Virus record (IMG/VR): IMGVR_UViG_3300036780_000209
Span: 32,001-96,000 of that record
DNA from: a virus
Direction: 5' to 3' (one strand)
Length of the DNA stretch: 64,000 nucleotides
Shown: one piece after another, positions 1 to 64,000 of the stretch
How positions within the stretch are numbered: the stretch's first letter is position 1
How the letters are laid out: each line of letters opens with the position of its first letter
Program-made: the position numbers and the translations under genes
The notes under the pieces: generated by a model
Seen by the model: the letters and a program-made list of their open reading frames with translations, nothing else
Database searches by the model: none
What the model was told of the DNA's origin: nothing

Positions 1-22
1 GTCGGCGGTCACTTTTCCTGAC

Positions 23-232
23 TCATTCGTGGTGCACATTTTCCTGTTCCTCACCGGGGGCGGCATCATTGCGGCTTTCATTGTAATCGACAGGCGGGTG
101 CCCGCGCAGGCCGGCCTGCTTCTCCAGGTCGCCGACGCGGACCCAGAGGCCGAGGACGGCGAGCGTCAGGACGGCCGAGACGACGGCCAGGGAGATGAGG
201 GCCGGGAGGAAGGCATGGGCAGTGCTGTTCAC
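23..232 (-). CDS. small membrane protein, hypothetical
   Basis: 69 aa with one hydrophobic stretch (AFLPALISLAVVSAVLTLAVLGLWV); overlaps upstream stop. Confidence 0.5.
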   Translation of the reverse strand: MNSTAHAFLPALISLAVVSAVLTLAVLGLWVRVGDLEKQAGLRGHPPVDYNESRNDAAPGEEQENVHHE

Positions 233-520
233 GCCAGTCCTTTCCCGGGGGCCGTGCGGCCGTGGCGGAAGTGGCCCAGGCAGGGGAACGGGGCGATCCG
301 GCCCTGCCCCGGGCTGGCGATGCGGCGGGTGCTGCGCGACCGGCGCCGGCGCATGGCGCGCAGGGCACCGTCGGGTGACTGGCCGGTGACAATGGCCAGC
401 GTCCGGGCAGGGGCCGGACCGGGGGCCGCGTTCAGGGCAAAGAGCATCCTGGCCTGGAGGGCGCTGAGCTTCTTCATGACGATCACCTTCTGATGATGCT
501 GGCGGAGGCGGAGCAGGTGA

Positions 521-688
521 TCATGCCGCCGCCTTCCTGCGGATGCCGGCCGGGAGCAGGCCGTTGCGGGCGGCCGGCTTGAGGCGGCGGCGCTGCACCC
601 GGTCCCAGACGTGCGGGAAGACTACCTCGCGGCAGGCCAGGCAGCGGCCGTCGGTGCCGATCCGGCCGGCGCACTCTGTCGTCGTCAT
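521..688 (-). CDS. 55-aa Cys-containing hypothetical protein (leaderless)
   Basis: Hand translation MTTTECAGRIGTDGRCLACREVVFPHVW...; -10-like TAAGCT 6 nt before ATG; palindromic box at 711-726. Confidence 0.55.
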   Translation of the reverse strand: MTTTECAGRIGTDGRCLACREVVFPHVWDRVQRRRLKPAARNGLLPAGIRRKAAA

Positions 689-1300
689 GATGACAGCTTA
701 TCACAGATTTGATAGGCTTCCTTGTAATCGAAGGGAGAATATCATGGTGATTTCCGGGGCGGCGGCGTGGTGCTGGGTGCAGTTCAGCACCGGGGTGAGC
801 AGCGGGTGGTTCCCGAGGGCCAGCGAGCCGCCGCCGTACGTGACGTGCGTAAGGTCGGCGGCGAAGCCGGGATGGGTGCCCGCTGCCGCCGCGCACCACG
901 GGCACCTGCTGCTCGGCAGCGGCGGGGGCATCGGCAGCGGGGCGGGGATCGCCGTCGCGCTGATCGCGGTGGCGGCAGCGCTGGGCGGGAAGCTGATGAA
1001 GGGCAGGGGATGAGGAAGAAGCGGCACTGGGGCGGCTGAGGGGCAACGGTAACTCTGAGTAACCGAGGTTTGTCCTGGTCCGGGAGGCCAGATGCGGACA
1101 CATGGTCATGTGCGCAAGTCCCCCGGCCCTAGGGCCAACCCCAACGTTTTCTATACGCAGAGTGACGACGATCAGGTGCCAGGGCAGTTCTTATGACACC
1201 CGGCGTTGTGATTGCCGCAGTGGTCGTCCCGCTTGCACTGGCTGCAGGAGCACGAGCCGGCTGATGCGCATACTGAGATTCTCATGCGGGACAGCCTAAA

Positions 1301-1372
1301 GCCTCACTTTGCTCCTACGTGCCATGAATCCAATGATCATTGCAACTGAGTAACGTAGGAGCAAAGTGAGGC
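1301..1372. repeat. perfect 20-bp inverted repeat with 32-nt AT-rich loop
   Basis: gcctcactttgctcctacgt (1301-1320) / acgtaggagcaaagtgaggc (1353-1372). Confidence 0.9.
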
Positions 1373-1415
1373 CATTCAGGCAGGCAGGATGCAAGGAAGC
1401 CTGTATACTGAGGGC

Positions 1416-1730
1416 ATGACGACGAACCCGTACTCCCCCCGGGCGATGCTGATCATCCGGGCCGCCGTCCTCTGGCGCGACGCCCGGGACGCCGGGGACC
1501 GCACGAAGCGCGCCACCGTGAGAGACGCCCAGCTTGACGCCTTCTCCCAGGTCGCGGCCGACATCATGGACTTCGCGAGCACGCCGGAGGAGTTCCGGGA
1601 AGCGGTGATCGGGGCCGTGCGCGCCATCCCCTGGACGCTGCGGGAGAGCCTCGGCCGCGACGAGGCCCTGGCCGTCCGGCAGGAGTGGAAGCAGGCCGTC
1701 GCCGATCACGCCGCCAGGGCGCTGGCCTAG
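1416..1730 (+). CDS. hypothetical protein (leaderless)
   Basis: TATACT 6 nt upstream of ATG; GC3-rich codons. Confidence 0.75.
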   Translation: MTTNPYSPRAMLIIRAAVLWRDARDAGDRTKRATVRDAQLDAFSQVAADIMDFASTPEEFREAVIGAVRAIPWTLRESLGRDEALAVRQEWKQAVADHAARALA

Positions 1731-4090
1731 GGGTACAGCTCGCCGTCCATCTCGTCCCCCGAGACGCCCAGCCGGGAGCGCATCCCCACGTGGCGGGGGG
1801 TGCGGGCATACGCCGGGGCCGGCCCCGCGAGGAACGGCTCCGACCGCTCGGTCTCCCGGTGCGCCGTGAACTCGTGCAGGTCAGGGGCATCCTGTGCCCC
1901 CTGGTCCGAAGCTGTGATCACAGCTTCGCGCACCCTCGCGGTTCTCCTGAAAAGGGCCGCGTCGCTGATGACGCGGCGGAGAGCACGGGGGGCAACAGCA
2001 CCATCCTCCCTGTGCCCTCCCTGAGCCGCCCCGTCATCCTCCGTGCCATGCCGCAGGCCCTCAGCCTGCCCGTGTGCCCGTGTCCCGTCCCAGGTCCCGG
2101 TGCCATCGCTGCCGGTCACCCTGCGCATGGCGTGCACCTGGGTCTTCCCGCCTCCGGGGACGGGCATCCCGCCGCGCTCGTCACTGGACTCCCCGGGTAC
2201 CTGGGACTCCCCGTCATCCTGGTCAGGGGCGAACGGGTCCCCTCCCTCGCCGGGCGGGGGCTCCTCCTCGCCTTCCCCGCCGAGCATCATGTCCTCGGCG
2301 GTGGGTGCCAGGTCGGGCAGCTCCAGCGGGTCGGTGCCGAGCCTCGGTGCCATGATCATCTGCGCGGCCAGGGCCGGGGGGACCTCTTCGAGCTGGGCCA
2401 TCGGGGCGAAGTCGGCCATCAGGTCAGGGGGGACCGGGTACCCGCCGTCCCTCAGCGCGATGAACGTCTGCTTGCGGGTCTCCTGCTCGGCGACGGCGAG
2501 CTGCACCGCCTCGTCCTGGCTGCGCTGCACCTCCTCGTCCAGGTCGAAGTCCAGGTTCCTGGTGCGGGTCCTCATGGACACCGGGACCCCCGTCTCGCGC
2601 AGCGCCTCGGTGAACTGGCGGACCAGGTCCTCGTCCTTGAAGTTCAGGGTCTTGAACAGCAGGTCCGGGATGAGGAGCCTCGGCTGCTCGGTGATGCGCT
2701 TCCCGCCGGTCTCCTCGTCCTCTTCGAGCACTTCCTCCATGACCACGTAGCGCTTGCCGGCCCGCTCCTCGTAGTCATAGTGCTCCTGGGCCTCCGCCAC
2801 GATGAGGGCTCTCTTGCGGAAATGGCGCACCAGGTACTTCTGGTACCTCGTCATGAGCTGGGTGACCAGCTCCTTGTTCAGGGCGTCGGCGGCGTAGGTC
2901 TGGCCGCCCTGGGCTCCCATCAGGAAGGTGCGGCTCAATCCGAACACCTGCAGGACCCGGTCCTCGATCCGCTCGAAGTCAGGGGTCAGGTCCGGCATGT
3001 TCTCCTTGCCGAAGACCTGCTCGATCTCGATGGCGAAATTGTGGATCAGGGCGCGGAAGTCACCCGCCAGGGCCGCGTCTAGTGCCAGCTCGAAGGACTC
3101 CAGGTCGTCATCTGTGGGAATCCAAGGAACGCTCGTGCCCAGGTCTGTAGCCGAAGCTCCCAGCTTGCAGAGAATGAGGGGAGTGTAGAGGCGGTCTGCG
3201 ATCGAATCGAGGGCGGTGTTGAGCATCTCCTGCTGCAGCATGGGCCGCATGGCACGAGTGAGGAGCGGGACTCCACGGACATTGAACGTGTCCCCCTTGA
3301 AGCGGAGCTGCTGCATGAGCACCGAGCTGACCGGCATGAAGCTGTTCTCGCTGGTGTAGGCCACCAGCTCCGGGTACTCCTGAATCAATTTGTTATATTC
3401 CCAGGCCGGCTGCCTGGTCTGCAGGACCTGGCGGATCGTCCACGGCAGCCGGATGAAGTACCTCGGCTCCTTGAGGAACGGGGAGCGCTCCACCTTGACA
3501 TCATCGGGATTGAGCAGCTCCTCGTCATCCCAGATGCCCAGGTCCTCGTTGAAGGTGGCGAACGGCCACGCCTCCCCCACCGTCCAGTACTCGCGGCCGA
3601 TGTCCACCAGGAACTCCTCGTAGTCCAGGTGGTCCTCGTCGAAGAACTGCTCGGTGTAGAACTCGGTGAGCTTCTCGTCCTTGCAGCGCAGCTCGTGGCC
3701 CAGCACCGGGAACTTCGAGAAGATGTCCACGCAGGACCCGATGATCGGGTCCGTCTGGTACAGCAGCCTGCAGAAGGACCTGACCTTGGCCAGCTCCTCG
3801 TTCTCGGAGAAGTCATACGGGAGGTTGTTCTGCCGCCAGTAGAACAGCGGGTCCCGGGGCCGGCCGGTGGCGAACTGGATGTCGCCGAAGCCGCCTCCCG
3901 AGCCCGACGCCGCCGTGCGGCTCAGCTTGCCGTTGACGTGCCTGTTCTTCCTGGCCTCCTTGACCTCCGGGGTCATCTGGTCATCACGCAGGCCCCGCTG
4001 GCCGAACGCGAAGCCACGGCCGCCCATCAGGCGGATGACGCCCTGGTCGCTGTGCGAGCCGATCCGGGGATTGAACGGGACCCGGGTCAC
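1727..4090 (-). CDS. probable portal protein
   Basis: ~787 aa from GTG overlapping upstream stop; portal-like segments (CRLLYQTDPIIGSCVDIFSKFP, DTFNVRGVPLL, ERIEDRVLQVFGL); acidic Pro-rich C-terminus; lies among head genes. Confidence 0.65.
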   Translation of the reverse strand: MTRVPFNPRIGSHSDQGVIRLMGGRGFAFGQRGLRDDQMTPEVKEARKNRHVNGKLSRTAASGSGGGFGDIQFATGRPRDPLFYWRQNNLPYDFSENEELAKVRSFCRLLYQTDPIIGSCVDIFSKFPVLGHELRCKDEKLTEFYTEQFFDEDHLDYEEFLVDIGREYWTVGEAWPFATFNEDLGIWDDEELLNPDDVKVERSPFLKEPRYFIRLPWTIRQVLQTRQPAWEYNKLIQEYPELVAYTSENSFMPVSSVLMQQLRFKGDTFNVRGVPLLTRAMRPMLQQEMLNTALDSIADRLYTPLILCKLGASATDLGTSVPWIPTDDDLESFELALDAALAGDFRALIHNFAIEIEQVFGKENMPDLTPDFERIEDRVLQVFGLSRTFLMGAQGGQTYAADALNKELVTQLMTRYQKYLVRHFRKRALIVAEAQEHYDYEERAGKRYVVMEEVLEEDEETGGKRITEQPRLLIPDLLFKTLNFKDEDLVRQFTEALRETGVPVSMRTRTRNLDFDLDEEVQRSQDEAVQLAVAEQETRKQTFIALRDGGYPVPPDLMADFAPMAQLEEVPPALAAQMIMAPRLGTDPLELPDLAPTAEDMMLGGEGEEEPPPGEGGDPFAPDQDDGESQVPGESSDERGGMPVPGGGKTQVHAMRRVTGSDGTGTWDGTRAHGQAEGLRHGTEDDGAAQGGHREDGAVAPRALRRVISDAALFRRTARVREAVITASDQGAQDAPDLHEFTAHRETERSEPFLAGPAPAYARTPRHVGMRSRLGVSGDEMDGELYP

Positions 4091-4662
4091 GCGTCCACCA
4101 GCTCGCCATTGGTCACGAACCCGTGCCAGCCGTTCGTGCCCGTGCACAGGATCGACGGCGTGACGGTGAGCAGCGGGGCGGTCCCGCTGACCGTCCAGTA
4201 CCCGCCGTCCGAGGCGCGCTGGGTGCTGACCCACTCATGACCGCCGGGCAGCGAGATGATCCACGACTCGGCCCCGCCGGGATGGCGGCTGTATGCGTCG
4301 TGCCAGTCGGCGCGCACCATGGTGCCGGGAGGGGCGTTGCGGCCGAACGAGCCCCACATCGGGAACTCGGTGCCGTCAGGCAGCCGGAAGATCCTGTTGT
4401 CGTTGCGCTGCCACTGGTCGCCGTCCGCGAACTCACGGCCGCATCGCTCGCATGCCGCAGGCCACCGGTCGTCATCATGCGGCCAGTTGTCTCCGTGAAC
4501 GCGCTCGTGCTCGTCCTCGCCCACGGTCCCGGTGATCACGCTGGCGTCGTGGCCGTACTCGTATCCGGGGCATTCCGGCCCCTTGTCGGTGCTGAACGTG
4601 AACCGCCTCAGCATGCGCTCATAGCGGCCGGTGAACTCGGCGATGACGAGGGGGATGCTCAT
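4087..4662 (-). CDS. hypothetical protein with DUF6527-like C-terminus
   Basis: WTVSGTAPLLTVTPSILC...WHGFVTNGEL motif; CxxC. Confidence 0.6.
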   Translation of the reverse strand: MSIPLVIAEFTGRYERMLRRFTFSTDKGPECPGYEYGHDASVITGTVGEDEHERVHGDNWPHDDDRWPAACERCGREFADGDQWQRNDNRIFRLPDGTEFPMWGSFGRNAPPGTMVRADWHDAYSRHPGGAESWIISLPGGHEWVSTQRASDGGYWTVSGTAPLLTVTPSILCTGTNGWHGFVTNGELVDA

Positions 4663-4814
4663 GCTCCCTGGCCTTCCATTAGTGACCGGATATCCGTGAT
4701 TCCCTTGCACGACCTGCACCGCGACCACAGGCACTGGTCATTGGCGCAGTGCCATTGCGTCTCGGAATGGCCGCACCGGCCGCACACCTGGGGCGGGCTC
4801 TCAGGCCGGCTCAT
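4659..4814 (-). CDS. small zinc-finger protein
   Basis: CGRC...CANDQC...CRSC; ATGA overlaps at both ends. Confidence 0.6.
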   Translation of the reverse strand: MSRPESPPQVCGRCGHSETQWHCANDQCLWSRCRSCKGITDIRSLMEGQGA

Positions 4815-6202
4815 GCCGCCCTCCCCGGGCACTGGCTCAGGTCGCCGTGCTCCCGCTCGGGACCGCCCTTGTAGTCGGTGGAACGGGCGTAGCGCCACCG
4901 GAGGCCGCCCTGGGATCCGGGATAGGCCCGCGCCTCCAGGCCGCAGGATGCGCAGCGCCGGGCATGGGCACGGTGCTCCAGGCCGCCGGTCGAGGGCTGC
5001 CATTCCATGCTGCCGGGCACCGGGTACAGCCACTGGTGCTGGCCCCGGGGCACGGCATCAGGGCTGCGGGCAGCCTTGCCGAAGACGGGATCGATCGGCC
5101 CCTCGTGCCTGGAGTAGGCGAAGCCGTCGCCAGGGAAGAAGTCCGGATGCTCCGCCTGTGCCCATTCATGCTCGATGTCCGGATGCACATGCCTCTGGCC
5201 GTCGCCATGCTCATTCCAGTGCAGGTCCCTGATGCGCTCGTCATCAGGGAGATCGTGACGCTGGTGCTCGCCTCTCATGTGATCGCGCATCTCGTCGTCC
5301 GACATCTCCACGTGCTGCCGGACGCCGTGCGCCTCCTTGCGGAGCGCGGCGAGCACCCTGGGGTCACTGCCGCTGTGCAGCACGGCCAGGTGGCGCACGT
5401 AGGCGTCCTCAGGCAGGGCATCCCCGGCGAGGGTGCGGTAAAGGCCGCTGTGGTGGTGCCAGCCCTCCGGCAACTGCGGGATGAACTCCTCGCTCCTCAG
5501 CTCTACGGACGGCGTGCGGTTCCGGGGCTGGAGCAGGGAGGCCTCTTCCTCCTCGGGATCCAGGAAGCGGTGCACGGTGCCCTCCGGGTCCCTCGGCCTG
5601 CGGTCATCCCGGCCCTTCGGGATGAACCTGCTCCTGACTGGGTACTCGCGGCCGAAGCGGTCCTCCGGGTCCGGCTCGGCCTCGGCTTCGGACCCGTCGG
5701 CCAGGGGGCGGTACAGCGAGCCCTTCTTCTTGCCCTTAGGCGGCTTCTTGCCGCTCCCAGGGTCCTTGTCCCCGCCGCCCTTGCTGTCAGGCGGGGGCGG
5801 GGCGCCCGAATCGCCTCCGTCGTCCTCAGGGCCGCCTGAGGGGGCTCCCCCGTCATCGCCGGGCGGCGGTCCCTCGTCACCGCCCTCGTCGTCAGGCGGG
5901 AAGCCCTCGTCCTCCTCGCCCGGCATGCCCATGCCCGGCGGGCCCATGCCCAGGTCCTCCTGGCCGCCGGGGCCAAGCTCCGGCCCCATGTCGGTGAGGG
6001 CACCGGGGCCCATGGGCTGCTGGGGCATGCCCGGGAAGGCCGGCTGAACGCGGACGATGTAGTTCATCCCGCAGAAGGCGCAGTCGATCGTGCCGTCGCT
6101 GCGCCCGGTGACCTGGCCCGAGCCGCAGAACGGGCAGTGGCTGGTGATCTGCGGATCCCCCGGGTCGTGGGCGATCCGGATGAAACGACCTTCGAGCTGC
6201 AT
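4811..6202 (-). CDS. probable virion-associated protein with N-terminal zinc ribbon
   Basis: CPFC...CAFC ribbon, Pro/Gly/Asp low-complexity linker, His-rich modules; RBS GGGAGG. Confidence 0.65.
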   Translation of the reverse strand: MQLEGRFIRIAHDPGDPQITSHCPFCGSGQVTGRSDGTIDCAFCGMNYIVRVQPAFPGMPQQPMGPGALTDMGPELGPGGQEDLGMGPPGMGMPGEEDEGFPPDDEGGDEGPPPGDDGGAPSGGPEDDGGDSGAPPPPDSKGGGDKDPGSGKKPPKGKKKGSLYRPLADGSEAEAEPDPEDRFGREYPVRSRFIPKGRDDRRPRDPEGTVHRFLDPEEEEASLLQPRNRTPSVELRSEEFIPQLPEGWHHHSGLYRTLAGDALPEDAYVRHLAVLHSGSDPRVLAALRKEAHGVRQHVEMSDDEMRDHMRGEHQRHDLPDDERIRDLHWNEHGDGQRHVHPDIEHEWAQAEHPDFFPGDGFAYSRHEGPIDPVFGKAARSPDAVPRGQHQWLYPVPGSMEWQPSTGGLEHRAHARRCASCGLEARAYPGSQGGLRWRYARSTDYKGGPEREHGDLSQCPGRAA

Positions 6203-6256
6203 GAGTGGCCTCCCATACCTTCGCGGGACGCCGGGCACGCAGCACAGGCTTACTCG

Positions 6257-6285
6257 TTGTCAAGGATGCTTGTAACTGATACCTT
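6257..6285 (+). promoter_or_regulatory. sigma70-type promoter with palindromic box
   Basis: TTGTCA-17-TACCTT, ATG 6 nt downstream; box GTCAAGGATGCTTGTA. Confidence 0.75.
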
Positions 6286-6291
6286 GGATGC

Positions 6292-6615
6292 ATGACGACG
6301 CCGCGCCAGGCCATGGCACACAGCGAGGAAGCCGCTATCGCCCTGCTGGAGAAGCTCGCTTCCGAGGGCAACGAGAAGGCTGCCTCGCTGCTGCGGGAGC
6401 TTAAGCCCGCAGTCCAGCCCGCCTCTCCCGCCGAGGTCAGGATCCTGCGCCGGAGCATGGTCTACCCGCCCGGCCGGAGGGGAGCACGCTGGATCTACAG
6501 TTACGCCGCCGGCGACGCCGCCTGGACCGAGCACGGCACCAGCCTGGTCACGCTGAGGGACTGGCTGCGCCGCGAGCACGGCACGAGCGTGAAGATAGCC
6601 GAGACCTGGAAATGA
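6292..6615 (+). CDS. hypothetical protein (leaderless)
   Basis: ORF track; directly after promoter. Confidence 0.7.
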   Translation: MTTPRQAMAHSEEAAIALLEKLASEGNEKAASLLRELKPAVQPASPAEVRILRRSMVYPPGRRGARWIYSYAAGDAAWTEHGTSLVTLRDWLRREHGTSVKIAETWK

Positions 6616-6731
6616 AGGAAAGCCACCTGGGGCACACGGTATGCGGGGAATGCGGAACCTGCCTGACCTGCGGCCAGCGGCACCACGGCACCTGTGATCT
6701 CAGCCACTTGCGCTGAGGAGAGGACGAGGAC

Positions 6732-6980
6732 ATGCATGAGGAGCACGACTGGCCGTTCCACGCCTATCTGAAGCAGGAGGACTGCGGGCATCACAAGTCC
6801 TGCTACCCGATCCCCGGCCCGGAGGGGCTGGATGCCCGCGAGCACCTGCTCAGGGCGAAGCGGCTGGCCGACCAGGCTGAGGCGCTGATCGCCACGGACC
6901 CGGGCCGCGCCAGGCTGTACATGGACCTGGCCGACACCCAGACCGAGCTGGGCCGCGTCATCGCCGAGGCGCTCTCATGA
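6732..6980 (+). CDS. hypothetical protein
   Basis: RBS GAGGA; ATGA overlap with next gene. Confidence 0.65.
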   Translation: MHEEHDWPFHAYLKQEDCGHHKSCYPIPGPEGLDAREHLLRAKRLADQAEALIATDPGRARLYMDLADTQTELGRVIAEALS

Positions 6981-7264
6981 TGAACTGGGGCCGCGACGGC
7001 AGCCACGAGCACGAGGTGCATGAAGTGCACGGCGTGGCTGCCACGGATCACTCGCACTCGGAGCTGCGCGATGCGCGCCACCGGATCGAGGCGCTCGCAG
7101 GGCGGGTGGATGACATGGAGGCGCAGCTCGCCGAGCAGCGGCTGATCAACGGCACCATGACGGAGATCACCGAGCGGCTCACCATGATCGTCGAGCGGAT
7201 CGCAGGGCGGCTCGCCGGCGGCGGCATGAGCGAGGTCCTGGAGGACTTCCCCGGTCCTGGTTGA
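6977..7264 (+). CDS. hypothetical coiled-coil protein
   Basis: ORF track, heptad-like pattern. Confidence 0.65.
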   Translation: MMNWGRDGSHEHEVHEVHGVAATDHSHSELRDARHRIEALAGRVDDMEAQLAEQRLINGTMTEITERLTMIVERIAGRLAGGGMSEVLEDFPGPG

Positions 7265-7289
7265 CCGATTACAAGAACTCCTGTATTCT
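7261..7289 (+). promoter_or_regulatory. sigma70-type promoter with palindromic box
   Basis: TTGACC-17-TATTCT; box TACAAGAACTCCTGTA. Confidence 0.8.
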
Positions 7290-7327
7290 CTTACTAGATG
7301 GACGAGAGACGACCACAGGAGGCCAGG

Positions 7328-7690
7328 ATGCAGACCCTCACCACTACCCCCGGCACGCCAGGCGGCCACTACCCGGACGCCTGGGGACCGGCCCCCGAGC
7401 CCGCGCCGCTGTGGTGGGACGACGCCTCCTACATCCGCTACCAGTCCGCTGACCCCTACGCCCAGTACGAGGGCTGGGACGACGAGGACTGGGACGCGTT
7501 CAACGCTGCGGCCGAGCACGAGGCGACCCGCCCGAACGACGAGTCCGACTGGGCCGCTCACCGCAGCTTCCTGAACGCCCAGGACGAGGACCGCGAGCGC
7601 CTGGAGGCCGAGCTGGACGCGCCGCCCTGCGAGCACGGCCTGGCGGCCTGGCTCTGCGCCGGCCCGGGTCACTACCCGATGGACATGTGA
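7328..7690 (+). CDS. acidic hypothetical protein
   Basis: RBS AGGAGG; C-terminal CEHG...C..PGHYP motif. Confidence 0.7.
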   Translation: MQTLTTTPGTPGGHYPDAWGPAPEPAPLWWDDASYIRYQSADPYAQYEGWDDEDWDAFNAAAEHEATRPNDESDWAAHRSFLNAQDEDRERLEAELDAPPCEHGLAAWLCAGPGHYPMDM

Positions 7691-7705
7691 AACCATGCCT
7701 TCCTG

Positions 7706-7750
7706 ATAGCGAGGATCCTTGTAGACAATTACAAGGATCCTCGCTATTTT
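7706..7750 (+). terminator. 18-bp perfect hairpin plus T-run, overlapping a promoter
   Basis: atagcgaggatccttgta-gacaat-tacaaggatcctcgctat followed by T-run; also TAGACA-17-TATTTT. Confidence 0.75.
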
Positions 7751-7787
7751 TGTTCTGCATGCACGCGATAGTCACAAGGAGGACAGA

Positions 7788-8393
7788 ATGAGCAAGCCCC
7801 TTACCCTGGACGAGGCCCGTGCCGTGCCCCTGGAAGCCGTCCAGGCGGCCGTGGGAGAGCCGTACGAGACCTGGAGCGCCCGTTGCCATGAGATGGCCCT
7901 CAAGGTGCTCCAGACCGGCCTGTACGGCCCCGGGCGGATAGCCAGAGGTTTCGCGGCCGGCATCCCGGGCCAGCACTCGTGGATCGTGCTGGGAGGCGTC
8001 TACGATCCCCTGGCCGTCATCGCAGATCCCACGCTGCGGCTGTGGCTGGGCACTGAGCCGCCCGGCATCCAGGTCCTGCGGAACGAGGGGATCGCCCACC
8101 GCCCGCACGGATCAGGCTCCTGCTTCAATGCCGGGATGCCCTGCTCCTGGGGCGGGGAGGAAATCGAGCTGGCCAGCCGGGGCCTGCTCAGCGAGGAGGC
8201 GGCGGAATTCCTGGATGACCTCGGCCCCCTGGACGCCCGGGGCTGGATGGAAGTCGCCTCCCTCCCGGTAGAGGACTGGCCTGCGGCCGAGATCATCCAG
8301 GCCATGTACGAGACGCCTTCACTGAAAGCATTCATCCCGATCGACATCGTGGGCCACCTCACTGATCACAATCCGGGCGGCTTGTACTGGTAG
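7788..8393 (+). CDS. hypothetical protein (possible Cys/His papain or transglutaminase-like fold)
   Basis: RCHEMA...QHSWIVL...IADPT pattern; RBS AGGAGG. Confidence 0.6.
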   Translation: MSKPLTLDEARAVPLEAVQAAVGEPYETWSARCHEMALKVLQTGLYGPGRIARGFAAGIPGQHSWIVLGGVYDPLAVIADPTLRLWLGTEPPGIQVLRNEGIAHRPHGSGSCFNAGMPCSWGGEEIELASRGLLSEEAAEFLDDLGPLDARGWMEVASLPVEDWPAAEIIQAMYETPSLKAFIPIDIVGHLTDHNPGGLYW

Positions 8394-8418
8394 CCGTGCC
8401 CTTCGTGCAGTAAGGGAA

Positions 8419-8447
8419 TTGACAGAGTACAAGGATGCCTGTATTCT
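8419..8447 (+). promoter_or_regulatory. sigma70-type leaderless promoter with palindromic box
   Basis: TTGACA-17-TATTCT, ATG at 8454; box TACAAGGATGCCTGTA. Confidence 0.9.
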
Positions 8448-8453
8448 GGGTAC

Positions 8454-8861
8454 ATGAGCCAAGCAAAGAGCACCAAGGTCAGCAAGCGGCAGGCGCAGGC
8501 AGTCCTGACGGCCGTCAAGAGCAAGTGGAAGGCCTACTGCCTCGACTTCCCGCAGGCGGACGGCAAGCCCGACTATGACGCGCCGATGAGCGCGATGGTC
8601 GCGGCGGACGCCAGCGAGCTGCCCCAGCTCATGATGACCTGGCAGGGCCGCGAGGACAGCGAGCCGTGCCCCGCCATCGTCTGGGAAAGCGGCCCGTTCG
8701 AGTGGGCCTACGGCGCGCTGGGCGAGTCCTGGGACTACGAGCTGGCCGCCGCCAGGGAGGAATTCCCCGGCCTGAACCCCGTGGTCAGGGGTGTCAGCGA
8801 GCCGAAGGGCGTGCACTGCGAGCCGTACTTCTCCTACGTTCTCTGCATCTACCCGGCCTGA
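8454..8861 (+). CDS. hypothetical protein
   Basis: ORF track; leaderless start. Confidence 0.75.
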   Translation: MSQAKSTKVSKRQAQAVLTAVKSKWKAYCLDFPQADGKPDYDAPMSAMVAADASELPQLMMTWQGREDSEPCPAIVWESGPFEWAYGALGESWDYELAAAREEFPGLNPVVRGVSEPKGVHCEPYFSYVLCIYPA

Positions 8862-8872
8862 AAGGAACTGAC

Positions 8873-9100
8873 GTGCAGCTCACCTGGCGCAGGGACCCGG
8901 AGGAAGAGGGCGGCTGGCAGAGCGCCCAGGAGGACGGGAACGGCCCGCTCTTCACCATCCGCAAGGGGCGCGCTCCCAGCGGCTACTACGACGCCTGGCG
9001 GCTGTACGGCCCGCAGCGCGGCAAGCCCGTCGCCCGGCCCGGCACGCTGACCGAGGCCAAGAAGATCGCCCAGGGCCACGTCCTGCAGGAAGGAAGCTGA
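8873..9100 (+). CDS. hypothetical protein
   Basis: GTG start after AAGGAA; ends TLTEAKKIAQ. Confidence 0.6.
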   Translation: MQLTWRRDPEEEGGWQSAQEDGNGPLFTIRKGRAPSGYYDAWRLYGPQRGKPVARPGTLTEAKKIAQGHVLQEGS

Positions 9101-9266
9101 CATGAGCACCGCCTACGTCCGGCCCGGCTCGACCCGGGAGGACCGCCGGCTCCGCGTGGAGCTGAGCCGCCGGGCCGGCCGCCACGGCAAGAGCCCCCAG
9201 CAGGTACGCGGCAGCGAGCGCCGCAAGGCGATCCGGGAATCGGGAGAGGGCAAGTAAGCGAATCGC

Positions 9267-9295
9267 TTGCTTGGTTGCAAGGAACCTTGTATTAT
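9267..9295 (+). promoter_or_regulatory. sigma70-type promoter with palindromic box
   Basis: TTGCTT-17-TATTAT; box TGCAAGGAACCTTGTA. Confidence 0.8.
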
Positions 9296-9315
9296 CGAGG
9301 CAAGGAGGAGGGATC

Positions 9316-9579
9316 ATGGAGAAGCGAAGCATCACGGAGTTCCATTTCGAGCCCGCAGGCACCAGCACGAACACGAACGGGCCGGTCATGCATTTCCGGC
9401 TCGTGAGCATCACCACCCACGAGGCCCGGCGCAGCGAGCGGGAGGAGTGGCGGCAGGACAGCAGTCATCCCCAGTCCCGCCAGCGCGTCGTCCTCGCCGA
9501 GCTGCTGACCAGGGGGGCCGTGAAGGACCTCATCGCCGACGGCGCGGACTGGCTGGCCTACATCGAGACGGGAACCTGA
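9316..9579 (+). CDS. hypothetical protein
   Basis: RBS AGGAGGAGG. Confidence 0.7.
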   Translation: MEKRSITEFHFEPAGTSTNTNGPVMHFRLVSITTHEARRSEREEWRQDSSHPQSRQRVVLAELLTRGAVKDLIADGADWLAYIETGT

Positions 9580-9581
9580 GC

Positions 9582-10439
9582 ATGGCGCGCATCACCCGGG
9601 TCAGGGCAGCCCAGCAGCGTTACGAGACCATCCCCGTCCTCGACACCGCGACCATGAAGCCGAAGCGCACCCAGGTCATGCGGAAGGACGGCACCCCGAA
9701 GCTGACCAAGGGCGGCCGGGAGATCTGGCGCACCGTCACCGTCGAGGACCGGGCCAGGCCGCTGCTGCCAGACGGCTGCGACCACTGCCGCAAGCCCATC
9801 GCGATCGGCACGCCCTACAAGCACATCACCCCCAGGAGCGGCCCGTACAGCGGCTACCGGCGCAGCCGGCACGCCTCGTGCCCGGACTGGCAGCCATGGG
9901 ACTACAGCAGCTCGCTGAATGCCCGCCTGGCCCAGGTCAGCCACGAGTTCAGCCAGTCCCTGGCCCAGTGCGAAACCGAGGACGACGTGCAGGGCGCGCT
10001 GGACGAGGCGGCCTGCTCGGTACGGGAGATCGCCGACGAGAAGCGCGAGTCAGCCGAGAACATGAAGGAGGGCTTCGGGCACGAGACCAGCCAGTCGGAT
10101 GAGCTGGAGGAAACCGCCGATCAGCTCGAATCCTGGGCCGGCGAGATCGAGTCGGCGGCCATCCCGGACTTCCCCGAGGCCGAGGAAGAGGAGTGCGAGG
10201 CCTGCTCCGGCACGGCCGAGACCGAGTGCGGCAACTGCGGCGGCACCGGGACGCTCCAGGGCGCTGACGAGGATGTGGAGCGGTCCTGCGACGCGTGCAA
10301 CGGCGACAGCACCATCCCGTGCGAGGACTGCGAGGGCAACGGCCACACGCAGGCCGACGAGCCCACCGCCGACCAGGTCGGGGAGTGGCGCGACGAGTGC
10401 GCCGACAGCCTGACCATCGTGGACGAGATCCCGGTCTGA
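9582..10439 (+). CDS. hypothetical protein with DnaJ-type CxxCxGxG zinc-finger repeats
   Basis: CEACSGT, CGNCGGTG, CDACNGD, CEDCEGNG; coiled coil. Confidence 0.7.
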   Translation: MARITRVRAAQQRYETIPVLDTATMKPKRTQVMRKDGTPKLTKGGREIWRTVTVEDRARPLLPDGCDHCRKPIAIGTPYKHITPRSGPYSGYRRSRHASCPDWQPWDYSSSLNARLAQVSHEFSQSLAQCETEDDVQGALDEAACSVREIADEKRESAENMKEGFGHETSQSDELEETADQLESWAGEIESAAIPDFPEAEEEECEACSGTAETECGNCGGTGTLQGADEDVERSCDACNGDSTIPCEDCEGNGHTQADEPTADQVGEWRDECADSLTIVDEIPV

Positions 10440-10513
10440 TTAGCCTGCTGAGTTGCAAGAAGCCACGGCGGCCCGTCGTGGTGCGAGTGCCATCCCTGCT
10501 CGAAGGAGATCAG

Positions 10514-10966
10514 ATGAAGCCGTACTACCGAGGCCCGTCCTACCCGGACGTGGCAGCCGCCGCCACCGAGTACATCCTGGGCCACGAGCACGGCCGGGAT
10601 GACCTCAACTCGATCAGGCTGGCCGTGGTGGCCGAGATGAAGCTGGACCGCTTCAACGTGCCCGAGCGGGTGTTCGCCCAGGTGTACCGGGCGCTCCAGG
10701 GGCTGGTGAGCGAGGGCCGCCTGATCAAGGTGACCGGCAGCGGCTACGGCAACGAGCCCACCTACTACACGCCCCTGGCGCACGACAGGATGCTGGCGGA
10801 CCGCGAGGCACAGCTCGCCGCAGAGCATGCCGCAGCGGAGCGCTGGGCGGCCGTGGCAGCCGGGCTGGAGGCCCGGGGGTATGAGGTCCTGGCCACCCGG
10901 GGGCACCCCGTCAGCGTCAGCCTGGAGGCCTGGGAGCGCCTGCTCAACGTTGACATCGTGCTATGA
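10514..10966 (+). CDS. hypothetical protein (possible winged HTH)
   Basis: RBS AAGGAG; VYRALQGLVSEGRLIKV. Confidence 0.65.
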   Translation: MKPYYRGPSYPDVAAAATEYILGHEHGRDDLNSIRLAVVAEMKLDRFNVPERVFAQVYRALQGLVSEGRLIKVTGSGYGNEPTYYTPLAHDRMLADREAQLAAEHAAAERWAAVAAGLEARGYEVLATRGHPVSVSLEAWERLLNVDIVL

Positions 10967-11214
10967 GCCGGAACGGAATCCCCCCGGAGCTGCGGGGGCT
11001 GGCGAAACAGGCCGAGGCGCAGGACTGGGTGATCACGCGGCTGTCCAGCGGGCACTACCGCTGGACGCCGCCCCAGGGCGAGGCCCTGGTGATCGGCCAC
11101 GCTCACGCCACCTCCGACCCCAGGGCGAGCAAGAACGCCATCGCCGCCCTGCGGCAAGCCGGCCTGATCATGCCGGACAGGCGGACCGGGAGGATGCCGG
11201 CAGCCACGGCATGA
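10963..11214 (+). CDS. HicA-like RNase toxin
   Basis: WVITRLSSGHYRWTPP...TSDPRASKNAIAALRQAG; HicA size and GH motif. Confidence 0.7.
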   Translation: MSRNGIPPELRGLAKQAEAQDWVITRLSSGHYRWTPPQGEALVIGHAHATSDPRASKNAIAALRQAGLIMPDRRTGRMPAATA

Positions 11215-11219
11215 GGAAC

Positions 11220-11253
11220 GAGAAGGCCCGGGCTCATCACCCGGGCTTTTCTC
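11220..11253 (+). terminator. intrinsic terminator
   Basis: gagaaggcccggg-ctcatca-cccgggcttttctc. Confidence 0.75.
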
Positions 11254-11262
11254 ATGCCCAAG

Positions 11263-11291
11263 TTGACTAGATACAAGGATCTCTGTATTAT
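11263..11291 (+). promoter_or_regulatory. sigma70-type leaderless promoter with palindromic box
   Basis: TTGACT-17-TATTAT, ATG at 11298; box TACAAGGATCTCTGTA. Confidence 0.9.
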
Positions 11292-11297
11292 GGATCC

Positions 11298-11783
11298 ATG
11301 CAGCAAAGAAGCACAGATACCCGGGGAATCAGGTGGACACGCAAGATGCCCGGTCTGTATTACGCAACATACCGAGGCCATGAGTACCGGATCGAGCGCA
11401 TGGTCAACCTCGCTTACCAGGTGCCCACATGGATGCTGACAGTAGACGGCGACCGCCCGAACGACTGCTTCACTACCTACGGCGAAGCCAAGCAAGCTGC
11501 CCAGGAGCTAGCAGAGGAGAGCCCAGTGAAGCGCTACGCGAAGATCCGCACCCTGCAGGTACGACGGCAAATGCCAGGGCAGACCGAGCTGGATGCTCTC
11601 TTCCAGGACCGGATCACCCTGGAGCGGTACCTGCCCCCGAACTACCGGACGGTCAACCGGATCGGTGACCACTGGTACATCGAGGGCGAGGACAACGCGG
11701 GATGGACCCTGGACGGCTACGTGCTCCCCCGGCTGGGCTCCGGGCTCATCTTCGGCGAAGAGGTCACCGGGGTGCCGGCATGA
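11298..11783 (+). CDS. hypothetical protein
   Basis: C-terminal GEDNAGWTLDGYVLPRLGSGL; leaderless start. Confidence 0.75.
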   Translation: MQQRSTDTRGIRWTRKMPGLYYATYRGHEYRIERMVNLAYQVPTWMLTVDGDRPNDCFTTYGEAKQAAQELAEESPVKRYAKIRTLQVRRQMPGQTELDALFQDRITLERYLPPNYRTVNRIGDHWYIEGEDNAGWTLDGYVLPRLGSGLIFGEEVTGVPA

Positions 11784-11986
11784 GGTTCCCCCTCGACCGC
11801 TCGGCGGCCTTCACCGCCCTGCTGGAGCTGTCCCCGGAGTTCCGGGTCATGGACTCCCGGGACGGCGAGAAGGCCGTCACGCGCTTCCTGGACGCCTTCT
11901 ACGAGGCCAGCCCGGAGGCCAGGAAGGACATGCTCGGGTATGCCCGTGCCTGGCTGGGCCAGGGCAGCCTGGAGGACAGGGGATGA
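11780..11986 (+). CDS. hypothetical protein
   Basis: ATGA overlaps at both ends. Confidence 0.6.
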   Translation: MRFPLDRSAAFTALLELSPEFRVMDSRDGEKAVTRFLDAFYEASPEARKDMLGYARAWLGQGSLEDRG

Positions 11987-12429
11987 GGTGGGAGCTGGAC
12001 GACGGCGGCCGGGCAATGGCCGGATACCGTGGCCTGGCCGGCGACTGCGCCACCCGGGCCGCCGCCATCGTGAGCGGCAGGCCCTACCAGGAAATCTATG
12101 ACCGCATCGTCGAGCTGGGGCAGCACGAGCGCCTCAGCTCGCGGCGCAAGGCCAGGTCCCATCCGAGGACCGGCGTCCACATGCCGGCCATGCGGCGGCT
12201 CATGGCCGAGCTGGGATTCGCCTGGGTGCCGCAGATGGGCATCGGCACCGGCTGCACCGTGCACCTGGCCGACGGCGAGGTGCCCTCCGACCGGCCCGTC
12301 GTGTGCCGCCTCAGCAAGCACTACGCCGCAGTGGTGGACGGCATCCTGCGGGACACCTGCGACTGCTCCCGGGACGGCACGCGCTGCGTGTACGGCTGGT
12401 GGGAGCCCGTTCCGAGGAAGGAAGACTGA
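11983..12429 (+). CDS. conserved phage protein, possible papain/C39-like fold
   Basis: GDCATRAAAI...KHYAAVVDG...DTCDCSR. Confidence 0.65.
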   Translation: MRWELDDGGRAMAGYRGLAGDCATRAAAIVSGRPYQEIYDRIVELGQHERLSSRRKARSHPRTGVHMPAMRRLMAELGFAWVPQMGIGTGCTVHLADGEVPSDRPVVCRLSKHYAAVVDGILRDTCDCSRDGTRCVYGWWEPVPRKED

Positions 12430-12675
12430 ATGTCCAGGAACACCACCCTCCACTACGCAGGGCATCATCTTGCCCTGGCCGAGGACATCATCCTCAAGGT
12501 AGCCCGCCAGCTTGCCGCCGAGGACAATCCCGCAGACCGGTTCCTGGGTCCTGCCCTCAATGCCTACGAGAGGCGCGAAAGCAGGATGCTCGCCATCGCC
12601 CATGCCCACATCGCCCTGGCCAGCGGCATCACGGCCGACCGGGCAGCGGCTGACAGGAGGGCCTCCCATGCCTAA
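12430..12675 (+). CDS. hypothetical protein
   Basis: ORF track, tight packing. Confidence 0.55.
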   Translation: MSRNTTLHYAGHHLALAEDIILKVARQLAAEDNPADRFLGPALNAYERRESRMLAIAHAHIALASGITADRAAADRRASHA

Positions 12676-13612
12676 GATCGCCTACATCGGCCAAAGGTTC
12701 AGGGAGTCATCCCTGAACCTCATTGACAAGGCCAACGTCATCTGCGCGGCCTACGCCCAGGCCGGGTACAACCTCACGCTCCGGCAGCTCTACTACCAGT
12801 TCGTCAGCCGGGCCTGGATCTCCAATTCGATGGAGAGCTACAAGCGCCTCGGCTCGATCGTCAACGACGCCCGGCTGGCCGGCCTCATCGACTGGAGCCA
12901 CCTGGAGGACCGCACCCGGAACCTGCAGCGGCTGCCCCAGTGGGATGACGTAGAGCACATCATGTATTCGATCAGCACGCAGTTCCGCACCAGGATGTGG
13001 GAGGCGCAGCCCGAGTACGTCGAGGTCTGGGTGGAGAAGGAAGCCCTGGCCGACGTGGTCTCGCGGCCTGCCGACCGCTGGCTCGTCCCCTATTTCCCGT
13101 GCCGGGGTTACGTGAGCCAGTCCGAGATGTGGTCCGCCGGCCAGCGCCTGCTCAAGCAGGAGAGGAACGGCAAGCCCACCGTCATCATCCACCTGGGTGA
13201 CCACGACCCCAGCGGGATCGACATGAGCCGGGACATCCGCGACCGGCTGCACCTGTTCGGCTCCGATGTCCATGTCATCCGCATTGCCCTCAACATGGAC
13301 CAGGTCGAGCAGTACAGCCCGCCGCCCAACCCGGCCAAGCTCACCGACTCCAGGGCAAATGAGTACGTGGAGAACTACGGCTATGAGTCCTGGGAGCTGG
13401 ACGCCCTGGACCCCGCCACCCTGGACGCCCTGATCGAGGGCTTCATCCTGGAGCACCTGGACCGCCCTCAGTGGGATGCCGACGAAGCGGGCATGCAGCT
13501 CGACCGGCAGCTCCTCACGGCCGCCTCGGAAAACTGGTCCGAGCTGGCCGAGTACATCCGCGACAACGGCTGGCTGCCTGCGGCCGGCGAAGAGGAGGAC
13601 AGCGAATCATGA
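12668..13612 (+). CDS. Topoisomerase VI-A/Spo11-like Toprim nuclease
   Basis: TLRQLYY (catalytic-Tyr-like), EVWVEKEAL, RGY, HLGDHDPSGIDM, WELDAL. Confidence 0.8.
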   Translation: MPKIAYIGQRFRESSLNLIDKANVICAAYAQAGYNLTLRQLYYQFVSRAWISNSMESYKRLGSIVNDARLAGLIDWSHLEDRTRNLQRLPQWDDVEHIMYSISTQFRTRMWEAQPEYVEVWVEKEALADVVSRPADRWLVPYFPCRGYVSQSEMWSAGQRLLKQERNGKPTVIIHLGDHDPSGIDMSRDIRDRLHLFGSDVHVIRIALNMDQVEQYSPPPNPAKLTDSRANEYVENYGYESWELDALDPATLDALIEGFILEHLDRPQWDADEAGMQLDRQLLTAASENWSELAEYIRDNGWLPAAGEEEDSES

Positions 13613-14415
13613 GGAAGATCATCCTGGGGGTAACGGCACTGGCCGTCGCGGTAACTGCGCTGGCGACAGCAGCCCCCGCGCTGGCCGGAGGGAAGCCTCC
13701 CTCCCGGTCCTGGAGCACGTGCCAGCCTTACTTCCGCCGCACCATCAGCGGCCCCTGGGGTGCGTACATCGTGCGCGATGACGTGTTCACCATCCCCGGG
13801 CAGCCGAGCCCCACCGTCTGCATCAGCCACAAGAAGGGGCAGCCGACCTTCACCGTCACGAAGTCCACGGCCGACAGCAGCGGTCCCAGCGTGGCCTACC
13901 CCGAGGTCTTCTACGGCTGCGTGTACGGAGCCTGCTCACCGGGGAGCGTGCTGCCCATGGCGGTGAGCAAGCTCCCCCGCAGCTTCCGGTTCTCGGCCTA
14001 CGACCGGCTTACCGCAAAGTGGCGCAAGGGCAAGTTCGACACAGGATTCGACATCTGGTTCAGCACCAGCCGGAGCACCGGAGGGCAGGCCACCGGAGCC
14101 GAGATCATGATCTGGCTCACTGACCGGGGCGTGCGCTTCACTCCCGAGTGGACGGTCACCATCGACGGCATCAGGTGGCTGGCCGAGGAATGGAAGACAG
14201 TCCACCCGAACGGGCTGAGCTGGCCCCTGATCATCTTCCTGCGCCAGAAGCCCTCCGGCTACTGCCACCGCCTGCACCTCAGCCCGTTCGTCCGCTTCGG
14301 CGAGCAGCGCAAGTGGATCGCCAGGACAGACTGGCTGGAATCCGTCGAGCACGGTTACGAGATCTGGCAGGGCGGCAGCCATCTCGCCACCACTTTCTTC
14401 CGGGTCATTCCGTAA
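13609..14415 (+). CDS. secreted glycoside hydrolase family 12 (endoglucanase-like)
   Basis: Signal peptide; AYPEVFYGCVYGACS, FDIWF, AEIMIWL (nucleophile Glu), GYEIWQGG (acid/base Glu). Confidence 0.85.
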   Translation: MRKIILGVTALAVAVTALATAAPALAGGKPPSRSWSTCQPYFRRTISGPWGAYIVRDDVFTIPGQPSPTVCISHKKGQPTFTVTKSTADSSGPSVAYPEVFYGCVYGACSPGSVLPMAVSKLPRSFRFSAYDRLTAKWRKGKFDTGFDIWFSTSRSTGGQATGAEIMIWLTDRGVRFTPEWTVTIDGIRWLAEEWKTVHPNGLSWPLIIFLRQKPSGYCHRLHLSPFVRFGEQRKWIARTDWLESVEHGYEIWQGGSHLATTFFRVIP

Positions 14416-14441
14416 GACATGATGTCCTAAAGCAGTAGTTC

Positions 14442-14470
14442 TTGCACATTGCAAGGTTCCTTGATAAGGT
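14442..14470 (+). promoter_or_regulatory. sigma70-type promoter with palindromic box
   Basis: TTGCAC-17-TAAGGT; box TGCAAGGTTCCTTGAT. Confidence 0.7.
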
Positions 14471-14505
14471 TCCCGAACGCAGTAAACGAACAAGGAGGAG
14501 GTGCA

Positions 14506-15837
14506 ATGACCAGTACAACCGAAACCCTCAGCCTTCCCCCGTGGAAGGGCGACAGGCTCCCGGAAACCGGGCAGTGCGTCTACGCCGGGGTGTCCGAGCT
14601 GATCACGGGAGGTGTCGATCACTTCTCTTACAAGGGAGTGCACGGCCGCCTGTGGAAGGGCAGCGTCAACTCCGTCGTCGAGCGCCTGTGGCCTGACATG
14701 AAGCGGCCGGAGGGGGCACGCGAGGACACGTCCGAGGTGGCCAAGGTACGGCGTGCCATCAACGCCTACCTGAAATCCGCCCTGGCGATGGTATGCATCC
14801 AGCAGAGCAGTCCCGAAAGCTCCTGGTGGGTACGCAGCGAGTGGACTCCCCGGGGCGGCGACGGCAGCCTCAGCAGCCTGCGCGGCGAGGCGCTCACGGA
14901 GAAGGCACGCCAGCTCGCCGCCACCTCCGAGCCCCAGAAGCTCATCCCCGGCCTGCGCCCTGCCACGATGGAGGACCTGGGCCTGGAGCCTATTGTCATC
15001 GAGCCCTCGGCTGCGGCCGTGAACCCGGCCGACCTCGACCTGCAGCAGGGATACGAGGACATCGATCCCCGGCTGGCGGCGTACTACCTGGAGCGGGACG
15101 CCTGCGTGCGCCCCATCGACCAGATCACCGTCAGCTCGATGGCGCGGGACATGGTGACCGGCCGCTGGCGGCTCACCCACCAGGGAATCGCCTTCGACCC
15201 CGAGGGCTGGCTGATCGACGGCCAGCACAGGCTGACGGCGATCGTCAAGGCCGAGAAGGTCATCCGCCTGTCTGTCACCAGGGGGCTCCCCCGGGATGTC
15301 TTCGAGATGCTGGACACCGGGCGGGCCAGGACCCTCACGGACACGTTCCGCGTCAATCACTCCCCCAATGCCGCCCGGGAGCTGGCTGCCGTCGCCCGGC
15401 GCGTCGCGCTGTGGAACATGGGCAAGCCCTACACCCGCTCGATCAGGCCGACCAAGAGCGAGATCATGGCAGTGCTCGACGCCGACCCGAGCATCATGTC
15501 AGCCGGGGACTTCGCCTTCACCTGGCGTTCCGGCCGGGTGCTCGCCGGCTCGCTGGCGGGCTTCTCCTGGTGGCTGTTCAACGGCGTCAGCCCTGATCAC
15601 TGCCAGGAGTTCCTCGGCCAGGTCGCCCTCGGCGTCAACCTGGGAGAGAGGGATCCCGCCTACATCCTGCGGGAGCGCCTGATCAAGCAGAAGGGCAAGG
15701 GCAAGGGCTACGTGCGCCCCGAGGTCACGGTCGCGCTGGTGATCCTGGCATGGAATCAGTACCGGAAGGGCAAGCAGAGCAGCCGTCTCGTCCTGCCCGA
15801 GACGCTGAACGACGCATCGTTCCCCCAGCCGATCTGA
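14506..15837 (+). CDS. ParB/Srx-like (DGQHR) domain protein
   Basis: MARDMVTGRWRLTHQGIAFD...LIDGQHRLTAI...LDTGRART; RBS AGGAGG. Confidence 0.8.
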   Translation: MTSTTETLSLPPWKGDRLPETGQCVYAGVSELITGGVDHFSYKGVHGRLWKGSVNSVVERLWPDMKRPEGAREDTSEVAKVRRAINAYLKSALAMVCIQQSSPESSWWVRSEWTPRGGDGSLSSLRGEALTEKARQLAATSEPQKLIPGLRPATMEDLGLEPIVIEPSAAAVNPADLDLQQGYEDIDPRLAAYYLERDACVRPIDQITVSSMARDMVTGRWRLTHQGIAFDPEGWLIDGQHRLTAIVKAEKVIRLSVTRGLPRDVFEMLDTGRARTLTDTFRVNHSPNAARELAAVARRVALWNMGKPYTRSIRPTKSEIMAVLDADPSIMSAGDFAFTWRSGRVLAGSLAGFSWWLFNGVSPDHCQEFLGQVALGVNLGERDPAYILRERLIKQKGKGKGYVRPEVTVALVILAWNQYRKGKQSSRLVLPETLNDASFPQPI

Positions 15838-15843
15838 CGCAAA

Positions 15844-15911
15844 GCAAGAGCCCGGGCCAGGAAGAGAATCCTGCCCGGGCTCTTGCCTTACTACAAGAAA
15901 GCCTGTATTCT
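15844..15911 (+). promoter_or_regulatory. terminator hairpin fused to leaderless promoter with box
   Basis: gcaagagcccggg...cccgggctcttgc; TTGCCT-17-TATTCT; box TACAAGAAAGCCTGTA; ATG 15918. Confidence 0.8.
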
Positions 15912-15917
15912 TTAGGC

Positions 15918-16814
15918 ATGACAGCAGCGATAGCCCCCGAAGCCCGCCGCCAGCTTGCCCTGGTGACCGACACCCGCCTGGCGGCCCTCTACGAGGCCAA
16001 GGCCCGCAATGCCGCCCGCCTGGCGGCCCTGGAGAACCGGATCCGCTTCCTGGCTGCCCAGCCGAGAGTCAAGGGCGAATGGGTCGGGTACTTCGCCGAG
16101 GCCGAGGCTGCCATCCGCGAGCTGTGCGACCACGAGGAGCTGACCTGGACGCCAGGGCACAAGGCCCTGACCGACCTGGACGCGGCCCGCGCCGAGCAGC
16201 GCGAGGTCCACCGCGAGATCGGCATCCTCGACATGCTCCACTCGGTGCACCGCTGGAACCGCTACTTCCTGGTGACCAGCTCGGACGGCCACGTGCACCG
16301 GGGCATGAACTGCGCCACCTGCTTCGCGACCACCGAGTACGGCTGGCTGCCCGAGCTGGCGGACTGCGACGAGGACGCCATGATCGCCGAGTTCGGCGAG
16401 AAGGCCTGCACCGTCTGCTTCCCCGACGCGCCGGCCAACCCGGCGTTCCACGCGCCCGGCAGCCGCGACCGCGAGGCCATCGAGGCCAGGGCAGCCGAGA
16501 AGGCCCAGCGCGAAGCGGCGAAGTTCGCCAAGAGGCTCCGCGAGGACGAGCAGTTCAGGGACCACCAGAACGACCGGGTGGAGACCGTGGCCCGCTGCAA
16601 GGAAATCCTGCGCAACGAGGTCGAGCTGCGCGACTACTACGGTCAGGGCGAGCACCCGTGGCACGAGGCGAGCATCACTGCCGCCGGGCAGGCGAAGATC
16701 GTCCTGCTGGCCCGCGAGGCTGCCGCTCCCGGCACCGGGGCCAGCCAGGAGGAGATCGACAAGATCATCGCGAACGCAGTGAAGGGCAACCGGAAGAACG
16801 GAGCGCGGATATGA
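15918..16814 (+). CDS. hypothetical protein (Cys/His metal-binding)
   Basis: WNRYFLV...GHVHRGMNCATC...ACTVCFPDAP. Confidence 0.75.
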   Translation: MTAAIAPEARRQLALVTDTRLAALYEAKARNAARLAALENRIRFLAAQPRVKGEWVGYFAEAEAAIRELCDHEELTWTPGHKALTDLDAARAEQREVHREIGILDMLHSVHRWNRYFLVTSSDGHVHRGMNCATCFATTEYGWLPELADCDEDAMIAEFGEKACTVCFPDAPANPAFHAPGSRDREAIEARAAEKAQREAAKFAKRLREDEQFRDHQNDRVETVARCKEILRNEVELRDYYGQGEHPWHEASITAAGQAKIVLLAREAAAPGTGASQEEIDKIIANAVKGNRKNGARI

Positions 16815-17035
16815 GCATGACGCGCCGCGAGAAGCGGAACCTGAAAGCGCTGGCCTTCTCCATCCTCGCCTTCTGGGGGTGGTCGTGGGGGCTGATGATC
16901 GAGGTGGGGGTCCTGCATTCGTGGTGGCCCCTCATCCCCGTCATGAGCGCCTCAGTCGCCGGCGCGGTGGTAATCGTAGCCTTCGTCGTGGCAGCCAGCT
17001 TGTGGCTGCTGAAACTCTTCCTGCTGGAGGACTGA
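16811..17035 (+). CDS. two-TM membrane protein
   Basis: Two hydrophobic segments; ATGA overlap. Confidence 0.6.
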   Translation: MSMTRREKRNLKALAFSILAFWGWSWGLMIEVGVLHSWWPLIPVMSASVAGAVVIVAFVVAASLWLLKLFLLED

Positions 17036-17036
17036 G

Positions 17037-17510
17037 ATGAGCGAGCCCCGGGACCCTGCGGACCGGTACTACATCGAAGTGACCGCGACGCCTGAGTACA
17101 AGGCCAGGGACCTCGCCGAGATCAGCCTCGCCGCCGATGGCACCGAGCTGGACAGGCAGGTGGTCGTGAGCTTCACCCGGGGCACGCCCCCAGAGGCCGT
17201 CCCCGATGCCCTGACCGCCATCCGGCGGGCCTACGAGGCAGGCCGGCGGGACGAGAGAAGGGCGAAGGCCAGCAACGCCCCCAGTATCGTGAAATACCCT
17301 GAGATCTATCGCGAGAGCCTCCTGAGCCCGGCCGAGCTGCTGGGCCACGCCCTCAATTCCCTGCGCGGCCTGGACGTGCTCAGGCTCGTCTGGAGGGACT
17401 CCAGCCCCAGTCCCGCGATCGAGGAAATGGCCCTGCAGCACCTGCTGACCATCAGGGCGGCATTCCTGATCCTGATCGGCCAGGGCTGGATCAGGCCCCC
17501 GCAGGCTTGA
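17037..17510 (+). CDS. hypothetical protein
   Basis: RBS GGAGG. Confidence 0.6.
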   Translation: MSEPRDPADRYYIEVTATPEYKARDLAEISLAADGTELDRQVVVSFTRGTPPEAVPDALTAIRRAYEAGRRDERRAKASNAPSIVKYPEIYRESLLSPAELLGHALNSLRGLDVLRLVWRDSSPSPAIEEMALQHLLTIRAAFLILIGQGWIRPPQA

Positions 17511-17536
17511 CAATAATACAAAGATCCCTGTATTCT
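17507..17536 (+). promoter_or_regulatory. sigma70-type promoter with palindromic box
   Basis: TTGACA-18-TATTCT; box TACAAAGATCCCTGTA. Confidence 0.85.
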
Positions 17537-17572
17537 AGTATCAACACCAAGCAACGACCACAGGAGGAACCG

Positions 17573-18121
17573 ATGAGCGGACGGCGGCAGACCCTGGTAG
17601 CCGAGGCCCCCGACGGCACGCGGCTTGAGCTGGCCACGGCGGCAGGCTACAAGTACGCGGGCCTGCTCCGGAAGCGAAGCGGCGAGTGGTACATCGCGAT
17701 CAGGGGCTTCTCTCCCGACAGCGTGGTCAAGCGCACGAAGACGCAGTTCCACCACGAGGGCCACCGGGTCACCGACCGCATCGTCGTCTCCTTCAACGTC
17801 AAGCTCCCCGAGCGCACCGAGATCCCCGCCGTCGTGGCCTCGTACTTCGCGAGCGCAGACGAGCTGGCGATGGAAGTCGGACCGGCCGGCCGGGTGCAGT
17901 TCCCCCAGGTCACCAAGGTGCTCCTCTCCTGGGGCTGGCACACGCTGCCCGAGCCCTACTGGGCCACCCGGAAGATCGCCTCCTGGCTCAAGGGCCAGGG
18001 CATCGGGAACGTCGTCATCAGCGCCTACGGCCGCGACGCGGACTTCACCGTCGCCGAGCTGCGCCGGGGCGCGGACGCTCCCCTGCTCGGCGGCTCCCTG
18101 ATCGGATCGAGGACGCGGTGA
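17573..18121 (+). CDS. hypothetical protein
   Basis: RBS AGGAGG. Confidence 0.7.
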   Translation: MSGRRQTLVAEAPDGTRLELATAAGYKYAGLLRKRSGEWYIAIRGFSPDSVVKRTKTQFHHEGHRVTDRIVVSFNVKLPERTEIPAVVASYFASADELAMEVGPAGRVQFPQVTKVLLSWGWHTLPEPYWATRKIASWLKGQGIGNVVISAYGRDADFTVAELRRGADAPLLGGSLIGSRTR

Positions 18122-18441
18122 GCAACCGCAATCCCCGGGAACTCCGGGAAATCCGATGGGATGACCCGCAGGACCTCTCGGAACTGCGCCGCCACCTCAG
18201 GGAGATGCACTCCCCCGCCACGGGGAAGGGCGTGCCCCGCCGGAATGCTGACGCCTCCTGGTGGCATGCCAGCCAGCACCAGCGCTACGGCACGAGCCAC
18301 CTGCACTCCGACAGCGAGCTGGTGCTCGTGACCGGGCGCACGAATCTCACCGTCGAGCGGTTCCTCGGCTGGTACACCGGCCAGGGAGCCGTCACCAGGC
18401 AGGAACTCAGCCGCCGGTTCAGCGAGAGGACCAGCCAGTGA
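18118..18441 (+). CDS. hypothetical His-rich protein
   Basis: GTGA overlaps. Confidence 0.6.
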   Translation: MSNRNPRELREIRWDDPQDLSELRRHLREMHSPATGKGVPRRNADASWWHASQHQRYGTSHLHSDSELVLVTGRTNLTVERFLGWYTGQGAVTRQELSRRFSERTSQ

Positions 18442-18977
18442 GCGACAAGACCATCCGGCGCGGGTACCGCACTGCCCATGCGGCAGTGCGGTACCGGGGT
18501 GCCCAGCCTTCCCACGTGGTGGCCACGGACCGCTGGGACGACGCCATCCTGGGGCCGCAGGAGCAGATCGCGGGCCATGGCCTGTGTAATGTCCGGATAG
18601 CTCCCCGGGAGCGCATCGAGTGGCTGGACGTGCATCCCGGGGATGCCACCTGCAGGCGCTGCAGGCAGCTCTGGAAAGCGCAGGCCGGCCGGTCCGAGCG
18701 GCCCGACGATGACATGCTGGAGGTCACCGCCATCACGATGGTGGGGAACGCCCTCGCCAATTACGTCACCGCCGGCATCCTGAAGTACTGGATGCCGTCC
18801 GATCCCCCGGGCTCCTGGGTGGTCGGCGTGCTCAGGGGGACGGGCACCCTCACCGGCAACGGGCCGGAGCCCGTCCAGCACATCATCCACCTGGACAGCG
18901 TCCAGGAAGCCCGGGTCTTCATGGCCGGGATGAACGTGGTGACCCAGTGGGCCATCAGGGAGAGGAGGCCCCGGTGA
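18438..18977 (+). CDS. hypothetical protein
   Basis: GTGA overlaps; TCRRC. Confidence 0.6.
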   Translation: MSDKTIRRGYRTAHAAVRYRGAQPSHVVATDRWDDAILGPQEQIAGHGLCNVRIAPRERIEWLDVHPGDATCRRCRQLWKAQAGRSERPDDDMLEVTAITMVGNALANYVTAGILKYWMPSDPPGSWVVGVLRGTGTLTGNGPEPVQHIIHLDSVQEARVFMAGMNVVTQWAIRERRPR

Positions 18978-19261
18978 GCAGCGACGTGCCACTCACGCCC
19001 GACCTGGCCGGGGACGGCGGCGACCTGAGCCCCGAGGCCCGGGTTTTCCTGCATTTCAGGGACCTGCACCAGGCCCCCGGCGGACTGCCCCTGCGAGTCT
19101 GGGAACTGGCCGACCAGTACGCCGGCTGCAAGATAAGCGAAGCCAGCGACGAGGAATTCACCGCCTTCATGAACGGAGACGACTGCGAACGCTACCTGAT
19201 GGCACTCCACCAGGCAGCGCATGACATCAGTGACCTGAATCACGACAGGAACATGATCTGA
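18974..19261 (+). CDS. hypothetical protein
   Basis: GTGA overlap, RBS GAGGAGG. Confidence 0.55.
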   Translation: MSSDVPLTPDLAGDGGDLSPEARVFLHFRDLHQAPGGLPLRVWELADQYAGCKISEASDEEFTAFMNGDDCERYLMALHQAAHDISDLNHDRNMI

Positions 19262-19272
19262 GAGGAAATGCA

Positions 19273-20037
19273 ATGCGCATAGGAACAAAGATCACCAGTC
19301 CCGGCGGCCTCATCGAGGCGTCGGTCATGGTGTCCGGGCAGGCCCAGCAGCTTTACCGGCACGAGGGCCAGGTCTGGGTCGCCGGGATGGCCGGCTACCG
19401 CTACTCGATCCTGGTGAAGAACCAGGCCCCCGGCCGCATCGAGATCGTCAGCTCCGTGGACGGGCGCAACACCCTCAGGGACGAGGCAGCCGGGCACGGC
19501 AGCACGGGCATGGTCGTCGGCAGTCACCAGTCCTGGGACTGCGACGGATTCCGCCGGAACGACGATGAGGTGAGCGCCTTCGTGTTCACCGACCCGGGCC
19601 GCGCCGTGGCCTCCCAGGCGGGAGCCCCGGAGAACGTCGGGGTGCTCGGCCTGGCAGCCTGGCGCGAGAAGAGCAAGCCAGTGCCCGTCTATGACTCCTA
19701 TGCGGTCAGCGGTTTCGAGGACTCCCCCGTGATCTACAAGGGCGGCGGCCTGCAGACCCGGCTGAGCGCCGGCGTGGCCATGGCAGGAGCAGGCGGCTTC
19801 GAGATGCGCTCGGCCTCCGCTGCCCCCGACCTCGGCACCGGGATCGGCGAGACGCTGAGCAGCAAGGTAGGGCGCACCAGCTTCACCCGCGACGGCTCGG
19901 CCGACACGATCACCATCCGCTACGCCAGCGAGGAGAGCCTGCGCGAGCAGGGCATCACCGGGGACCTGGAGGCCGACGGCCCGAGGGCATTCCCGGCCGA
20001 CGACACCGGCTACGGCAAGTACGACCGCGTCCGCTGA
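19273..20037 (+). CDS. conserved hypothetical protein
   Basis: YSILVKN...SVDGRN...DGFRR...AFVF...NVGVLGLAAWRE pattern. Confidence 0.75.
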   Translation: MRIGTKITSPGGLIEASVMVSGQAQQLYRHEGQVWVAGMAGYRYSILVKNQAPGRIEIVSSVDGRNTLRDEAAGHGSTGMVVGSHQSWDCDGFRRNDDEVSAFVFTDPGRAVASQAGAPENVGVLGLAAWREKSKPVPVYDSYAVSGFEDSPVIYKGGGLQTRLSAGVAMAGAGGFEMRSASAAPDLGTGIGETLSSKVGRTSFTRDGSADTITIRYASEESLREQGITGDLEADGPRAFPADDTGYGKYDRVR

Positions 20038-20161
20038 TGTACCTGAGCCGCAGTCACCACCACGGCGCAGACGGAGCATGCCACCCCGGATGGGGCGGCA
20101 TGTTCTACTGCGCGCTGTGCGAGGCGTACTGGGACAGCCTCGACGATGATGACGAGGAGGA

Positions 20162-21277
20162 TCAGGCCAGCGCCAGCGGGGCAAGCTCGGCCAGGTCAGC
20201 CAGCCCTCCCGCAGCCTCGCCGCCCTCGGCCGCGCCGCCTGCCGCATCTCCGCCGCCGGGCAGCATGGTAGACAGGCCCTTGCCCATCAGGTAGTGCTCG
20301 GCCAGCCCGGGCGAGTGGCCTCCCCCGCCGCTGTCGCCTCCCCCGCCGCTGCTCTCGGGAGGCGGGCCGGGGTCCCCGGATACCTGGGAGTTGGTGAGCT
20401 GGTCCGGGGACAGCGCCGTCACCAGGTAACGGCCCACCACCTGGCGGGCCACCCGCTGGCACTCCGAATCGGGCAGGCCCGGGTTGGCCGCCGCGATCGA
20501 GGCGGCCACCGAGATGACCTGGCGGCGCACCGGGTCGGCCGAGGAAGTCACCTGGCCGACGCCCGCCGGGAGCTGGGGCTGCATGTCGTCCGGGCTGACG
20601 CTGGAGGGCAGGCTCGCTCCCATCGGGGCCACGGTGGTGTCTACCGAGCCCCGCCCCACCCCCATGTCCGGCGGGTCCTCGCTCAGGTAGTCAGCGGTAC
20701 GGCGCGAGGCCGACTTCTTCGGGCTGCAGCCGCACTCGCCGGGGGAACTGCCGCAGGCCTTGCACACGCCCCCCTTGAGCCTGCGCCCGCAAGGGCACCG
20801 GGTGGCGGCCGTCGCCTCGCTCACCCCGGCGGGCTGAGCCTGCCGGGGCACCGTGACCTGGGGCACGGGGCCGCCGGGTGCTCCCTGCGGCACCTCGGAG
20901 TACCCGTGGCTGAAATCAGGCCCCTCGTCATGCTCGTCGGGCTTCTCCGGGCCGCTGCCGAAGCCGCCTCCGTCCGGCACCCAGCCCAGCGGGTCCTGCC
21001 CCTCGGGCAGCGCCATCCGCTGCATCTGGGCCTCGTGGTACAGGCCGAACCGGCGGTCGGCGACCTCGGCCACCTCGTCCGGGTCCGCGCCGTACCGCAG
21101 CGCGATCGTCACCAGGCGGTCCTCCGCCATGGCCCGGCGGTGCAGGTACTCCTGCTCGGTCCTGGCCATCAGCAAGAACGGCATCACGTCCTGCAGCTCG
21201 GCATCGACCCGGGCCAGGGCGGCGGTGCGCTCCATGGCGTCGTGGTCATAGCCGGCCTCCTCCCACAGGGTGGTCAT
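20162..21277 (-). CDS. probable internal virion protein
   Basis: Low-complexity, RRTA/KSAS linkers; shares a motif with 23013..24251. Confidence 0.6.
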   Translation of the reverse strand: MTTLWEEAGYDHDAMERTAALARVDAELQDVMPFLLMARTEQEYLHRRAMAEDRLVTIALRYGADPDEVAEVADRRFGLYHEAQMQRMALPEGQDPLGWVPDGGGFGSGPEKPDEHDEGPDFSHGYSEVPQGAPGGPVPQVTVPRQAQPAGVSEATAATRCPCGRRLKGGVCKACGSSPGECGCSPKKSASRRTADYLSEDPPDMGVGRGSVDTTVAPMGASLPSSVSPDDMQPQLPAGVGQVTSSADPVRRQVISVAASIAAANPGLPDSECQRVARQVVGRYLVTALSPDQLTNSQVSGDPGPPPESSGGGGDSGGGGHSPGLAEHYLMGKGLSTMLPGGGDAAGGAAEGGEAAGGLADLAELAPLALA

Positions 21278-23004
21278 GACTGCTCCCTCATCTTCGCCAG
21301 GCGGGACTGGACGACGGCGCGGAAGGCGGCCTGCCTGCCGTCATGGTGCGGGTTGCCCTGGTCAGCCGCCGCGTTCGAGTAGCCCGGGCCGGCCGCGTCG
21401 TTCGGGGCGGCCGGGGCCAGGTTGATGTTGGTGTAGCCCGGCCCGGGGCCGCTGAATCCCATCTGGGGCTTGCCGTCCGGCTTCGCCGGCTCCTGGGCCG
21501 GCCCGGCCACGTCATCGGACACCACCGGGCCGCCGCCGTGCGGCTCGGCTCCCTGGTACGGGGAGGCCCCTCCCGGGCGGCCGGGATTGCCGCGCCCGCC
21601 CGACTGGGGAGGCGTGCCGGGACCGTTGATGGGGGTCGAGCCCATCGGGTCCGGGCTGGTTCCGGGGCCGTCGGTGATGAGGTCGGTAGAGCTGCCCGCC
21701 TGGACGTACAGGCCTCGCACGAAGACGCTCGGGTTGGCCCGGGCATACCTCCGGGTAAAGCCCTCGTGAGCATCCAGGCGGTCACTCAGGACCGCGTGGA
21801 CGGACCCCAGCCGGTCATGCTCCCGGGCCCACGTTTCCTGGGCCCGGGGATTGTCGGTGATGCCCGCGTACAGCCCCGCCTCAAATGCGGCCGAGCCCTG
21901 GCTGACGAGCCTGCCGCCCTTCCAGTTCAGGGCGTACCGGTATCCCCGGGTGAAATCCGGCTGGGCGAGGGCCTGGGGGGTGACGAAGGCGGCCGAGGCA
22001 CGCAGGCTGGCCTTGGACACCTGGAACTGGGTGCCCGCCTCCTGGGCGTTCTGCGCCTGGCCGCTGTCCCCGCCGAGCGACATCGGGGTGTCCTGGGTGC
22101 CGTACTGCTGCCCGGCTGCCGCATAGCCCTCGGCGTACCCCTTGACGTACGGGCTGACCTTCGAGCTGTTGTCCATGAAAGTCGGCCGCTGCGAGGTGCG
22201 GGCGTCCTGCTGGCCCTCGCTGAACCCGGCCTGGTAGTCCCCGTCCGAGCTGTTCTGGCCCGGGGACGGCTGCGGGGTGGTCGCGGCCGAGTTGAACGGC
22301 GGGGCGAAGTCGTCCGTGGTCTGGTGCGGCCGGGTGAGCGTGTCAGCGTGGCGGCGCACGGCCTCCCTCGGGGTGCCGGCAGGCAGGTTCCGCTGGGCAG
22401 TCGCGTCGGCGTAGGCACCCATGTAGTGCTTGTGCAGGTCCGGCCGGCCGGTCATCTCGGCGTACTGCTTCTGCGTCCACGGGGTGCGCTGGCTCATGGT
22501 ATGAACCATCCCGGCCATCTCGTTGTACGAGCGCAGGTACTGCCCGTGGCCCTTGTCGCTGAAGATCGCCGAGTAGTCGCTCTTGTGGCGGGGCTGCTTG
22601 CCCTCCATGGCGTCCATGCGGCCGAACAGGCGGTGCGTGCCTCCCGAGGCCCTCATGCCGGCTTCCTTCTGCTGCTGGCCGCCCTTCGGCTGCGCGCCTC
22701 CCGGGCCGGTCTCCCACTCGCCCTGGAAAGCCGGGTTCAGCGGGAACATGCTCTCCGGGCTGAACTGGTCGGCCTGCGGGACCTCGGCATTGTTGGGGTC
22801 CACGACCTCATGCGGGTACGACAACGAGGAGGCGGCCTGCACCTCGCGCTCGGCTGCCTTCACCCAGGAGGGGGCAGCGGCCGTGCGGGGAGCCAGGCCG
22901 CCCTCGGCCCGGTGCTTGACGTACCCGCAGTATGCCTTCGCGTCGCCCTTGTCCCCGTTGGCGGAAACGCAGGCGTCGAAGTTCTCATAACCGGCGAACG
23001 GCAC
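21274..23004 (-). CDS. probable internal virion protein
   Basis: N-terminal PFAGYENFDACV...AYCG module; Gly/Pro-rich; RTAA/KEA/RHA linkers. Confidence 0.6.
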   Translation of the reverse strand: MPFAGYENFDACVSANGDKGDAKAYCGYVKHRAEGGLAPRTAAAPSWVKAAEREVQAASSLSYPHEVVDPNNAEVPQADQFSPESMFPLNPAFQGEWETGPGGAQPKGGQQQKEAGMRASGGTHRLFGRMDAMEGKQPRHKSDYSAIFSDKGHGQYLRSYNEMAGMVHTMSQRTPWTQKQYAEMTGRPDLHKHYMGAYADATAQRNLPAGTPREAVRRHADTLTRPHQTTDDFAPPFNSAATTPQPSPGQNSSDGDYQAGFSEGQQDARTSQRPTFMDNSSKVSPYVKGYAEGYAAAGQQYGTQDTPMSLGGDSGQAQNAQEAGTQFQVSKASLRASAAFVTPQALAQPDFTRGYRYALNWKGGRLVSQGSAAFEAGLYAGITDNPRAQETWAREHDRLGSVHAVLSDRLDAHEGFTRRYARANPSVFVRGLYVQAGSSTDLITDGPGTSPDPMGSTPINGPGTPPQSGGRGNPGRPGGASPYQGAEPHGGGPVVSDDVAGPAQEPAKPDGKPQMGFSGPGPGYTNINLAPAAPNDAAGPGYSNAAADQGNPHHDGRQAAFRAVVQSRLAKMREQS

Positions 23005-23012
23005 GGAAAACC

Positions 23013-24251
23013 TCAGCTCTCATCGGACTTCTTGCAGGCCGCGATCACCGGGCGGACCACCGCGAGGAACCCGTGCAGCACGGCCGCGTCGTCGGCCTCG
23101 CGGGCCGACCCGGCATAAGCGGTCACCAGGCGGTTGTGATGGGCCACGAGATCGGACGAAGTCCGGGAAGCGGCGATCACCCGCCGTCCCTCCTGCATGC
23201 CGACGTGCTCCAGGGCAACGCTCCGGGCCACGTCCTCGTAGCTCTGCGAGTAGCCGACGGCCACCGAGGCGGTGTGCTCCGTGCCGCAGCGCTCGTCCGG
23301 CCAGTGCTCGGCGCGGCACGCCACGTGGAAAGGAGCCTCGGCGTAGGCGGAGCCGGTGACCCACCGGAAGCCGGCCTTGTCCGGGACGCTCCACGACGCG
23401 GCCCGGTTCTGCAGGTGATCGCTGTCAGCCACCTGATCCGTCCCCGCGACCGGGTTCGGGGTGGCCGGGCCGCCCTGCTGGGAGACGGGAGCCGGGGCGG
23501 CGGGGATGGTACCCGGCGGCCCGAGCGGCACTTCGGCGTAGCTGTTCGAGGTGTCGAAGCCGGTGGTGTGCTCATCGGGCTTCTCCGGCCCGGACCCGAA
23601 GCCCGAGCCGCCGCCGTCCTGCTGCTCGACCTGCTGGATCAGCGGGGCGCTCTCGCTGCTGATCGCGCTGGCGTGGTTGTCGCTTTCCACCCCGCCGTTG
23701 TAGTCGTTGACCTCGGGAGCGAAGTTGTCGAAGACCTGGCCCGGCATCGGGGTAGCGGACGGCTGGTTGTCCGGGTCGATCGTCTGCTGGATCTGGGGCA
23801 GGCCGGAGGCCGCCCCCTTCTGCAGGGCGGCCGACAGGATCGCGACGCCGCTCAGGAACTCGTTCCTGGCAGCGGCGGCATGCTCTCCGTACCGGCCGGC
23901 CAGGGACGCGGCACGGCCGTAAGCCTGCGCCGTGAACTCCTCCTGGTCATGCAGGACAGCCTGGTCGAGCCCCTGGATCCACGCCGACGCCTCGGCGATC
24001 ATCGGCACCCGGTAGTCGGCCGGTGCCTCGTAGTCCGCCAGCCAGTCGGTCGCGGCCGTGTGGTGCTCGTGGACGGGGACCGGGGTGAGCGCGGCGGTGA
24101 CGTGGCGGGCGGCCATGTCCAGCTCGCGGGACTGGGCATGCACCTGACGGCGCTGCCCGTCGAAGGTGTCGAGGGCGGCGACGGCGGATGCCAGGACCCG
24201 CCCGTCGTGCGCCTCCTGGATGGCCCTCACGAGCGTGGCGCGTTCCGTCAT
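23013..24251 (-). CDS. probable internal virion protein
   Basis: RBS AGGAGG; KGAA/NRAA linkers. Confidence 0.6.
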   Translation of the reverse strand: MTERATLVRAIQEAHDGRVLASAVAALDTFDGQRRQVHAQSRELDMAARHVTAALTPVPVHEHHTAATDWLADYEAPADYRVPMIAEASAWIQGLDQAVLHDQEEFTAQAYGRAASLAGRYGEHAAAARNEFLSGVAILSAALQKGAASGLPQIQQTIDPDNQPSATPMPGQVFDNFAPEVNDYNGGVESDNHASAISSESAPLIQQVEQQDGGGSGFGSGPEKPDEHTTGFDTSNSYAEVPLGPPGTIPAAPAPVSQQGGPATPNPVAGTDQVADSDHLQNRAASWSVPDKAGFRWVTGSAYAEAPFHVACRAEHWPDERCGTEHTASVAVGYSQSYEDVARSVALEHVGMQEGRRVIAASRTSSDLVAHHNRLVTAYAGSAREADDAAVLHGFLAVVRPVIAACKKSDES

Positions 24252-24299
24252 AACCAGCCTCCTGCCGCTTGTCTGAACCTTCCCGGGGAGGAGAAGGGA

Positions 24300-24758
24300 T
24301 CAGCCAGTGATGACGGAAATGATCGCGGAGAGGTCACGGTTCTTCACCGGGGGAGTGCGGCCGACATCCATGTAATCCAGCCACAGGCCCGCCACCTCGG
24401 GAGCGGACAGCCCGGCTGCGACCCGGGCCGGGCTCCAGCCGGTGATGCGGCCGTACCAGTGCATCGGCCCGAGCGCCTTGTCCGGCCGGCGCACCGGGGC
24501 GAACGGCAAGCCCGACTGGCACGCCTGGTTCACCAGGTCCCGGAGCTGTGCCCGGCTCAGCATGATCCGGCCGCCGGCCTCTAGCTGGGCCACGGCGACC
24601 TCCAGGGCAGTGCGGCCCCGGGCGGTCTTGTGCTTGTCCTCGGCAGCCTGGCGGGCGCAACTGAGGTGACGCCCGTAGAGCATCTCCTCGCCGAGGATGA
24701 TCTCCTCGCCGCAGGACGGGCAGGCCAGCCCGGTTTCCCAGCATGTCGTCAGCATCAT
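24300..24758 (-). CDS. hypothetical protein
   Basis: CPSC...HLSC; RBS GGAGG. Confidence 0.6.
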   Translation of the reverse strand: MMLTTCWETGLACPSCGEEIILGEEMLYGRHLSCARQAAEDKHKTARGRTALEVAVAQLEAGGRIMLSRAQLRDLVNQACQSGLPFAPVRRPDKALGPMHWYGRITGWSPARVAAGLSAPEVAGLWLDYMDVGRTPPVKNRDLSAIISVITG

Positions 24759-24790
24759 CCCCTCCGTAACTTCCGGGGGGAGACGCCGGG

Positions 24791-25069
24791 TCAGGCGGGA
24801 GCGGGTTCCTCATCCTCTTCGAGCGTGATGCCGTGAGCAGCCAGGATGCCCCCTGCGATCTCGGCCCGGCGCACCTGGCGGGCACTGCGCAGGAAGTCCA
24901 TGCCCTTGTGCCAGAGCTGGGAGTCCGGGGCATCGATCTTGAGCAGCTCGTAGATGCGGTCCAGGGCCTCCAGGCCGGCGATCCGGGCATGCAGCTCGGC
25001 GGGCCAGGCCCCCACCTCTACCAGGTCGAAGTCATTTTCCTTGCTCGGCTCGGCGTCAGGCACCGGCAA
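24791..25069 (-). CDS. hypothetical protein
   Basis: ORF track, packed in operon. Confidence 0.6.
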   Translation of the reverse strand: MPVPDAEPSKENDFDLVEVGAWPAELHARIAGLEALDRIYELLKIDAPDSQLWHKGMDFLRSARQVRRAEIAGGILAAHGITLEEDEEPAPA

Positions 25070-25646
25070 CTCCCGTCAGGCTCATCAGGCCGCGCAGGAT
25101 GCGGGCCTCCGCTTCCACGGAATGGAACGTGAAAGCGGGATGGTACAACGGCACCAGGCCGCACGAGTAACCGCTCTCCGGCGACTTCCAGGTCATCCTC
25201 TTGCCCTCCAGCTCGGCCAGGGACCCGCCGGGCACGAGGGCTCGCAGCGCCACGCCGCCCAGGGACACGATCATCGCGGGTCGCACCAGGTCCAGCTCGG
25301 CATGGAGACAGGGGCGGCTGGCCATGATCTCGTACGGGTACGGCGTGCGGTTGCCCGGGGGCCGGTACTTCACCACGTTGGTGATGTAGCAGAACTGGCG
25401 CGGGATGCCGGCCCGGCTCAGGAGGCGGTTCAGGACATCCCCGGCGGCCCCCACGAAGGGCTTGCCGCGCTCGGCCTCCTCACGGCCGGGGGCCTCGCCG
25501 ACGAGCGCCAGCGGGGCGCTCAGGAGCCCGCAGGGGCCTACTAGCGGAGACCCGGCAGCGAGCGGGGCGAGCAGGGGCTGCTGCCGGTAGCTGGCTAGTG
25601 CCTGGGCGAGTACCGCTGCCGGGTCCGGCGCTTCCTCAGGTTCCAC
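25056..25646 (-). CDS. udg: uracil-DNA glycosylase, family 4-like
   Basis: VGEAPG...GKPFVGAAG, YITNVVKYRPPGNRTP, LYHPAF; start uncertain. Confidence 0.9.
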   Translation of the reverse strand: MEPEEAPDPAAVLAQALASYRQQPLLAPLAAGSPLVGPCGLLSAPLALVGEAPGREEAERGKPFVGAAGDVLNRLLSRAGIPRQFCYITNVVKYRPPGNRTPYPYEIMASRPCLHAELDLVRPAMIVSLGGVALRALVPGGSLAELEGKRMTWKSPESGYSCGLVPLYHPAFTFHSVEAEARILRGLMSLTGVAGA

Positions 25647-25897
25647 GTGATCAGCCACCAGGTCCGGGCTAGCAGGGAGGTCATGGCAAGGGAGATGAAG
25701 AGCAACGCGCAGAATACCGCGATCACGATGGCGGCGAGGAGAACTATCTCGACTCCGGTCACCGGGCGGAAGAAGAAGCACAGCTCCGCCGTGACGAGAG
25801 CCAGCATCAGCGCGGTGAAGGCGAGCGGCGGCCCTTTCCTGCGCGGCAGATCGTCGCGGATGACAGGGATGGGCTCGGTGGGCTCATCCCCGCTCAT
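25595..25897 (-). CDS. two-TM membrane protein
   Basis: Two hydrophobic helices, basic C-terminus. Confidence 0.6.
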   Translation of the reverse strand: MSGDEPTEPIPVIRDDLPRRKGPPLAFTALMLALVTAELCFFFRPVTGVEIVLLAAIVIAVFCALLFISLAMTSLLARTWWLITWNLRKRRTRQRYSPRH

Positions 25898-26250
25898 GCT
25901 GCGCGAGCCGCCTTCTTCGCCGTCTCGGCGCGGGCTTCGAGCACCACCTTGCGGATCTTCGCGCCAGGGTCCTCCAGGACAAGGCCGCCGCCGGAGCGGT
26001 GCCGCACCAGGAATCCCAGCTCGGTACGCCGGACGGGGTTCCAGGATCCGTCGGCCACGGCGGCATTATGAGCCTGCTGCCGCGCCAGGTCCGCCAGCTC
26101 CCAGGGCGTCGGGTCCTTGGCAGTGCGTCTCTTCCGGTTTGCCTGCTCACGGGCACGCTGGGCCTCGATCCGGCGCAGCTTGGCTGCGCTCGGCCCGGCG
26201 GGACGGACAACCTTCGCAGAAGCCGCCTTCGGCTTCTGGTTCTTCGCCAT
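25894..26250 (-). CDS. basic hypothetical protein
   Basis: Lys/Arg/Ala-rich; downstream of promoter 26393-26422. Confidence 0.6.
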   Translation of the reverse strand: MAKNQKPKAASAKVVRPAGPSAAKLRRIEAQRAREQANRKRRTAKDPTPWELADLARQQAHNAAVADGSWNPVRRTELGFLVRHRSGGGLVLEDPGAKIRKVVLEARAETAKKAARAA

Positions 26251-26392
26251 GAGGCAGGAACTTCCTTCCTGGAGCAATGAGAGGCCCGGCCGCCTGCGGG
26301 GGGGGTTGCGGGCGGCCGGGCGATCCCGGGGGCAACTCGGCTGGGGTGGCAGCCGGTACAGGCAGCCTCCGGGAGAACTGCGCAGGACCCTC

Positions 26393-26422
26393 ACGTTACT
26401 ACAAGGAAGCCTGCATGGTCAA
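26393..26422 (-). promoter_or_regulatory. sigma70-type promoter with palindromic box
   Basis: Minus strand TTGACC-18-TAACGT; box TACAAGGAAGCCTGCA at 26400-26415. Confidence 0.7.
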
Positions 26423-26425
26423 CGG

Positions 26426-26596
26426 CTAATTCCGGTTTCCCGTCATGAGGATCTGCATCCTCAGCTCCATGGAGTTCAGGCGCAGCTCAAGGTCGCGCAT
26501 CCGGTCTTCCAGGACCTTCTCCCGGGACCTGGCCCCAGCCTCAGCCCAGGCAACGGCAGTGCCCGGATCGTTGATGCAGCCGCACTGAACGCACAT
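26426..26596 (-). CDS. small hypothetical protein
   Basis: Hand translation MCVQCGCINDPG...; TAATG coupling to upstream gene. Confidence 0.5.
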   Translation of the reverse strand: MCVQCGCINDPGTAVAWAEAGARSREKVLEDRMRDLELRLNSMELRMQILMTGNRN

Positions 26597-26814
26597 TACG
26601 GCTTGATCTCCGCGAACGGGTCATCGAACGTGGAGAGCTTCTCCCAGCCCGGGTGAGCGGCCTCCCACGCCTCGCGGATCCGCACCGTCTCGGCTACCGA
26701 CGGAGACGCGCACGGCCCGGGGTGGTGCTCCTGGATCTCGCACAGGTGCGCTACCGGCTCGACCTGCACCGGGATCCGGCACTTGCGCTTCGGGTACTCC
26801 GCCCAGCTAGCCAT
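26596..26814 (-). CDS. hypothetical protein
   Basis: C...C...HPGPC motif. Confidence 0.6.
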   Translation of the reverse strand: MASWAEYPKRKCRIPVQVEPVAHLCEIQEHHPGPCASPSVAETVRIREAWEAAHPGWEKLSTFDDPFAEIKP

Positions 26815-27124
26815 CCAGCAGCACCGACCTGACGGCCTCGTACACGGCCTCGCAGATCTCCTCGACGATCTTGCGGTCGTCGATCCCGTCGAGGATGCCC
26901 TTGCGGCTGTTCAGCTCGTCATAGACAGCCTGCGCCCCTACTGTCATCAGTGGCCGATCCTCCCGCAGTGATACAGCTTCCAGAGTGTCATGTGATCCTT
27001 GAACACGGCCGCATGGCAGGTGACCGCGCCCTCGAAGCCGATGTTGCCGTGGCCGCCCCGGTAGATGCCCACAGTAAACGTGTGGGGGATTGCGCCCATC
27101 AGCATGAGGATCGTGTGGCTCATG

Positions 27125-29593
27125 TCAGTTCCTTCCGAGCGGAATGGACTCCCAGCGTCCGCCCCGACAGTACCAAATTTCCCCGACAGGCCACTTCATC
27201 TTCTTCACCTGCGGCAGGAAGCGCACGGGCTGCTTGCTGTAGGCGAGCGTGATGTGCGGGAGGAAGCCATGCTTGGCCGGGATGGCCGAGATGCCGTGCC
27301 CCTTCAGGAAATCCAGGAGACTGCCGTGGATCTCGTGGCCGCCGGGGATGTCCACCAGGGCGTGCAGGGCATGGTTGCCCTTGTTCGCGAAAGTGCCGGA
27401 CCCCTGGGTCGTGGCCTCGAACGGCCGCTGGGTCTTGGCCCACTGGCGCACCAGGTCCTCCAGCTTGCCGAGCTGCCTCTCAGGATGATCATCTTCCTCG
27501 CCCAGGTAGAGCAAGGTGATGTGCATCTTGGAGCGCGCCTCAGTCTCGTGCCGCAACGGCTTCATGATGTCCCGCAGGTGGTCGAGCACCTCAGCGGGAG
27601 GCACGATCGCCACCATCATCGACTTGCTGATGCCGTCGGCCCCGTCACGGGAGGGGACCGTGCGGACGGCCGCCGTGCTCGGCGCGAACGGCTGGGTGGT
27701 CTCGACATGCCTGATCACCGTCGCGCCCGGAGCCATGTACTGCCGCAGGCCGGCCGGGTGCGTCATGTTCCCGAGGTGCCCGTGGGGCTCGACCTCGTGG
27801 ATGTGGTGCCTGCCGATCGTCTCGGCCCACTCGCGTGCCGTGCCCAGGTCTCCCGACATGTAAATCCGGCCGCCAGGATGCGGCGCGGTCAGCTCCGTTC
27901 CCGGTTCCAGCATCTCCGCTGAGGCATGGAAGAGCCGCTCTGGCCGCTGAGCAGCCGCCTCCCTGGGGATCCCCAGGTGCTCGTAGTCGGCTGCGCCGCG
28001 CCCGCTGTGCCTGATGGTGATGGTGCGGTCCATCGGGTGCCACTCCCACCCGGGGTCCGGCTTGACCGCGCCGGGGGCCGACGGGTCGCGTTTCATGTCC
28101 TCGCGAGGGTAGCGGAGGTGACCGGGGGCCTCGGTGTCGTCGCCTCCGGGGTGGTGCCAGACGTAAGCACCGTGCAGCTTCACCTGCGCCCCGGGGCGGA
28201 ACCGCACCTCGGCCTCGCTGTCCAGGGACCTGTGCTGGCCGTACCAGATCGGGTGGTCACGGGGGAAGTGCTGGTCCGGGTGATCCACCTGGCCCTGCCA
28301 GAGCACGACCTTCTTTCCCGGCCAGGCATACCCCTTGATGGCCATGTCGGGGTCAGCCGTCCAGTGCATGCCGGTGGTAGCGTGCTCCAGGTCCTCTCCT
28401 GCAGGACGGTGCTCCCCCCGCCAGACGTGCGTGCCGGGCTCGGGGTTCTTCGCCACCTCCAGGAAATGGCGCCGGATTCCCCGCCACCCTTCGGGCTCGT
28501 CATACCGCTGGAAGACGGCCCTCTGGGCAGGCGGGAGGTCCTCGTCCCGGAAGGAGGCTGTCTTGCCCTTGGCGTACCACTCGTCGCAGGTGTAGTCGAA
28601 CATGATGCCGCCCTTGACCAGGGTGCAGCTTCCGGGCTCCGAATCACCCGGCGCGGGGCGGAACATGACGCAGCTCCCGCAGCGCTTCTCCCCCTCGGCC
28701 GGGCGGTAATTCACCTGGCCCTTGTTCTTCCTGCGAGCTGCCCATTTGCCCCTGAACGGATCATCATGCTCGCCCCGGCGCATATATGCCTTGTATTCCT
28801 CGGGGAATTGCTGCCTGCGCGTATTACGCCAGTGATCACTGTCCCTGAGATGGCTCTCGCTGTCCTCCGGCCAGTAGTCCCCGTGCTCTGGAGTGCGGAC
28901 GTAAGGGATGCCCTTCCCGAGCTTCCACGCAGAAACCAGGCGGTGATGACCCTGGCCGACTTCCCATTCGCCCTCTCCGTGGTGGGCAATCTCAACCGGG
29001 TGCGTCACTCCGTGCTGGCGGACATGATCAGTCAGCTCAGCCATGTACTTCGGTTCCCGGTGATGCAGTGCCTCGGAAACATAACTGATGTCCCGGCCCG
29101 GGTAATCACTGAAAGTGAGCTTGCCGAATTCATGAGGATGAAGAGTGCCGCTCTCGCCTTCGTCCTCGTCAGGATCCTGTATCGAGCCCGTGCTCGAAAA
29201 GAGCAGCGCACGCAGCTTGCCCAGCAGGTTATGGGGGTGCTGGTCGAGGTACTTCTCGATGACGTTGCCCGGGTCGGACCACCCTTCGCCTTCCCCGCTG
29301 AACGCCTCCGAGCGCATGTCGTGGATGTACTGCCACAGGGACCTGGCCTGGCGGGTGCGCTGGGGCTCGTCGAGCTTGAGGATCGCCCGGAGCTGGGCAG
29401 CGACGGCACGGGCCTCGGTGAGGAGCGCGGGGTGGAAGTCAGCCGCGCTGTGCTCGGGCAGATCAGGAGGTTCCACTGCCCAAGTGTTATTCGTCAGATC
29501 ATAAGCGGCATAGGGCTTGATCTGCCGGATATCATAGGCATCGTGGTTAACGTACCAGGTCATATCAAAAGAGTCACGCGCTCGCTGTGGCAT
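27125..29593 (-). CDS. polyvalent effector protein, part B (NTase C-terminal half, ParB-like, HiPIP-like, two ART-like domains, 2H phosphoesterase)
   Basis: Own RBS AAGGAG+ATG; TWYVN...IKPYAAYDL; GQGHHRL; CGSC...C...C; VWRG...HWT...EAEV; LFHAS...IYMS...HEVEP (Arr-like); two HITL motifs. Confidence 0.8.
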   Translation of the reverse strand: MPQRARDSFDMTWYVNHDAYDIRQIKPYAAYDLTNNTWAVEPPDLPEHSAADFHPALLTEARAVAAQLRAILKLDEPQRTRQARSLWQYIHDMRSEAFSGEGEGWSDPGNVIEKYLDQHPHNLLGKLRALLFSSTGSIQDPDEDEGESGTLHPHEFGKLTFSDYPGRDISYVSEALHHREPKYMAELTDHVRQHGVTHPVEIAHHGEGEWEVGQGHHRLVSAWKLGKGIPYVRTPEHGDYWPEDSESHLRDSDHWRNTRRQQFPEEYKAYMRRGEHDDPFRGKWAARRKNKGQVNYRPAEGEKRCGSCVMFRPAPGDSEPGSCTLVKGGIMFDYTCDEWYAKGKTASFRDEDLPPAQRAVFQRYDEPEGWRGIRRHFLEVAKNPEPGTHVWRGEHRPAGEDLEHATTGMHWTADPDMAIKGYAWPGKKVVLWQGQVDHPDQHFPRDHPIWYGQHRSLDSEAEVRFRPGAQVKLHGAYVWHHPGGDDTEAPGHLRYPREDMKRDPSAPGAVKPDPGWEWHPMDRTITIRHSGRGAADYEHLGIPREAAAQRPERLFHASAEMLEPGTELTAPHPGGRIYMSGDLGTAREWAETIGRHHIHEVEPHGHLGNMTHPAGLRQYMAPGATVIRHVETTQPFAPSTAAVRTVPSRDGADGISKSMMVAIVPPAEVLDHLRDIMKPLRHETEARSKMHITLLYLGEEDDHPERQLGKLEDLVRQWAKTQRPFEATTQGSGTFANKGNHALHALVDIPGGHEIHGSLLDFLKGHGISAIPAKHGFLPHITLAYSKQPVRFLPQVKKMKWPVGEIWYCRGGRWESIPLGRN

Positions 29594-30176
29594 CACGCTG
29601 CTCCTTCTGCTTGGCACGGATACGTCTCTTAGATTCCCGCTCTATATGACGCCTGTGCTCCGGATCCTGGGCTCTTTGCTTTGCATGATCAGCAAGAATA
29701 GCTTCCTTATTCCGATCATAAAACCCCGTCTTAGACTCCCTCGCGCATTTCCGGCAATTCCGTCTTCCATCCTTGAGGAAGAAGTACTCACAGCCATGCT
29801 TAGGGCATCTTTCCTTGCGCGAATTCCTATGCGTGCCATGCCTGACTGAATCCAGCATGTTCTCGCTCTTGGTGCCCCACTCAAGATTACTAGGAGAGTT
29901 ATCTTGATTTTCGCCATTAAGATGACGAGCTTCGAACTCGTCAGGGCACGGACCGTTAACTGCCTCGCAGACGAGTTGGTGGATATATCCACGGGTAATT
30001 TCGCCCTCACGTGACATAGCTATATAGAGGTAACCCTTCCTGTCAGCTTGCAGCTTCAAGAAGTTGCCGCCACGGAGCCCGCGCCGTGTCTGCCGGGGGA
30101 GGCTCCGAGCGCGCCCGCAGCTAGACACCTCGTACAGCTCCTCCCAGTCCCTGACCGGAAACCAGATCTCGGTCAT
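29574..30176 (-). mobile_element. NUMOD4-HNH homing endonuclease gene inserted in nucleotidyltransferase coding sequence
   Basis: EIWFPVRDWEELYEVSSCGRARS (NUMOD4), IHQLVCEA...ARHLNGENQDNSPSNLEWGT; AT-richer than flanks; flanking direct repeat. Confidence 0.9.
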
Positions 30177-33100
30177 CGCGCTCTCCTGGCAGATGATAAT
30201 CCGGGTCATTGAGTGCAGAACGCATCAGCTTGTTAAAGAAACCATCAATCTCAGACTCGGAGATAGAAGAGTATCCTGGATTATCCCGATAGAAGGTGGA
30301 ATAATTTATTCCTACCAAGATATCCAGGTCGTTATTACCTTCCAGTTCAGGTCCGGTCCAGCGGCTCGCCTCGCTGCCACTCAAATATACCTTGCTCCAA
30401 GCCTGCCAGTGGACAAAGCCCTGATCCCGGCAGAAGGCATCCCACTTCTCCATGACGGATTCACGAACTTCCGGCCGCAGCTCGCCGGCCTCGGTGAAGA
30501 GCCGGTGGTCCAGGCCATAAGTTGGGCCGAAGATGCCCCGGGCAGGCATCCAGCGAGTGCCCTGGGGCAGCGGAGCGGACAAGCGGCTGACCGGCCCGGC
30601 AGTCGCTGCCTCGTGCGAAATCCTGTCGTCGTTTCCCTCGTGAAGACGGGCCTCGATCTGGTGCGGGCGGAAGGCAATCGCCGAAGTATTAGCGGCAGCT
30701 CCACGGCTGGACTTCTCGAACTCATTGCCGTAGGTAATGCCGTCATGACCCTGATCTTCGAGGTGCTTCCTGAAGCGCTGGGCGATCTCGTATTTGTCTG
30801 GGTGCGCATTCAGCCACCCCATCGCGTAGGTGTGCTGAGCGGTGTGGTGATGGCCCGCGCGCATCGGGTCCGGCTCGCGTCGGTCCCGCATGCGGTCGCC
30901 ATGGTCAACGAAGTGATAGGCCGGGATCTCTTCTCTCAGTTCGTCGTGCCAGCCTTCCTTCTGCGCGTCCCGGTACGTCGCCATGTCGAGGTGCTTCTCC
31001 GGATGATTACCCGCCTTCCACTCGTGCTCGTAAACCTCCTGATCCATGTCGTGCTCGGAGTGGTAGTGCTTAGGGTTCCGAATGTTCAGGCGGGCATGCA
31101 CGATATGACCAGCCGGCTGATCGTCAGGGTCTTCCTGCTCGTAATCCGGGTTCCGGTGCTCGCCCTTACTGAATTCTCTGGCAACGTGATGATCAGCGGT
31201 GAAGTGCGATCCCATAAGGGTGTTCCAGTGCGAGGTATCGCTTTCATCGTGATCGAATTCAAGCGGACTGAAGTTATCGAACTTGGCGAAGCGATGCGGG
31301 CTCCCGTGAAACCACTCGCTGCCTTTGGTATGTGGGTTAGCCAGCGGGCGAGGCTGATGCGTCATATCGAAGAGCTTTAGCTGGCTATTCGGAAGCGCCA
31401 CGCCCACCTTGATGTTCCCCTGGTCGCCCTTGGTGATCTCTGGCGAAATTGATTCCACTCGATCCATAGGAATACGCTCACGGGTCCTGATGTAATCGTC
31501 AGCCGAGTGAGTAAACCACTTATCCGCCAGCTCATGGCGGATCTTGAGCACGTGCCCGGTGCCATTCCTGGGCAAGTAGGAGACGGCACTACGCGGATCG
31601 ACGGCCGCATTAGTACCCTCCCAGTCAGCAATCGTCCCGCGCCGGTCTGACTGGAGGTACCCGCGATCACGGGCCTGCGCCAGTTCATCGGCTGAAACGC
31701 CCCGGTAGACATGATGCACGGGCTCATCGCGGACCTTTTTCGGATATGCCAGGGCATTGGTGACCCCGGGGATGCCATGGTCCCAGACCTCGAAGTGAAC
31801 CGGTCCCTCCCCCCTACCCGCCGGGTGGTGAAGCCTGCGCGACTCGCCAGTCTCGACGCTGTATCCACTGCGCGGGTGGATAACCCGGTTAGCCTCTAGC
31901 CGCCTGGGATGGAACCAGTTCTCCAGGTGCTGGTCCAGCTCGTCATTGGTCATGGCCCCCTTGCGCAAACCAGGGAGCGAGACAGCCGCCGTGTGCTCCC
32001 CGGACCAGGAGTCAGTCTGGCCGGTGCGCTTGCGGTTGCCGTACCCGTACCAGGTGATGCCCTTGATCCTGACCGGAGCGTCCTCCCTGAGCGGGATCTC
32101 GCGCTCGCTGCCGCCCCAGCCGCCGTAGTTGGAGACACCTCCCTCTCCCAGGCGTCTCCGGTCGGTCTCTATGTGCCCGACATCGGGCAGCTTCGCATGC
32201 AGAATGACCTTGGTCGAGCCCGGCAGGTTGGTCCTGCGCTCGAAGTCGGCGAAGTGCCGGGACACCTGCTCCGTCGCGGACCAGTGCATGCCGAGGGGCT
32301 TGTCCCTCAGGTGGTCGGCAATCGCCTGGGCCTGCCTGTCCGGGTCCTGGAACTGATCGTGGACGAACCGGTGCACGTCCTCGGGCAGCTCGACCGCCAG
32401 CCCCCGGTGCATCAGCGGCTCGCTGCGCTTCCTGAACCGGAGCTTCCGGAGGTGCTCTCCCCACTGCTCCTCGGCCGACGGAGGCTCCCAGGCCGCCGCC
32501 CCGAGGGACCGCACCCATGCCTTCCCGTCGTCAGTCCGGTCGGTGGAGTGCTTCGCCCGGGGCGTCATCTCCTGGGACCAGTTCCACATGGCCGTGGCCA
32601 GGCCCTTGTGCCGATGCTGCGCGTGCACGTCGATGCTCTCGACCTGGTGCTTCGTGCCCATCCAGGAGAGCTTGCCGACTGCCTGCTCATGATCGGGGTG
32701 CCAGGCCTCGATGACGTGACGGGGCCTGCGCTCTCCCTCGTCCGACGTCCGGTAGCGCATCGTGTAGTCGCCGAACTGCCGCTCGTCACCCTCCTGCTGG
32801 CGGACGGCCACGTGCCGATCCGGGCCGCCTATCCGCTGCCAGGAGTGAGGTTCATGCTCCCATGCTTCAAGACCGTGCTCCTCCCACCGGGATTCATCCA
32901 GGTGCTCAGGCCAGTCCGGGCGATCGGGGAGGGATGCCTCCATGTGGTGAATGCGAACCGGAGCGCCGGACTTGACAAGCGTCTCCTGCTCGTCCTTGTG
33001 GGTAAGTCCTTGCCAGCCGTGCCCTTCTACCATGGCCGAGCGCAGCTCATCGGGATCGCTGACGTGGTGAGACTTCGCGATGCTTCCGTGCATCACGACG

Positions 33101-34125
33101 GGAACGTGCATGTAGAACGGGCTCGGAACTGTTGTCCGCGCCTCGTGAGTCAGCGGATGCGCGAACCTGCGGGCAATGTCCTCCCGCGCCGACCAGTGCT
33201 CTCCCAGGTGCTCACCGACATGCTGGCGGATAAGGTCATGCACCGCCGGATGACCACCTGAACGGTAGGCCCCGGTGATGTCATCCGGGGCCATCTCGAT
33301 GCTGATTCCACGATGCAGTACCTGCCGGGCCGCAGCATTCCGCTCACGCCAGTTGTCCCACTGCTCCTGCTGGGCATCGTCGTCATACAGGGAGCGGAAA
33401 TGCTCGGGCTTTATGCTGGCAGCGGGAATGGAATAGTGCTTTTCCCCGGACGGGAACTCATCCTCCAGGCGGGCCATTTGCTCGGGGACGTGAAGGTGCA
33501 CCGCGTCATTCCCGTAGCCCTTCGCCTGGGCAAAAGGCGCGTTGCTGAAAAACACCACCGGGCGGCCGTGCTCGTCGTTCTCCTCCGGCTTGAACGCCAT
33601 GTCCTTCCAGATGCGGCGGGCACCTGACGGGGAAGTGTGATGCCAGAGATGGATCATCCGGGCGGCAGTCTTCTCCCCGGCCCAGCGGCCCGATCGCTCC
33701 AGGTTGAAGGCGGCGTCGAATTCCTCCGGGGTGGAAGGACGGTGCTCCGTCATCACGGGCGGCTTGCCCGGCTGGTGACGCACCACGACCGGAACGTCAT
33801 GAACTCCGGCCCGCTGCGCGGCATCCAGGCGGTGCATGCCGTTGAAGGTGGTAGGGCCTCCGTGAGCCGGGAAGTCCTCGATCGCCAGGGGGTGCTGCAC
33901 CCCGTTGCGCCGGACATCAGCGGTCAGCTCCCGCCAGTGGCGGCGGCGGGGCGGGTGGTCGTCGCAGTACCCCTGTGGCTCGGACGCGGCCAGGGTGCCG
34001 CTGGCGTCGCAGGGATAGCACTCGTGACCGTCGCGGTGCTCTCCCGAGCCCTGGCAGCACGCGCAGGACTTCCGGCCGCGACCCGGGCGGGCAGCCCCGA
34101 AGTGAGCGAGCAGGTCGGCAGTCAT
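30121..34125 (-). CDS. polyvalent effector protein, part A (Zn finger, ParB-like, five ART-like domains, GNAT, NTase N-terminal half)
   Basis: FNGMHRL; LWHHTS..VFFS; LHRG..HWS..EQE; HRHKGLATAMW (GNAT); MHRG..HWS..EREI; VYRG; WFHGS..GSHFT..GHDGITY; YLSGSEAS..NDLDILV (Pol-beta NTase). Confidence 0.8.
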   Translation of the reverse strand: MTADLLAHFGAARPGRGRKSCACCQGSGEHRDGHECYPCDASGTLAASEPQGYCDDHPPRRRHWRELTADVRRNGVQHPLAIEDFPAHGGPTTFNGMHRLDAAQRAGVHDVPVVVRHQPGKPPVMTEHRPSTPEEFDAAFNLERSGRWAGEKTAARMIHLWHHTSPSGARRIWKDMAFKPEENDEHGRPVVFFSNAPFAQAKGYGNDAVHLHVPEQMARLEDEFPSGEKHYSIPAASIKPEHFRSLYDDDAQQEQWDNWRERNAAARQVLHRGISIEMAPDDITGAYRSGGHPAVHDLIRQHVGEHLGEHWSAREDIARRFAHPLTHEARTTVPSPFYMHVPVVMHGSIAKSHHVSDPDELRSAMVEGHGWQGLTHKDEQETLVKSGAPVRIHHMEASLPDRPDWPEHLDESRWEEHGLEAWEHEPHSWQRIGGPDRHVAVRQQEGDERQFGDYTMRYRTSDEGERRPRHVIEAWHPDHEQAVGKLSWMGTKHQVESIDVHAQHRHKGLATAMWNWSQEMTPRAKHSTDRTDDGKAWVRSLGAAAWEPPSAEEQWGEHLRKLRFRKRSEPLMHRGLAVELPEDVHRFVHDQFQDPDRQAQAIADHLRDKPLGMHWSATEQVSRHFADFERRTNLPGSTKVILHAKLPDVGHIETDRRRLGEGGVSNYGGWGGSEREIPLREDAPVRIKGITWYGYGNRKRTGQTDSWSGEHTAAVSLPGLRKGAMTNDELDQHLENWFHPRRLEANRVIHPRSGYSVETGESRRLHHPAGRGEGPVHFEVWDHGIPGVTNALAYPKKVRDEPVHHVYRGVSADELAQARDRGYLQSDRRGTIADWEGTNAAVDPRSAVSYLPRNGTGHVLKIRHELADKWFTHSADDYIRTRERIPMDRVESISPEITKGDQGNIKVGVALPNSQLKLFDMTHQPRPLANPHTKGSEWFHGSPHRFAKFDNFSPLEFDHDESDTSHWNTLMGSHFTADHHVAREFSKGEHRNPDYEQEDPDDQPAGHIVHARLNIRNPKHYHSEHDMDQEVYEHEWKAGNHPEKHLDMATYRDAQKEGWHDELREEIPAYHFVDHGDRMRDRREPDPMRAGHHHTAQHTYAMGWLNAHPDKYEIAQRFRKHLEDQGHDGITYGNEFEKSSRGAAANTSAIAFRPHQIEARLHEGNDDRISHEAATAGPVSRLSAPLPQGTRWMPARGIFGPTYGLDHRLFTEAGELRPEVRESVMEKWDAFCRDQGFVHWQAWSKVYLSGSEASRWTGPELEGNNDLDILVGINYSTFYRDNPGYSSISESEIDGFFNKLMRSALNDPDYHLPGERDDRDLVSGQGLGGAVRGV

Positions 34126-34150
34126 TCTTCCCTCCTGCTACTTCCGTGCT

Positions 34151-34303
34151 CTACTTCATCGCGGGCTCAGGCTCCGCCTGGAACTCCGGGCACGGGCCGG
34201 CCTCGCCTCCCTTGCATCCCACTGCCTTGCAGGGCGTGGTGCCGTTGCCGTGGAGTGACCACGGGTGGTTGCAACGAGAGCACTTACCGGGATTCACCGG
34301 CAT
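34151..34303 (-). CDS. 50-aa zinc-finger protein
   Basis: Hand translation MPVNPGKCSRCNHPWSLH...PCKAVGC...PCPEF; RBS GAGGTG. Confidence 0.6.
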   Translation of the reverse strand: MPVNPGKCSRCNHPWSLHGNGTTPCKAVGCKGGEAGPCPEFQAEPEPAMK

Positions 34304-34374
34304 AAGGTATTCACCTCTTCACGTCAAGATATTGCAAGCTACCCAGTTAGTGTAGTGACTGGGGGTGAGCCTGA

Positions 34375-36477
34375 TCAAGATCGCGACATCCGGCGCGGCG
34401 AGGTGCCCCTGCCCCCGTAGCCTGCCCCGGGACGGCCCGTGCGCCCCATGCCGGAGTGCAGGCCCCGGTGCATCCCCGACTGGCCGAGCGCCAGGCCGAA
34501 CGGGTTGGAGAACTGGCCCGGGTCGAACCGCTTGTACGGGTCGTCGCCGCCGGGGAGACTCAGGCCGGGCCGCTGGCGGGCCAGGTCGCGGCCGAGGAAG
34601 GTGCCCATCTGCTCGCCGAGCAGGGCGGCCGTGACGATCGCGACGCAGTCGGCGATGTCCTTGGTCTGGACCGGGCCCGAGGTAGGGCAGATGACCTTGG
34701 ACTGGCCCTCGGGCTTCTGGAGGAACTTCAGCTCCTGGGCCGCCTCCATGTGCACCGGGGCATGCACCAGCCCCATGTTCAGGCATGCCTTGAAGGTCTC
34801 GTAGGTACTCCAGTTCAGGGCGGCCGTGGCATCGCGGACATAGACCTGGACGTTCTTCTGCAGGTGCCCGGCCCGGACGCGCTTCTGCAGCGCCTGGACC
34901 GTGGCCGGGGCATTGAACTGGTCGAACGTCAGCTCGTCCGGCTGGAACCTGGTGACCACGTTGGAGTAGATCCACTCGATGATCTCGTCGTAGTCCACGA
35001 AGTGATCGTCGTAATCCGCCGGATCCCAGAAGTGGATGAGGTCGAACACCGCGTGATTCAGGCCGTCGGGGCCGGGCTCCTCGTGGGCCAGGGCAAAGCC
35101 GAACCGGCAGTTGACGTTCGAGGGGTCACCGTGCGCCCGGTAGCTGACCAGGAGGGGTCCCCGGACCTGGTTCTCCAGGTGCGGCGGTCCCCAGTCAGGG
35201 TGGCGCTCGCCCCAGTCGGCGAACATGCCGTCCACCCGGGCGGCAGCCAGGTAGGCGTCCATCGCGGTAGCCCAGTTGGACAGGCGCTCCACCCGGAAGG
35301 CGTCCGGATTGGCGCGCTCCTCCTTGCGCATGTTGTCGTCGTAGGCCTGGATCGCCCCGCGCAGCTTTCGGAAGCGGGGAACTTCGGCGTGCTCCTGCAG
35401 GTCCCCCGTGAAGCCAGGCGGGAAGATCTCCAGCTCGTGCGCCCGCTCCCAGTCCTTGTACGGCCCCCAGGAGGGGAGCTGCAGCATGAGCTTGTTCTGG
35501 TAGACCGCCATGAGCTGGTCGTCGTGCAGCTCGCGCTGCAGGGACAGCTCCCACAGCTCGTAGAAGCGCCCTGTCATCTCCCAGGTGGAGCTGGGCAGGA
35601 TGATGAAGGCGTCGGTGCCGAACTGGTCCAGGGACGGGGTGGCGGCATTGTAGACGGCACCGAACTCGCGGGTGATCCCCGCGTTCTTGACGTGGGCGGC
35701 CTCGTCGAACCCGACCAGGAAGCCGGCCTGGCCACGGGGAGCCACCAGGGTGGACTCCCGGGGGACGATCGAGAAGCTCGCCATGTCCCGGGTCGTCCGG
35801 ATGCCCCGGGCTGCCATCTTCCGCATCCGGACGAAATCATAGGGAGCGTAAACCGTCAGCGATTCCGCCAGGGGGGCGGAAATGTATTCCGTGAAGCACG
35901 GGGCCGTCGTGATGACGTTGTAAAGGTCCCCCCAGAGGTTTTCCTTGGCCTGCTCCCTCTTGCTCGCGAAGATCATTGCCGAGAGCTGCTTGTTCGGGTC
36001 AATGCCGTAGTATTCCTGGGGGTTTCCCTTGGCCAGGTAATTCCAGAGCACGTAGGCCATGGCCAGGGAAGAGACATAGCCTTTAGCGCCACGGCGGCCG
36101 ATTGCCAGGATAACCTCGCGGAACCACCGGTAATTGTGTGCTTTCAGCCACGCGATCCGCTCGTAGACATCAGGCTGGATCCCGTTGGTGCGGGCCGTGA
36201 ACTTATTCTCGACTCCGGCGTCAGGGTTGGTCTCGTTGAAGTCGTTGATCCACTCTGCGATGACCTGGTGGTCGTAATCGGTGAACAGGTCGTCGCGGAG
36301 GAAGATGATCTTGAGCAGGGTTGCCTGGCGGGGGTAGAGATTGGGCTTGTCCAGCCAGTGCTCGCTGAGGACGAAGGTGATCGGGTCCGGGACCGGGAGG
36401 TTGTCGTACCACCCGAGCACCTCCAGGGGGTTCATCCCTCCGGTGTCGGGAGCCTCCCAGAAGCCGGGCCTCGGCAT
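34375..36477 (-). CDS. terL: terminase large subunit
   Basis: Walker A IGRRGAKG, Walker B LVGFDEAAH, LPSS motif III, RNaseH-like acidic residues HGDPS / TFDQFN / KDIADC; start 36477 or 36435. Confidence 0.85.
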   Translation of the reverse strand: MPRPGFWEAPDTGGMNPLEVLGWYDNLPVPDPITFVLSEHWLDKPNLYPRQATLLKIIFLRDDLFTDYDHQVIAEWINDFNETNPDAGVENKFTARTNGIQPDVYERIAWLKAHNYRWFREVILAIGRRGAKGYVSSLAMAYVLWNYLAKGNPQEYYGIDPNKQLSAMIFASKREQAKENLWGDLYNVITTAPCFTEYISAPLAESLTVYAPYDFVRMRKMAARGIRTTRDMASFSIVPRESTLVAPRGQAGFLVGFDEAAHVKNAGITREFGAVYNAATPSLDQFGTDAFIILPSSTWEMTGRFYELWELSLQRELHDDQLMAVYQNKLMLQLPSWGPYKDWERAHELEIFPPGFTGDLQEHAEVPRFRKLRGAIQAYDDNMRKEERANPDAFRVERLSNWATAMDAYLAAARVDGMFADWGERHPDWGPPHLENQVRGPLLVSYRAHGDPSNVNCRFGFALAHEEPGPDGLNHAVFDLIHFWDPADYDDHFVDYDEIIEWIYSNVVTRFQPDELTFDQFNAPATVQALQKRVRAGHLQKNVQVYVRDATAALNWSTYETFKACLNMGLVHAPVHMEAAQELKFLQKPEGQSKVICPTSGPVQTKDIADCVAIVTAALLGEQMGTFLGRDLARQRPGLSLPGGDDPYKRFDPGQFSNPFGLALGQSGMHRGLHSGMGRTGRPGAGYGGRGTSPRRMSRS

Positions 36478-36478
36478 C

Positions 36479-36910
36479 TCAGTGAGAGTGCCCGTGCGAG
36501 TGCGGGTGACCATGTCCGTGAGAACGGCCGTGATCCATGCCGCCGCCGGCCCTGAACTTCTTGAAGGCATCCCCCTGGTCGGTCCTGATGACCTCGCCCT
36601 TGTCCTGGCCCGGCAGCTCCAGGATGTTCTGGGTGACCTCCCAGACCTGGCGGTCCGGGTCGAAGGAGCTGAGGCGGCCGGTCACGGTGACCTCGGGCAT
36701 CGCCGATCCGGCCTGAACGACGCCCCCGACGGCGTAGCTATGCCAGTTCACGTCCACCGCGAAGCCGATGTCCTCGAAGCGGCTCCGGATCTCGCGCTCG
36801 AAGGCCTCGTAGTTGTGCGCCTTCAGGCGAGCCCGGTCCTGCAGGACGGAGAGGATCTTCGTGATCTCATCGACCTCGGAGTCAAGTACTTCTAGTACGC
36901 TGTTACCCAT
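36479..36910 (-). CDS. hypothetical protein upstream of TerL, His-rich tail
   Basis: MGNSVLEVLDSE...HGHGHPHSHGHSH; native RBS displaced by HNH insertion. Confidence 0.7.
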   Translation of the reverse strand: MGNSVLEVLDSEVDEITKILSVLQDRARLKAHNYEAFEREIRSRFEDIGFAVDVNWHSYAVGGVVQAGSAMPEVTVTGRLSSFDPDRQVWEVTQNILELPGQDKGEVIRTDQGDAFKKFRAGGGMDHGRSHGHGHPHSHGHSH

Positions 36911-37442
36911 GAGCGATAGCACCTGCCTGGTTCCTGGTTGCCTGAGGCCAATAAAGACGTACGGCATGTGCAATGGGCATCATCAGCGATGGTGGCGCTG
37001 CGGAGGAAGACTTCCCGAAAAGCCCCAGACTAATGAGACATGGCTCACTATCCCCGGATACGAAGGATGTTATGAAGTCTCTGACTGGGGACGAATCTGG
37101 AGCATCCGACATTTGCGCATGCTTATCCAGACGGAGACCTCTGGCGGTTACCTTCAGGTGACCTTGTGCAGGAACAAGACTCGGCAACAGACAGCGGTTC
37201 ACCAACTTGTAGCGCTCACGTTCATCGGGCCAGTCCCGGCGGGGGAAGAAGTTTGCCACAGAGATGACATCCAGATTCACAACATCCCCAGCAACCTGGA
37301 GTATGGAACCCGGGCTTATAACGCCCAGCAATCGGCAGAGCGCAGAAGGCACAGAAACAGCCGAAAGGAAAAATGCCCAGCATGCGGCCGGGACTACAAG
37401 TCTGAGGGCAAGGACAAGCGGCGTTGCCGACATCATGACTGA
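36909..37442 (+). mobile_element. NUMOD4-HNH homing endonuclease gene, inverted relative to operon
   Basis: ETWLTIPGYEGCYEVSDWGRIWS, VHQLVALTFIG...VCHRDD...NIPSNLEYGT; flanked by CATGA repeats (36908-36912, 37434-37438). Confidence 0.9.
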
Positions 37443-37446
37443 CTCC

Positions 37447-38079
37447 TCACCCCTCACTCTCCTTCCCGGCCAGGACAGGCTGCTGGCCGGTGATGATCGT
37501 CCGCATCCTCGGCGAGGCATAGGCGTCCTCGACGAAACTGCGCCACTGGGGCGGGCTCAGGTAGCCCTGGACCAGCTCGACCAGTTCCATCAGGGCGGCC
37601 TGCCACACGGAGGCGTCGATGCTGTTCTGCTGGGCGGCCTTGTCGATCTGGAGCTGCAGGCTCATCGCCTTGAGCAGGTCCTTGGCAGTGACCTCGATCT
37701 CGCCGCTGGCCAGGCGGGCGTACCCGGCCTGGATCATCGCCTGGGCAGCGTCCGGGACCTTGACCAGGGACAGGTCCTCAGTCCCGTTCTTCCGGCTTTC
37801 GAGCTGCATCCGCATCTGGAGGTGCGGGGCGGCCAGGTGCTCGGTGTGGTCCCTGATGATCTCCGGGTGCGGGCAGGCCGGCCTGCGCCCCTTGAGGAGC
37901 TGGCGGATCGCGGCCGTCGAGTAGCCCTGGGAGAGCATGTCGTCGATCTGGATCAGCCACGGCGACCGGCAGCAGGCGCAGCCGGGGTCAAACGGCTTGT
38001 CGTATTCCCTGCCCCCGATGGAAACCGTCCGGACCTCGATGTCATTCATCGCCGTCGGCGTGATCCCCGTCCCCGACAT
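37447..38079 (-). CDS. Zn/HTH protein, candidate terminase small subunit
   Basis: CACCRSP...IDDMLSQGYSTAAI...HTEHL; position upstream of TerL. Confidence 0.45.
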   Translation of the reverse strand: MSGTGITPTAMNDIEVRTVSIGGREYDKPFDPGCACCRSPWLIQIDDMLSQGYSTAAIRQLLKGRRPACPHPEIIRDHTEHLAAPHLQMRMQLESRKNGTEDLSLVKVPDAAQAMIQAGYARLASGEIEVTAKDLLKAMSLQLQIDKAAQQNSIDASVWQAALMELVELVQGYLSPPQWRSFVEDAYASPRMRTIITGQQPVLAGKESEG

Positions 38080-38377
38080 AACTATCCAGGCCGTTCTGCA
38101 CCCGCTTAGACGGATAGAATCCGTCCCGGCTGTTCAGGTGCGGGTAGCGCCGGTTCCAGGAGCGCCGGTACATTCCCTTGCGCACCGCCGGGTCGGCGAA
38201 TCCGGTGGAGGTGTACACCTCCTTGGAAATCCGGTCCTCGTATTTCCACTCCGTCAGGATGTCGGACTTGGCACTGCGGCTCGTGACCCCTGCCAGGGAT
38301 TCCCTCAGCAGGCGGTCAGCCTCATCCTCCAGCGCCCTGCTGACTCCGTTCCGGAGCCTCATCTGCGTCATTCTCAT
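38042..38377 (-). CDS. hypothetical protein
   Basis: ORF track, internal ATG. Confidence 0.55.
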   Translation of the reverse strand: MRMTQMRLRNGVSRALEDEADRLLRESLAGVTSRSAKSDILTEWKYEDRISKEVYTSTGFADPAVRKGMYRRSWNRRYPHLNSRDGFYPSKRVQNGLDSYVGDGDHADGDE

Positions 38378-38699
38378 CAGCTCCAGCACGATTGATCTCG
38401 TCATACAAGAGGCAGAGCCTCTTGAGCCCCTGAGTGGCGTAGATGGCCACCGGGTTGACCGGGGAGACGCCCATGAGCCGGGCGACATCCCTTTCCCGCA
38501 TGTCGTCGTAGAGGAACATCTCGATAGCCTCGGCCTGCCGGGCCGAAAGCTCAGTGCGGCGGTGGTAAAGGGCCTGGATGTCCCACAGGCAGTATTCCTC
38601 GCCGTCTGGCCCCGGGAGGGTATCGACGCCCTCGGTCTCGAACAGCGCCTCGAAAAGCTGCAGGTACCGGAAAAGCTCTCTCAGGGTCCGGTGGTCCAA
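38322..38699 (-). CDS. sigma70 region-4-like HTH protein
   Basis: LSARQAEAIEMFLYDDMRERDVARLMGVS...YATQGLKRL. Confidence 0.7.
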   Translation of the reverse strand: MDHRTLRELFRYLQLFEALFETEGVDTLPGPDGEEYCLWDIQALYHRRTELSARQAEAIEMFLYDDMRERDVARLMGVSPVNPVAIYATQGLKRLCLLYDEINRAGADENDADEAPERSQQGAGG

Positions 38700-38873
38700 C
38701 GTCCTTGATGCTCCCTAAGCCCAGAAGTTAAGAACTGCCCTATCTGAGCCAGATGTTAACCGATGAAAAGGCCACGTGTCATCACCGGCTAAAGAAGCAG
38801 CGTTTTTCCTGCAAGGAGAATTGATAAAGCCCGGCCGCTGATTAGCAACCGGGCTTGTATCTTTACGAGAAAA

Positions 38874-39578
38874 TCAGGTCTTGGTGACCTGCATCAGGAT
38901 CTGTTCCAGGCGCGTCATGGCGCGGACCAGGGCATCTGCACGCCGCGAGAGAATCGACTTGAATACGCCGAAATATCTCTCATCGAGAGAATGAGTCACG
39001 CCGGCCTGGGCCTTGTCGTCCACCGTGGACTTGCCCGGGACGTTCTGGAAGCCGTCGGCGAAGCGCTCCTCCCAGGCCACTTTCGCGAGCATCGCCTCGC
39101 CCCACAGCCCGGCTGCCACCTGCTCCCACTCGAACAGGCGGCCCGTGATCTCCTGGAGGTACTGCAGCCGCTCCCGGTCCGAGATCCTCAGCCAGTTCTC
39201 CACCGGGCTCCCGTTATCGTGCACCTTCCAGGTGGGGCGGCCGTCGGGACCGGTCTTCATCGTCCCGTCCGGGCTGATCTCCGGCTCGCGCACCAGGAGG
39301 TACAGCCGGTCCATGAGCGCGAACGCGCCCCCGAACTGGGACCTCATCACCTTCTCGGCCTGGACCTTGATCTCCTCGATCACGATCCGGTCCTCGCCGC
39401 GCCAGGAAGTGCGCATACGGGAGAAGTTCGGGGTGCGGAAGTTGCGCCTGCGGTCATCCGGCAGGTCAGGCTCCACGGGCTCGCTGCCCCCCGGACTCAG
39501 CGGCCTCTCGCTGTCAGCGAGCACCCGGTTGATCTGCTGCCTGCTCTTCTCGTCCATCCTGGCTCCTCTTGAGGTCAT
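38874..39578 (-). CDS. hypothetical protein
   Basis: ORF track; helical. Confidence 0.7.
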   Translation of the reverse strand: MTSRGARMDEKSRQQINRVLADSERPLSPGGSEPVEPDLPDDRRRNFRTPNFSRMRTSWRGEDRIVIEEIKVQAEKVMRSQFGGAFALMDRLYLLVREPEISPDGTMKTGPDGRPTWKVHDNGSPVENWLRISDRERLQYLQEITGRLFEWEQVAAGLWGEAMLAKVAWEERFADGFQNVPGKSTVDDKAQAGVTHSLDERYFGVFKSILSRRADALVRAMTRLEQILMQVTKT

Positions 39579-40173
39579 GCAGGAACGTCAGCGCCAGAGC
39601 CGCCGCGTCCCTCTCGTGCTCATTCCAGTTGCGCCCGGAGGATTCAGGTATATACCTGGCCACCGACAGCGCGATGTCCTTCTTGGCCCTGGCCGTCGGC
39701 GGCCTGCGCCCTCCGCAGAGCACGGCATAGGCATGCTGGGCAGACACCGGGCGGAAATGCTCTCCGGCATGCATGTAGACGAAAGTGCTCGCGATCAGCG
39801 CCGACTCGGTCCGGTGCCCACCGCTGCCCACCCAGGGGGTCTCGCAGACGATCCAGGCACACGCCTCCACCGCGCTGCGGATGGTCGTCCCCAGCTCGTC
39901 GTTCAGCAACCGGGCCTTGTCCCAGGTCGCCATGAACCCGGTGTGACCGGTGGACGGCCGGATCGTGCGCTTGTCCCAGACGTTCACCAGCGGGCCGCCG
40001 GCGTAATTCGCTCCCATGACCTCCAGCCGTACCCAGCCGCAGTTCGTCAGTGTCGGGTCGAATGCCAGGACATACTCCCCGGTCGCGAAATCGGAAATGA
40101 GAGGCGGCCGGAAAACATCGCCTTTCGGCTTTCCGGCGGAGAGCTTTTCCCGGAACCTGTCGATATCATTCAC
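39514..40173 (-). CDS. ruvC: RuvC-like Holliday junction resolvase
   Basis: VLAFDPTLTNCGW, IVCETP, AKKDI, HERDAAALA. Confidence 0.8.
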   Translation of the reverse strand: MNDIDRFREKLSAGKPKGDVFRPPLISDFATGEYVLAFDPTLTNCGWVRLEVMGANYAGGPLVNVWDKRTIRPSTGHTGFMATWDKARLLNDELGTTIRSAVEACAWIVCETPWVGSGGHRTESALIASTFVYMHAGEHFRPVSAQHAYAVLCGGRRPPTARAKKDIALSVARYIPESSGRNWNEHERDAAALALTFLHDLKRSQDGREEQAADQPGAR

Positions 40174-40931
40174 GCGATGATCTCCTGACCGTTCTCGACA
40201 GCCGCGAGCACCCTCTTGTACTTGGTCTCCACGGCCACGGCCAGGGCCGGGTCGAATTCCAGGTGGTATTCCCGCATCTCCCAGGGATTGCCCATGGCAA
40301 TGAAGAACACGATGAACTTCCGCAGCCCGGTGATCCGCATGTACTCCTGGGCCTGGGCGAAGTAATACGGCCACTTCCCGATGAAGAACTCCGCGTCCAT
40401 GTCCGGGGCCTTGGACAGGCTCATCGGCCGGATTGTCTTAAGGTCCCAGCCCCGGGTTCCCTCCAGGTTCAGGATGCCGTCCAGGTGCCCCCTGGAGCGC
40501 GTTACGGGGTCAATCCCGCCGTGCTCCCAGCAGTAGCCCGCCACGCCCCTCCGGACCCTCCTGGAGGCCCTGGGGAGCTTGCAGGCGGGGCACGGCTCCG
40601 CCGGGAGCGGGACGGTCACGCCGAGCTGGTCCATGGCCTCCTGGACGACCGAGTGGACCATGGTGCCGAACATCGTGGACATGATGCCGACGTAGCCCCA
40701 GTCCCGCTGCTCGACCTGGCGGCCGGTCATGTAGAGGTAGAGTTCCCGGTCGCTCATCAGCGGGTGCGTGCTGGCATGGAACCACCCGTCCGGCTGGCGG
40801 GCGGCCGACCGCGTCACCCGCAGGTCGTAGCTGAACTCGATGGACTCGTCCTGGAAGAACCTCAGCAGCAGGGGCTTGACCAGGCACCCGTCGGCGGCGA
40901 CTTTCGCCATCGCGCTCAGCCTGGTGGGCAT
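40170..40931 (-). CDS. Cas4/RecB-like PD-(D/E)XK exonuclease
   Basis: FHAS, FGTMVH, GHLDG...WDLKT, QAQEYM. Confidence 0.8.
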   Translation of the reverse strand: MPTRLSAMAKVAADGCLVKPLLLRFFQDESIEFSYDLRVTRSAARQPDGWFHASTHPLMSDRELYLYMTGRQVEQRDWGYVGIMSTMFGTMVHSVVQEAMDQLGVTVPLPAEPCPACKLPRASRRVRRGVAGYCWEHGGIDPVTRSRGHLDGILNLEGTRGWDLKTIRPMSLSKAPDMDAEFFIGKWPYYFAQAQEYMRITGLRKFIVFFIAMGNPWEMREYHLEFDPALAVAVETKYKRVLAAVENGQEIIA

Positions 40932-41118
40932 TCCCTCAGCCATTCCAGGGTGAACCTGATCCCGGTACCATCCGGTGCGACCTCGGCAGCCGTCACCCTC
41001 CCCGGGTCCTCTGCCTTCCCGAAGCGGATCACTGCCTCCTTGCCGACAACTGAGTCGAACGCACCGGGAGCGTAAGCGGTCCCCGGCGGAGCCGGGTACC
41101 AGAAGATGATCTTCGTCG

Positions 41119-41997
41119 TCACGCCTGGCCGACCCGGGTATCGAGATTCCCGTCGATCCACAGGTCGCCGTGGCGCACGATCTTCTCGTTCACGAACAGG
41201 CGCTTGCCCTGCCCGTACGGCTCGACCCGCACGGAATCAACCTCGAAGAACGTGACGTGGCCGTCCGCCTGGTAGTACGTGCCGGCCTTCCTGTCCCCGG
41301 TCACGAAGACCGCCGTCCAGGGGAGCTGAGGGATCAGCGGCGACAGGTTGCGCTGCGGCGGGGAGACCGGGGCGGGCATGTACGGGCTTACATGCGAGGC
41401 CGGCTGCGCCGCCAGGCGTTCCTCGGCCGCGACAGCTCGCTCCTCGGCGTCCCTGGCCCGGGCGGCCTCCCCGGTCAGCTCGGCTTCCAGGCGGGCCACG
41501 TCATGCCTGAGCTGGCGGATGGCGTCGTCCTGCTCCAGGTTCTCGCCGATCAGCGTGACCCCGTCGGCGGAGACCTTGCTCAGTGCCTCCCGCAGCTCGG
41601 TGACCTGCTCATCAGTGAGCTGGGCATCAGGGGCGCTGATGATCCGGGCAGGATAGCGGGAAACGTCGATCAGCTCCGCCTCGTCGTCGAGCAGCACCAG
41701 GACCCAGTCCCGGTAGGTTCGCAGCGAGTCGTCCTCGTACCAGCGCAGCGGCATCATCGGCCGCTCGCCGGCGGCCTGCTCGGCGAGCTTGTCGAGCATC
41801 TCGGTGGTGATCGTGTGGCTCTTGGCCCGGGTGGACTTGCAGTCCCAGGCAAAGGCGAACGGCTGCTCGGTATGGTCCTGGCGGCCGTCAGCCTGGTCAG
41901 TCCACTGGCTGCCCGAGGCCTTGGTGCGCCGGCCTCCCAGCAGGGCGACGACGTGGCTCTCGTGCTTCTCCGCCATCTTCATGCGGTCGATGGTCAT
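41119..41997 (-). CDS. Hjc-like PD-(D/E)XK nuclease with coiled-coil extension
   Basis: HESHVVALLGGRRTKASGS...ADG...WDCKST. Confidence 0.7.
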   Translation of the reverse strand: MTIDRMKMAEKHESHVVALLGGRRTKASGSQWTDQADGRQDHTEQPFAFAWDCKSTRAKSHTITTEMLDKLAEQAAGERPMMPLRWYEDDSLRTYRDWVLVLLDDEAELIDVSRYPARIISAPDAQLTDEQVTELREALSKVSADGVTLIGENLEQDDAIRQLRHDVARLEAELTGEAARARDAEERAVAAEERLAAQPASHVSPYMPAPVSPPQRNLSPLIPQLPWTAVFVTGDRKAGTYYQADGHVTFFEVDSVRVEPYGQGKRLFVNEKIVRHGDLWIDGNLDTRVGQA

Positions 41998-43049
41998 GCT
42001 GATGCTCCCTCGAAGATCTTCTGCCGGACGTTTTCCAGCAGCTCGGGCCGCTCTGCCAGGAGGGAAACCATGGCCTCCCGGCCGTTGACCCTGTCCGCTC
42101 CCGGAACCGTGTAGTAAGAGCCAGCGCGCTCGATCGCCCCGCTGCGGACCCCGATTGTGGCATACTCGTCCGCCACGTTGATCCCGGCCTCGCCCCACTT
42201 CTCGGTGTCCCGGTTACTGACCCAGAACTCGGCGACAGCGCCGGGAGCAGCTACCTTGGAGCGCTCCACGTGAGCCTTGAAGCAGACCGAGACGATCTCC
42301 TCGGTGCCGTCGAATTTCAGCTTCTTCGGCTCCCTGCCGTCCCCGCCCATCCGGGCCATCCGGACCTTCGTCGTGGTGGCGTGCTGCATGGCCTTCGGGC
42401 CGGCCGACACGTCCGAAAGGGCCATCGAGCTGATCACGACGCGGAGCTGGTTGATCAGCAGCACCGTGGTGGAGGTCTGGCTGGCCAGGCTGGCCACGTG
42501 CTTGACCATGCGGGTGATGACCTGGGCATTCTTGCCGACCATCTCCTTGTCAGCATCGCGGATCTCGTCTTCCTTGCCCTTGCCGCCGTAAAGCGCCTTG
42601 GCGCTCTCCATGCCGCCGATCGAGTCCACCGTGGCCATCGAGTAGAATCCCGACCGGACGCACTCGCGGAGCATGTCACTGGCCTCCTCGGAGGTCTCGG
42701 GCCGCAGGTGCACCCAGTGGTCCGGGTCCGTCAGCAGGCCCATCTTCCAGGCCCAGTCATAGCTCCAGGTCTTCTCCATGTCCACGAAGGCAACGGCCAG
42801 GCCCGGGTAGGCGAGCTGCTGCTGCACCATCGAGTAGATGGCGATCAGCGTCTTGGCCGAGTCCGGTGCCCCGACCAGCTCGTGGATGCCGCCGCGCTTC
42901 CAGCCCCCGACCCGCAGCGCGTAGTCGAGGGTGAGCGACCCGGTGGACACCACCTCGATCTTCTGCTGCGGAGCCTGGACCATCCGGTCCCCGTAGGCGG
43001 TGCCGAGCTTGTCGCGGAACTGGCTCAGGTTCGTCATCTTCGGTGGCAT
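41994..43049 (-). CDS. recA: RecA/UvsX-like recombinase
   Basis: VSTGSLTLDYALRVGG, Walker A GAPDSAKT, FVDME, VDSIG, LINQLR. Confidence 0.92.
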   Translation of the reverse strand: MPPKMTNLSQFRDKLGTAYGDRMVQAPQQKIEVVSTGSLTLDYALRVGGWKRGGIHELVGAPDSAKTLIAIYSMVQQQLAYPGLAVAFVDMEKTWSYDWAWKMGLLTDPDHWVHLRPETSEEASDMLRECVRSGFYSMATVDSIGGMESAKALYGGKGKEDEIRDADKEMVGKNAQVITRMVKHVASLASQTSTTVLLINQLRVVISSMALSDVSAGPKAMQHATTTKVRMARMGGDGREPKKLKFDGTEEIVSVCFKAHVERSKVAAPGAVAEFWVSNRDTEKWGEAGINVADEYATIGVRSGAIERAGSYYTVPGADRVNGREAMVSLLAERPELLENVRQKIFEGASA

Positions 43050-46000
43050 TTACCCTCCCATCAGCAGGATGTCATCAAGCCGCCACGAGGTGCGGGCGGT
43101 GCCGTCCTGGAAGTAGCGGCTCTTCCGGACGGTGGCCAGAACCAGGGAACCGGGGCGCAGGAAGCGCACGGCCGTGGTCAGGTCAGGCTCATCATCACGC
43201 CTCGGCTGGAAGACCGCCACGTCCAGCGAGGACACCTCGCTCACCAGGCTGAGCCAGTACATGGTGCCTCCCTTGCGGGTCCGGGCCGCGTGAGCGCCGC
43301 CCGCTACCGCGAGCATCGGGTACGAGCCAGGCTGAGCGCCGGGCAGCATCAGGGCAATGTCCCGGGCCTGCGCCCGGGTGCCGGCCCCGAACCTCTCCAT
43401 CAGGCCGAACACCGAGTCCGACATCCAGCACCCGAAGATCTCGGAATCCAGCCGGAACAGGTCCTGCGGGGAGTACTCCGGGATCATGGACAGGTCCGTC
43501 ACGCCGGGAGGCGTGTAATGCCTGCAGGCCCGGGTGCAGCGCCTGGGCAGCGGCTTGGGCTTGGATTTCAGCTCCCTGCCGGTCTTCTCGCTGATCCGGA
43601 TCGGCACCGGCTCGGTGCTCCAGTTGAAGTGGCACGGCAGCCCCCCGGGGCCGCTGAACCCGTCTTCCTTGTGAACGCACTTCGTGGACTCCCCGGTCCG
43701 GTCTGCCTCCAGGGCCTGCACGACCCCCCTGCGGCTGATCACCAGGGCATCGAGCGCCCCGGACCGGGCCAGGGCATAGAGGACGCCACTGTCCACCTTC
43801 GAGCGCGTGATGAAGTCATCGTAGGAGCTGTACGGCTGCCCGGCCTGGATATCCCGGAGGGCAGCCGGGCCGATGCCCTTGATCGAGGAGAGGCCATAGC
43901 GGACGCCCAGGCCCTCCGGGAGGAAGCTCCCCCCGCAGAACCGCGCATCCGGCGGCAGGATGGTCAGTCCCATCCGGCGGGCGTCAGTCGCATATTCCGG
44001 CATGCGGTCCTTGTCCTTGAGCGTGGAAAGGATCGCGGTGAATGTCTCCACCGGGTAGTGGGCTTTCAGCCATGCAGTCTGGAATGCCAGCACCGCGTAA
44101 CTAACGGAATGGCTCTTGTTGAATCCGTACCTGGCGTACTCCGCCATCTTGTCCCAGATTTCCTGGGCCTTTTCCTGATCAACTCCGTTACTGATGCAAC
44201 GCGAGACGAATTTCTCTCCGGCCGGGCCTATCTTCTCGACCTTCTTCTTCCCGAGAATCTGCCGTACCTCGTCAGCCTCAGCCGAGTCGTAACCTGCCAG
44301 GAGACGGCAGGCTGCCATTACGTCTTCCTGGAACAGCATGATCCCGAAGCGGCTCGAAAGCGTTTCCTCCAGTCGCTCGTGAAGGAAATCGACTTCCTCT
44401 GTCCCGGCCCGGCGGCGGTAATACGACTCCGCCATCCCGGAATTTCGCGGGCCGGGCCGGACGAGAGCCACCAGGTCGGCCAGGTCGGCAATCGAGCGGG
44501 GGCGCATCCGGCGGCAGCCCTGCTGGCCGAGGCTCGTCTCCACCTGGAACATGCCGAGGGTGTGGCCCGACCCGACCTCATCCCAGACCAGCGGGTCGTC
44601 ATACTCGCCGTCCCAGGCGGACACGTCGATCTCCGCGCCGGTTCGCTCGCGGATCAGGTTAACCGCCATCTGCACCGAGTCGAGGGTGCGGATCGTCAGG
44701 AAGTCGAGCTTGAGCATCCCCAGGATGTCGAGGGTCCGGTAGCCCCACTGGCTGATCAGGATGCCCCCCTCCCCGGCCCTCATGGGGAGCTGGCCCTCCA
44801 GGGGGCGGCTCGTGCTGATCACCAGGCCCGCCGGGTGCTTGCCGTAGCTGTTGAGGCGTCCCACGAGCTGCGAGGCATACCCGAAGATGCCGGGGTACTT
44901 GGCGACGTAGGGAGCCAGCAGCTCTTCCTGCTGCTCCATCAGCTCGTCCCAGGGCATGCCCAGGCCGGCCGTGTGGCTCTCCGCCTCGTCGATGATCGAG
45001 GCAATCTGGCGCGAGTCGTCGAACCATTCCTGCGGCAGCTTGTCCCCCATGATCGAGAAGAGCTTGTTCAGCACCCCCTTGCTTCGGTACCGCAGGTGGG
45101 TGCCCACCCGGACCACCTTGTCGGCCCCGTACTTGCCGATCACGTAGTCCTGGATCATGTCCCGCGCCGAGCTGGGGAAGTCCATGTCGAAGTCAGGAAG
45201 CGACGTGCGGCCGGGGGTGACGAAGCGCTCGAACATCAGCCCGTGCTGAACGGGATCCACCGAGGTGATGCGCAGCAGGTAGGCCATCAGGCTGCCCGCA
45301 GCCGAGCCCCGGAACCCCACCAGGATGCCCTGGCTGCGAGCCCACTGGCACACGTCATTGACGATCAGGTAGCACCCGGCAAGCTGCTTCTCGGCGACCA
45401 GCTTCCACTCGCTCTCCAGCCGGTCCAGGTACACGCGGGCCGGAGCGCTCTTCATCGGGCGGGCGGCCCAGGCCTCCATGCACAGGTCGAGCAGCATGGA
45501 GGCGTCCTGGCGGGCTGAGCTGGTGAAGACGGGCGGGTCGGCGTGGCCGCCGATCCGGGCATTGCACATCTCGGCGATCTCGGCGGCGTTCCTGACGGAC
45601 CGGTCCGCGACCTCCGGGCCGAGGTAAGCCAGTGCCTGGCGCGTCTCCTGCTCGGTGTGCATGTGGACGTAATGCCAGAAGTCATCGTTGGCCGGGCTCG
45701 TCTGGCAGGCCATCCAGAGGCGGTGGGTATCGGTCTTGTCGGCCGTGGTGAAGTGCGAGTCCGCCGCCGCGACCAGGGGGATGCCCATGCCGTCGCTGAT
45801 CGAGGCAAGCATCTTGTTCAGCTTGACCTGCTCGGGCAGCGCATTGGTCTGCAGCTCCAGGTAGAAGCGGTCGCCGAGGATCTCGCGGAGCCGGGTGATG
45901 CGCTGGAAGGCCCCCTCGAAATTGCTGCTGAGGAGCTGGCGGGAGACCAGGCCGCCGAGGCAGCCGCTGGTGACGATCAGGCGGCTGCCATAGCGCTCCA

Positions 46001-46388
46001 GCAGCTCGTAATCGAGCCGGGGCTTGTGGTAGAAGCCGCTGACCGACGCCTCGGTGGAGGCCGCCCACAGGTCGTGCAGCCCCTGGTCATCCATGGCCAG
46101 CATGACCAGGTGCCGGTTATCCCGCAGTGCCTGCTGGGCGGTCTTGTCCGCCGGAGCGGGCCGCAGCGTCCGGTCAGGGACGAAATAGCCCTCCATCCCG
46201 AAGACCGGCTTTATCCCGGCCTTGTCGCACTCCTGCTGATGCTCCGGGTGGCCCGCGCAATTGCCGTGGTCAGTGATCGCCACAGCCGGGTTCCCGTCGG
46301 CAGCAGCCTGGGCCACCACTTCGGCAACGGTGGACAAACCATCCAAAGCACTATATTCGGTGTGCGTATGAAGATGAGCGAATGCCAT
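43050..46388 (-). CDS. dnaE: DNA polymerase III alpha subunit
   Basis: HLHTHTEYSALDG PHP domain, RGSAAGSL, SLPDFDMDF, GKHPAG, KLDFL, YGFNKSHS. Confidence 0.97.
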   Translation of the reverse strand: MAFAHLHTHTEYSALDGLSTVAEVVAQAAADGNPAVAITDHGNCAGHPEHQQECDKAGIKPVFGMEGYFVPDRTLRPAPADKTAQQALRDNRHLVMLAMDDQGLHDLWAASTEASVSGFYHKPRLDYELLERYGSRLIVTSGCLGGLVSRQLLSSNFEGAFQRITRLREILGDRFYLELQTNALPEQVKLNKMLASISDGMGIPLVAAADSHFTTADKTDTHRLWMACQTSPANDDFWHYVHMHTEQETRQALAYLGPEVADRSVRNAAEIAEMCNARIGGHADPPVFTSSARQDASMLLDLCMEAWAARPMKSAPARVYLDRLESEWKLVAEKQLAGCYLIVNDVCQWARSQGILVGFRGSAAGSLMAYLLRITSVDPVQHGLMFERFVTPGRTSLPDFDMDFPSSARDMIQDYVIGKYGADKVVRVGTHLRYRSKGVLNKLFSIMGDKLPQEWFDDSRQIASIIDEAESHTAGLGMPWDELMEQQEELLAPYVAKYPGIFGYASQLVGRLNSYGKHPAGLVISTSRPLEGQLPMRAGEGGILISQWGYRTLDILGMLKLDFLTIRTLDSVQMAVNLIRERTGAEIDVSAWDGEYDDPLVWDEVGSGHTLGMFQVETSLGQQGCRRMRPRSIADLADLVALVRPGPRNSGMAESYYRRRAGTEEVDFLHERLEETLSSRFGIMLFQEDVMAACRLLAGYDSAEADEVRQILGKKKVEKIGPAGEKFVSRCISNGVDQEKAQEIWDKMAEYARYGFNKSHSVSYAVLAFQTAWLKAHYPVETFTAILSTLKDKDRMPEYATDARRMGLTILPPDARFCGGSFLPEGLGVRYGLSSIKGIGPAALRDIQAGQPYSSYDDFITRSKVDSGVLYALARSGALDALVISRRGVVQALEADRTGESTKCVHKEDGFSGPGGLPCHFNWSTEPVPIRISEKTGRELKSKPKPLPRRCTRACRHYTPPGVTDLSMIPEYSPQDLFRLDSEIFGCWMSDSVFGLMERFGAGTRAQARDIALMLPGAQPGSYPMLAVAGGAHAARTRKGGTMYWLSLVSEVSSLDVAVFQPRRDDEPDLTTAVRFLRPGSLVLATVRKSRYFQDGTARTSWRLDDILLMGG

Positions 46389-46510
46389 CTGCTCCTCCAG
46401 GAGGAAGTACCGGGCCGCGCCACGGGCACGAGTCAGGCCGGGGGCATCGCCCCCCAGCTACGCCGCGCCGGCCGGGGAGACCCGTGCGCCGATGGCGCGG
46501 CCCGGAGCTT

Positions 46511-47428
46511 TCAGGAGGAGGAGGGTGCGCTGGCCGCGTCCTGCAGCCGCGTCTTGAAGGCGTCGAGCTTGGCCTGATCGACTTCCGCGCCAGACTCAGG
46601 GTCGGACGCAGCGGCATGCACCTCAGCGCCGCCATCGCCGTCGGTGAAGTCACCGGGGACGAAGAACCGGCGGTAGTACTCGGCAGATGCCTGCTCGACG
46701 ACGGAGGCGAAGATATCGATCTTCATGACCTCCATGGCGTCGGTATACGTCTTCCAGGAAGGAGTGCCCGGCGCATGGTCCGCCGTCGGGGGAAGCGGGG
46801 TGATGATGTAGTCGTTGACCTGCCGGGCGATCCGCCAGTCCTTGTTGACGACGGTGTTGTCCAGGAACGCGCCGGCCTTCATGGCGGAGAAGAAGTTGCC
46901 CCACCGCTGGCTGATGACGCGGAACGCCGGCACGCGGTGCTTCGAGCCCTTGGCGTCCGACCATTCCTCGGTGACATCACGCATGGCGACGATCGCGCCC
47001 GCATCGTTGGTGACGGGCTCGCGCAGGACGCAGAGCGCGAACACCATCGGGGCGGCGTTGGACTTGGGCTTGTTGTACCGGTCGAGCACGCCGGCCATGT
47101 TCTCGTGAATCCAGCAGTGGCCCATCCCGGCCTCGTAGGTCGCGGGCTCGACGGGCTTGCCGGCCTCATCATAGATGAGGAACATCGGGTCGTTCTGGCA
47201 GGTCGCCGACATCAGCGCGGGCCACTTGCCGGTGTACCCGGAGGGCTGGTTCTTGGTGGGGATCGCCGGGTGGGTATCGGCGTTCACCCAGTCCGCGCAG
47301 TCATCGATCATGCGGACGTAGACCGGGGGATCCCCGTCCTTGATCCGGAGGAACTCAACGCGGCCCGCGCCGCCGGTCTTGGCGGACTGCTCGGCCTGCT
47401 CTGCGCCCTTGCGTGCGACTGGCATCAT
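46511..47428 (-). CDS. probable ssDNA-binding protein (gp32-like)
   Basis: FLRIKDGD..YVRM N-terminus, acidic C-terminal tail, adjacent to DnaE. Confidence 0.55.
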   Translation of the reverse strand: MMPVARKGAEQAEQSAKTGGAGRVEFLRIKDGDPPVYVRMIDDCADWVNADTHPAIPTKNQPSGYTGKWPALMSATCQNDPMFLIYDEAGKPVEPATYEAGMGHCWIHENMAGVLDRYNKPKSNAAPMVFALCVLREPVTNDAGAIVAMRDVTEEWSDAKGSKHRVPAFRVISQRWGNFFSAMKAGAFLDNTVVNKDWRIARQVNDYIITPLPPTADHAPGTPSWKTYTDAMEVMKIDIFASVVEQASAEYYRRFFVPGDFTDGDGGAEVHAAASDPESGAEVDQAKLDAFKTRLQDAASAPSSS

Positions 47429-48363
47429 TCACCTCGTATGCTCTTGGAGCCCTTGTACCCGTTAACGGCCTCAGTTGCCAGGGTGGGTGTGGGTGGCTCG
47501 TTGTTAGCGAGAAAGACGATACACAAGTTGCTGCTGGTGCGCCAGAGACGGAAGTGTTTTCCTGCAAAGAATCCGACGGCGAACTGAACCTGCAGGTCAG
47601 CGGCACTGAACGCCTCGATGAGCATCTGCTGCCAGGGGCCGAGCACCTCGCCAGGGCGGCGCGGCAGCGTCGCGCCCTCCATCATGTACCAGCCCCACCT
47701 GGTCTCCCATTCCGAGATCGTCGAGCCCAGGGCGGAAGCGGGATCAGCATCCTGCGGGGGCTCCTCGTCCATGACCCGGCCAGACGCGTCGGTGCTCCCG
47801 CGCGCCGCCATGATGTAGCCCCGCTCGGTGAGCACGGATACGTAATCCACCGCGTGGCCGCTGCGCTCCGTCCTCCTGGCAGCCTCGCGGGCCGCCTCGC
47901 GCCGGAGCGCCTCCCTGCCCTCGTCATCGAGCCAGTCGCCATCCAGGGGGACCGCGTCATAGGCCTGGCGGATCCGGTCGTTGATGAGCTGCTTGAAGGC
48001 GTAAGTGAGGTGCTCGTCCTCCGGCCCCCCGGCTGCTGCGTACGCATCCCGCAGCTCGGCCCTGGTGGCCGTCCAGGGCACTCCCAGGCGGGCATAGTAG
48101 CCGCGAACGTCCCAGGAGTGAGACGGCCATGGCTGGAGGGCCGTAGAGCTGGAGCACGCCGCCGGGCCGCCGCCCCTCAGGTCGATGAGCGCCTCCCTGA
48201 CCACCTCCGGCGGCCGGGTGACCGTCGTGGTCCAGCGGTCCGGGGCCTCCGGGTCCGGGGTCACCCAGAATGCACTGTTGGCACTCCGCAGGATGCGCAG
48301 GTAATGCTGGACGTAGCGCTCGCCGAGCAGCTCGTCCAGTTGCAGGTCCTGGCCGGACGGCAA
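47425..48363 (-). CDS. degenerate J-domain protein
   Basis: GYYARLGVPWTATRAELRDAY...YAFKQL...RQAYD; no HPD motif. Confidence 0.6.
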   Translation of the reverse strand: MPSGQDLQLDELLGERYVQHYLRILRSANSAFWVTPDPEAPDRWTTTVTRPPEVVREALIDLRGGGPAACSSSTALQPWPSHSWDVRGYYARLGVPWTATRAELRDAYAAAGGPEDEHLTYAFKQLINDRIRQAYDAVPLDGDWLDDEGREALRREAAREAARRTERSGHAVDYVSVLTERGYIMAARGSTDASGRVMDEEPPQDADPASALGSTISEWETRWGWYMMEGATLPRRPGEVLGPWQQMLIEAFSAADLQVQFAVGFFAGKHFRLWRTSSNLCIVFLANNEPPTPTLATEAVNGYKGSKSIRGE

Positions 48364-48930
48364 TTACTCGTCCTGGTCGGCGGCCGTGTTCTCGTCGGCC
48401 AGGGCTGTCTCGTCCGAACCGTCCCAGGTGTCGGCCGAGCCTTCCTTGACCAGGGCTTCATCCGGCCCGTCGCCCTCGACTCCCAGTACCGCGCCTGTCA
48501 CCGCGCCTGTCTTTCGGATGCTCATGTTTTCCCCTTCGCTTTCCTCGTCATCGTACAGATCATCATCACCGATGGCCACGAGCTGATATTCCGGGCCAGG
48601 AGACGACACCTCTTCCATCCAGGTGAAACTGCACGTGATGCATCTCTTGCAGAGGTGCTCTCCCAGGGTCTCGATGCCCAGGGCATAGGCATTGATCGTC
48701 AGGGAATAACACGGGAATGCAGGATGGCTCTGCTGAATTACCCCGCGAGAATGATAGAACACGTCCGTCCGGTCCCCCGCGCATTTAGCGCATACTGCCA
48801 TAGGATCATTACGCATAAATGCCAGGCGCTTTTTACCCCCTGCGGCCACCGGGGGCGCTGTGTTTTCCGGGAGCGCAGGGGCTGCTTCGAGGGCAGGCCG
48901 CTCTGAGATGGTCATATAACTCTCCGTCAC
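48364..48930 (-). CDS. hypothetical Zn-ribbon protein (may be two genes)
   Basis: CAKC...HLCKRCITC; internal GAAGGGG+ATG near 48525. Confidence 0.55.
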   Translation of the reverse strand: MTESYMTISERPALEAAPALPENTAPPVAAGGKKRLAFMRNDPMAVCAKCAGDRTDVFYHSRGVIQQSHPAFPCYSLTINAYALGIETLGEHLCKRCITCSFTWMEEVSSPGPEYQLVAIGDDDLYDDEESEGENMSIRKTGAVTGAVLGVEGDGPDEALVKEGSADTWDGSDETALADENTAADQDE

Positions 48931-49015
48931 ATCTTGGATACACGCGTCCTGAGTTCAGCTCATTATGGGAATCCAGCGCCCCACTGCGCCCCTGCGCCCC
49001 CGATGATCTTGTAAG

Positions 49016-51460
49016 CTACCCTGGTCCGGCGACGACGCCGCGCACCTGCATCGTCGGGAAGCCGCGCCAGTTATGCGGGGTAATATATTCGTGGCCTTTC
49101 TTCTGCAATGCCTCCGTAAGGCCGCGCTGGGCACCGGGCGCATAACCGCGCTCCTTCGCCCAGTACTGGTAGGCGGCGAAGATCTCCCCAGCCGACCGGC
49201 CCATGCACTTGGAGGCCCGTGGCAGCCCGGTGTCAAGGCAGTCGGCGATGAACTGGCCGATGACATCCTCTTCCATCCGGTAGGCCTCCTTGGCCTTCTC
49301 CGCATGCGACGGAGTCAGCAGGCCGTCCTCCTGCCAGGACAGCGTCCCGCTGATGATCCAGTTCAGGATCCCCGAGGACTCCTCGCGGATCAGCTTCTCG
49401 GCGAGCAGGCCGTCCCGCTCATGCGGCGGGATGGTCTCGCTCCAGGGGATCAGGTGCACGCGCCGCCAGGTGGCCTCGTCGTCGCTCAGGTGCGGCAGGT
49501 GGTTCGAGGTCAGGTGGATCTTGCCGACGGGCCGGAACTCGAAGAACTCGCCCCTCATGAACCGGGCCGAGACGGTGTCTCCCCCGGTGAGCTGCTTGAC
49601 CCGCTGCTCGTCCAGGCTCTTGCCGGCCTTGGTCTCGCTGGCCTGCAGGTAACGACGGCCGGCCATCCGGGCGATGTCGTTAGGCACCTGCCCGTCAAGC
49701 TGGGTGGACAGGAGCGTCTCCACGGGCACGGTCTGGGCGTAGGTCCCCAGGACATGGCTGATCACGGAGTGGAACACGGACTTGCCGTTGGCCCCGCCGC
49801 CGTAGTGAAGGAAGATCACCTGCTCGGTCATCAGCGCGGTGGCGCTGTAGCCGGTAAGGCGCTGGAGGTAGGCCCGCATGTCGGGATCGGGCTGGACGCG
49901 CCGGAGGAACGCGTCCCATGCCGGGGCCGGAGCCTGGCGGTTGTAGATGCCACGGCACTGCATGGTCATCCGCTGGTCGCAGTCGTGTGCCAGCTTGGCC
50001 CCGTCCGTCAGGTTCACCACCCCGCCCAGCGCGTTGAGCAGCAGGGGCTCCGGGTCGAAGCTCCGCTGGCTGATGCGCATGAGCGGGATGCCCTTCGCGA
50101 GATCGGCTGCCGACCCGATCGCCTTCCGGGTGTGCTGGGACTTCACCCAGTCAAGGAACTGCTGCCGTGGCGACCGGAAGTCCTTGTCGCCCTCGTCCGG
50201 CTCGGTGTCCAGGGCCAGGGCCTCGGTGTTCTCCAGGTTGCGGAACATGACCTGGGCGAACCAGGTGCCTGACTCCTTGAAGTGAGGCTCCCAGACCCCG
50301 CCCTCGTAAGCCATCCACGTGTTGCGCTCCGGGCACCACCGCAGCGTGTCGCCGAAGTGGTCCACCATCCGGTCAGCGTTGCCGAACTCGGTCCAGGCGC
50401 GCAGCGGCCAGGTGGTCCCGTCGATGTTCCACTGGACCTCCCGGGGCCGCAGGAGGCCCTTGCGCCAGCCGGAGTTGAACGTGGGCCGGATCTCGTGGTC
50501 AGACAGGCCGACGGCCAGGGCGGCATCATGCAGGGCCGTCCAGGCCTCCTCCTCGCTGATCATGCCCGCGCCGCCCAGGGTGCCCAGGCGGAAGGCGCAT
50601 TCGTTCAGGCGGTTGTTCCTGTCCCCCGACGGGGCGTTCCTCAGGTCCTCGGCAACGCTCCTGATCGCCGCCTCGCTGTAGCGGCGGTAGTAGCCGACGC
50701 CGGCCCGGGGCTCCGCGCCGGCCGAGATCTCCCCTCGCTGGCCGGTGTCGTGAGTGCGGAGCATCTCGGTGAGCCACGTGGGTGCCTCGGCGATGGGCAG
50801 GTCATGCGCCGGGTTCATCAGGTAGTCGCCCTTGGCCGACCTGGAGGGAGGCGCGACTACCTGGCCGGCCTCGCCCCGGATGTCGAGCCCCTCGCCGAGC
50901 ACCTTCCTGGCCGAGTTGCGCACTTCGAAACCGGGATGGTGGAAGAAGTAGTGCCGCCCCCCGGAACCGGTGATGTGAATCCGGGTCGGCGGGATCTCGC
51001 CGTACCTGGCTTCGTACCTCGCCAGGGTGGCATCTCCGCCATTGTCCGGGTCCACGTCCAGGACGAAGATGTCCGAGCCCTTGCCGGTGGCGATCCCGAG
51101 GTTGGCCAGCGGCCACCATTCCTCCGGGAGCGCCTCGGCCGGCTGCGCCCGCCACCAGAGGACCGCGTCCACCGTGTCGGAAGTGGCGACTCCGGGCCAG
51201 TCCAGGTGGACCGGGTGCTTGCCCGGGCTCGGGCACTCAGCTCCCCGGGGGCACTGGCAGTCGTCACTGTCGGTCACGCCGTAAATCGGCAGCACCCGCC
51301 AGCCGAAGCTCGTGTACCGCTCGGCGGCCTGGCGCAGCTCCTGGCGGCGCTGGTCCTGGTCGGCGGTCAGGTTCCCCGGGTCATTGGCGAAGTTCTCCGC
51401 CACGATGAGTTCAGGAACCCCCTGCGTCTCCTGAACCTCAGGAACCTCAGCGTCAGACAT
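49016..51460 (-). CDS. Prim-Pol primase fused to D5/SF3 helicase
   Basis: GKHP, NLGIATG, VLDVD, TGSGGRHYFF, LDIRG..VVAPPS; GGGANGKS, VKQLTGGD. Confidence 0.92.
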   Translation of the reverse strand: MSDAEVPEVQETQGVPELIVAENFANDPGNLTADQDQRRQELRQAAERYTSFGWRVLPIYGVTDSDDCQCPRGAECPSPGKHPVHLDWPGVATSDTVDAVLWWRAQPAEALPEEWWPLANLGIATGKGSDIFVLDVDPDNGGDATLARYEARYGEIPPTRIHITGSGGRHYFFHHPGFEVRNSARKVLGEGLDIRGEAGQVVAPPSRSAKGDYLMNPAHDLPIAEAPTWLTEMLRTHDTGQRGEISAGAEPRAGVGYYRRYSEAAIRSVAEDLRNAPSGDRNNRLNECAFRLGTLGGAGMISEEEAWTALHDAALAVGLSDHEIRPTFNSGWRKGLLRPREVQWNIDGTTWPLRAWTEFGNADRMVDHFGDTLRWCPERNTWMAYEGGVWEPHFKESGTWFAQVMFRNLENTEALALDTEPDEGDKDFRSPRQQFLDWVKSQHTRKAIGSAADLAKGIPLMRISQRSFDPEPLLLNALGGVVNLTDGAKLAHDCDQRMTMQCRGIYNRQAPAPAWDAFLRRVQPDPDMRAYLQRLTGYSATALMTEQVIFLHYGGGANGKSVFHSVISHVLGTYAQTVPVETLLSTQLDGQVPNDIARMAGRRYLQASETKAGKSLDEQRVKQLTGGDTVSARFMRGEFFEFRPVGKIHLTSNHLPHLSDDEATWRRVHLIPWSETIPPHERDGLLAEKLIREESSGILNWIISGTLSWQEDGLLTPSHAEKAKEAYRMEEDVIGQFIADCLDTGLPRASKCMGRSAGEIFAAYQYWAKERGYAPGAQRGLTEALQKKGHEYITPHNWRGFPTMQVRGVVAGPG

Positions 51461-51498
51461 GCGGCTACCCCTCTCCTTGCCAGCGAAGAAAAACAGGC

Positions 51499-51870
51499 TC
51501 AGCCGCAGAGCTGCCCGAGAATAGCCCGGGCGAAGAACTCATCGTTGCTCTCGGAAAACCTGCGGATAGTAATGGGAGCGCCCATCCAGCGCCCCGAGTG
51601 AACTTCGTAAGCTGCCCGGGCAATCATTACGCCATCAGCACCGAACCGGCTCAGGAATTCACTCGCGATCTTCTCTTCCCTATTGCAGGGAACCTGCGGC
51701 CCGCACAGCCGCGAAGTTTCCTCCCGGATAAAGAAAAGAAGATCTGCGGCAGACCATTCGCTGCCGTCAAGCTGGGCCAGATCCGCGACGCGGTCGCTGA
51801 CCGGGGTGATGACGAGTGAATCCGCGATAGCGACAGCGGGCTCGCCCTGGAGAAGACGGGACTCGGGCAC
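51499..51870 (-). CDS. hypothetical protein
   Basis: RBS GGAGG+GTG. Confidence 0.6.
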   Translation of the reverse strand: MPESRLLQGEPAVAIADSLVITPVSDRVADLAQLDGSEWSAADLLFFIREETSRLCGPQVPCNREEKIASEFLSRFGADGVMIARAAYEVHSGRWMGAPITIRRFSESNDEFFARAILGQLCG

Positions 51871-51979
51871 CTACACCTCCGGGGCAGCAGCTACAGGGCT
51901 CGTAAGCAGGGAAGACCGGGCACCCGGAGGCTATCTCGTCAACCCGTGAGGGGGAGACTAAGCCCCCGGCGCACCGGAG

Positions 51980-52837
51980 TCAAGCGTACTTCCGCCACAG
52001 CCTTCCCTCGTCCATCCTGGCCAGGAGAGACGCCATCTCGAAGCGCCTCAGGAAATCCCCCAGCTCGGGCCGGTCAGCCGCCGGATCCCACTTCAATGCG
52101 TCATCAATGTCCTCTGGAAGACCATCCGCATTCCAGAAGTCAAGGTTCATGACGGAATAGTAAATGGCCGCATTACCCCTGGCCTCCAGCCCGAGCGGAA
52201 GATTGCTTATCCTCCAGTCAGCTTCTCCCAGCAGCTTCCAGGCTTTCTTCGGTCCTATCCCCGGCACCCCCGGGATCCCGTCGCTCTTGTCCCCGGAGAG
52301 AGCGCGCAGCACCGGTACCTGGGGCGGCTCGCAGCCGTAATGGGAGCGCACCTTCTCCAGGTCCCAGGCTGACCCGTCATTCCAGGAGGAGATCACCGTC
52401 GTGCTGCCGTCCACGAGCTGGTGCAGGTCATGATCGTCAGTGAAGACGAAGACCCGTGCCCCGGGCATTTCCCTGCGGACCCTGCGCCAGATGGTGGCAA
52501 TCACGTCATCTGCCTCGAATGAGTCAGATGAATGCTGGAAAATCCCGGCGGCCGAGCAGGCCTCCCGGGCCAGGTCGAACTGACGGCCGCCGGAGAAGGG
52601 CTCGCGCCCGGCCTTGTAGCCCGGGAATATCTCAGTGCGGTCCCGACGGCCGTGAAATCCGTCCCAGGCCACCGCGACGTGGGACGGCGAGAACTCCCTC
52701 AGGCGGCGGCTCAGCGAGTTCAGGAAGAAGTAGAGCGGGCCGGTGGGTACTCCCCCGGCCCGCAGCGGCGAGGCCGCTCCTACCTTGCAGCAGCGCACGA
52801 GCAGGCCGGTGCCGTCGAACAGCGCCACTGTCTGCAT
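51980..52837 (-). CDS. 5'-3' exonuclease (PolA N-terminal/FEN-like)
   Basis: LFDG, VAWDG, YKAGR, FEADDVIAT, DHDLHQL, GDKSDGIPGVPGIGPKKA. Confidence 0.92.
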   Translation of the reverse strand: MQTVALFDGTGLLVRCCKVGAASPLRAGGVPTGPLYFFLNSLSRRLREFSPSHVAVAWDGFHGRRDRTEIFPGYKAGREPFSGGRQFDLAREACSAAGIFQHSSDSFEADDVIATIWRRVRREMPGARVFVFTDDHDLHQLVDGSTTVISSWNDGSAWDLEKVRSHYGCEPPQVPVLRALSGDKSDGIPGVPGIGPKKAWKLLGEADWRISNLPLGLEARGNAAIYYSVMNLDFWNADGLPEDIDDALKWDPAADRPELGDFLRRFEMASLLARMDEGRLWRKYA

Positions 52838-53302
52838 CTAACCCTCCAGGATGTGCCACAGGCGGGCTTCCCACTTCACGAGCTGGATCGCGGCGCGGAG
52901 CTTCTCCTCGGAGATCGAGCCGAAGGAGAACAGGCTGTAGGCCATCGGCTCGATGTCGGCCAGGGTGAAGAACCGCGCTGACAGGTCATTCTCCCGGGCC
53001 TCGGCCGGCTTGCCGTAAGACGCCTGGCGGCTGAACTCCATGCGCTGGCCGTTCAGGACGAAATAGGTGTCCGGGTGGTCCTTGTCTGGCTTCATCTTGA
53101 GCCGCAGCCAGGACCCGCTGTAGCCGAAGAATACCCTGGCCACCTGCTCGACCGTGAAGATGAGCTTGGGCCGCCCGTTCTTGTCGAGCAGGATCATGTC
53201 GGGCATCACCCAGAAAAGGCGATCGGCAGGTGCCAGGCTCCCGGAAGCCCCGGCCTCGGCGGTCTCGGTCTCAGCCCCGGCGACTACCTCGGTGTCGGTC
53301 AT
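52838..53302 (-). CDS. probable DNA-binding (MerR/Xis-like HTH) protein
   Basis: FTVEQVARVFFGYSGSWLR...ARFFTLADIE. Confidence 0.55.
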   Translation of the reverse strand: MTDTEVVAGAETETAEAGASGSLAPADRLFWVMPDMILLDKNGRPKLIFTVEQVARVFFGYSGSWLRLKMKPDKDHPDTYFVLNGQRMEFSRQASYGKPAEARENDLSARFFTLADIEPMAYSLFSFGSISEEKLRAAIQLVKWEARLWHILEG

Positions 53303-53380
53303 GTCGGTCCTCTCCTGGTAAAGCGGACTGGCCGCACGGGCGGATTCCCGTGCGGCCAGCTTCCCGCTCTGTCATTTCCC

Positions 53381-54130
53381 TTACCGCACGGGCAGGGTGA
53401 GCTGCGAGTTGGGCTCCTCGCGGGTGGTGAGCGCCCGCAGGATGGCCGGCCCGCGCTCCGGGTTCTTGCGGATGAAGGTCATCATCTTGCCAGAGTCGAA
53501 CGGGCGGTCAGCGCGGGTAATGCCCAGGTACTCGCGCTGGGTGATCACGTCCTGGTCCCGCAGGTCGCGCAGGAGCTGGCCGCTCGGGCTGACCTTGACG
53601 CCGCCGCTGACGTAGATCTGCTTCCACCCGGTCGTGAAGCCCTTCACGATGACCTCGGCTGCCTTCTGGGCCGACGCCAGGAGATAGTGGCCCTTGAGGT
53701 TGCGCTGGGTGGCGGAGACGCCCCGGCGCGACTTCGAGATAGCGGCAGCCGTCTCCTCGGCATCCACGTCCATGTGGACGCGCATCATCTCGCGGAGGTA
53801 CTCCACCCTGGCCTTGAGGATCTTCTCCAGCACGGACAGGACGACCGCCTCGTCCGAGGCCCTCTCGACCTCCTCTGCCGTCAGCGACCGGCGGTCCTTG
53901 ATGCTGACGCTCCCGAAGACCTGCTCCACCCGGGCCAGGGCATCCCGGGCAGCCGGGGTAAGCTCCACGTCCTTCGGCAGGCCGGGGAACGGCCTCGCAG
54001 CCGTCTCGTCAGCGGAGATCGCCGGAACGAGGAGGAGGGCCAGCCCCTCCATCGTGAGGGATTCATCGTGCTGGGCCAGGGCGATGATCCCGGCGGCAAC
54101 GGGAGCAAGCTCAGTGGTGGTGGTCGTCAT
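53381..54130 (-). CDS. hypothetical protein
   Basis: RBS GGAGG; directly after boxed promoter. Confidence 0.75.
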   Translation of the reverse strand: MTTTTTELAPVAAGIIALAQHDESLTMEGLALLLVPAISADETAARPFPGLPKDVELTPAARDALARVEQVFGSVSIKDRRSLTAEEVERASDEAVVLSVLEKILKARVEYLREMMRVHMDVDAEETAAAISKSRRGVSATQRNLKGHYLLASAQKAAEVIVKGFTTGWKQIYVSGGVKVSPSGQLLRDLRDQDVITQREYLGITRADRPFDSGKMMTFIRKNPERGPAILRALTTREEPNSQLTLPVR

Positions 54131-54157
54131 GTGGTCTCCTCCGGGTTGGCTGAGACA

Positions 54158-54187
54158 AGATTATCAAGAAACCTTGCAATCAGTCAA
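54158..54187 (-). promoter_or_regulatory. sigma70-type promoter with palindromic box
   Basis: Minus strand TTGACT-18-TAATCT; box at 54163-54178; second box at 54274-54289. Confidence 0.8.
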
Positions 54188-54288
54188 CACTAAGGCCGGG
54201 CTCGGAAGCCCGGCCTCAGCGCCATCTCGAAGGAGGCCCGCCCGGAGTCGGAACCCGGCCGGACAAGGTTCAGTATAAGGAACCTTGC

Positions 54289-54654
54289 TCAGGCAAGCGA
54301 GGTGGGGTTGTCCTTCGCGTGCCCGGGACGCGTCCGTGGCGCTCCCAGGCCGCCCGGGAATTTCGTCATGATGAGCCCTCCCGACCCGGTGAGCCCCAGG
54401 GGCTTGAGCAGCCCGGAATGCATGACGGCCGCGATGGTGAAGGAGATCAGCGTCCAGATCCCGGCCTGCGTGAAGGTGACGCTGCCCCCGCTCTGGATGA
54501 GGGCATTGGCAATTCCGGCGACCACGGAAAGCCCGGCGAGGATCAGCGTCTTCACCCGCGCCGAGGCTGCCTGGTGCGCCAGGAAGGCCGTGAGGGCCGG
54601 CAGCGCGGTGGAGATCAGGAAGTTCAGGTAGAGAAGCGGAATATGAATTGTCAT
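54289..54654 (-). CDS. holin-like membrane protein
   Basis: Three TM segments; LISTALPALTAFL...AAVMHSGLLKPLG; last gene of the tail/lysis operon. Confidence 0.65.
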   Translation of the reverse strand: MTIHIPLLYLNFLISTALPALTAFLAHQAASARVKTLILAGLSVVAGIANALIQSGGSVTFTQAGIWTLISFTIAAVMHSGLLKPLGLTGSGGLIMTKFPGGLGAPRTRPGHAKDNPTSLA

Positions 54655-56513
54655 TAATCAAATGTCCCGTCTTCGAGATCCTGCGTGACCACGTAGGATT
54701 CTGCCACATGCGACTCGCGAATATCCATGAGCCGCTTTTCCGAAATAGCCTCCCAGGTGACCCGCGCATTTCCGGTGATCGTGATCCGCTGCTCCGGCGG
54801 CGTGACCGAGCCCCCTGCGGCAAGGGTCCCCTGAGCGATCAGCGCAGCCGATGCTGCGGCCGTCGCGAAGGCCGAGGCGGCCAGGGTGCCCGTGCCGGAC
54901 AGGTGCACCGCGACGGAGTCGATCGCCGAGGCGGTGAGGGTCCCGGTACCGGACAATGCGGCGGCACCCAGCCTGGTGACCGTTCCGGCAGCCGTCATCG
55001 TGGCAGCGGCCGACAGGGCGGCGGCGGCCGTCTCCGTCACCAGGGCACCGGCTGCCAGCGTTCCCGTGCCGCTCAGGGCCGCCGATGCCAGGACCGTGCG
55101 GACGGCCGTGACGGTGAGGGTCCCGGTGCCGCTGAGCGCCGCCGACGTGACCTCGGTCACCACGGCGCTGAGCGTCAGGGTACCGGTGCCGCTGAGGGCA
55201 GCCGAGGCCTGCCAGGTGATCTTCGCCACCGGCACCTGGAAGATCCGCTGCCGTCGGCGCGGGGATGCGAACCGGCGCAGCGGGGGCGCGGCGGCCTGCC
55301 GGGTCCACAGCGGGAACTGAGCGCCCTGGTTCGCCTGGGGACGCACCGGGACGGCCGTCCTGGCGCGAGCTGCGCGCTTGCCGAGCTGGAACGCCTGGCG
55401 GAGGCGCTGCGGCTCGTACTGCAGGTTGAGCGGGAACCCCTGGGCTCCCTGCGGGGGGACCGGGAGGAAGACCCGGCCGCGCCGCGTGAACAGGATGCCC
55501 GGCCGCCTGAACGGCGAGCGTCGCGTGAATAGAGGGAAGGCCGTGCCCTGGCCGGCCTGCGGGAAAGGCGGCCCGAAAACCCGGGTGCGGCGGATGTAGG
55601 GAACCGCCACCCGCTGCCTGGCGCTGCGCCGGATGAAGGCCGGGAAGGACCGCGCCTGCTGGCCCTGGCCCCACGGAGGCTGGGCGAACCGGGTGCGGAT
55701 GATGGCCTTCGGCCACTGCGGCTGCCTGCGGCGGAAGTTCTGGCGAGCCGCGATGCGCCCTTCTGGAAGAGGCCCCTGCCCGGGCGGCGCGATGAAGTAG
55801 CGCCCCCTGCGCAGCCGGGGGGCGAGCCGCCGGGCACCAGCCGAGCGGAAGGCTCCCCAGGAGACGGGATTGGCGACGGCCAGGCCGAGAAGCAGAGCCG
55901 CGCTGAACTGGTTCTGGCTAGTGGTGCCGGCTGCCGTGTGGGGTCCGGTCGCGGCGGCGACCTTGTCTCCCAGCATGATGCCGACGTTGTTCCCGCTGGC
56001 GGTGCCCGTGCTCTGGGCGACCCTGGAGGCGAAGCCGGCGGCCACCGTCATGACCGGGGTGCCGCCCCCGGACGGATCCTGTACCGACCCGAACCACAGG
56101 AGCTGAGAGTTCGGGTACAGCGTCTGCATGGTCTGCGGGGTGACTGACCCGGAGATCCCGTTGACCTGACCGCTGTACGCCTGGTCATCGAACAGGATGA
56201 TCTGGTCCACGTTCCCGTAGGAGCAGATCACCAGGCCCGCGTTGGTGACCCCGGAGGAGCTGACTGCGTACGTGGACGGCTCGGAGCCGTTGTCGAGCTT
56301 CCACAGGAGCTGGGCGGACATGCCGCTGCCCGAGGCGGGGGCAACGGCGTTGAAGCCCGGGGCGGACCAGGTAATCCCGTTATCCGGAGACGTGTTCCAG
56401 ATGAGGATGAGGTCGCTCTCAAGCGACCCGGCCGGGTGCCCGGCAGTGAGCGACGTGCCAGGTGCCGAGGCGACGACGGCAGCCGACCCCGAGCGGAGAA
56501 TGGGGTTGCCCAA
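54654..56513 (-). CDS. tail/fiber-associated virion protein with repeats
   Basis: Beta-rich N-terminal domain, Arg-rich middle, SAALSGTGTLT repeats. Confidence 0.6.
   Translation of the reverse strand: MGNPILRSGSAAVVASAPGTSLTAGHPAGSLESDLILIWNTSPDNGITWSAPGFNAVAPASGSGMSAQLLWKLDNGSEPSTYAVSSSGVTNAGLVICSYGNVDQIILFDDQAYSGQVNGISGSVTPQTMQTLYPNSQLLWFGSVQDPSGGGTPVMTVAAGFASRVAQSTGTASGNNVGIMLGDKVAAATGPHTAAGTTSQNQFSAALLLGLAVANPVSWGAFRSAGARRLAPRLRRGRYFIAPPGQGPLPEGRIAARQNFRRRQPQWPKAIIRTRFAQPPWGQGQQARSFPAFIRRSARQRVAVPYIRRTRVFGPPFPQAGQGTAFPLFTRRSPFRRPGILFTRRGRVFLPVPPQGAQGFPLNLQYEPQRLRQAFQLGKRAARARTAVPVRPQANQGAQFPLWTRQAAAPPLRRFASPRRRQRIFQVPVAKITWQASAALSGTGTLTLSAVVTEVTSAALSGTGTLTVTAVRTVLASAALSGTGTLAAGALVTETAAAALSAAATMTAAGTVTRLGAAALSGTGTLTASAIDSVAVHLSGTGTLAASAFATAAASAALIAQGTLAAGGSVTPPEQRITITGNARVTWEAISEKRLMDIRESHVAESYVVTQDLEDGTFD
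54800..55210 (-). repeat. ~60-63-nt coding tandem repeat (AALSGTGTLT), about 7 copies
   Basis: Seen in the translation and in DNA (ggtgccgctgag/cccggt units). Confidence 0.85.
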
Positions 56514-56576
56514 TTCAGTGACCTCCGCTCGTTACCCCGGCTCCTGTCCCTTCCCGGGCCTGCCCGGGAATGCGGA

Positions 56577-56609
56577 AGCCCCGCGCCTGCCCGTACCAGG
56601 CGCGGGGCT
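56577..56609 (-). terminator. GC-rich hairpin
   Basis: agccccgcgcctg-cccgtac-caggcgcggggct. Confidence 0.6.
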
Positions 56610-56638
56610 CCGAAGGTGAGCGGCCCGAGGGCCTCAGC

Positions 56639-57145
56639 TCACTCTTCCCAGCCGACCGTCAGGGTGTACAGGTGAGCGGTGGGCAGTGCGTTGCCGATAT
56701 TGAAGAAGGCGATTCCGTTGGCGTTGGATGCGGCTGAGGGGATCAGCAGCTCCTCCAGAAGCTCATACGGAAGGTCAACCGCCGCCTGGGTGTTGAAGCT
56801 GACCTCGTACAGGTACGGGGCCGTCCAGGTGGCGGTGGGGACGGTGGACCAGGCGGTGTCCAGGCCCGCAGCCGAGGCTGCGGCAGACGTGCCGGGGTCC
56901 AGGGGCTTGCCGGTGCTGGTGCCGGTGGAGGTACCGCGAGCCGTAGTGCGGACCATGCCGACAGTCACCTGCTGGGAGGTCGGGGCACCGGTACCGGCCC
57001 GCACGCCGAGGGTCACCCGGCGGAGCTTGACGGTAAGGGAGGTACTCCCGGCCAGTGCGCCGAAGAGGGCGTTCGCGGTAGCGCCGGAAGGCGCGGTCGC
57101 GTTCAGCGCGGTAGCTGACTCGACGGTGGCGTAGTAGCGGGCCAA
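56639..57145 (-). CDS. probable virion structural protein
   Basis: Thr/Ala-rich beta protein in tail cluster. Confidence 0.6.
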   Translation of the reverse strand: MARYYATVESATALNATAPSGATANALFGALAGSTSLTVKLRRVTLGVRAGTGAPTSQQVTVGMVRTTARGTSTGTSTGKPLDPGTSAAASAAGLDTAWSTVPTATWTAPYLYEVSFNTQAAVDLPYELLEELLIPSAASNANGIAFFNIGNALPTAHLYTLTVGWEE

Positions 57146-57231
57146 GGCCGTGCTCCTGACTGAAAGGAAACTGCTGTCACTGGTTCCCCGCCTGCTGGCA
57201 CCCCCCGACAGTGAGGCGTAATATCTCTCTC

Positions 57232-57519
57232 ATGCTGGTATCCGGGGCATCTGCCGCCCTGCGGGCCGCCGCGTTCGTCAGCGCCGCACGCCGCACCAGC
57301 TACTTCCCCCGCTGCTCGCACGGGCACGTGCTGAGCCCGGCCAACGTGTACGTGACCCCGGGAGGACGCGCCCAGTGCCGGGCCTGCCGCCGGGGGAGCG
57401 TGCGGAGATGGGAGAGGGCGCACCCGGAAGACGCCCGGGAGCAGAAGGCCGCCCGGCAGCGCGAGCGCCGGGCGGCCTTGCGTCAGAGCACGGAAGTCGA
57501 GCAGGTGGCCAGGATCTGA
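57232..57519 (+). CDS. HNH-associated Zn-binding domain without nuclease
   Basis: RCSHGHVLSPANVYV...RAQCRACRR; antisense to operon. Confidence 0.55.
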   Translation: MLVSGASAALRAAAFVSAARRTSYFPRCSHGHVLSPANVYVTPGGRAQCRACRRGSVRRWERAHPEDAREQKAARQRERRAALRQSTEVEQVARI

Positions 57520-58307
57520 GCCTTGCTCAGGGTGTAGGTCGTGTCGGCAAAGCCGTAGTTCGTGGTACCCGAGGCGGCGTTCGTGCCGGTGCCCAGGTTG
57601 CACTCGGCCTGCTCGGCCAGGGTGTACCCGGACAGCACCAGGCTCGTGTCCGCCGGGACGTAGCTCAGGCCGGTCCACAGGGCGGTATCCGAGACGAACA
57701 CCGCCATCGAGCCCGTGCCGCTGAACGCGACCGCCGCGCTGGCGGTGTTCACGGCCGAAGCGGTCAGGGTTGCCGTGGCGGACAGCAGCGGGCTCGTGGG
57801 CCTGAGGATGCCGCCGCCGCTGATGAACACCCGGGTGCGGTCGCGCAGCACCCGGTGGTAGGCGGCAGCGTACCGGCGCTCGGCCTTGAAGGCCGGGGTG
57901 CCGAAGATCACGCCGCCGGGCACCGGGGGCAGCGGGGCGGCGAACGCCTGGTGGAACGCCTTCGAGCGCTGGACGAGACGGCGAACGTACGTGCTTCCCA
58001 GGCGGCGGCTCACGAAGAGCGCCCCGGTGGTGACCTGGTTGCCCGGGAGCTTCGGCGGCTGCCATCCCTGGGGCGGGAAGAACTTCGCCCGGATACGGGC
58101 CTGGCGCAGGTAGTGAACCGGGTAGCGCCGGTTGGCCTCGAAGGAGGGACCGCCGAAGGAGACCCCGCCGGGACCTGGGGCAGCCGGGGAGACCGGAGGA
58201 GCCGCGAAGATCCGCTGCCGGGACGCGGTTACCCTGTTGCGCTCGGTAGCCGGGTACCGGGCGCTCAGGTTCCTCCTGGCCGCCCCGTTGATGTCCGCTG
58301 TCGCCAT
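57483..58307 (-). CDS. probable virion protein, Arg-rich repeats
   Basis: Duplicated GGV(S/I)FG.P.F.A.RRY module; AFSGTGSM unit. Confidence 0.55.
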   Translation of the reverse strand: MATADINGAARRNLSARYPATERNRVTASRQRIFAAPPVSPAAPGPGGVSFGGPSFEANRRYPVHYLRQARIRAKFFPPQGWQPPKLPGNQVTTGALFVSRRLGSTYVRRLVQRSKAFHQAFAAPLPPVPGGVIFGTPAFKAERRYAAAYHRVLRDRTRVFISGGGILRPTSPLLSATATLTASAVNTASAAVAFSGTGSMAVFVSDTALWTGLSYVPADTSLVLSGYTLAEQAECNLGTGTNAASGTTNYGFADTTYTLSKAQILATCSTSVL

Positions 58308-58336
58308 GATGGCCGCCCTAGGTCAGAGGACCGGGA

Positions 58337-58735
58337 TCAGGCCAGGGCCAGCGTCAGCGATGCACTGCCGATGGTGAAGGTGTCTCCCGAGTTGACGGTC
58401 TTGTTCGAGGTCAGCGCGCCCTGCCACTTGCGGGCCGGGGAGCCGGTGCTGTCCCATAGCTCGATGCCCACGATGGTGCAGGCGGGCATGTTCGTGACCG
58501 TGACAGCCGAGTTGCTGGCGATCGAGCCGGCGGAAGCACTCGCGAACGTCACAGTGGGCGCTCCGGTGCCCGAGGTATAGCCTCCGCCCGTGGTCAGCTC
58601 AGTGCCGTTCGCGGTCGCTGACCCGTTCACGGTCATCAGGCGAACGTGAATAGGTCCGGTAGTAGCCGTGAAAGATCCCTGGCCCGTGGATCCGGCCAGG
58701 ATGTTGTTCGCGTGGGTCTGGTCGAAATTAGCCAT
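58337..58735 (-). CDS. minor tail/fiber protein
   Basis: ELTTGGGY...SNSAVT...GIELWDS...GALTSNKTVNSGDTFTI. Confidence 0.7.
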   Translation of the reverse strand: MANFDQTHANNILAGSTGQGSFTATTGPIHVRLMTVNGSATANGTELTTGGGYTSGTGAPTVTFASASAGSIASNSAVTVTNMPACTIVGIELWDSTGSPARKWQGALTSNKTVNSGDTFTIGSASLTLALA

Positions 58736-58961
58736 CGCCGCCAGGTCCTCCGGTCAGGAAGCCGATGAGTGCCTCGCCGCGACGATCCCCGGCGCTGGCC
58801 AGGATCGAGTCGCAGCTTCCGTCGGGGCAGCCCGCCGAAGAGCAGCAGTCCATGTGCCGTACCAGGGTGACTCCCCCGTCTTCCGTCATGACGGAATGGC
58901 GCGGGTGATCGTCCGACTGGCCGCAGGCATCGCAGTCGCGCACGGCACGGGTTTCGCTCAT
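58728..58961 (-). CDS. small Cys-rich protein
   Basis: CDACGQSDDHPRH...HMDCC...CPDGSC. Confidence 0.6.
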   Translation of the reverse strand: MSETRAVRDCDACGQSDDHPRHSVMTEDGGVTLVRHMDCCSSAGCPDGSCDSILASAGDRRGEALIGFLTGGPGGDG

Positions 58962-59013
58962 GGTCGGGCCTCCTCTTTCCTTCTCCGGCGGGCGGCGTGC
59001 GGCGACAGCCCGG

Positions 59014-59991
59014 TTACCAGTTGACGAGCCGGGCGCTGGCCCCGGCAGAAGCGACCTTGTCAGCGCGCTCGACGGTGATTGCCTGGCAGTCGGCGACGTT
59101 GACCACCGCGACCTGGCCGCGCCGCATCGGGTGCGCCGAGACAGCGCCCTTGCCGTCATGCCACTTCGTGAGCTTGATCACTGCTCCGTCGCCCCCGGCC
59201 AGGGACAGCGCTGCATGAGTGAAGGCGGCGGGTGCGTGGACGGCCGATGAGCCGGCCCACACCGGGCAGTGAACGGGGAGGTCCCCGGCCTTGACATTGA
59301 TCAGCACGTCATCGCTCCTGGACGAGGTTGCGGGAGGGGGAGGCGGGGCGGCCTTGACCAGGACGTGCCCGGCCAGGGCGGCAGCGGTGGACTGGAAGGC
59401 CGAGCAGTCCACCGGGCCGGCCACCCCGGGCACCTGGGCCTGGCTCGTGAACTGGAGCAGCAAGGGGGTCATCCCGCCGTACGGAGCCCACCAGGCAGAC
59501 GGAACGGACGCATACAGGGCCTGCGGGGTACCGCTCCCGGCGACGTACTCGCTGGCCCAGGTCCAGTCGAAGAAGGTGAGGTCGGCCGAGCCGGTGTACC
59601 AGTGCGGGGCATAGCCGCCGACAGGGTGGTGCGGGTAGTGCTCGCGGACCCGGGCAACTGCCTCCCGGGCCTGGGCGGTGGTGGGGCTGCCGTCAGCAGC
59701 GCGCTCCAGGTCGATCGCAATGCCGAAACCGGTCAGGTCCCCGGCATTAGCCGCGAACCAGTCGGCCTGCTCGGTGCCGGTGCCCGTGGCATCCATGAAG
59801 AAGTAAGCGAGCGGGATGAATCCGCTTGCCTTCGCCCGGGCCAGCAGGGCCGGCTTGGCGGCGGGCCAGTACGGGTTCGCGTACTTGGTGCCCTCGGTGA
59901 CCTTCTCGGCCCCGAATTCCGTGGACTCGTCCGTGACGGCCCAGTTGACATTGCCCTGGAAGCTGGATGCGTCAATCCCGAAGATGGTCAC
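59014..59991 (-). CDS. endolysin, GH25 muramidase
   Basis: FGIDASSFQG, KVTEGT.Y.NP, AYFF, AIDLE, WASEY, LLQFTS, VDCS. Confidence 0.9.
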   Translation of the reverse strand: MTIFGIDASSFQGNVNWAVTDESTEFGAEKVTEGTKYANPYWPAAKPALLARAKASGFIPLAYFFMDATGTGTEQADWFAANAGDLTGFGIAIDLERAADGSPTTAQAREAVARVREHYPHHPVGGYAPHWYTGSADLTFFDWTWASEYVAGSGTPQALYASVPSAWWAPYGGMTPLLLQFTSQAQVPGVAGPVDCSAFQSTAAALAGHVLVKAAPPPPPATSSRSDDVLINVKAGDLPVHCPVWAGSSAVHAPAAFTHAALSLAGGDGAVIKLTKWHDGKGAVSAHPMRRGQVAVVNVADCQAITVERADKVASAGASARLVNW

Positions 59992-60015
59992 ATAGCTTCC
60001 GGGGAGAGTCCGGGG

Positions 60016-60363
60016 CTACGGCAGGATCAGGCCGCCCCTGGGGAGGGTGACCCGCTGCGGGGCCTGATCCGTCTTCTGGTTGGCCTCGACCTCAGCCCGG
60101 ACCTTCTCGTAGAGGGACCGGACCACCCGGTCCACGGCAGCCTGGGGAGCATAGGGATCCGGGACGTGATCGATGTGCGTGACGTGATCCCCCGGCGCGG
60201 ACTGCATGAACAGCGCGACGGCGTAGGTGGTGATCATCTCCTCGCCCATCGGCACCATCACCGGGATGATCTCGTGATCAATCTGATCCCGCTCGACGGC
60301 CAGGATCGGAAGGTTCTTTATGCCGTCCAGGACCTTTTGGTTGAACCTGTCCGCAAGCCTCAT
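60016..60363 (-). CDS. hypothetical protein
   Basis: Ends GGLILP; TGATG coupling. Confidence 0.65.
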   Translation of the reverse strand: MRLADRFNQKVLDGIKNLPILAVERDQIDHEIIPVMVPMGEEMITTYAVALFMQSAPGDHVTHIDHVPDPYAPQAAVDRVVRSLYEKVRAEVEANQKTDQAPQRVTLPRGGLILP

Positions 60364-61895
60364 CAGTTCCCCATTTTCCTGTTCTTCGCCATCGCGAACA
60401 TCACCCTGCGGTCCTGCCCGGTGACGAATCCGTCGGCGTCCACGTCGCCCAGCATATTATCCTGCTGGTCATTCCTCTCAAGCAGCTTGGGAATCGTCCT
60501 GGTCTGCTCGATGGTCTTATCCGTGACAAATGTCATGAACGTCAGCGGATTACCCTGGAGAATGCGATGGCCGCGCCCGGCCCTCTGCGTCCTGGTGGCA
60601 TTAGTGAAGGCGGCCTCGTACTCGATGATGTAATCCGCCTCGGGCACGTTGATGCCCCGGGCGGCGGTGTCCGAGGCGAGCAGCACGGCCGGTCCCGGGT
60701 ACTCGCGGAATGCCTTCACCGCCCGGTCCTGCTGGAGCCTGGTTAGCTGGCCATGGCAAGTAAAGACCTTCTGGGTGAGCCTGCGGGCCAGTACGGGCAG
60801 GACGGTCTGGCCGTAGAAGGTGAAGACGAGAGCCTTGTGCCCCTGCTGCTCGATCATGCCCAGGTGGTAGGCGAGCATCTCGGCCTTGGCGCTGGAGCAT
60901 GCTCGCAACTCGTCCTCCAGCTCCTGCGCCACCATGACTGCCAGTCCCGATCCGCCGCGCCTGCCTGCCTCGATGACGGCAAGAGGGTCACCCGCGAGCT
61001 GGCGGAGCAGCACGGCGAGGCCGGGCACGTTCACGTAGCCGTCCTCGTCCCAGGCCAGGTCCTCCAGCTTCCTGTAGATCGCGTACTGGTCGGCATGCAT
61101 CTGGCACCGGATGAACTTCTCCGCGAACGGCGGGAACTGGTCCCGTACGTCCGGGTCAGTCTTGCGCTTGCGCAGGGTCAGCGGATCGCATGCCTGCCGG
61201 AGCCACTCGATCCCCTCGGGATTGTAGACCGGATTATGATAGGCATTACGGTACAGGACGCAGTTCTTGTTGAACTCGTCAACGGAGGGCATTCTGTGCG
61301 GAGCAAGCACCCGCATTTCATTGAAAAATCCCTCGTAGGAGTTAGAGCCCACCGGAGTGGCCGTGAGCCCCAGGGTCCGGACGCCGGTGCCGCTGGCCTT
61401 GGCAATCTCCACGACAAACCGGCGATGGGCCTTGTAGTTCCTGGAGGACCGGTTAGACAGCTTGCTGATCTCGTCGTAGATGACCAGGAGCCGCTTTCCT
61501 GAGTAGGCCTGCAGGAAGGGTCCGGGCCGGAGTTTCAGGCTCGTCTCGAAGACGATGGCATCCGACTTCATCGTCTCGTACGTGGTGATGAGGACGAGCG
61601 GAATTCTTTCCAGGTGCTTTTTCCGGCTGGCCCCATGGTAGATGACCACGTCCTCAAAGCGCGTGAAGGAAGCGAAATCATCTTTCCATTCCGTGAGCTT
61701 ATTGGGCTCGCAGACGATGATGACGTAATCAGCTTCCCCGTCCTCGACCGCCAGGCTGGAGACGCCCAGGGCGGCCATGCTCTTCCCGACGCCGGTATCC
61801 CAGACGAGCATGGCCTGCTCCATCAGGTGAGCACGGGCAATGTGGTCGATCTGGAACGGGATCGCCTTCGGGGGGCAGAAGAGCGAGGCCGTCAC
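60363..61895 (-). CDS. SNF2-family helicase
   Basis: WDTGVGKS, ITTYE, IYDEIS, LTATP, ARGINV, QRAGRGHRI. Confidence 0.9.
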   Translation of the reverse strand: MTASLFCPPKAIPFQIDHIARAHLMEQAMLVWDTGVGKSMAALGVSSLAVEDGEADYVIIVCEPNKLTEWKDDFASFTRFEDVVIYHGASRKKHLERIPLVLITTYETMKSDAIVFETSLKLRPGPFLQAYSGKRLLVIYDEISKLSNRSSRNYKAHRRFVVEIAKASGTGVRTLGLTATPVGSNSYEGFFNEMRVLAPHRMPSVDEFNKNCVLYRNAYHNPVYNPEGIEWLRQACDPLTLRKRKTDPDVRDQFPPFAEKFIRCQMHADQYAIYRKLEDLAWDEDGYVNVPGLAVLLRQLAGDPLAVIEAGRRGGSGLAVMVAQELEDELRACSSAKAEMLAYHLGMIEQQGHKALVFTFYGQTVLPVLARRLTQKVFTCHGQLTRLQQDRAVKAFREYPGPAVLLASDTAARGINVPEADYIIEYEAAFTNATRTQRAGRGHRILQGNPLTFMTFVTDKTIEQTRTIPKLLERNDQQDNMLGDVDADGFVTGQDRRVMFAMAKNRKMGN

Positions 61896-62215
61896 GCGGC
61901 TATCTCCGTGTCCTCGACCCCGACCATGAGCGTCATCCGGAACGGGGCCGGGCTGAGCGGGATGTCCCGGCTCGTCACCAGGTCCTCCCGGCAGAAGATG
62001 TCCGCAGAGGCCGCTGAGCGGCACGGTTCCCGGAGGTAGCCGCTGAGCATGATGCGCCCGTCGTCGGCCAGCACCTGCCGGGTGAGGGAGATAAGGTGCC
62101 TCCTGCAGCCATGGATGACGGCATACCACGGGCCGTCATCGTGAAGCAGGCGCTCCAGGAGGCGGGCTCGCGCCACGAGCTGAGAGATCCTCAGCTCCAG
62201 CTCCGCAGCGGACAT
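61892..62215 (-). CDS. hypothetical protein
   Basis: RBS AAGGAGG. Confidence 0.6.
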   Translation of the reverse strand: MSAAELELRISQLVARARLLERLLHDDGPWYAVIHGCRRHLISLTRQVLADDGRIMLSGYLREPCRSAASADIFCREDLVTSRDIPLSPAPFRMTLMVGVEDTEIAA

Positions 62216-62275
62216 TTCTCCTCCTTCTAGCTGCGACGAGGTTACAGGGAAACCTGCCTGGTGTCTCCCCTGCGC

Positions 62276-62304
62276 TTGTGCATTACAAGGTTCCTTGGTA
62301 AACT
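62276..62304 (+). promoter_or_regulatory. sigma70-type promoter with palindromic box
   Basis: TTGTGC-17-TAAACT; box TACAAGGTTCCTTGGT. Confidence 0.75.
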
Positions 62305-62335
62305 CATCTTAATGAACCGCCCGCGAGGAGGACAA

Positions 62336-64000
62336 GTGACGACCACAGCCCCCAGGACCTTCACCGACATAGAGGAAATCTTCGCCCAGCGGCTGCCCGG
62401 CTACACGCCGCGCCCCGCCCAGCGCGACACCGCCGCCCGGATCGGCCAGGCCATCTCCGACGAGGGCCTTGCCCTCATCGAGGCCGGCACCGGCACCGGC
62501 AAGTCCTTCGCCGGCCTGATCCCCGCCGTCCTCTCCGGGAAGCGCACCGTCGTGGGCGTCCCCGTCAAGGCGCTCCAGGACCAGTACATCGGCGACCTGC
62601 GGTTCCTCGCCCAGTTCCTCGACTTCACGTGGGCCATCCTCAAGGGCCGCAGCAACTACTTCTGCCGCGCCCAGGCCGAGGCCCTCCAGGCCCCCAACGC
62701 CATCCAGCGGGAGGTCATGCGGATGGTCGCGGACAAGGCCACCGAGACGGGCGACCGCTCTGAGTTCCCCCCGGTCCCGAACGAGGACTGGTCGGCCCTG
62801 TCCATCAGTGCCGCCGAGTGCCCCGGCCGCAAGAACTGCCCCTTCGGCAAGACCTGCTTCGCCGAGCAGGCCAAGGACCGCGCCGCCGACGCCGACATCG
62901 TGGTCACCAACCTGGCCTACCTCCTCACCGACCTCGTGCTCCGCTCCCAGACCGCAGGCACGGTCAGCCTGCTCGGCGACTTCGACCAGCTCATCGTGGA
63001 CGAAGCGCACGAGCTGGAGGACGCGGTCACCAAGGCACTGGAGGACTCCATCGGCGTCGGCGCGTTCATCCGCCTGGCCCGTGACACCGACAACTTCCTG
63101 CACGACCACGGGCTCAAGGAGAACGGCTACCGGATCCAGGCGCTGGCCACCGCCATGTGGGACAAGGTCGAGCGCATCTACGCCAACTGGATGAAGGCCA
63201 ACCAGGTACGCAAGCCCGAGTCGATGCCGCTCCCCCTCAGCGTCATCATGGACTCTCTGGGCGACGACCTGGGCGGCCTGGTCAACGCCATCGCCGAATG
63301 CCGCGCCCAGGTGCTGGCCTTCCGCGCCGACGAGGACTCCAAGTTCGCCAAGTACCGGATGCTGCGCAAGCTCGACAACTGGCGCGAGCGGCTGATGGCC
63401 TTCGCGACCGACGAGCCCGACAAGACGGTCCGGTGGGTCCAGCAGGAGGAGCAGCTCGTGCAGCGCCGCAAGGAGATGCGCACCTACCTCCGGTCGGCCC
63501 CGGTTCACGCCGCGCCGTTCCTGCGGGCCAACGTCTGGGAGAAGATGCCCGCCGTCCTGATGTCCGCCACCCTGGCGGTCGGCGGCGACTTCGGCTACAT
63601 CTCGGAGCGGCTCGGCCTGGACACCTACGAGCCCGCCACCTTCATCACCCGGAGCCCGTTCGACTACGCCGCGCAGGCGATGGTCTACGTGCCCTCGAAG
63701 GACATGCCGATCCCGTCCGGGGCAACCTCCCAGGCCTGGCGCACCTACGCCCAGCAGGCCACCCGGGAGCTGGTCACCCGGGCTCGCGGAGGCGCGCTCC
63801 TGCTCTTCACCTCCCGGGTCGGCATGAACGACACCTACCGGGTGCTCGCCGACGACTTCCGCGCCCAGGGCCTGACCGTCCTGCGCCAGGGCGACGCCGA
63901 AAGCCCCGAGCTGATCCGCCGCTTCAAGGAAGGCAACGCGGTGCTGTTCGGGCTGCGGACCTTCTTCCAGGGCATTGATGTCCAGGGCGAGGCCTGCCGC
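62336..64000 (+). CDS. dinG: DinG/XPD-family helicase (runs off window end; absent from the ORF track)
   Basis: Hand translation: RPAQ, IEAGTGTGKS, KGRSNYFC, Fe-S Cys cluster, IVDEAHELE, MSATL, SPFDY, LLLFTS, FFQGIDVQG. Confidence 0.92.
   Translation, partial: MTTTAPRTFTDIEEIFAQRLPGYTPRPAQRDTAARIGQAISDEGLALIEAGTGTGKSFAGLIPAVLSGKRTVVGVPVKALQDQYIGDLRFLAQFLDFTWAILKGRSNYFCRAQAEALQAPNAIQREVMRMVADKATETGDRSEFPPVPNEDWSALSISAAECPGRKNCPFGKTCFAEQAKDRAADADIVVTNLAYLLTDLVLRSQTAGTVSLLGDFDQLIVDEAHELEDAVTKALEDSIGVGAFIRLARDTDNFLHDHGLKENGYRIQALATAMWDKVERIYANWMKANQVRKPESMPLPLSVIMDSLGDDLGGLVNAIAECRAQVLAFRADEDSKFAKYRMLRKLDNWRERLMAFATDEPDKTVRWVQQEEQLVQRRKEMRTYLRSAPVHAAPFLRANVWEKMPAVLMSATLAVGGDFGYISERLGLDTYEPATFITRSPFDYAAQAMVYVPSKDMPIPSGATSQAWRTYAQQATRELVTRARGGALLLFTSRVGMNDTYRVLADDFRAQGLTVLRQGDAESPELIRRFKEGNAVLFGLRTFFQGIDVQGEACR

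Follow-up and report, generated by a model that had tools for sequence, protein, structure and literature searches.

A soil actinophage genome of 166 kb codes, next to its DNA-packaging gene, for a chain of 2133 residues and about 14 enzyme modules, which is split here into two polypeptides. We give a probability of about 0.6 to the reading in which this chain, a polyvalent protein from the Bxz1-like lineage of actinophages, is packaged, cut at the joints between its modules and delivered with the DNA. Polyvalent proteins are found both in phages and in conjugative elements (Iyer, Burroughs, Anand, de Souza and Aravind 2017, PMC5512222). Since the joints bear the four-residue signal of the lineage's head proteins, the chain probably enters the capsid and is cleaved to give individual enzymes. 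The prohead would take in the chain, the modules would be released as separate enzymes, and these would reach the host and their presumed targets together with the DNA. The window is the whole stretch of DNA analysed, 64,000 nucleotides of this genome.

A split gene downstream of TerL

The gene and its neighbours are arranged as follows:

34375..36570, minus strand: TerL (terminase large subunit), immediately upstream of the polyvalent gene (tblastn and a weak phrog_9 match)
30121-34125, minus strand: ORF P0001, 1334 aa
29574-30176/30209, minus strand: free-standing NUMOD4/HNH homing endonuclease ORF (NUMOD4+HNH_3) between P0001 and P0002, splitting the nucleotidyltransferase (NTase) (29574..30176; Pfam HNH_3 1.9e-14, NUMOD4 4e-8)
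27125-29617, minus strand: ORF P0002, 830 aa

The location just downstream of TerL, given in the initial annotation, is confirmed: in tblastn the upstream gene matches the TerL annotated in Rhodococcus phage E3 at E 1e-89, with 32% identity over 83%. The TerL-polyvalent synteny is retained in a 164-kb relative. Just downstream of the polyvalent gene lie genes that include UDG and small non-structural ORFs.

Deletion of positions 29573-30171 (599 nt) fuses ...GERDD to SFDMTWY... by sequence reading and yields a rejoined frame of 1318 + 815 = 2133 aa. Residues 1192-1313 of P0001 and 16-140 of P0002 are contiguous in more than 15 homologues (BLAST). The uninterrupted NTase of these homologues and the frame restored by removal of the 599-nt HNH ORF indicate one gene, in line with the single frame of the initial annotation. 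That annotation went on to describe a single polyprotein of about 2130 aa; the joint frame can be restored, but the HNH gene splits the NTase module and two separate polypeptides are therefore encoded in this genome. The insert has a length that three does not divide, and it shows no intron signal (Rfam) and no intein. P0001 reads 16 codons into the HNH ORF, ending in an out-of-frame tail with a stop at 30121. P0002 restarts with AAGGAG and an ATG at the right distance, from residue 9 onward. The conserved N-terminal module is absent from P0002, which counts against the packaged and cut reading. To the eye, the G+C of the insert is much below that of its surroundings, which is consistent with a recent arrival.

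The NTase halves of the two polypeptides are predicted to re-associate. Their co-prediction gives an ipSAE of 0.82, a mark reached by 58/80 solved complexes and 2/110 mismatched pairs, versus 0.23 for the best of three controls; as the partners are two halves of one domain, this pass mainly reflects likeness to the intact fold. At least 63% of contacts agree between runs and the partner pLDDT is at least 67.

Modules of the two polypeptides

33928..34125, minus strand: M1, Zn-ribbon with two CxxCxGxG motifs (P0001 1-66; HMM matches in 28 family segments)
33667..33927, minus strand: M2, ParB_N-like (P0001 67-153; Pfam ParB_N E 0.006, below cut-off)
33337..33660, minus strand: M3, small ART-fold module (P0001 156-263; invariant H-x-T ... 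GE..Y)
32815..33327, minus strand: M4, diverged ART-PolyVal-like (P0001 about 266-437)
32506..32799, minus strand: M5, GNAT acetyltransferase (P0001 443-540)
31996..32490, minus strand: M6, ART-PolyVal-like paralogue of M4 (P0001 546-710; hhalign, HMM)
31390..31980, minus strand: M7, ART-fold module (P0001 716-912)
30616..31368, minus strand: M8, ART-PolyVal (P0001 920-1170; hhalign 100%)
30172..30588, minus strand: M9a, N-terminal half of a probable nucleotidyltransferase, GS ... DLD (P0001 1180-1318)
29168..29593, minus strand: M9b, C-terminal half of the probable NTase (homology over P0002 16-140)
28748..29167, minus strand: M10, second ParB-like domain (P0002 151-290; tied by HMM to M2 and to relatives that bear ParB_N)
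28565..28732, minus strand: M11, 4-Cys module, possibly HiPIP-like (P0002 296-351)
27965..28552, minus strand: M12, ART-PolyVal-like (P0002 356-551)
27680..27949, minus strand: M13, Arr-ms-like (rifampin-ART-like) (P0002 557-646)
27125..27664, minus strand: M14, 2H phosphoesterase (P0002 652-830 plus stop codon)

Seven modules with the ADP-ribosyltransferase (ART) fold are supported, in agreement with the approximate number first annotated: profiles tie M4, M6, M8, M12 and M13 to ART-PolyVal or Arr-ms, and AF2 fold matches identify M3 and M7. In hhalign, M4 reaches 99% to an ART-PolyVal-seeded profile and 100% to M6, and M12 gives 96-99.8% to ART-PolyVal, M4 and M6. M13 is hit by an Arr-ms-seeded HMM (8e-12; hhalign 99.7%). 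M8 itself matches PF18760 below threshold (Pfam E 0.0027), and 6 of 20 relatives match this family (best 2e-5). The M3 model (pLDDT 80) has a VIA-wide top 50 made up of ART folds, including diphtheria toxin (Z 8.1) and KptA (Z 7.8); its Foldseek matches are weak (E about 0.02). For M7 (pLDDT 79, pTM 0.76) the VIA-wide top 50 are nearly all ARTs, among them KptA (Z 9.4) and Tpt1 (Z 7.7). An M7-type module occurs in the relative P0033 together with Portal_Mu (Mu-type portal) and ADPrib_exo_Tox. A second, 'R-S-E' type of ART had been distinguished; these modules are indeed ART relatives but are recast as diverged ART-PolyVal with an invariant H-R...H-W...E, seen in the M4 alignment (A1) as invariant H, R, H, W and E.

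The annotated GNAT and 2H phosphoesterase both hold: M5-homologous segments of P0005 and P0010 match Pfam GNAT families (E 1e-6 to 2e-9), and M14 directly matches 2_5_RNA_ligase2 (6e-13) and LigT_PEase (3.5e-8), both past cut-off. For the two proposed ParB-like domains, HMMs link M2 and M10 as paralogues; the Pfam ParB_N match of the window copy is sub-threshold and that of the M2 homologue P0007 scores 26.0 bits versus a cut-off of 26.3. The proposed Pol-beta nucleotidyltransferase is kept as a probable NTase, on its GS...DxD motif and Atlas features. M11 has no direct Pfam match; an Atlas structure search (TM 0.84 over 56 residues to PF01355 clusters) provides a lead to the HiPIP-like fold first suggested. 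The same search also matches a viral Peptidase_S78 cluster. The segments between linkers thus fold (AF2) or align (hhalign) as the domains proposed for them. M1 is N-terminal in most relatives.

A four-residue signal at the joints

34090..34104, minus strand: N-terminal leader end HFGA|A-RPG (residues 8-12)
33661..33672, minus strand: strict joint K-T-A-A (P0001 152-155)
33328..33342, minus strand: joint R-N-A-A-A (P0001 262-266; M3/M4 gap)
32803..32814, minus strand: joint H-V-A-V (P0001 438-441), homologous to E-H-T-A-A of P0004 (alignment A1, last block)
32491..32505, minus strand: joint L-G-A-A-A, without a basic residue at P3 (P0001 541-545, where HSP ends cluster)
31984..31995, minus strand: strict joint H-T-A-A (P0001 711-714)
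30604..30615, minus strand: joint H-E-A-A (P0001 1171-1174; M8/NTase gap)
28736..28747, minus strand: joint K-W-A-A (P0002 291-294)
28553..28564, minus strand: strict joint K-T-A-S (P0002 352-355)
27950..27964, minus strand: joint R-E-A-A-A (P0002 552-556)
27668..27679, minus strand: joint S-T-A-A (P0002 647-650)

The ten internal linkers of the initial annotation all fall in gaps between independently defined modules and occupy 10 of the 13 gaps. Enrichment at module borders over interiors is significant: [KRH]xA[AGSV] is found 8 times in 326 gap residues versus 9 times in 1795 interior residues (Fisher p = 0.002), and AA runs 8 versus 10 times (p = 0.003). The linkers proposed as (K/R/H)-x-A-A therefore stand at boundaries, but their consensus is [KRH]-T-A-[AGSV], which several sites in the window match only in degenerate form. 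The strict motif is present at only 3 of about 13 window joints (KTAA, HTAA, KTAS), and the M7/M8 joint and the NTase end carry only remnants (VGVAL, SSTGS). Relatives have RTA-A where the window has H-E-A-A, and those with an internal M1 have [KRH]TA-A(V)RPG before it.

The consensus was found without bias from BLAST-defined border zones of 58 relatives, whose most enriched dipeptides include TA (2.6x), KT (2.5x), HT (2.3x) and AV (2.3x). [KRH]-T-A-[AGSV] occurs 116 times in these relatives versus 17.9 +/- 4.3 in shuffles (z = 22.7), counts that are inflated by the relatedness of the sequences; permuted or altered control patterns show no enrichment in this shuffle test. The core prefers K/H/R, T, A, then A>V>S>G, with free flanks. 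The 58 relatives exchange modules at the linkers, as anticipated from the window: 9.4 HSP termini lie within +/-10 residues of motif sites versus 2.3 for random positions (1000 random sets, maximum 4.0). Synonymous codons vary at the sites, which points to selection on the protein and not to DNA-level microhomology. A generic joint would let modules be swapped, duplicated or lost, matching the pattern in relatives.

The signal in head-module proteins and the candidate cutter

1727..4234, minus strand: portal protein (phrog_2833 E 5e-143)
20162..24251, minus strand: three consecutive disordered proteins (412, 576, 371 aa), candidate head-internal proteins

The joint signal of the polyvalent chain is common to the portal leader, the leaders of the disordered proteins and the protease-scaffold protein. 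R-T-A-A ends the N-terminal leader of the portal (window 3908-3919); the portal of Gordonia phage RedWattleHog has L-T-A-S in its leader, at a matching place by reading both N-termini. The strict motif follows short N-terminal leaders in the disordered proteins (HTAA 64, RTAA 40, RTAA 17). In this phage and its cultured relatives the signal also stands ahead of the coiled coil at the C-terminal end of the protease-scaffold protein, and many further sites are found in other large head-module proteins. As a point against the packaged and cut reading, an R-x-A near the N-terminus of the major capsid protein is conserved loosely at best. In this genome, eight head-linked proteins (7551 aa), a set partly picked after the motif was seen, hold 11 strict motifs versus 1.57 expected (0/1000 shuffles reach 11), and the other 34,440 aa hold 10 versus 8.4 expected. 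In the cultured RedWattleHog the head block was set beforehand: gp8, gp9, gp12 and gp13, between TerL and the major capsid protein, carry 13 of the 20 motifs versus 0.98 expected (0/500 shuffles reach 13), and the remaining proteome 7 versus 8.4. Gp96 and gp97 of Spud, another cultured relative, also have several copies. The papers searched on the cultured relatives yielded no proteomic or biochemical datum.

This distribution bears on whether the joints are cut at all. The motif might do no more than link domains passively or serve as a site of recombination in a chain that stays intact like the uncut N4 virion RNA polymerase, an unlikely alternative to which the location of module exchange at motif sites, the frequency of Ala-rich linkers in high-G+C proteomes and the known packaging of some polyvalent proteins unprocessed (PMC5512222) lend some weight. 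However, a plain linker would not call for four fixed residues between free flanks, nor does it explain confinement to head-module proteins with the rest of two proteomes unenriched, nor presence at short leader ends of non-modular proteins and close to the C-terminal end of the protease-scaffold protein; the variable codons at the sites speak against DNA-level microhomology.

Enrichment only in head-module proteins, in both proteomes, makes the capsid maturation protease the likeliest cutter. RedWattleHog gp13 is such a protease, and here the N-terminus of a 1432-aa protein adjoining the cement and capsid proteins matches phrog_18299, head maturation protease (E 1e-18); the domain is recognised by the PHROG profile only, with negative Pfam and PDB sequence searches. 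The assignment is circumstantial, and the joints could instead be cut by a protease of the host, by a peptidase module that escaped recognition or by the chain itself once injected; autoproteolysis by embedded zincin-like (MPTase) peptidases is proposed for the polyvalent proteins that bear them (Iyer et al. 2017). We find such a cutter improbable, since neither ORF nor six relatives contain a peptidase family, the large modules are all assigned to other folds, and the motif is also on the portal leader and protease-scaffold protein, typical prohead protease substrates.

Capsid loading could itself be questioned. A cytoplasmic multi-enzyme, late or early and never packaged, with the motif present by descent, would suit the UDG and small ORFs downstream and the absence of a MuF or portal domain from this copy. 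It is hard to reconcile with the post-TerL position kept in the relative, the portal-fused M7 relative P0033 and a motif common only to head-module proteins, and we consider it doubtful. That the HNH insertion inactivated the gene and left modules and joints as decaying relics is very improbable: the break falls inside the NTase domain, a 16-residue tail ends the first ORF and intron and intein are absent, but the frames stay long and open (third-position G+C 0.77 in P0001 and 0.83 in P0002), the second half has its AAGGAG and ATG, the halves are predicted to reassemble and the low G+C of the insert would fit a recent arrival.

Comparison with known systems

For the packaged and cut chain, which we privilege, we assume that folded enzymes of 10-28 kDa survive packaging and ejection; by analogy, the modules may have an anti-defence role. 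A parallel in mode of delivery is phage T4, whose internal effectors are packed in the head, trimmed at a short motif and injected (reviewed in PMC9026906). In IPI-III and the ADP-ribosyltransferase Alt, prohead protease gp21 makes a single N-terminal cut, after L/I-x-E, that takes off the capsid-targeting leader. Effectors that include an ART, are packed into the head and are cut at a short motif by a head protease would be common to both systems. Unlike T4, with separate genes and one cut, the chain strings its modules with a signal at each joint, and its motif ends in Ala. Temperate phages carry polymorphic toxins fused to MuF or to the portal, and there the effector rides into the capsid on a head protein. 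The Portal_Mu-ART fusion of P0033 resembles these, whereas the window chain has no MuF or portal anchor and many modules instead of one C-terminal toxin. Herpesvirus assemblin, a capsid protease acting on itself and the scaffold, has maturation and release sites (V/L/I)-x-A|S; the likeness is of the site only, after Ala and before a small residue.

Head and ejection proteins of phiKZ and SPN3US are processed at A-x-E (PMC10052503, PMC5694885), the SPN3US prohead protease cutting the N-propeptides of portal and ejection proteins as well as the C-propeptide of the protease itself (PMC10052503). [KRH]-T-A-x is distributed alike, on portal, protease and candidate internal proteins, but the motif differs, the lineage is unrelated and those substrates are not enzyme chains. 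The polyvalent proteins of PMC5512222 likewise join many unrelated effector domains per chain (ART-PolyVal, ParB-like, GNAT, 2H, NTase), lie among late or virion genes, are heavily shuffled and are predicted to be delivered with DNA. A search of that text found no mention of linkers. The window chain differs from them by having no peptidase module and by a four-residue joint common to the phage's own head proteins, and its seven ART-fold modules are at the upper end of the described range.

Genomic context and split of the polyvalent gene

The source genome is a virus record of 166,498 bp in which genes for the portal, the capsid and the terminase are present. In its capsid protein it shares about 60% identity with cluster C mycobacteriophages (Bxz1, Spud) and 56-58% with Gordonia and Rhodococcus phages, and megablast against a phage collection found no near relative. 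The region under study comprises:

Window 34375-36570, minus strand: TerL, the large terminase
Window 30121-34125, minus strand: P0001, polyvalent ORF of 1334 aa
Window 29574-30176/30209, minus strand: homing endonuclease of 200-211 aa with NUMOD4 and HNH_3 domains
Window 27125-29617, minus strand: P0002, polyvalent ORF of 830 aa

TerL was identified by its match to the annotated TerL of Rhodococcus phage E3 (32% identity over 83%, E 1e-89); a PDB sequence search gave no match. Its gene ends 250 nt upstream of the polyvalent gene on the same strand, where the initial annotation had placed it. Two protein-collection searches returned 58 polyvalent relatives of 600-2290 aa, mostly on metagenomic contigs, several of which are 150-167 kb long. 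The order TerL, polyvalent gene, second polyvalent gene and, further on, UDG is the same in a 164-kb relative (L009) as here. The polyvalent gene is found in a late/virion gene context. The UDG gene (Pfam UDG, 2.6e-27; window 25056-25781, minus strand) lies between the polyvalent gene and a group of genes for disordered proteins, a position kept in L009. L009 also has, a few genes downstream from its polyvalent genes, a 520-aa gene with an animal-haem-peroxidase match (PF03098; L009:21889-23451, plus strand).

P0001 reads ...L-P-G-E-R-D-D and then continues for 16 out-of-register codons inside the HNH gene. Deletion of 599 nt (29573-30171), which correspond to the HNH ORF and nothing more, fuses ...GERDD to SFDMTWY... 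and yields one frame of 1318 + 815 = 2133 residues. In more than 15 homologues the segments matching P0001:1192-1313 and P0002:16-140 lie side by side within one protein, for example in P0004 (residues 971-1097 and 1099-1224) and P0034 (221-344 and 346-694); they belong to the nucleotidyltransferase (NTase, M9), which is split here. Since the halves are contiguous in relatives, P0001 and P0002 were once one gene. No group I intron was matched in Rfam at E ≤ 1 over window 29000-30800, and 599 nt is not a multiple of three, so that the insert is not in frame as an intein would be; this genome therefore encodes two polypeptides. The start of P0002, an AAGGAG followed by ATG, lies within the 3' end of the HNH gene. 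The single frame of about 2133 aa proposed initially is thus recovered by removing the HNH gene and agrees with the homologues, but it is not what this genome encodes. The precomputed Pfam list of the 1445-aa homologue P0028 includes LAGLIDADG_3 (PF14528), so that an intein or another homing endonuclease may reside in that polyvalent gene, in parallel to the HNH split.

Structure prediction suggests that the split NTase halves re-associate. Their predicted complex has an ipSAE of 0.82 versus 0.23 for the best of three controls, a mark that 58 of 80 solved complexes attain and that only 2 of 110 mismatched pairs do. At least 63% of the contacts are common between runs, with a partner pLDDT of at least 67, and the D-L-D strand pairs in the model with the first strand of the second half. 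Because the halves are parts of one domain, the score mostly reflects an intact fold; the second polypeptide may travel with the first.

Module composition

Polyvalent proteins are defined as phage or conjugative-element polypeptides with at least two unrelated effector or enzymatic domains, typically including ART-PolyVal, ParB-like, GNAT, 2H and others (Iyer et al. 2017, PMC5512222). The chain is a member of this class by domain number, repertoire and late-gene context. Direct Pfam and PHROG scans of both ORFs detect only 2H and a weak ParB_N; modules were assigned by iterated within-family profiles and profile-profile comparison, leading to about 14 modules (M1-M14) of at least seven kinds. 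The module inventory read at first from the sequence stands overall, on the basis of Pfam, family profiles, hhalign and AlphaFold2 models.

M14 is a 2H phosphoesterase (PF13563, 49.4 bits for a cut-off of 27; PF02834, 33.9 bits for a cut-off of 23.3) with the H-x-T pair in HITLLY and HITLAY. ParB_N is below the Pfam cut-off in the window ORFs and is matched in relatives, while the GNAT module M5 was identified through homologous segments that match Pfam.

Seven modules have the ADP-ribosyltransferase (ART) fold, as assigned by sequence profiles for M4, M6, M8, M12 and M13 and as predicted by structure models for M3 and M7. The first five are linked by profiles to segments bearing PF18760 and PF12120. 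M8 (P0001 residues 920-1174) is classed as ART-PolyVal; its window copy has a sub-threshold E of 0.0027 to PF18760, which is matched by 6 of 20 relatives. M4, M6 and M12 are diverged M8 paralogues (hhalign 96-99%) and M13 is Arr-ms-like (hhalign 99.7%). An R-S-E class, the label given earlier to M4, M6 and M12, was dropped because the hhalign links to M8 make diverged ART-PolyVal the better fit. M3 and M7 have no match by sequence. Their AlphaFold2 models, built from family alignments (pLDDT 80 and 79), were compared exhaustively with 48,161 PDB representatives, and the best 50 structural matches to each are essentially all ART-fold proteins. The M7 model hits KptA (Z 9.4), Tpt1 (Z 7.7), then TreX, pertussis and heat-labile toxins, PARPs and DarT; the M3 model hits diphtheria toxin (Z 8.1), KptA (Z 7.8), then protein 6b and TreX/TreTu. 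Foldseek E-values are weak (0.02-0.03), and it is the consistency of the whole match lists, more than the Z of 8.1 and 9.4, which alone are not enough, that argues for the fold. As candidate positions for an ART catalytic triad (H-Y-E or R-S-E), family alignments display invariant H-R...H-W...E in M4 and M6, H-G...H-W-N in M8 and H-x-T...G-E in M3.

The probable NTase, a candidate Pol-beta-type enzyme, has invariant G70, D86 and D88 in the family alignment, corresponding to G...D-x-D. Its Atlas feature scores reach 0.93-0.95 to viral clusters, one of them named nucleotidyltransferase, and another matching viral cluster carries PF01909 on 23% of its members; there is no Pfam or PDB profile match. 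When the alignments of M4/M6, M7, M8 and the NTase were run as profiles against the PDB sequence library, nothing meaningful came up, and Pfam scans of M4/M6 and NTase family members gave no match. M11 has the four-cysteine pattern C-x2-C-x15-C-x13-C and no Pfam match at E ≤ 1. In the Atlas structure search it superposes on PF01355 (HiPIP) clusters with a TM of 0.84 over only 56 residues, a stretch so short that the value means little, and HiPIP-like is only a lead from structural comparison. M11 (window 28565-28732, minus strand) also superposes on a viral Atlas cluster of 566-aa proteins, all with Peptidase_S78; a small 4-Cys domain therefore recurs in head-protease contexts.

A short motif at the module joints

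All ten internal Ala-ending linkers listed in the initial annotation sit in gaps between module envelopes, which were defined independently by HMMs. In the window, [KRH]xA[AGSV] occurs 8 times in 326 gap residues versus 9 times in 1795 interior residues (Fisher p = 0.002) and AA runs 8 times in gaps versus 10 times in interiors (p = 0.003), an enrichment at borders as had been anticipated. In the relatives, where border zones were set only by the starts and stops of BLAST alignments, the most enriched border-zone dipeptides include TA, KT, HT and AV (2.3-2.6x), with AA at just 1.5x. [KRH]-T-A stands directly behind recognisable module ends: the Zn module, ParB, before and after the NTase, and others.

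The family refines the (K/R/H)-x-A-A linker read from the window. Its location at module borders is retained, but the second position is preferentially T (4.3x, E and Q next) and the fourth A (4.2x), V (2.6x) or S (1.8x), after K (4.7x), H (3.0x) or R (2.5x) at the first position and with A (4.7x) at the third; the flanks are unconstrained. This strict motif, [KRH]TA[AGSV], is found 116 times in 80,215 residues of the family versus 17.9 +/- 4.3 in shuffles (z = 22.7), counts that are inflated by related sequences, although the modules that precede the sites are of many kinds. None of four control patterns shows enrichment in the family. Within ten residues of motif sites there are 9.4 alignment termini versus 2.3 at random sites (none of 1000 random-site sets exceeds 4.0), with alignments tending to end immediately ahead of the motif and to start immediately behind it. 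The window itself has only three strict joints. Several of its degenerate sites are homologous to strict sites in relatives: H-V-A-V aligns with H-T-A-A in P0004, and R-E-L-T-A-D with P-[KR]-T-A-A behind the Zn module.

DNA-level microhomology as the cause of the motif is ruled out by the codons, which vary at motif sites (ACG/ACC/ACT/ACA for T, GCC/GCG/GCT for A); the constraint therefore acts on the protein. Comparison of module order in relatives reveals the same bead types freely reshuffled, the Zn module being usually first and the NTase and 2H late.

The motif in head proteins

With ORFs of the source genome called by third-position G+C, the strict motif is present 11 times in eight head-linked proteins versus 1.57 expected (none of 1000 shuffles reaches 11), and 10 times in the other 34,440 residues versus 8.4 expected. 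The eight proteins, a set partly noticed through the motif itself, are P0001, P0002, the portal and the following:

Window 20162-24251, minus strand: three consecutive low-complexity disordered proteins, strict motif after 16-63 residues
L002:3222-8507 (genome 3222-8507, outside the window), minus strand: second polyvalent-like protein, 1761 aa
L007:4354-8652 (genome 160354-164652), minus strand: protease-scaffold protein, 1432 aa, phrog_18299 at its N-terminus (E 1e-18)

The N-terminal leader of the portal (phrog_2833, E 5e-143) ends in R-T-A-A. The disordered proteins share a GFGSGPEKPDEH stretch; they have no family match and BLAST finds no homology to gp8 or gp9 of phage RedWattleHog. They are candidate internal head or ejection proteins. 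In the 1761-aa protein, H-T-A-A stands on either side of an ART-PolyVal-like module, and there are also two ParB-like stretches and long spacers of acidic/Pro-rich sequence. The C-terminus of this protein aligns with Spud gp96 and with RedWattleHog gp12, whose gene precedes that of the protease. The 1432-aa protein starts with a head maturation protease domain and further comprises DUF7178, a double zinc ribbon and a C-terminal coiled-coil part preceded by K-T-A-A; its gene adjoins those of the cement and capsid proteins. Its residues ~230-480 look like translated antisense sequence. Portal, capsid and protease of this genome are recognised only through PHROGs: the genome has no Pfam match to Peptidase_S78, HK97 capsid or Portal_Mu, and the protease domain, used as query against PDB sequences, gave chance matches only. 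At the N-terminus of capsid homologues (representatives at 50% identity), the motif has no more than a loose counterpart, an R-x-A before S-x-D-Y in some of them.

Since the own-genome set had been chosen partly through the motif, the test was repeated on RedWattleHog, a cultured Gordonia phage, with the block fixed beforehand. Its TerL-to-capsid genes hold 13 of the 20 strict motifs of the 118 kb, versus 0.98 expected (0 of 500 shuffles reach 13), and the remaining ORFs 7 versus 8.4 expected. The carriers are gp8, gp9 (seven copies), gp12 and gp13, the annotated capsid maturation protease.

L010:7076-9214 (RedWattleHog), plus strand: gp9, hypothetical protein of 712 aa with seven strict [KRH]TA[AGS] sites

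Several copies are also found in Spud gp96 and gp97, among them one that directly follows the protease domain and one some 20 residues short of the C-terminus. A short motif is common to portal, scaffold/protease and candidate internal head proteins, with no enrichment elsewhere in the two proteomes.

Proposed processing and delivery

Motif sites fall in four places: the leader of the portal, the C-terminal part of the protease-scaffold protein, internal proteins that are abundant, and the joints of the enzyme chain. The first three places are those of a documented prohead protease pattern: gp245, the protease of SPN3US, cleaves behind A-x-E in the propeptide of the portal, in ejection proteins and in its own C-propeptide (PMC10052503). 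For this reason we privilege, with a probability of roughly 60%, the hypothesis that the capsid maturation protease, assigned here through one PHROG profile and the annotators' note in RedWattleHog, would cut after the motif Ala, and that the polyvalent chain would act as a head-cargo polyprotein from which single enzymes are freed. Literature searches on cluster C, E3 and Myrna virions turned up no cleavage data. Packaging of the chain in the head is further suggested by a sequence fusion in P0033, a homologue on a 16-kb metagenomic contig:

L001:6385-9951, plus strand: P0033, 1188 aa, Mu-type portal (E 2e-43), M7-type ART-fold module and C-terminal ADPrib_exo_Tox

That the modules are injected and act against host defences is proposed from the parallel with T4 Alt, the internal proteins of T4 and the polyvalent-protein proposal (PMC5512222).

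How polyvalent domains get separated has so far been guesswork. The published proposal is that embedded peptidases separate them (PMC5512222), in whose text a search finds no mention of linkers, whereas the new feature of the chain is a defined, putative protease-type joint signal common with the head module. This signal is statistically tied to the head module here and in RedWattleHog and is present in Spud gp96 and gp97. It predicts a cleavage specificity for the capsid protease of a large, much-studied phage group that includes the Mycobacterium smegmatis phages Bxz1 and Spud. A generic joint signal would also account for the free shuffling of modules, and would provide a rule to delimit and catalogue injected effectors in metagenomic phage genomes, among them ARTs, 2H enzymes and NTases with a possible role against NAD- or nucleotide-based defences.

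More tentatively, and with the odds somewhat against it, [KRH]-T-A-[small] could define head cargo throughout the Bxz1-like actinophages (cluster C mycobacteriophages, Stormageddon-like Gordonia phages, Rhodococcus phage E3 and soil relatives), the modules that it flanks being separately released and injected effectors. Giant 'beads-on-a-string' genes would then be plug-and-play arsenals evolving by bead swaps at cut sites, seven different ADP-ribosyltransferases would be delivered at once by this phage, and the homing endonuclease split might be tolerated because re-associated bead halves, as modelled for the NTase, carry the second polypeptide along.

Cleavage is directly testable on phages already in culture collections, RedWattleHog gp9 being a good test substrate for the predicted protease site. 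Two of the strict sites of gp9 are six residues apart.

Follow-up and report, generated by a model that had tools for sequence, protein, structure and literature searches.

We found that a homing-type endonuclease gene sits backwards at the start of the gene upstream of the large terminase gene in a soil phage, and that the strand opposite this insert is open from end to end. The open frame begins at a ribosome binding site and ATG stranded at the far end of the insert, and it stops on the start codon of the interrupted gene. From comparison with related loci, we judge it somewhat probable (roughly 0.6) that ribosomes stay on the operon mRNA across the insert by translating this mirror frame. 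The window (the whole stretch of DNA that was analysed, 64,000 nt) corresponds to positions 32001-96000 of an IMG/VR virus record that is 166,498 bp long and has a GC content of 67%.

Translation and direct reading placed all of the native genes around the insert on the minus strand, in the order P0004, P0003, TerL. Following the direction of the operon, the features of the locus are (SD, Shine-Dalgarno sequence):

37447..38079, minus strand: P0004, the upstream host gene, 210 aa; its C-terminal codons are the SD for P0003 in relatives

37443..37448, minus strand: GAGGAG SD, 6 nt (tcagtc) before the orphaned ATG at 37436..37434; -12.4 kcal/mol against the anti-SD

37434..37438, no strand assigned: right copy of CATGA, containing the orphaned ATG

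36909..37442, plus strand: HNH D (P0001), 177 aa, from the ATG at 36909 to the TGA at 37440-37442; backwards relative to the operon

36903..37436, minus strand: mirror-frame relay ORF (P0002), 177 codons plus TAA, in exact codon register with HNH D

36908..36912, no strand assigned: left copy of CATGA, containing the P0003 ATG (minus strand) and the HNH D ATG (plus strand)

36903..36910, minus strand: P0003 start and relay stop, ATGGGTAA; the TAA (36905..36903) overlaps the P0003 start, with its ATG at 36910..36908

36479..36910, minus strand: P0003, host gene, 143 aa; phrog_2779, function unknown; His-rich tail

34375..36477, minus strand: P0005, large terminase (TerL), 700 aa

The position of P0003 upstream of TerL is conserved in 22 related loci. 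TerL is weakly similar to phrog_9, similar to the terminase of Tonenili, and 64-67% identical to the TerL of relatives of ~160 kb. When GenBank phages were searched at the DNA level, the sole match was 90 nt of the terminase of Mycobacterium phage Tonenili. Among sequencing runs, this DNA is listed for the probable source soil metagenome alone, and for no RNA run. A single nucleotide separates the P0003 stop from the TerL ATG (TGAgATG). No SD precedes this ATG (-2.5 kcal/mol with the anti-SD), so translation of TerL probably depends on ribosomes coming from P0003. That is, the whole stretch appears to be built for ribosome hand-over. A single-protein search of IMG/VR with P0003 found no relatives. 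A scan for sigma-70 promoters found none, and the one terminator-like hairpin (minus strand, 37392..37376) is as many as expected by chance.

Judged by its sequence, HNH D is a free-standing NUMOD4/HNH_3 homing-type endonuclease gene, a selfish insert. Its product matched the Pfam domains NUMOD4 (2e-10, 41.2 bits, cut-off 23.4) and HNH_3 (6.8e-9, 35.7 bits, cut-off 24.8), and two PHROG families of HNH endonucleases, phrog_1492 (3e-38) and phrog_59 (5e-34). In an alignment with three paralogs, H117, N129, N138 and H148 are invariant, and the conserved Glu adjoining N138 is replaced by Tyr in HNH D. The composition of the gene is foreign, with a GC3 of 0.62 compared to 0.86-0.93 in the neighbours. 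The C-terminus is clipped (…RRCRHHD and then the stop, compared to …RRCRxCRR… in the paralogs), and this early end fits with the last codons (CAT GAC TGA) being host spacer that is read through. A single-protein search of IMG/VR with HNH D found no relatives, and a search of 5.8 billion proteins found no homolog above 43% identity. We considered and rejected two other kinds of insert: an intein, given that the mirror product has no Pfam match at all and the insert lies outside any coding sequence, and a group I intron, given that Rfam gave no intron hit at E <= 1 across 36000-38300.

HNH D has no SD (+0.2). Leaderless expression is typical of actinobacteria and, as a speculation, is possible for HNH D. 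By reading, there is a TACGCT hexamer 7 nt upstream of its ATG.

The sequence-only reading had proposed that the HNH gene was inserted, backwards, at the start of P0003, and related loci bear this out. A search based on TerL yielded 35 related loci, the eight closest being L004, L006-L010, L025 and L034. In all eight, the homologs of P0004 and P0003 abut or overlap with no HNH gene between them; that is, the junction is uninterrupted, indicating that HNH D is an insertion. The P0003 homolog takes its SD in seven of the eight from GGAGG or a near variant, formed by the terminal Gly-Gly codons (usually preceded by Pro) of the P0004 homolog; L004 has the equivalent GGGGAGG further downstream. The start codon overlaps the stop codon in these relatives as GTGA, or as ATGNNTGA / GTGNNTGA in L007, L008 and L009, in which the stop is exactly at the position of the TAA in the window. 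Based on these overlaps, coupling appears to be the native mode of the junction.

The anatomy of the junction in the window was as first described. Direct reading confirmed both copies of CATGA, 526 nt apart, the CATG palindrome that the ATGs of HNH D and P0003 have in common, and GAGGAG-tcagtc-ATG at 37448..37434 on the minus strand, an arrangement that fits the ancestral start geometry in the relatives. Translation confirmed that the orphaned ribosome binding site and ATG open a 177-codon antisense frame ending on the host start, ATGGGTAA. The GAGGAG overlaps the TGA stop of P0004 (37449..37447), and 10 nt separate this stop from the relay ATG. The distances between stop and start codons, both at the ends of the relay and at the P0003/TerL junction, lie within the geometry of termination-reinitiation. 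Removing 526 nt returns the TAA to the frame of P0004. The junction of an empty-site allele would be GAGGAGTCAGTC-ATGGGTAAC.

The 5-bp CATGA repeat is a weak signal, with start codons at both ends and small offsets allowed, and we rejected it as proof of exact insertion boundaries: the first nine codons of P0003 are AT-rich. Codons 2-10 (GGT AAC AGC GTA CTA GAA GTA CTT GAC) have a GC3 of 3/9, compared to 0.86 for the gene. This suggests that an imported or co-converted tract probably extends to the left of 36908. Nor is it unusual for a frame to stop close to the host start: the other shifted frame meets a TAG after 16 nt. RNA folding gave no excess stability over shuffled sequences at the P0003 start or at the relay start (z = -0.05 and -1.6, respectively).

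We propose that an element consisting only of the HNH ORF inserted backwards, exactly between the SD and ATG of P0003 and its second codon, and that it did so inside a translationally coupled packaging operon (P0004 to P0003 to TerL). The ancestral SD and ATG would have been left at the far end of the insert, where they would now start translation opposite HNH D. Because HNH D contains no TTA, CTA or TCA codon, the mirror frame is open over 177 codons. Ribosomes leaving P0004, or binding GAGGAG afresh, would translate this 177-codon junk frame, terminate at the TAA in ATGGGTAA, and step back 5 nt to begin again at the P0003 ATG. TerL would then be reached from P0003 by the TGAgATG hand-over. 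In addition, the insert, translated over its 0.53 kb, would be shielded from Rho-type polarity and decay. The earlier suggestion that coupling through an antisense ORF keeps the gene upstream of TerL expressed is supported by the comparisons, and it is to this suggestion that our estimate of about 0.6 applies.

The insertion, its anatomy, the coupling geometry in the relatives and the depletion of mirror stops (below) are observations. From these we infer translation of the mirror frame, selection for its openness, and which of the two benefits counts. At this locus the comparisons do not distinguish reinitiation from plain shielding of the mRNA from polarity. Upstream of P0003 itself there is a possible SD (AGGTG, at a long spacing of 9 nt; -11.6 kcal/mol by duplexfold), and for this reason coupling may not be needed at site D. 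Reinitiation may then be less important at this site than keeping the 0.53-kb stretch translated.

The phage has other genes of this type. There are five HNH_3 genes in the record, and all of their native neighbours are on the minus strand. HNH C, the forward (co-oriented) gene, at 61574..62209, has a closed mirror frame. In contrast, all four of the backward (plus-strand) genes, HNH D and the following three, are fully mirror-open (genome coordinates):

2692..3225, plus strand: HNH A, backward, mirror-open

8510..9004, plus strand: HNH B, backward, mirror-open

163474..163983, plus strand: HNH E, backward, in frame inside a 1465-aa ORF, mirror-open

At three of the four backward sites (A, B and D), the start and stop of the relay are placed on the flanking genes. 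At site A, the relay ATG is at 3231, with the SD GGAGGA (-12.9), and overlaps the TAA of a 1766-aa giant gene. The relay ends in a TGA that forms ATGA with the start codon of the next gene, a start without an SD (-3.7). The uninserted relative G003 has this next gene after the stop of the giant gene, where it has AGGAGG and an ATG of its own. At site B, the relay runs from the ancestral GGGAGG and GTG of the giant gene through 31 ancestral codons and then through the whole HNH antisense strand to a TAA; after 2 nt comes the ATG with which a second and recoded version of the giant gene's N-terminus begins.

Site E is inside a gene. The N-terminus of the 1465-aa ORF, a protease polyprotein, is a head-maturation protease (phrog_2774, phrog_18299). 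The ORF is continuous in G002 and G004, which lack the insert. It is also continuous in G001, G003, L164 and L167, which have a 49-60% identical HNH gene at the same place. Between relatives the HNH protein is ~60% identical and the mirror product only 43%, indicating that the constraint at this site is on the HNH frame.

We weighed these findings against chance. That is, codon bias in a high-GC actinophage might leave the antisense strand open, P0003 might initiate in the ordinary way, and the mirror ORF might have no role. We consider this unlikely, and several findings do favor it. The sequence-only reading had cautioned that open antisense frames arise easily in codon register, and the caution was warranted: the antisense strand of native genes is routinely open, that of TerL for 699 codons, and openness alone is cheap in a genome of 67% GC. 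TTA and CTA are missing from all five of the HNH genes, including the forward one, leaving TCA, among the four TCN codons of HNH D, as the only codon to avoid. The AGGTG upstream of P0003 and the many backward HNH genes elsewhere that are closed, and presumably tolerated, also fit with chance.

The frequencies of mirror stops argue against chance. TTA, CTA and TCA are missing from the 11 Leu and 9 Ser codons of HNH D, even though A is the third base in 30% of its four-fold codons. With its own third-position usage, finding none of these three among 9 CTN, 4 TCN and 2 TTR codons has a probability of 0.0035. For comparison, we assembled a set of HNH_3 homologs from IMG/VR comprising 119 loci (70 after removal of redundancy). 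Homologs from outside this genome with a GC3 of 0.5-0.65 contained 1.7 mirror stops per 100 codons and none of 15 was open, a rate at which a 177-codon gene would be open with a probability (P0) of about 0.05. The sequence-only reading had named, as a finding that would speak against it, homologous HNH genes in other contexts that are equally open in antisense. They are not equally open: none of these 15 was open and the forward paralog is closed, whereas the three other backward paralogs are open. Chance would have to account for four of four backward genes being open in one genome compared to none of 15 outside homologs with the same GC3, and for site A, where the downstream gene has no SD at all and overlaps the relay stop as ATGA.

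The joint probability that A, B and D are all open is 1.5e-4 using the pooled outside rate and 3e-3 using the rate from co-oriented genes only; a Fisher test of their openness (3/3 compared to 4/35) gives P = 0.004. TCA makes up none of the 47 Ser codons in the backward genes and 2 of 13 in the forward paralog (Fisher P = 0.044); with TTA and CTA absent from all five genes, the contrast with the forward gene is a matter of those two TCA codons. Together, these counts show that mirror stops are statistically depleted in the backward HNH genes of this genome.

A similar arrangement in other phages also speaks against chance. Two NUMOD4/HNH_3 alleles, 50% identical to each other, are present on contigs with a GC content of 0.51 (L112/L113 and L152/L154), backward in both cases and between a tail gene and a gene for an 87-aa protein. 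Their GC3 is 0.40-0.43 (L113/L152), and TTA, CTA and TCA are absent from the 190 codons of both alleles (P0 of openness about 6e-4 and 3e-3), even though the host genes use these codons freely (21 of 90 Leu codons and 11 of 83 Ser codons). The relay of L113 starts at an ATG 2 nt past the upstream TAA and ends at a TAA 3 nt before the downstream ATG. That of L152 opens within the end of the upstream gene, its ATG ~22 nt short of the stop of that gene, and closes with a TAA 2 nt before the downstream ATG. As read from these contigs, the bridge recurs in an unrelated phage lineage of 51% GC. L187 and L193 are also backward and open; their junctions are ambiguous and we left them out as replicates.

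Nine other groups of backward HNH genes (L084, L094, L098, L110, L159, L161, L163, L174 and L188) contain 1-14 mirror stops, and most are tightly sandwiched between host genes. The bridge would thus be an option and not a general requirement. There is a clear downstream SD in five of the nine groups, where the choice of start codon is ambiguous. We see about an even chance that backward HNH elements consisting only of an ORF form a recurrent class in translated junctions and coding sequences of phage late operons, kept there by selection that purges TTA, CTA and TCA. In this class, the mirror frame would be either a separate relay ORF (A, B, D, L113 and L152) or an in-frame filler (E).

It is much less probable that HNH D is a domesticated packaging helper of the neighbouring terminase, with an incidental antisense ORF, instead of a selfish gene. 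HNH proteins work with terminase in some cos phages, HNH D is ~0.4 kb upstream of TerL, and the distant relative L022 has a forward HNH_3 gene between its P0003 homolog and TerL. Against this, HNH D is missing from all eight close relatives, is backwards, without an SD and foreign in composition, and is a NUMOD4/HNH_3 gene of the homing kind, whose four paralogs occupy other, scattered junctions in the genome. Least credible of all is that the mirror ORF and HNH D are overlapping antisense genes and that the mirror ORF encodes a functional protein of its own. A strong SD, an ATG and a length of 177 codons speak for this. Against it, neither Pfam nor PHROG gave a family match for the product, sites A, B, D and E have relays that bear no relation to one another, and at site E the constraint is on the HNH frame (43% identity for the mirror product compared to ~60% for HNH).

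The relay that we propose can be compared to several known systems. Bonocora and colleagues reportedly described in 2011 that ribosomal bypass in T4 gene 60 is associated with a mobA endonuclease cassette, with ribosomes hopping over 50 untranslated nucleotides. As in the proposed relay, a translational device lets ribosomes past a homing-endonuclease insertion and an essential product is still made. In gene 60, ribosomes hop 50 nt, whereas in the proposed relay they would translate a junk frame of ~530 nt, terminate and restart. Phage and bacterial operons also use termination-reinitiation coupling at overlapping stop and start codons (ATGA, TAATG). The TGA-10 nt-ATG arrangement and ATGGGTAA match the geometry of the uninserted host genes in the relatives, as in classical coupling. 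In contrast to classical coupling, the partner here is the antisense of a selfish gene and not a gene with its own product.

The closest published case is ShiLan, a hidden, out-of-frame HNH in DNA methylase genes of actinophages (Arsenault, Gosselin and Gogarten 2025, PMC11855218). In both ShiLan and HNH D, an HNH without intron or intein features lies in translated actinophage sequence and a frame on the host strand crosses it without a stop. The ShiLan HNH is on the same strand as its host gene, in another frame and inside the gene, whereas HNH D is on the opposite strand, in codon register and between genes. In addition, the open frame at HNH D is a separate bridging ORF, whereas in ShiLan the host product carries or traverses the insert. 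By this comparison, HNH D works like ShiLan without being a member of it, and site E is the in-gene, antisense counterpart.

There is also a likeness to the T4-type seg and mob genes. Like HNH D, these are endonuclease genes without an intron or intein between conserved, co-transcribed phage genes, present or absent among relatives, with little or no initiation region of their own, and overlapping the ORFs of their neighbours. Among the T4 endonuclease genes, only segD is oriented against its neighbours, genes 23 and 24 (PMC2988022), and that review describes neither an opposite-strand frame for segD nor a role for one. Unlike segD, HNH D fills its junction exactly, and the opposite ORF reaches from the upstream stop to the downstream start. 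A literature search for an antisense or relay version of a hidden HNH found none.

The usual view is that homing endonuclease genes survive either in intergenic DNA, where they do no harm, or within self-splicing introns and inteins. If ribosomes do cross HNH D by way of its mirror frame, then endonuclease genes would have a third way, after introns and inteins, of residing in essential genes without doing harm. The element would be transparent to translation from the other side, so that a coupled packaging operon, including the terminase, stays expressed, and synonymous codon choice would be dictated by the need for backward translatability. A single change that is synonymous in HNH and makes a mirror stop should then silence the downstream genes. 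The mirror frame would also explain odd, long "hypothetical" ORFs called opposite endonuclease genes, and giant ORFs, such as the 1465-aa protease polyprotein, can hide a backward selfish gene from annotation.

Backward HNH_3 genes of the record, each lying opposite a stop-free mirror frame in codon register (the relay ORF), were found at three sites outside that of gene D, the copy upstream of the large terminase gene (TerL).

G000:C1:2680-3231 (L043), region of the backward HNH-HTH gene A, which fills the junction following a 1766-aa gene
G000:C1:8420-9097 (L002:1462-2139; L043), region of the backward HNH gene B, which interrupts the 5' end of the 1766-aa gene
163474..163983, plus strand, backward HNH-HTH gene E, within minus-strand ORF G000:C1:160354-164748 (L044:1855-6249), outside the window

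At site A, the relay ORF overlaps both neighbours, the upstream stop as ATGGGCCTAA and the downstream start as ATGA. The gene downstream of A (83 aa) has lost the AGGAGG that is present in the relative G003. At site B, the head of the relay ORF is the ancestral start plus 31 codons of the 1766-aa gene, left upstream, and the insert is followed by a second copy of that gene's N-terminus that is AT-richer and has its own ATG. Around gene E, which lies in frame, the minus strand is a single ORF of 1465 aa with a head-maturation protease domain at its start. This ORF is unbroken with the HNH insert in G000, G001, G003, L164 and L167, and the protease-domain ORF is also unbroken without it in G002 and G004. 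If translated whole, it would give a host protein with ~170 residues of antisense-encoded filler right behind the protease domain.

An unrelated phage lineage has two further alleles, 50% identical to each other.

L113:2881-3537 and L152, IMG/VR contigs (GC 0.51), backward NUMOD4/HNH_3 alleles, each flanked by a tail gene and a gene of 87 aa

Both have zero mirror stops (TTA, CTA or TCA codons) at a third-position GC of 0.40-0.43. The relay ORF starts 2 nt past the upstream stop in L113 and ~22 nt ahead of it in L152, overlapping the end of the upstream gene; in both it ends 2-3 nt short of the downstream start.

One copy in the record has the orientation of its native neighbours.

Window 29574-30209, minus strand, co-oriented NUMOD4/HNH_3 gene C, overlapping two long ORFs

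Gene C overlaps one of these, of 1334 aa (30121..34125), at its end and the following one (27125..29641) at its start, and apparently split one giant gene in two. It has two TCA codons, which close the mirror frame, and no Shine-Dalgarno sequence ahead of its ATG.

Near gene D, the operon strand has a weak terminator-like hairpin (window 37376-37392, minus) with CATTTTTCCT behind it, 45 nt into the relay ORF, whose translation would mask the hairpin; the count of such hairpins equals chance expectation. P0003, the host gene, ends in a His/Gly-rich tail, …GRSHGHGHPHSHGHSH (window 36479-36520, minus), and its homologs precede TerL in 22 related loci. P0003 and TerL touch here, whereas 0.6-1.4 kb separates them in close relatives. 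GC is lower at window 38133-38874, between two native genes.

Within window 38133-38874, minus strand, 148-aa ORF, phrog_2849
Within window 38133-38874, 125-aa ORF overlapping the 148-aa ORF, weak sigma-factor-like match (phrog_3512, 3.5e-4)
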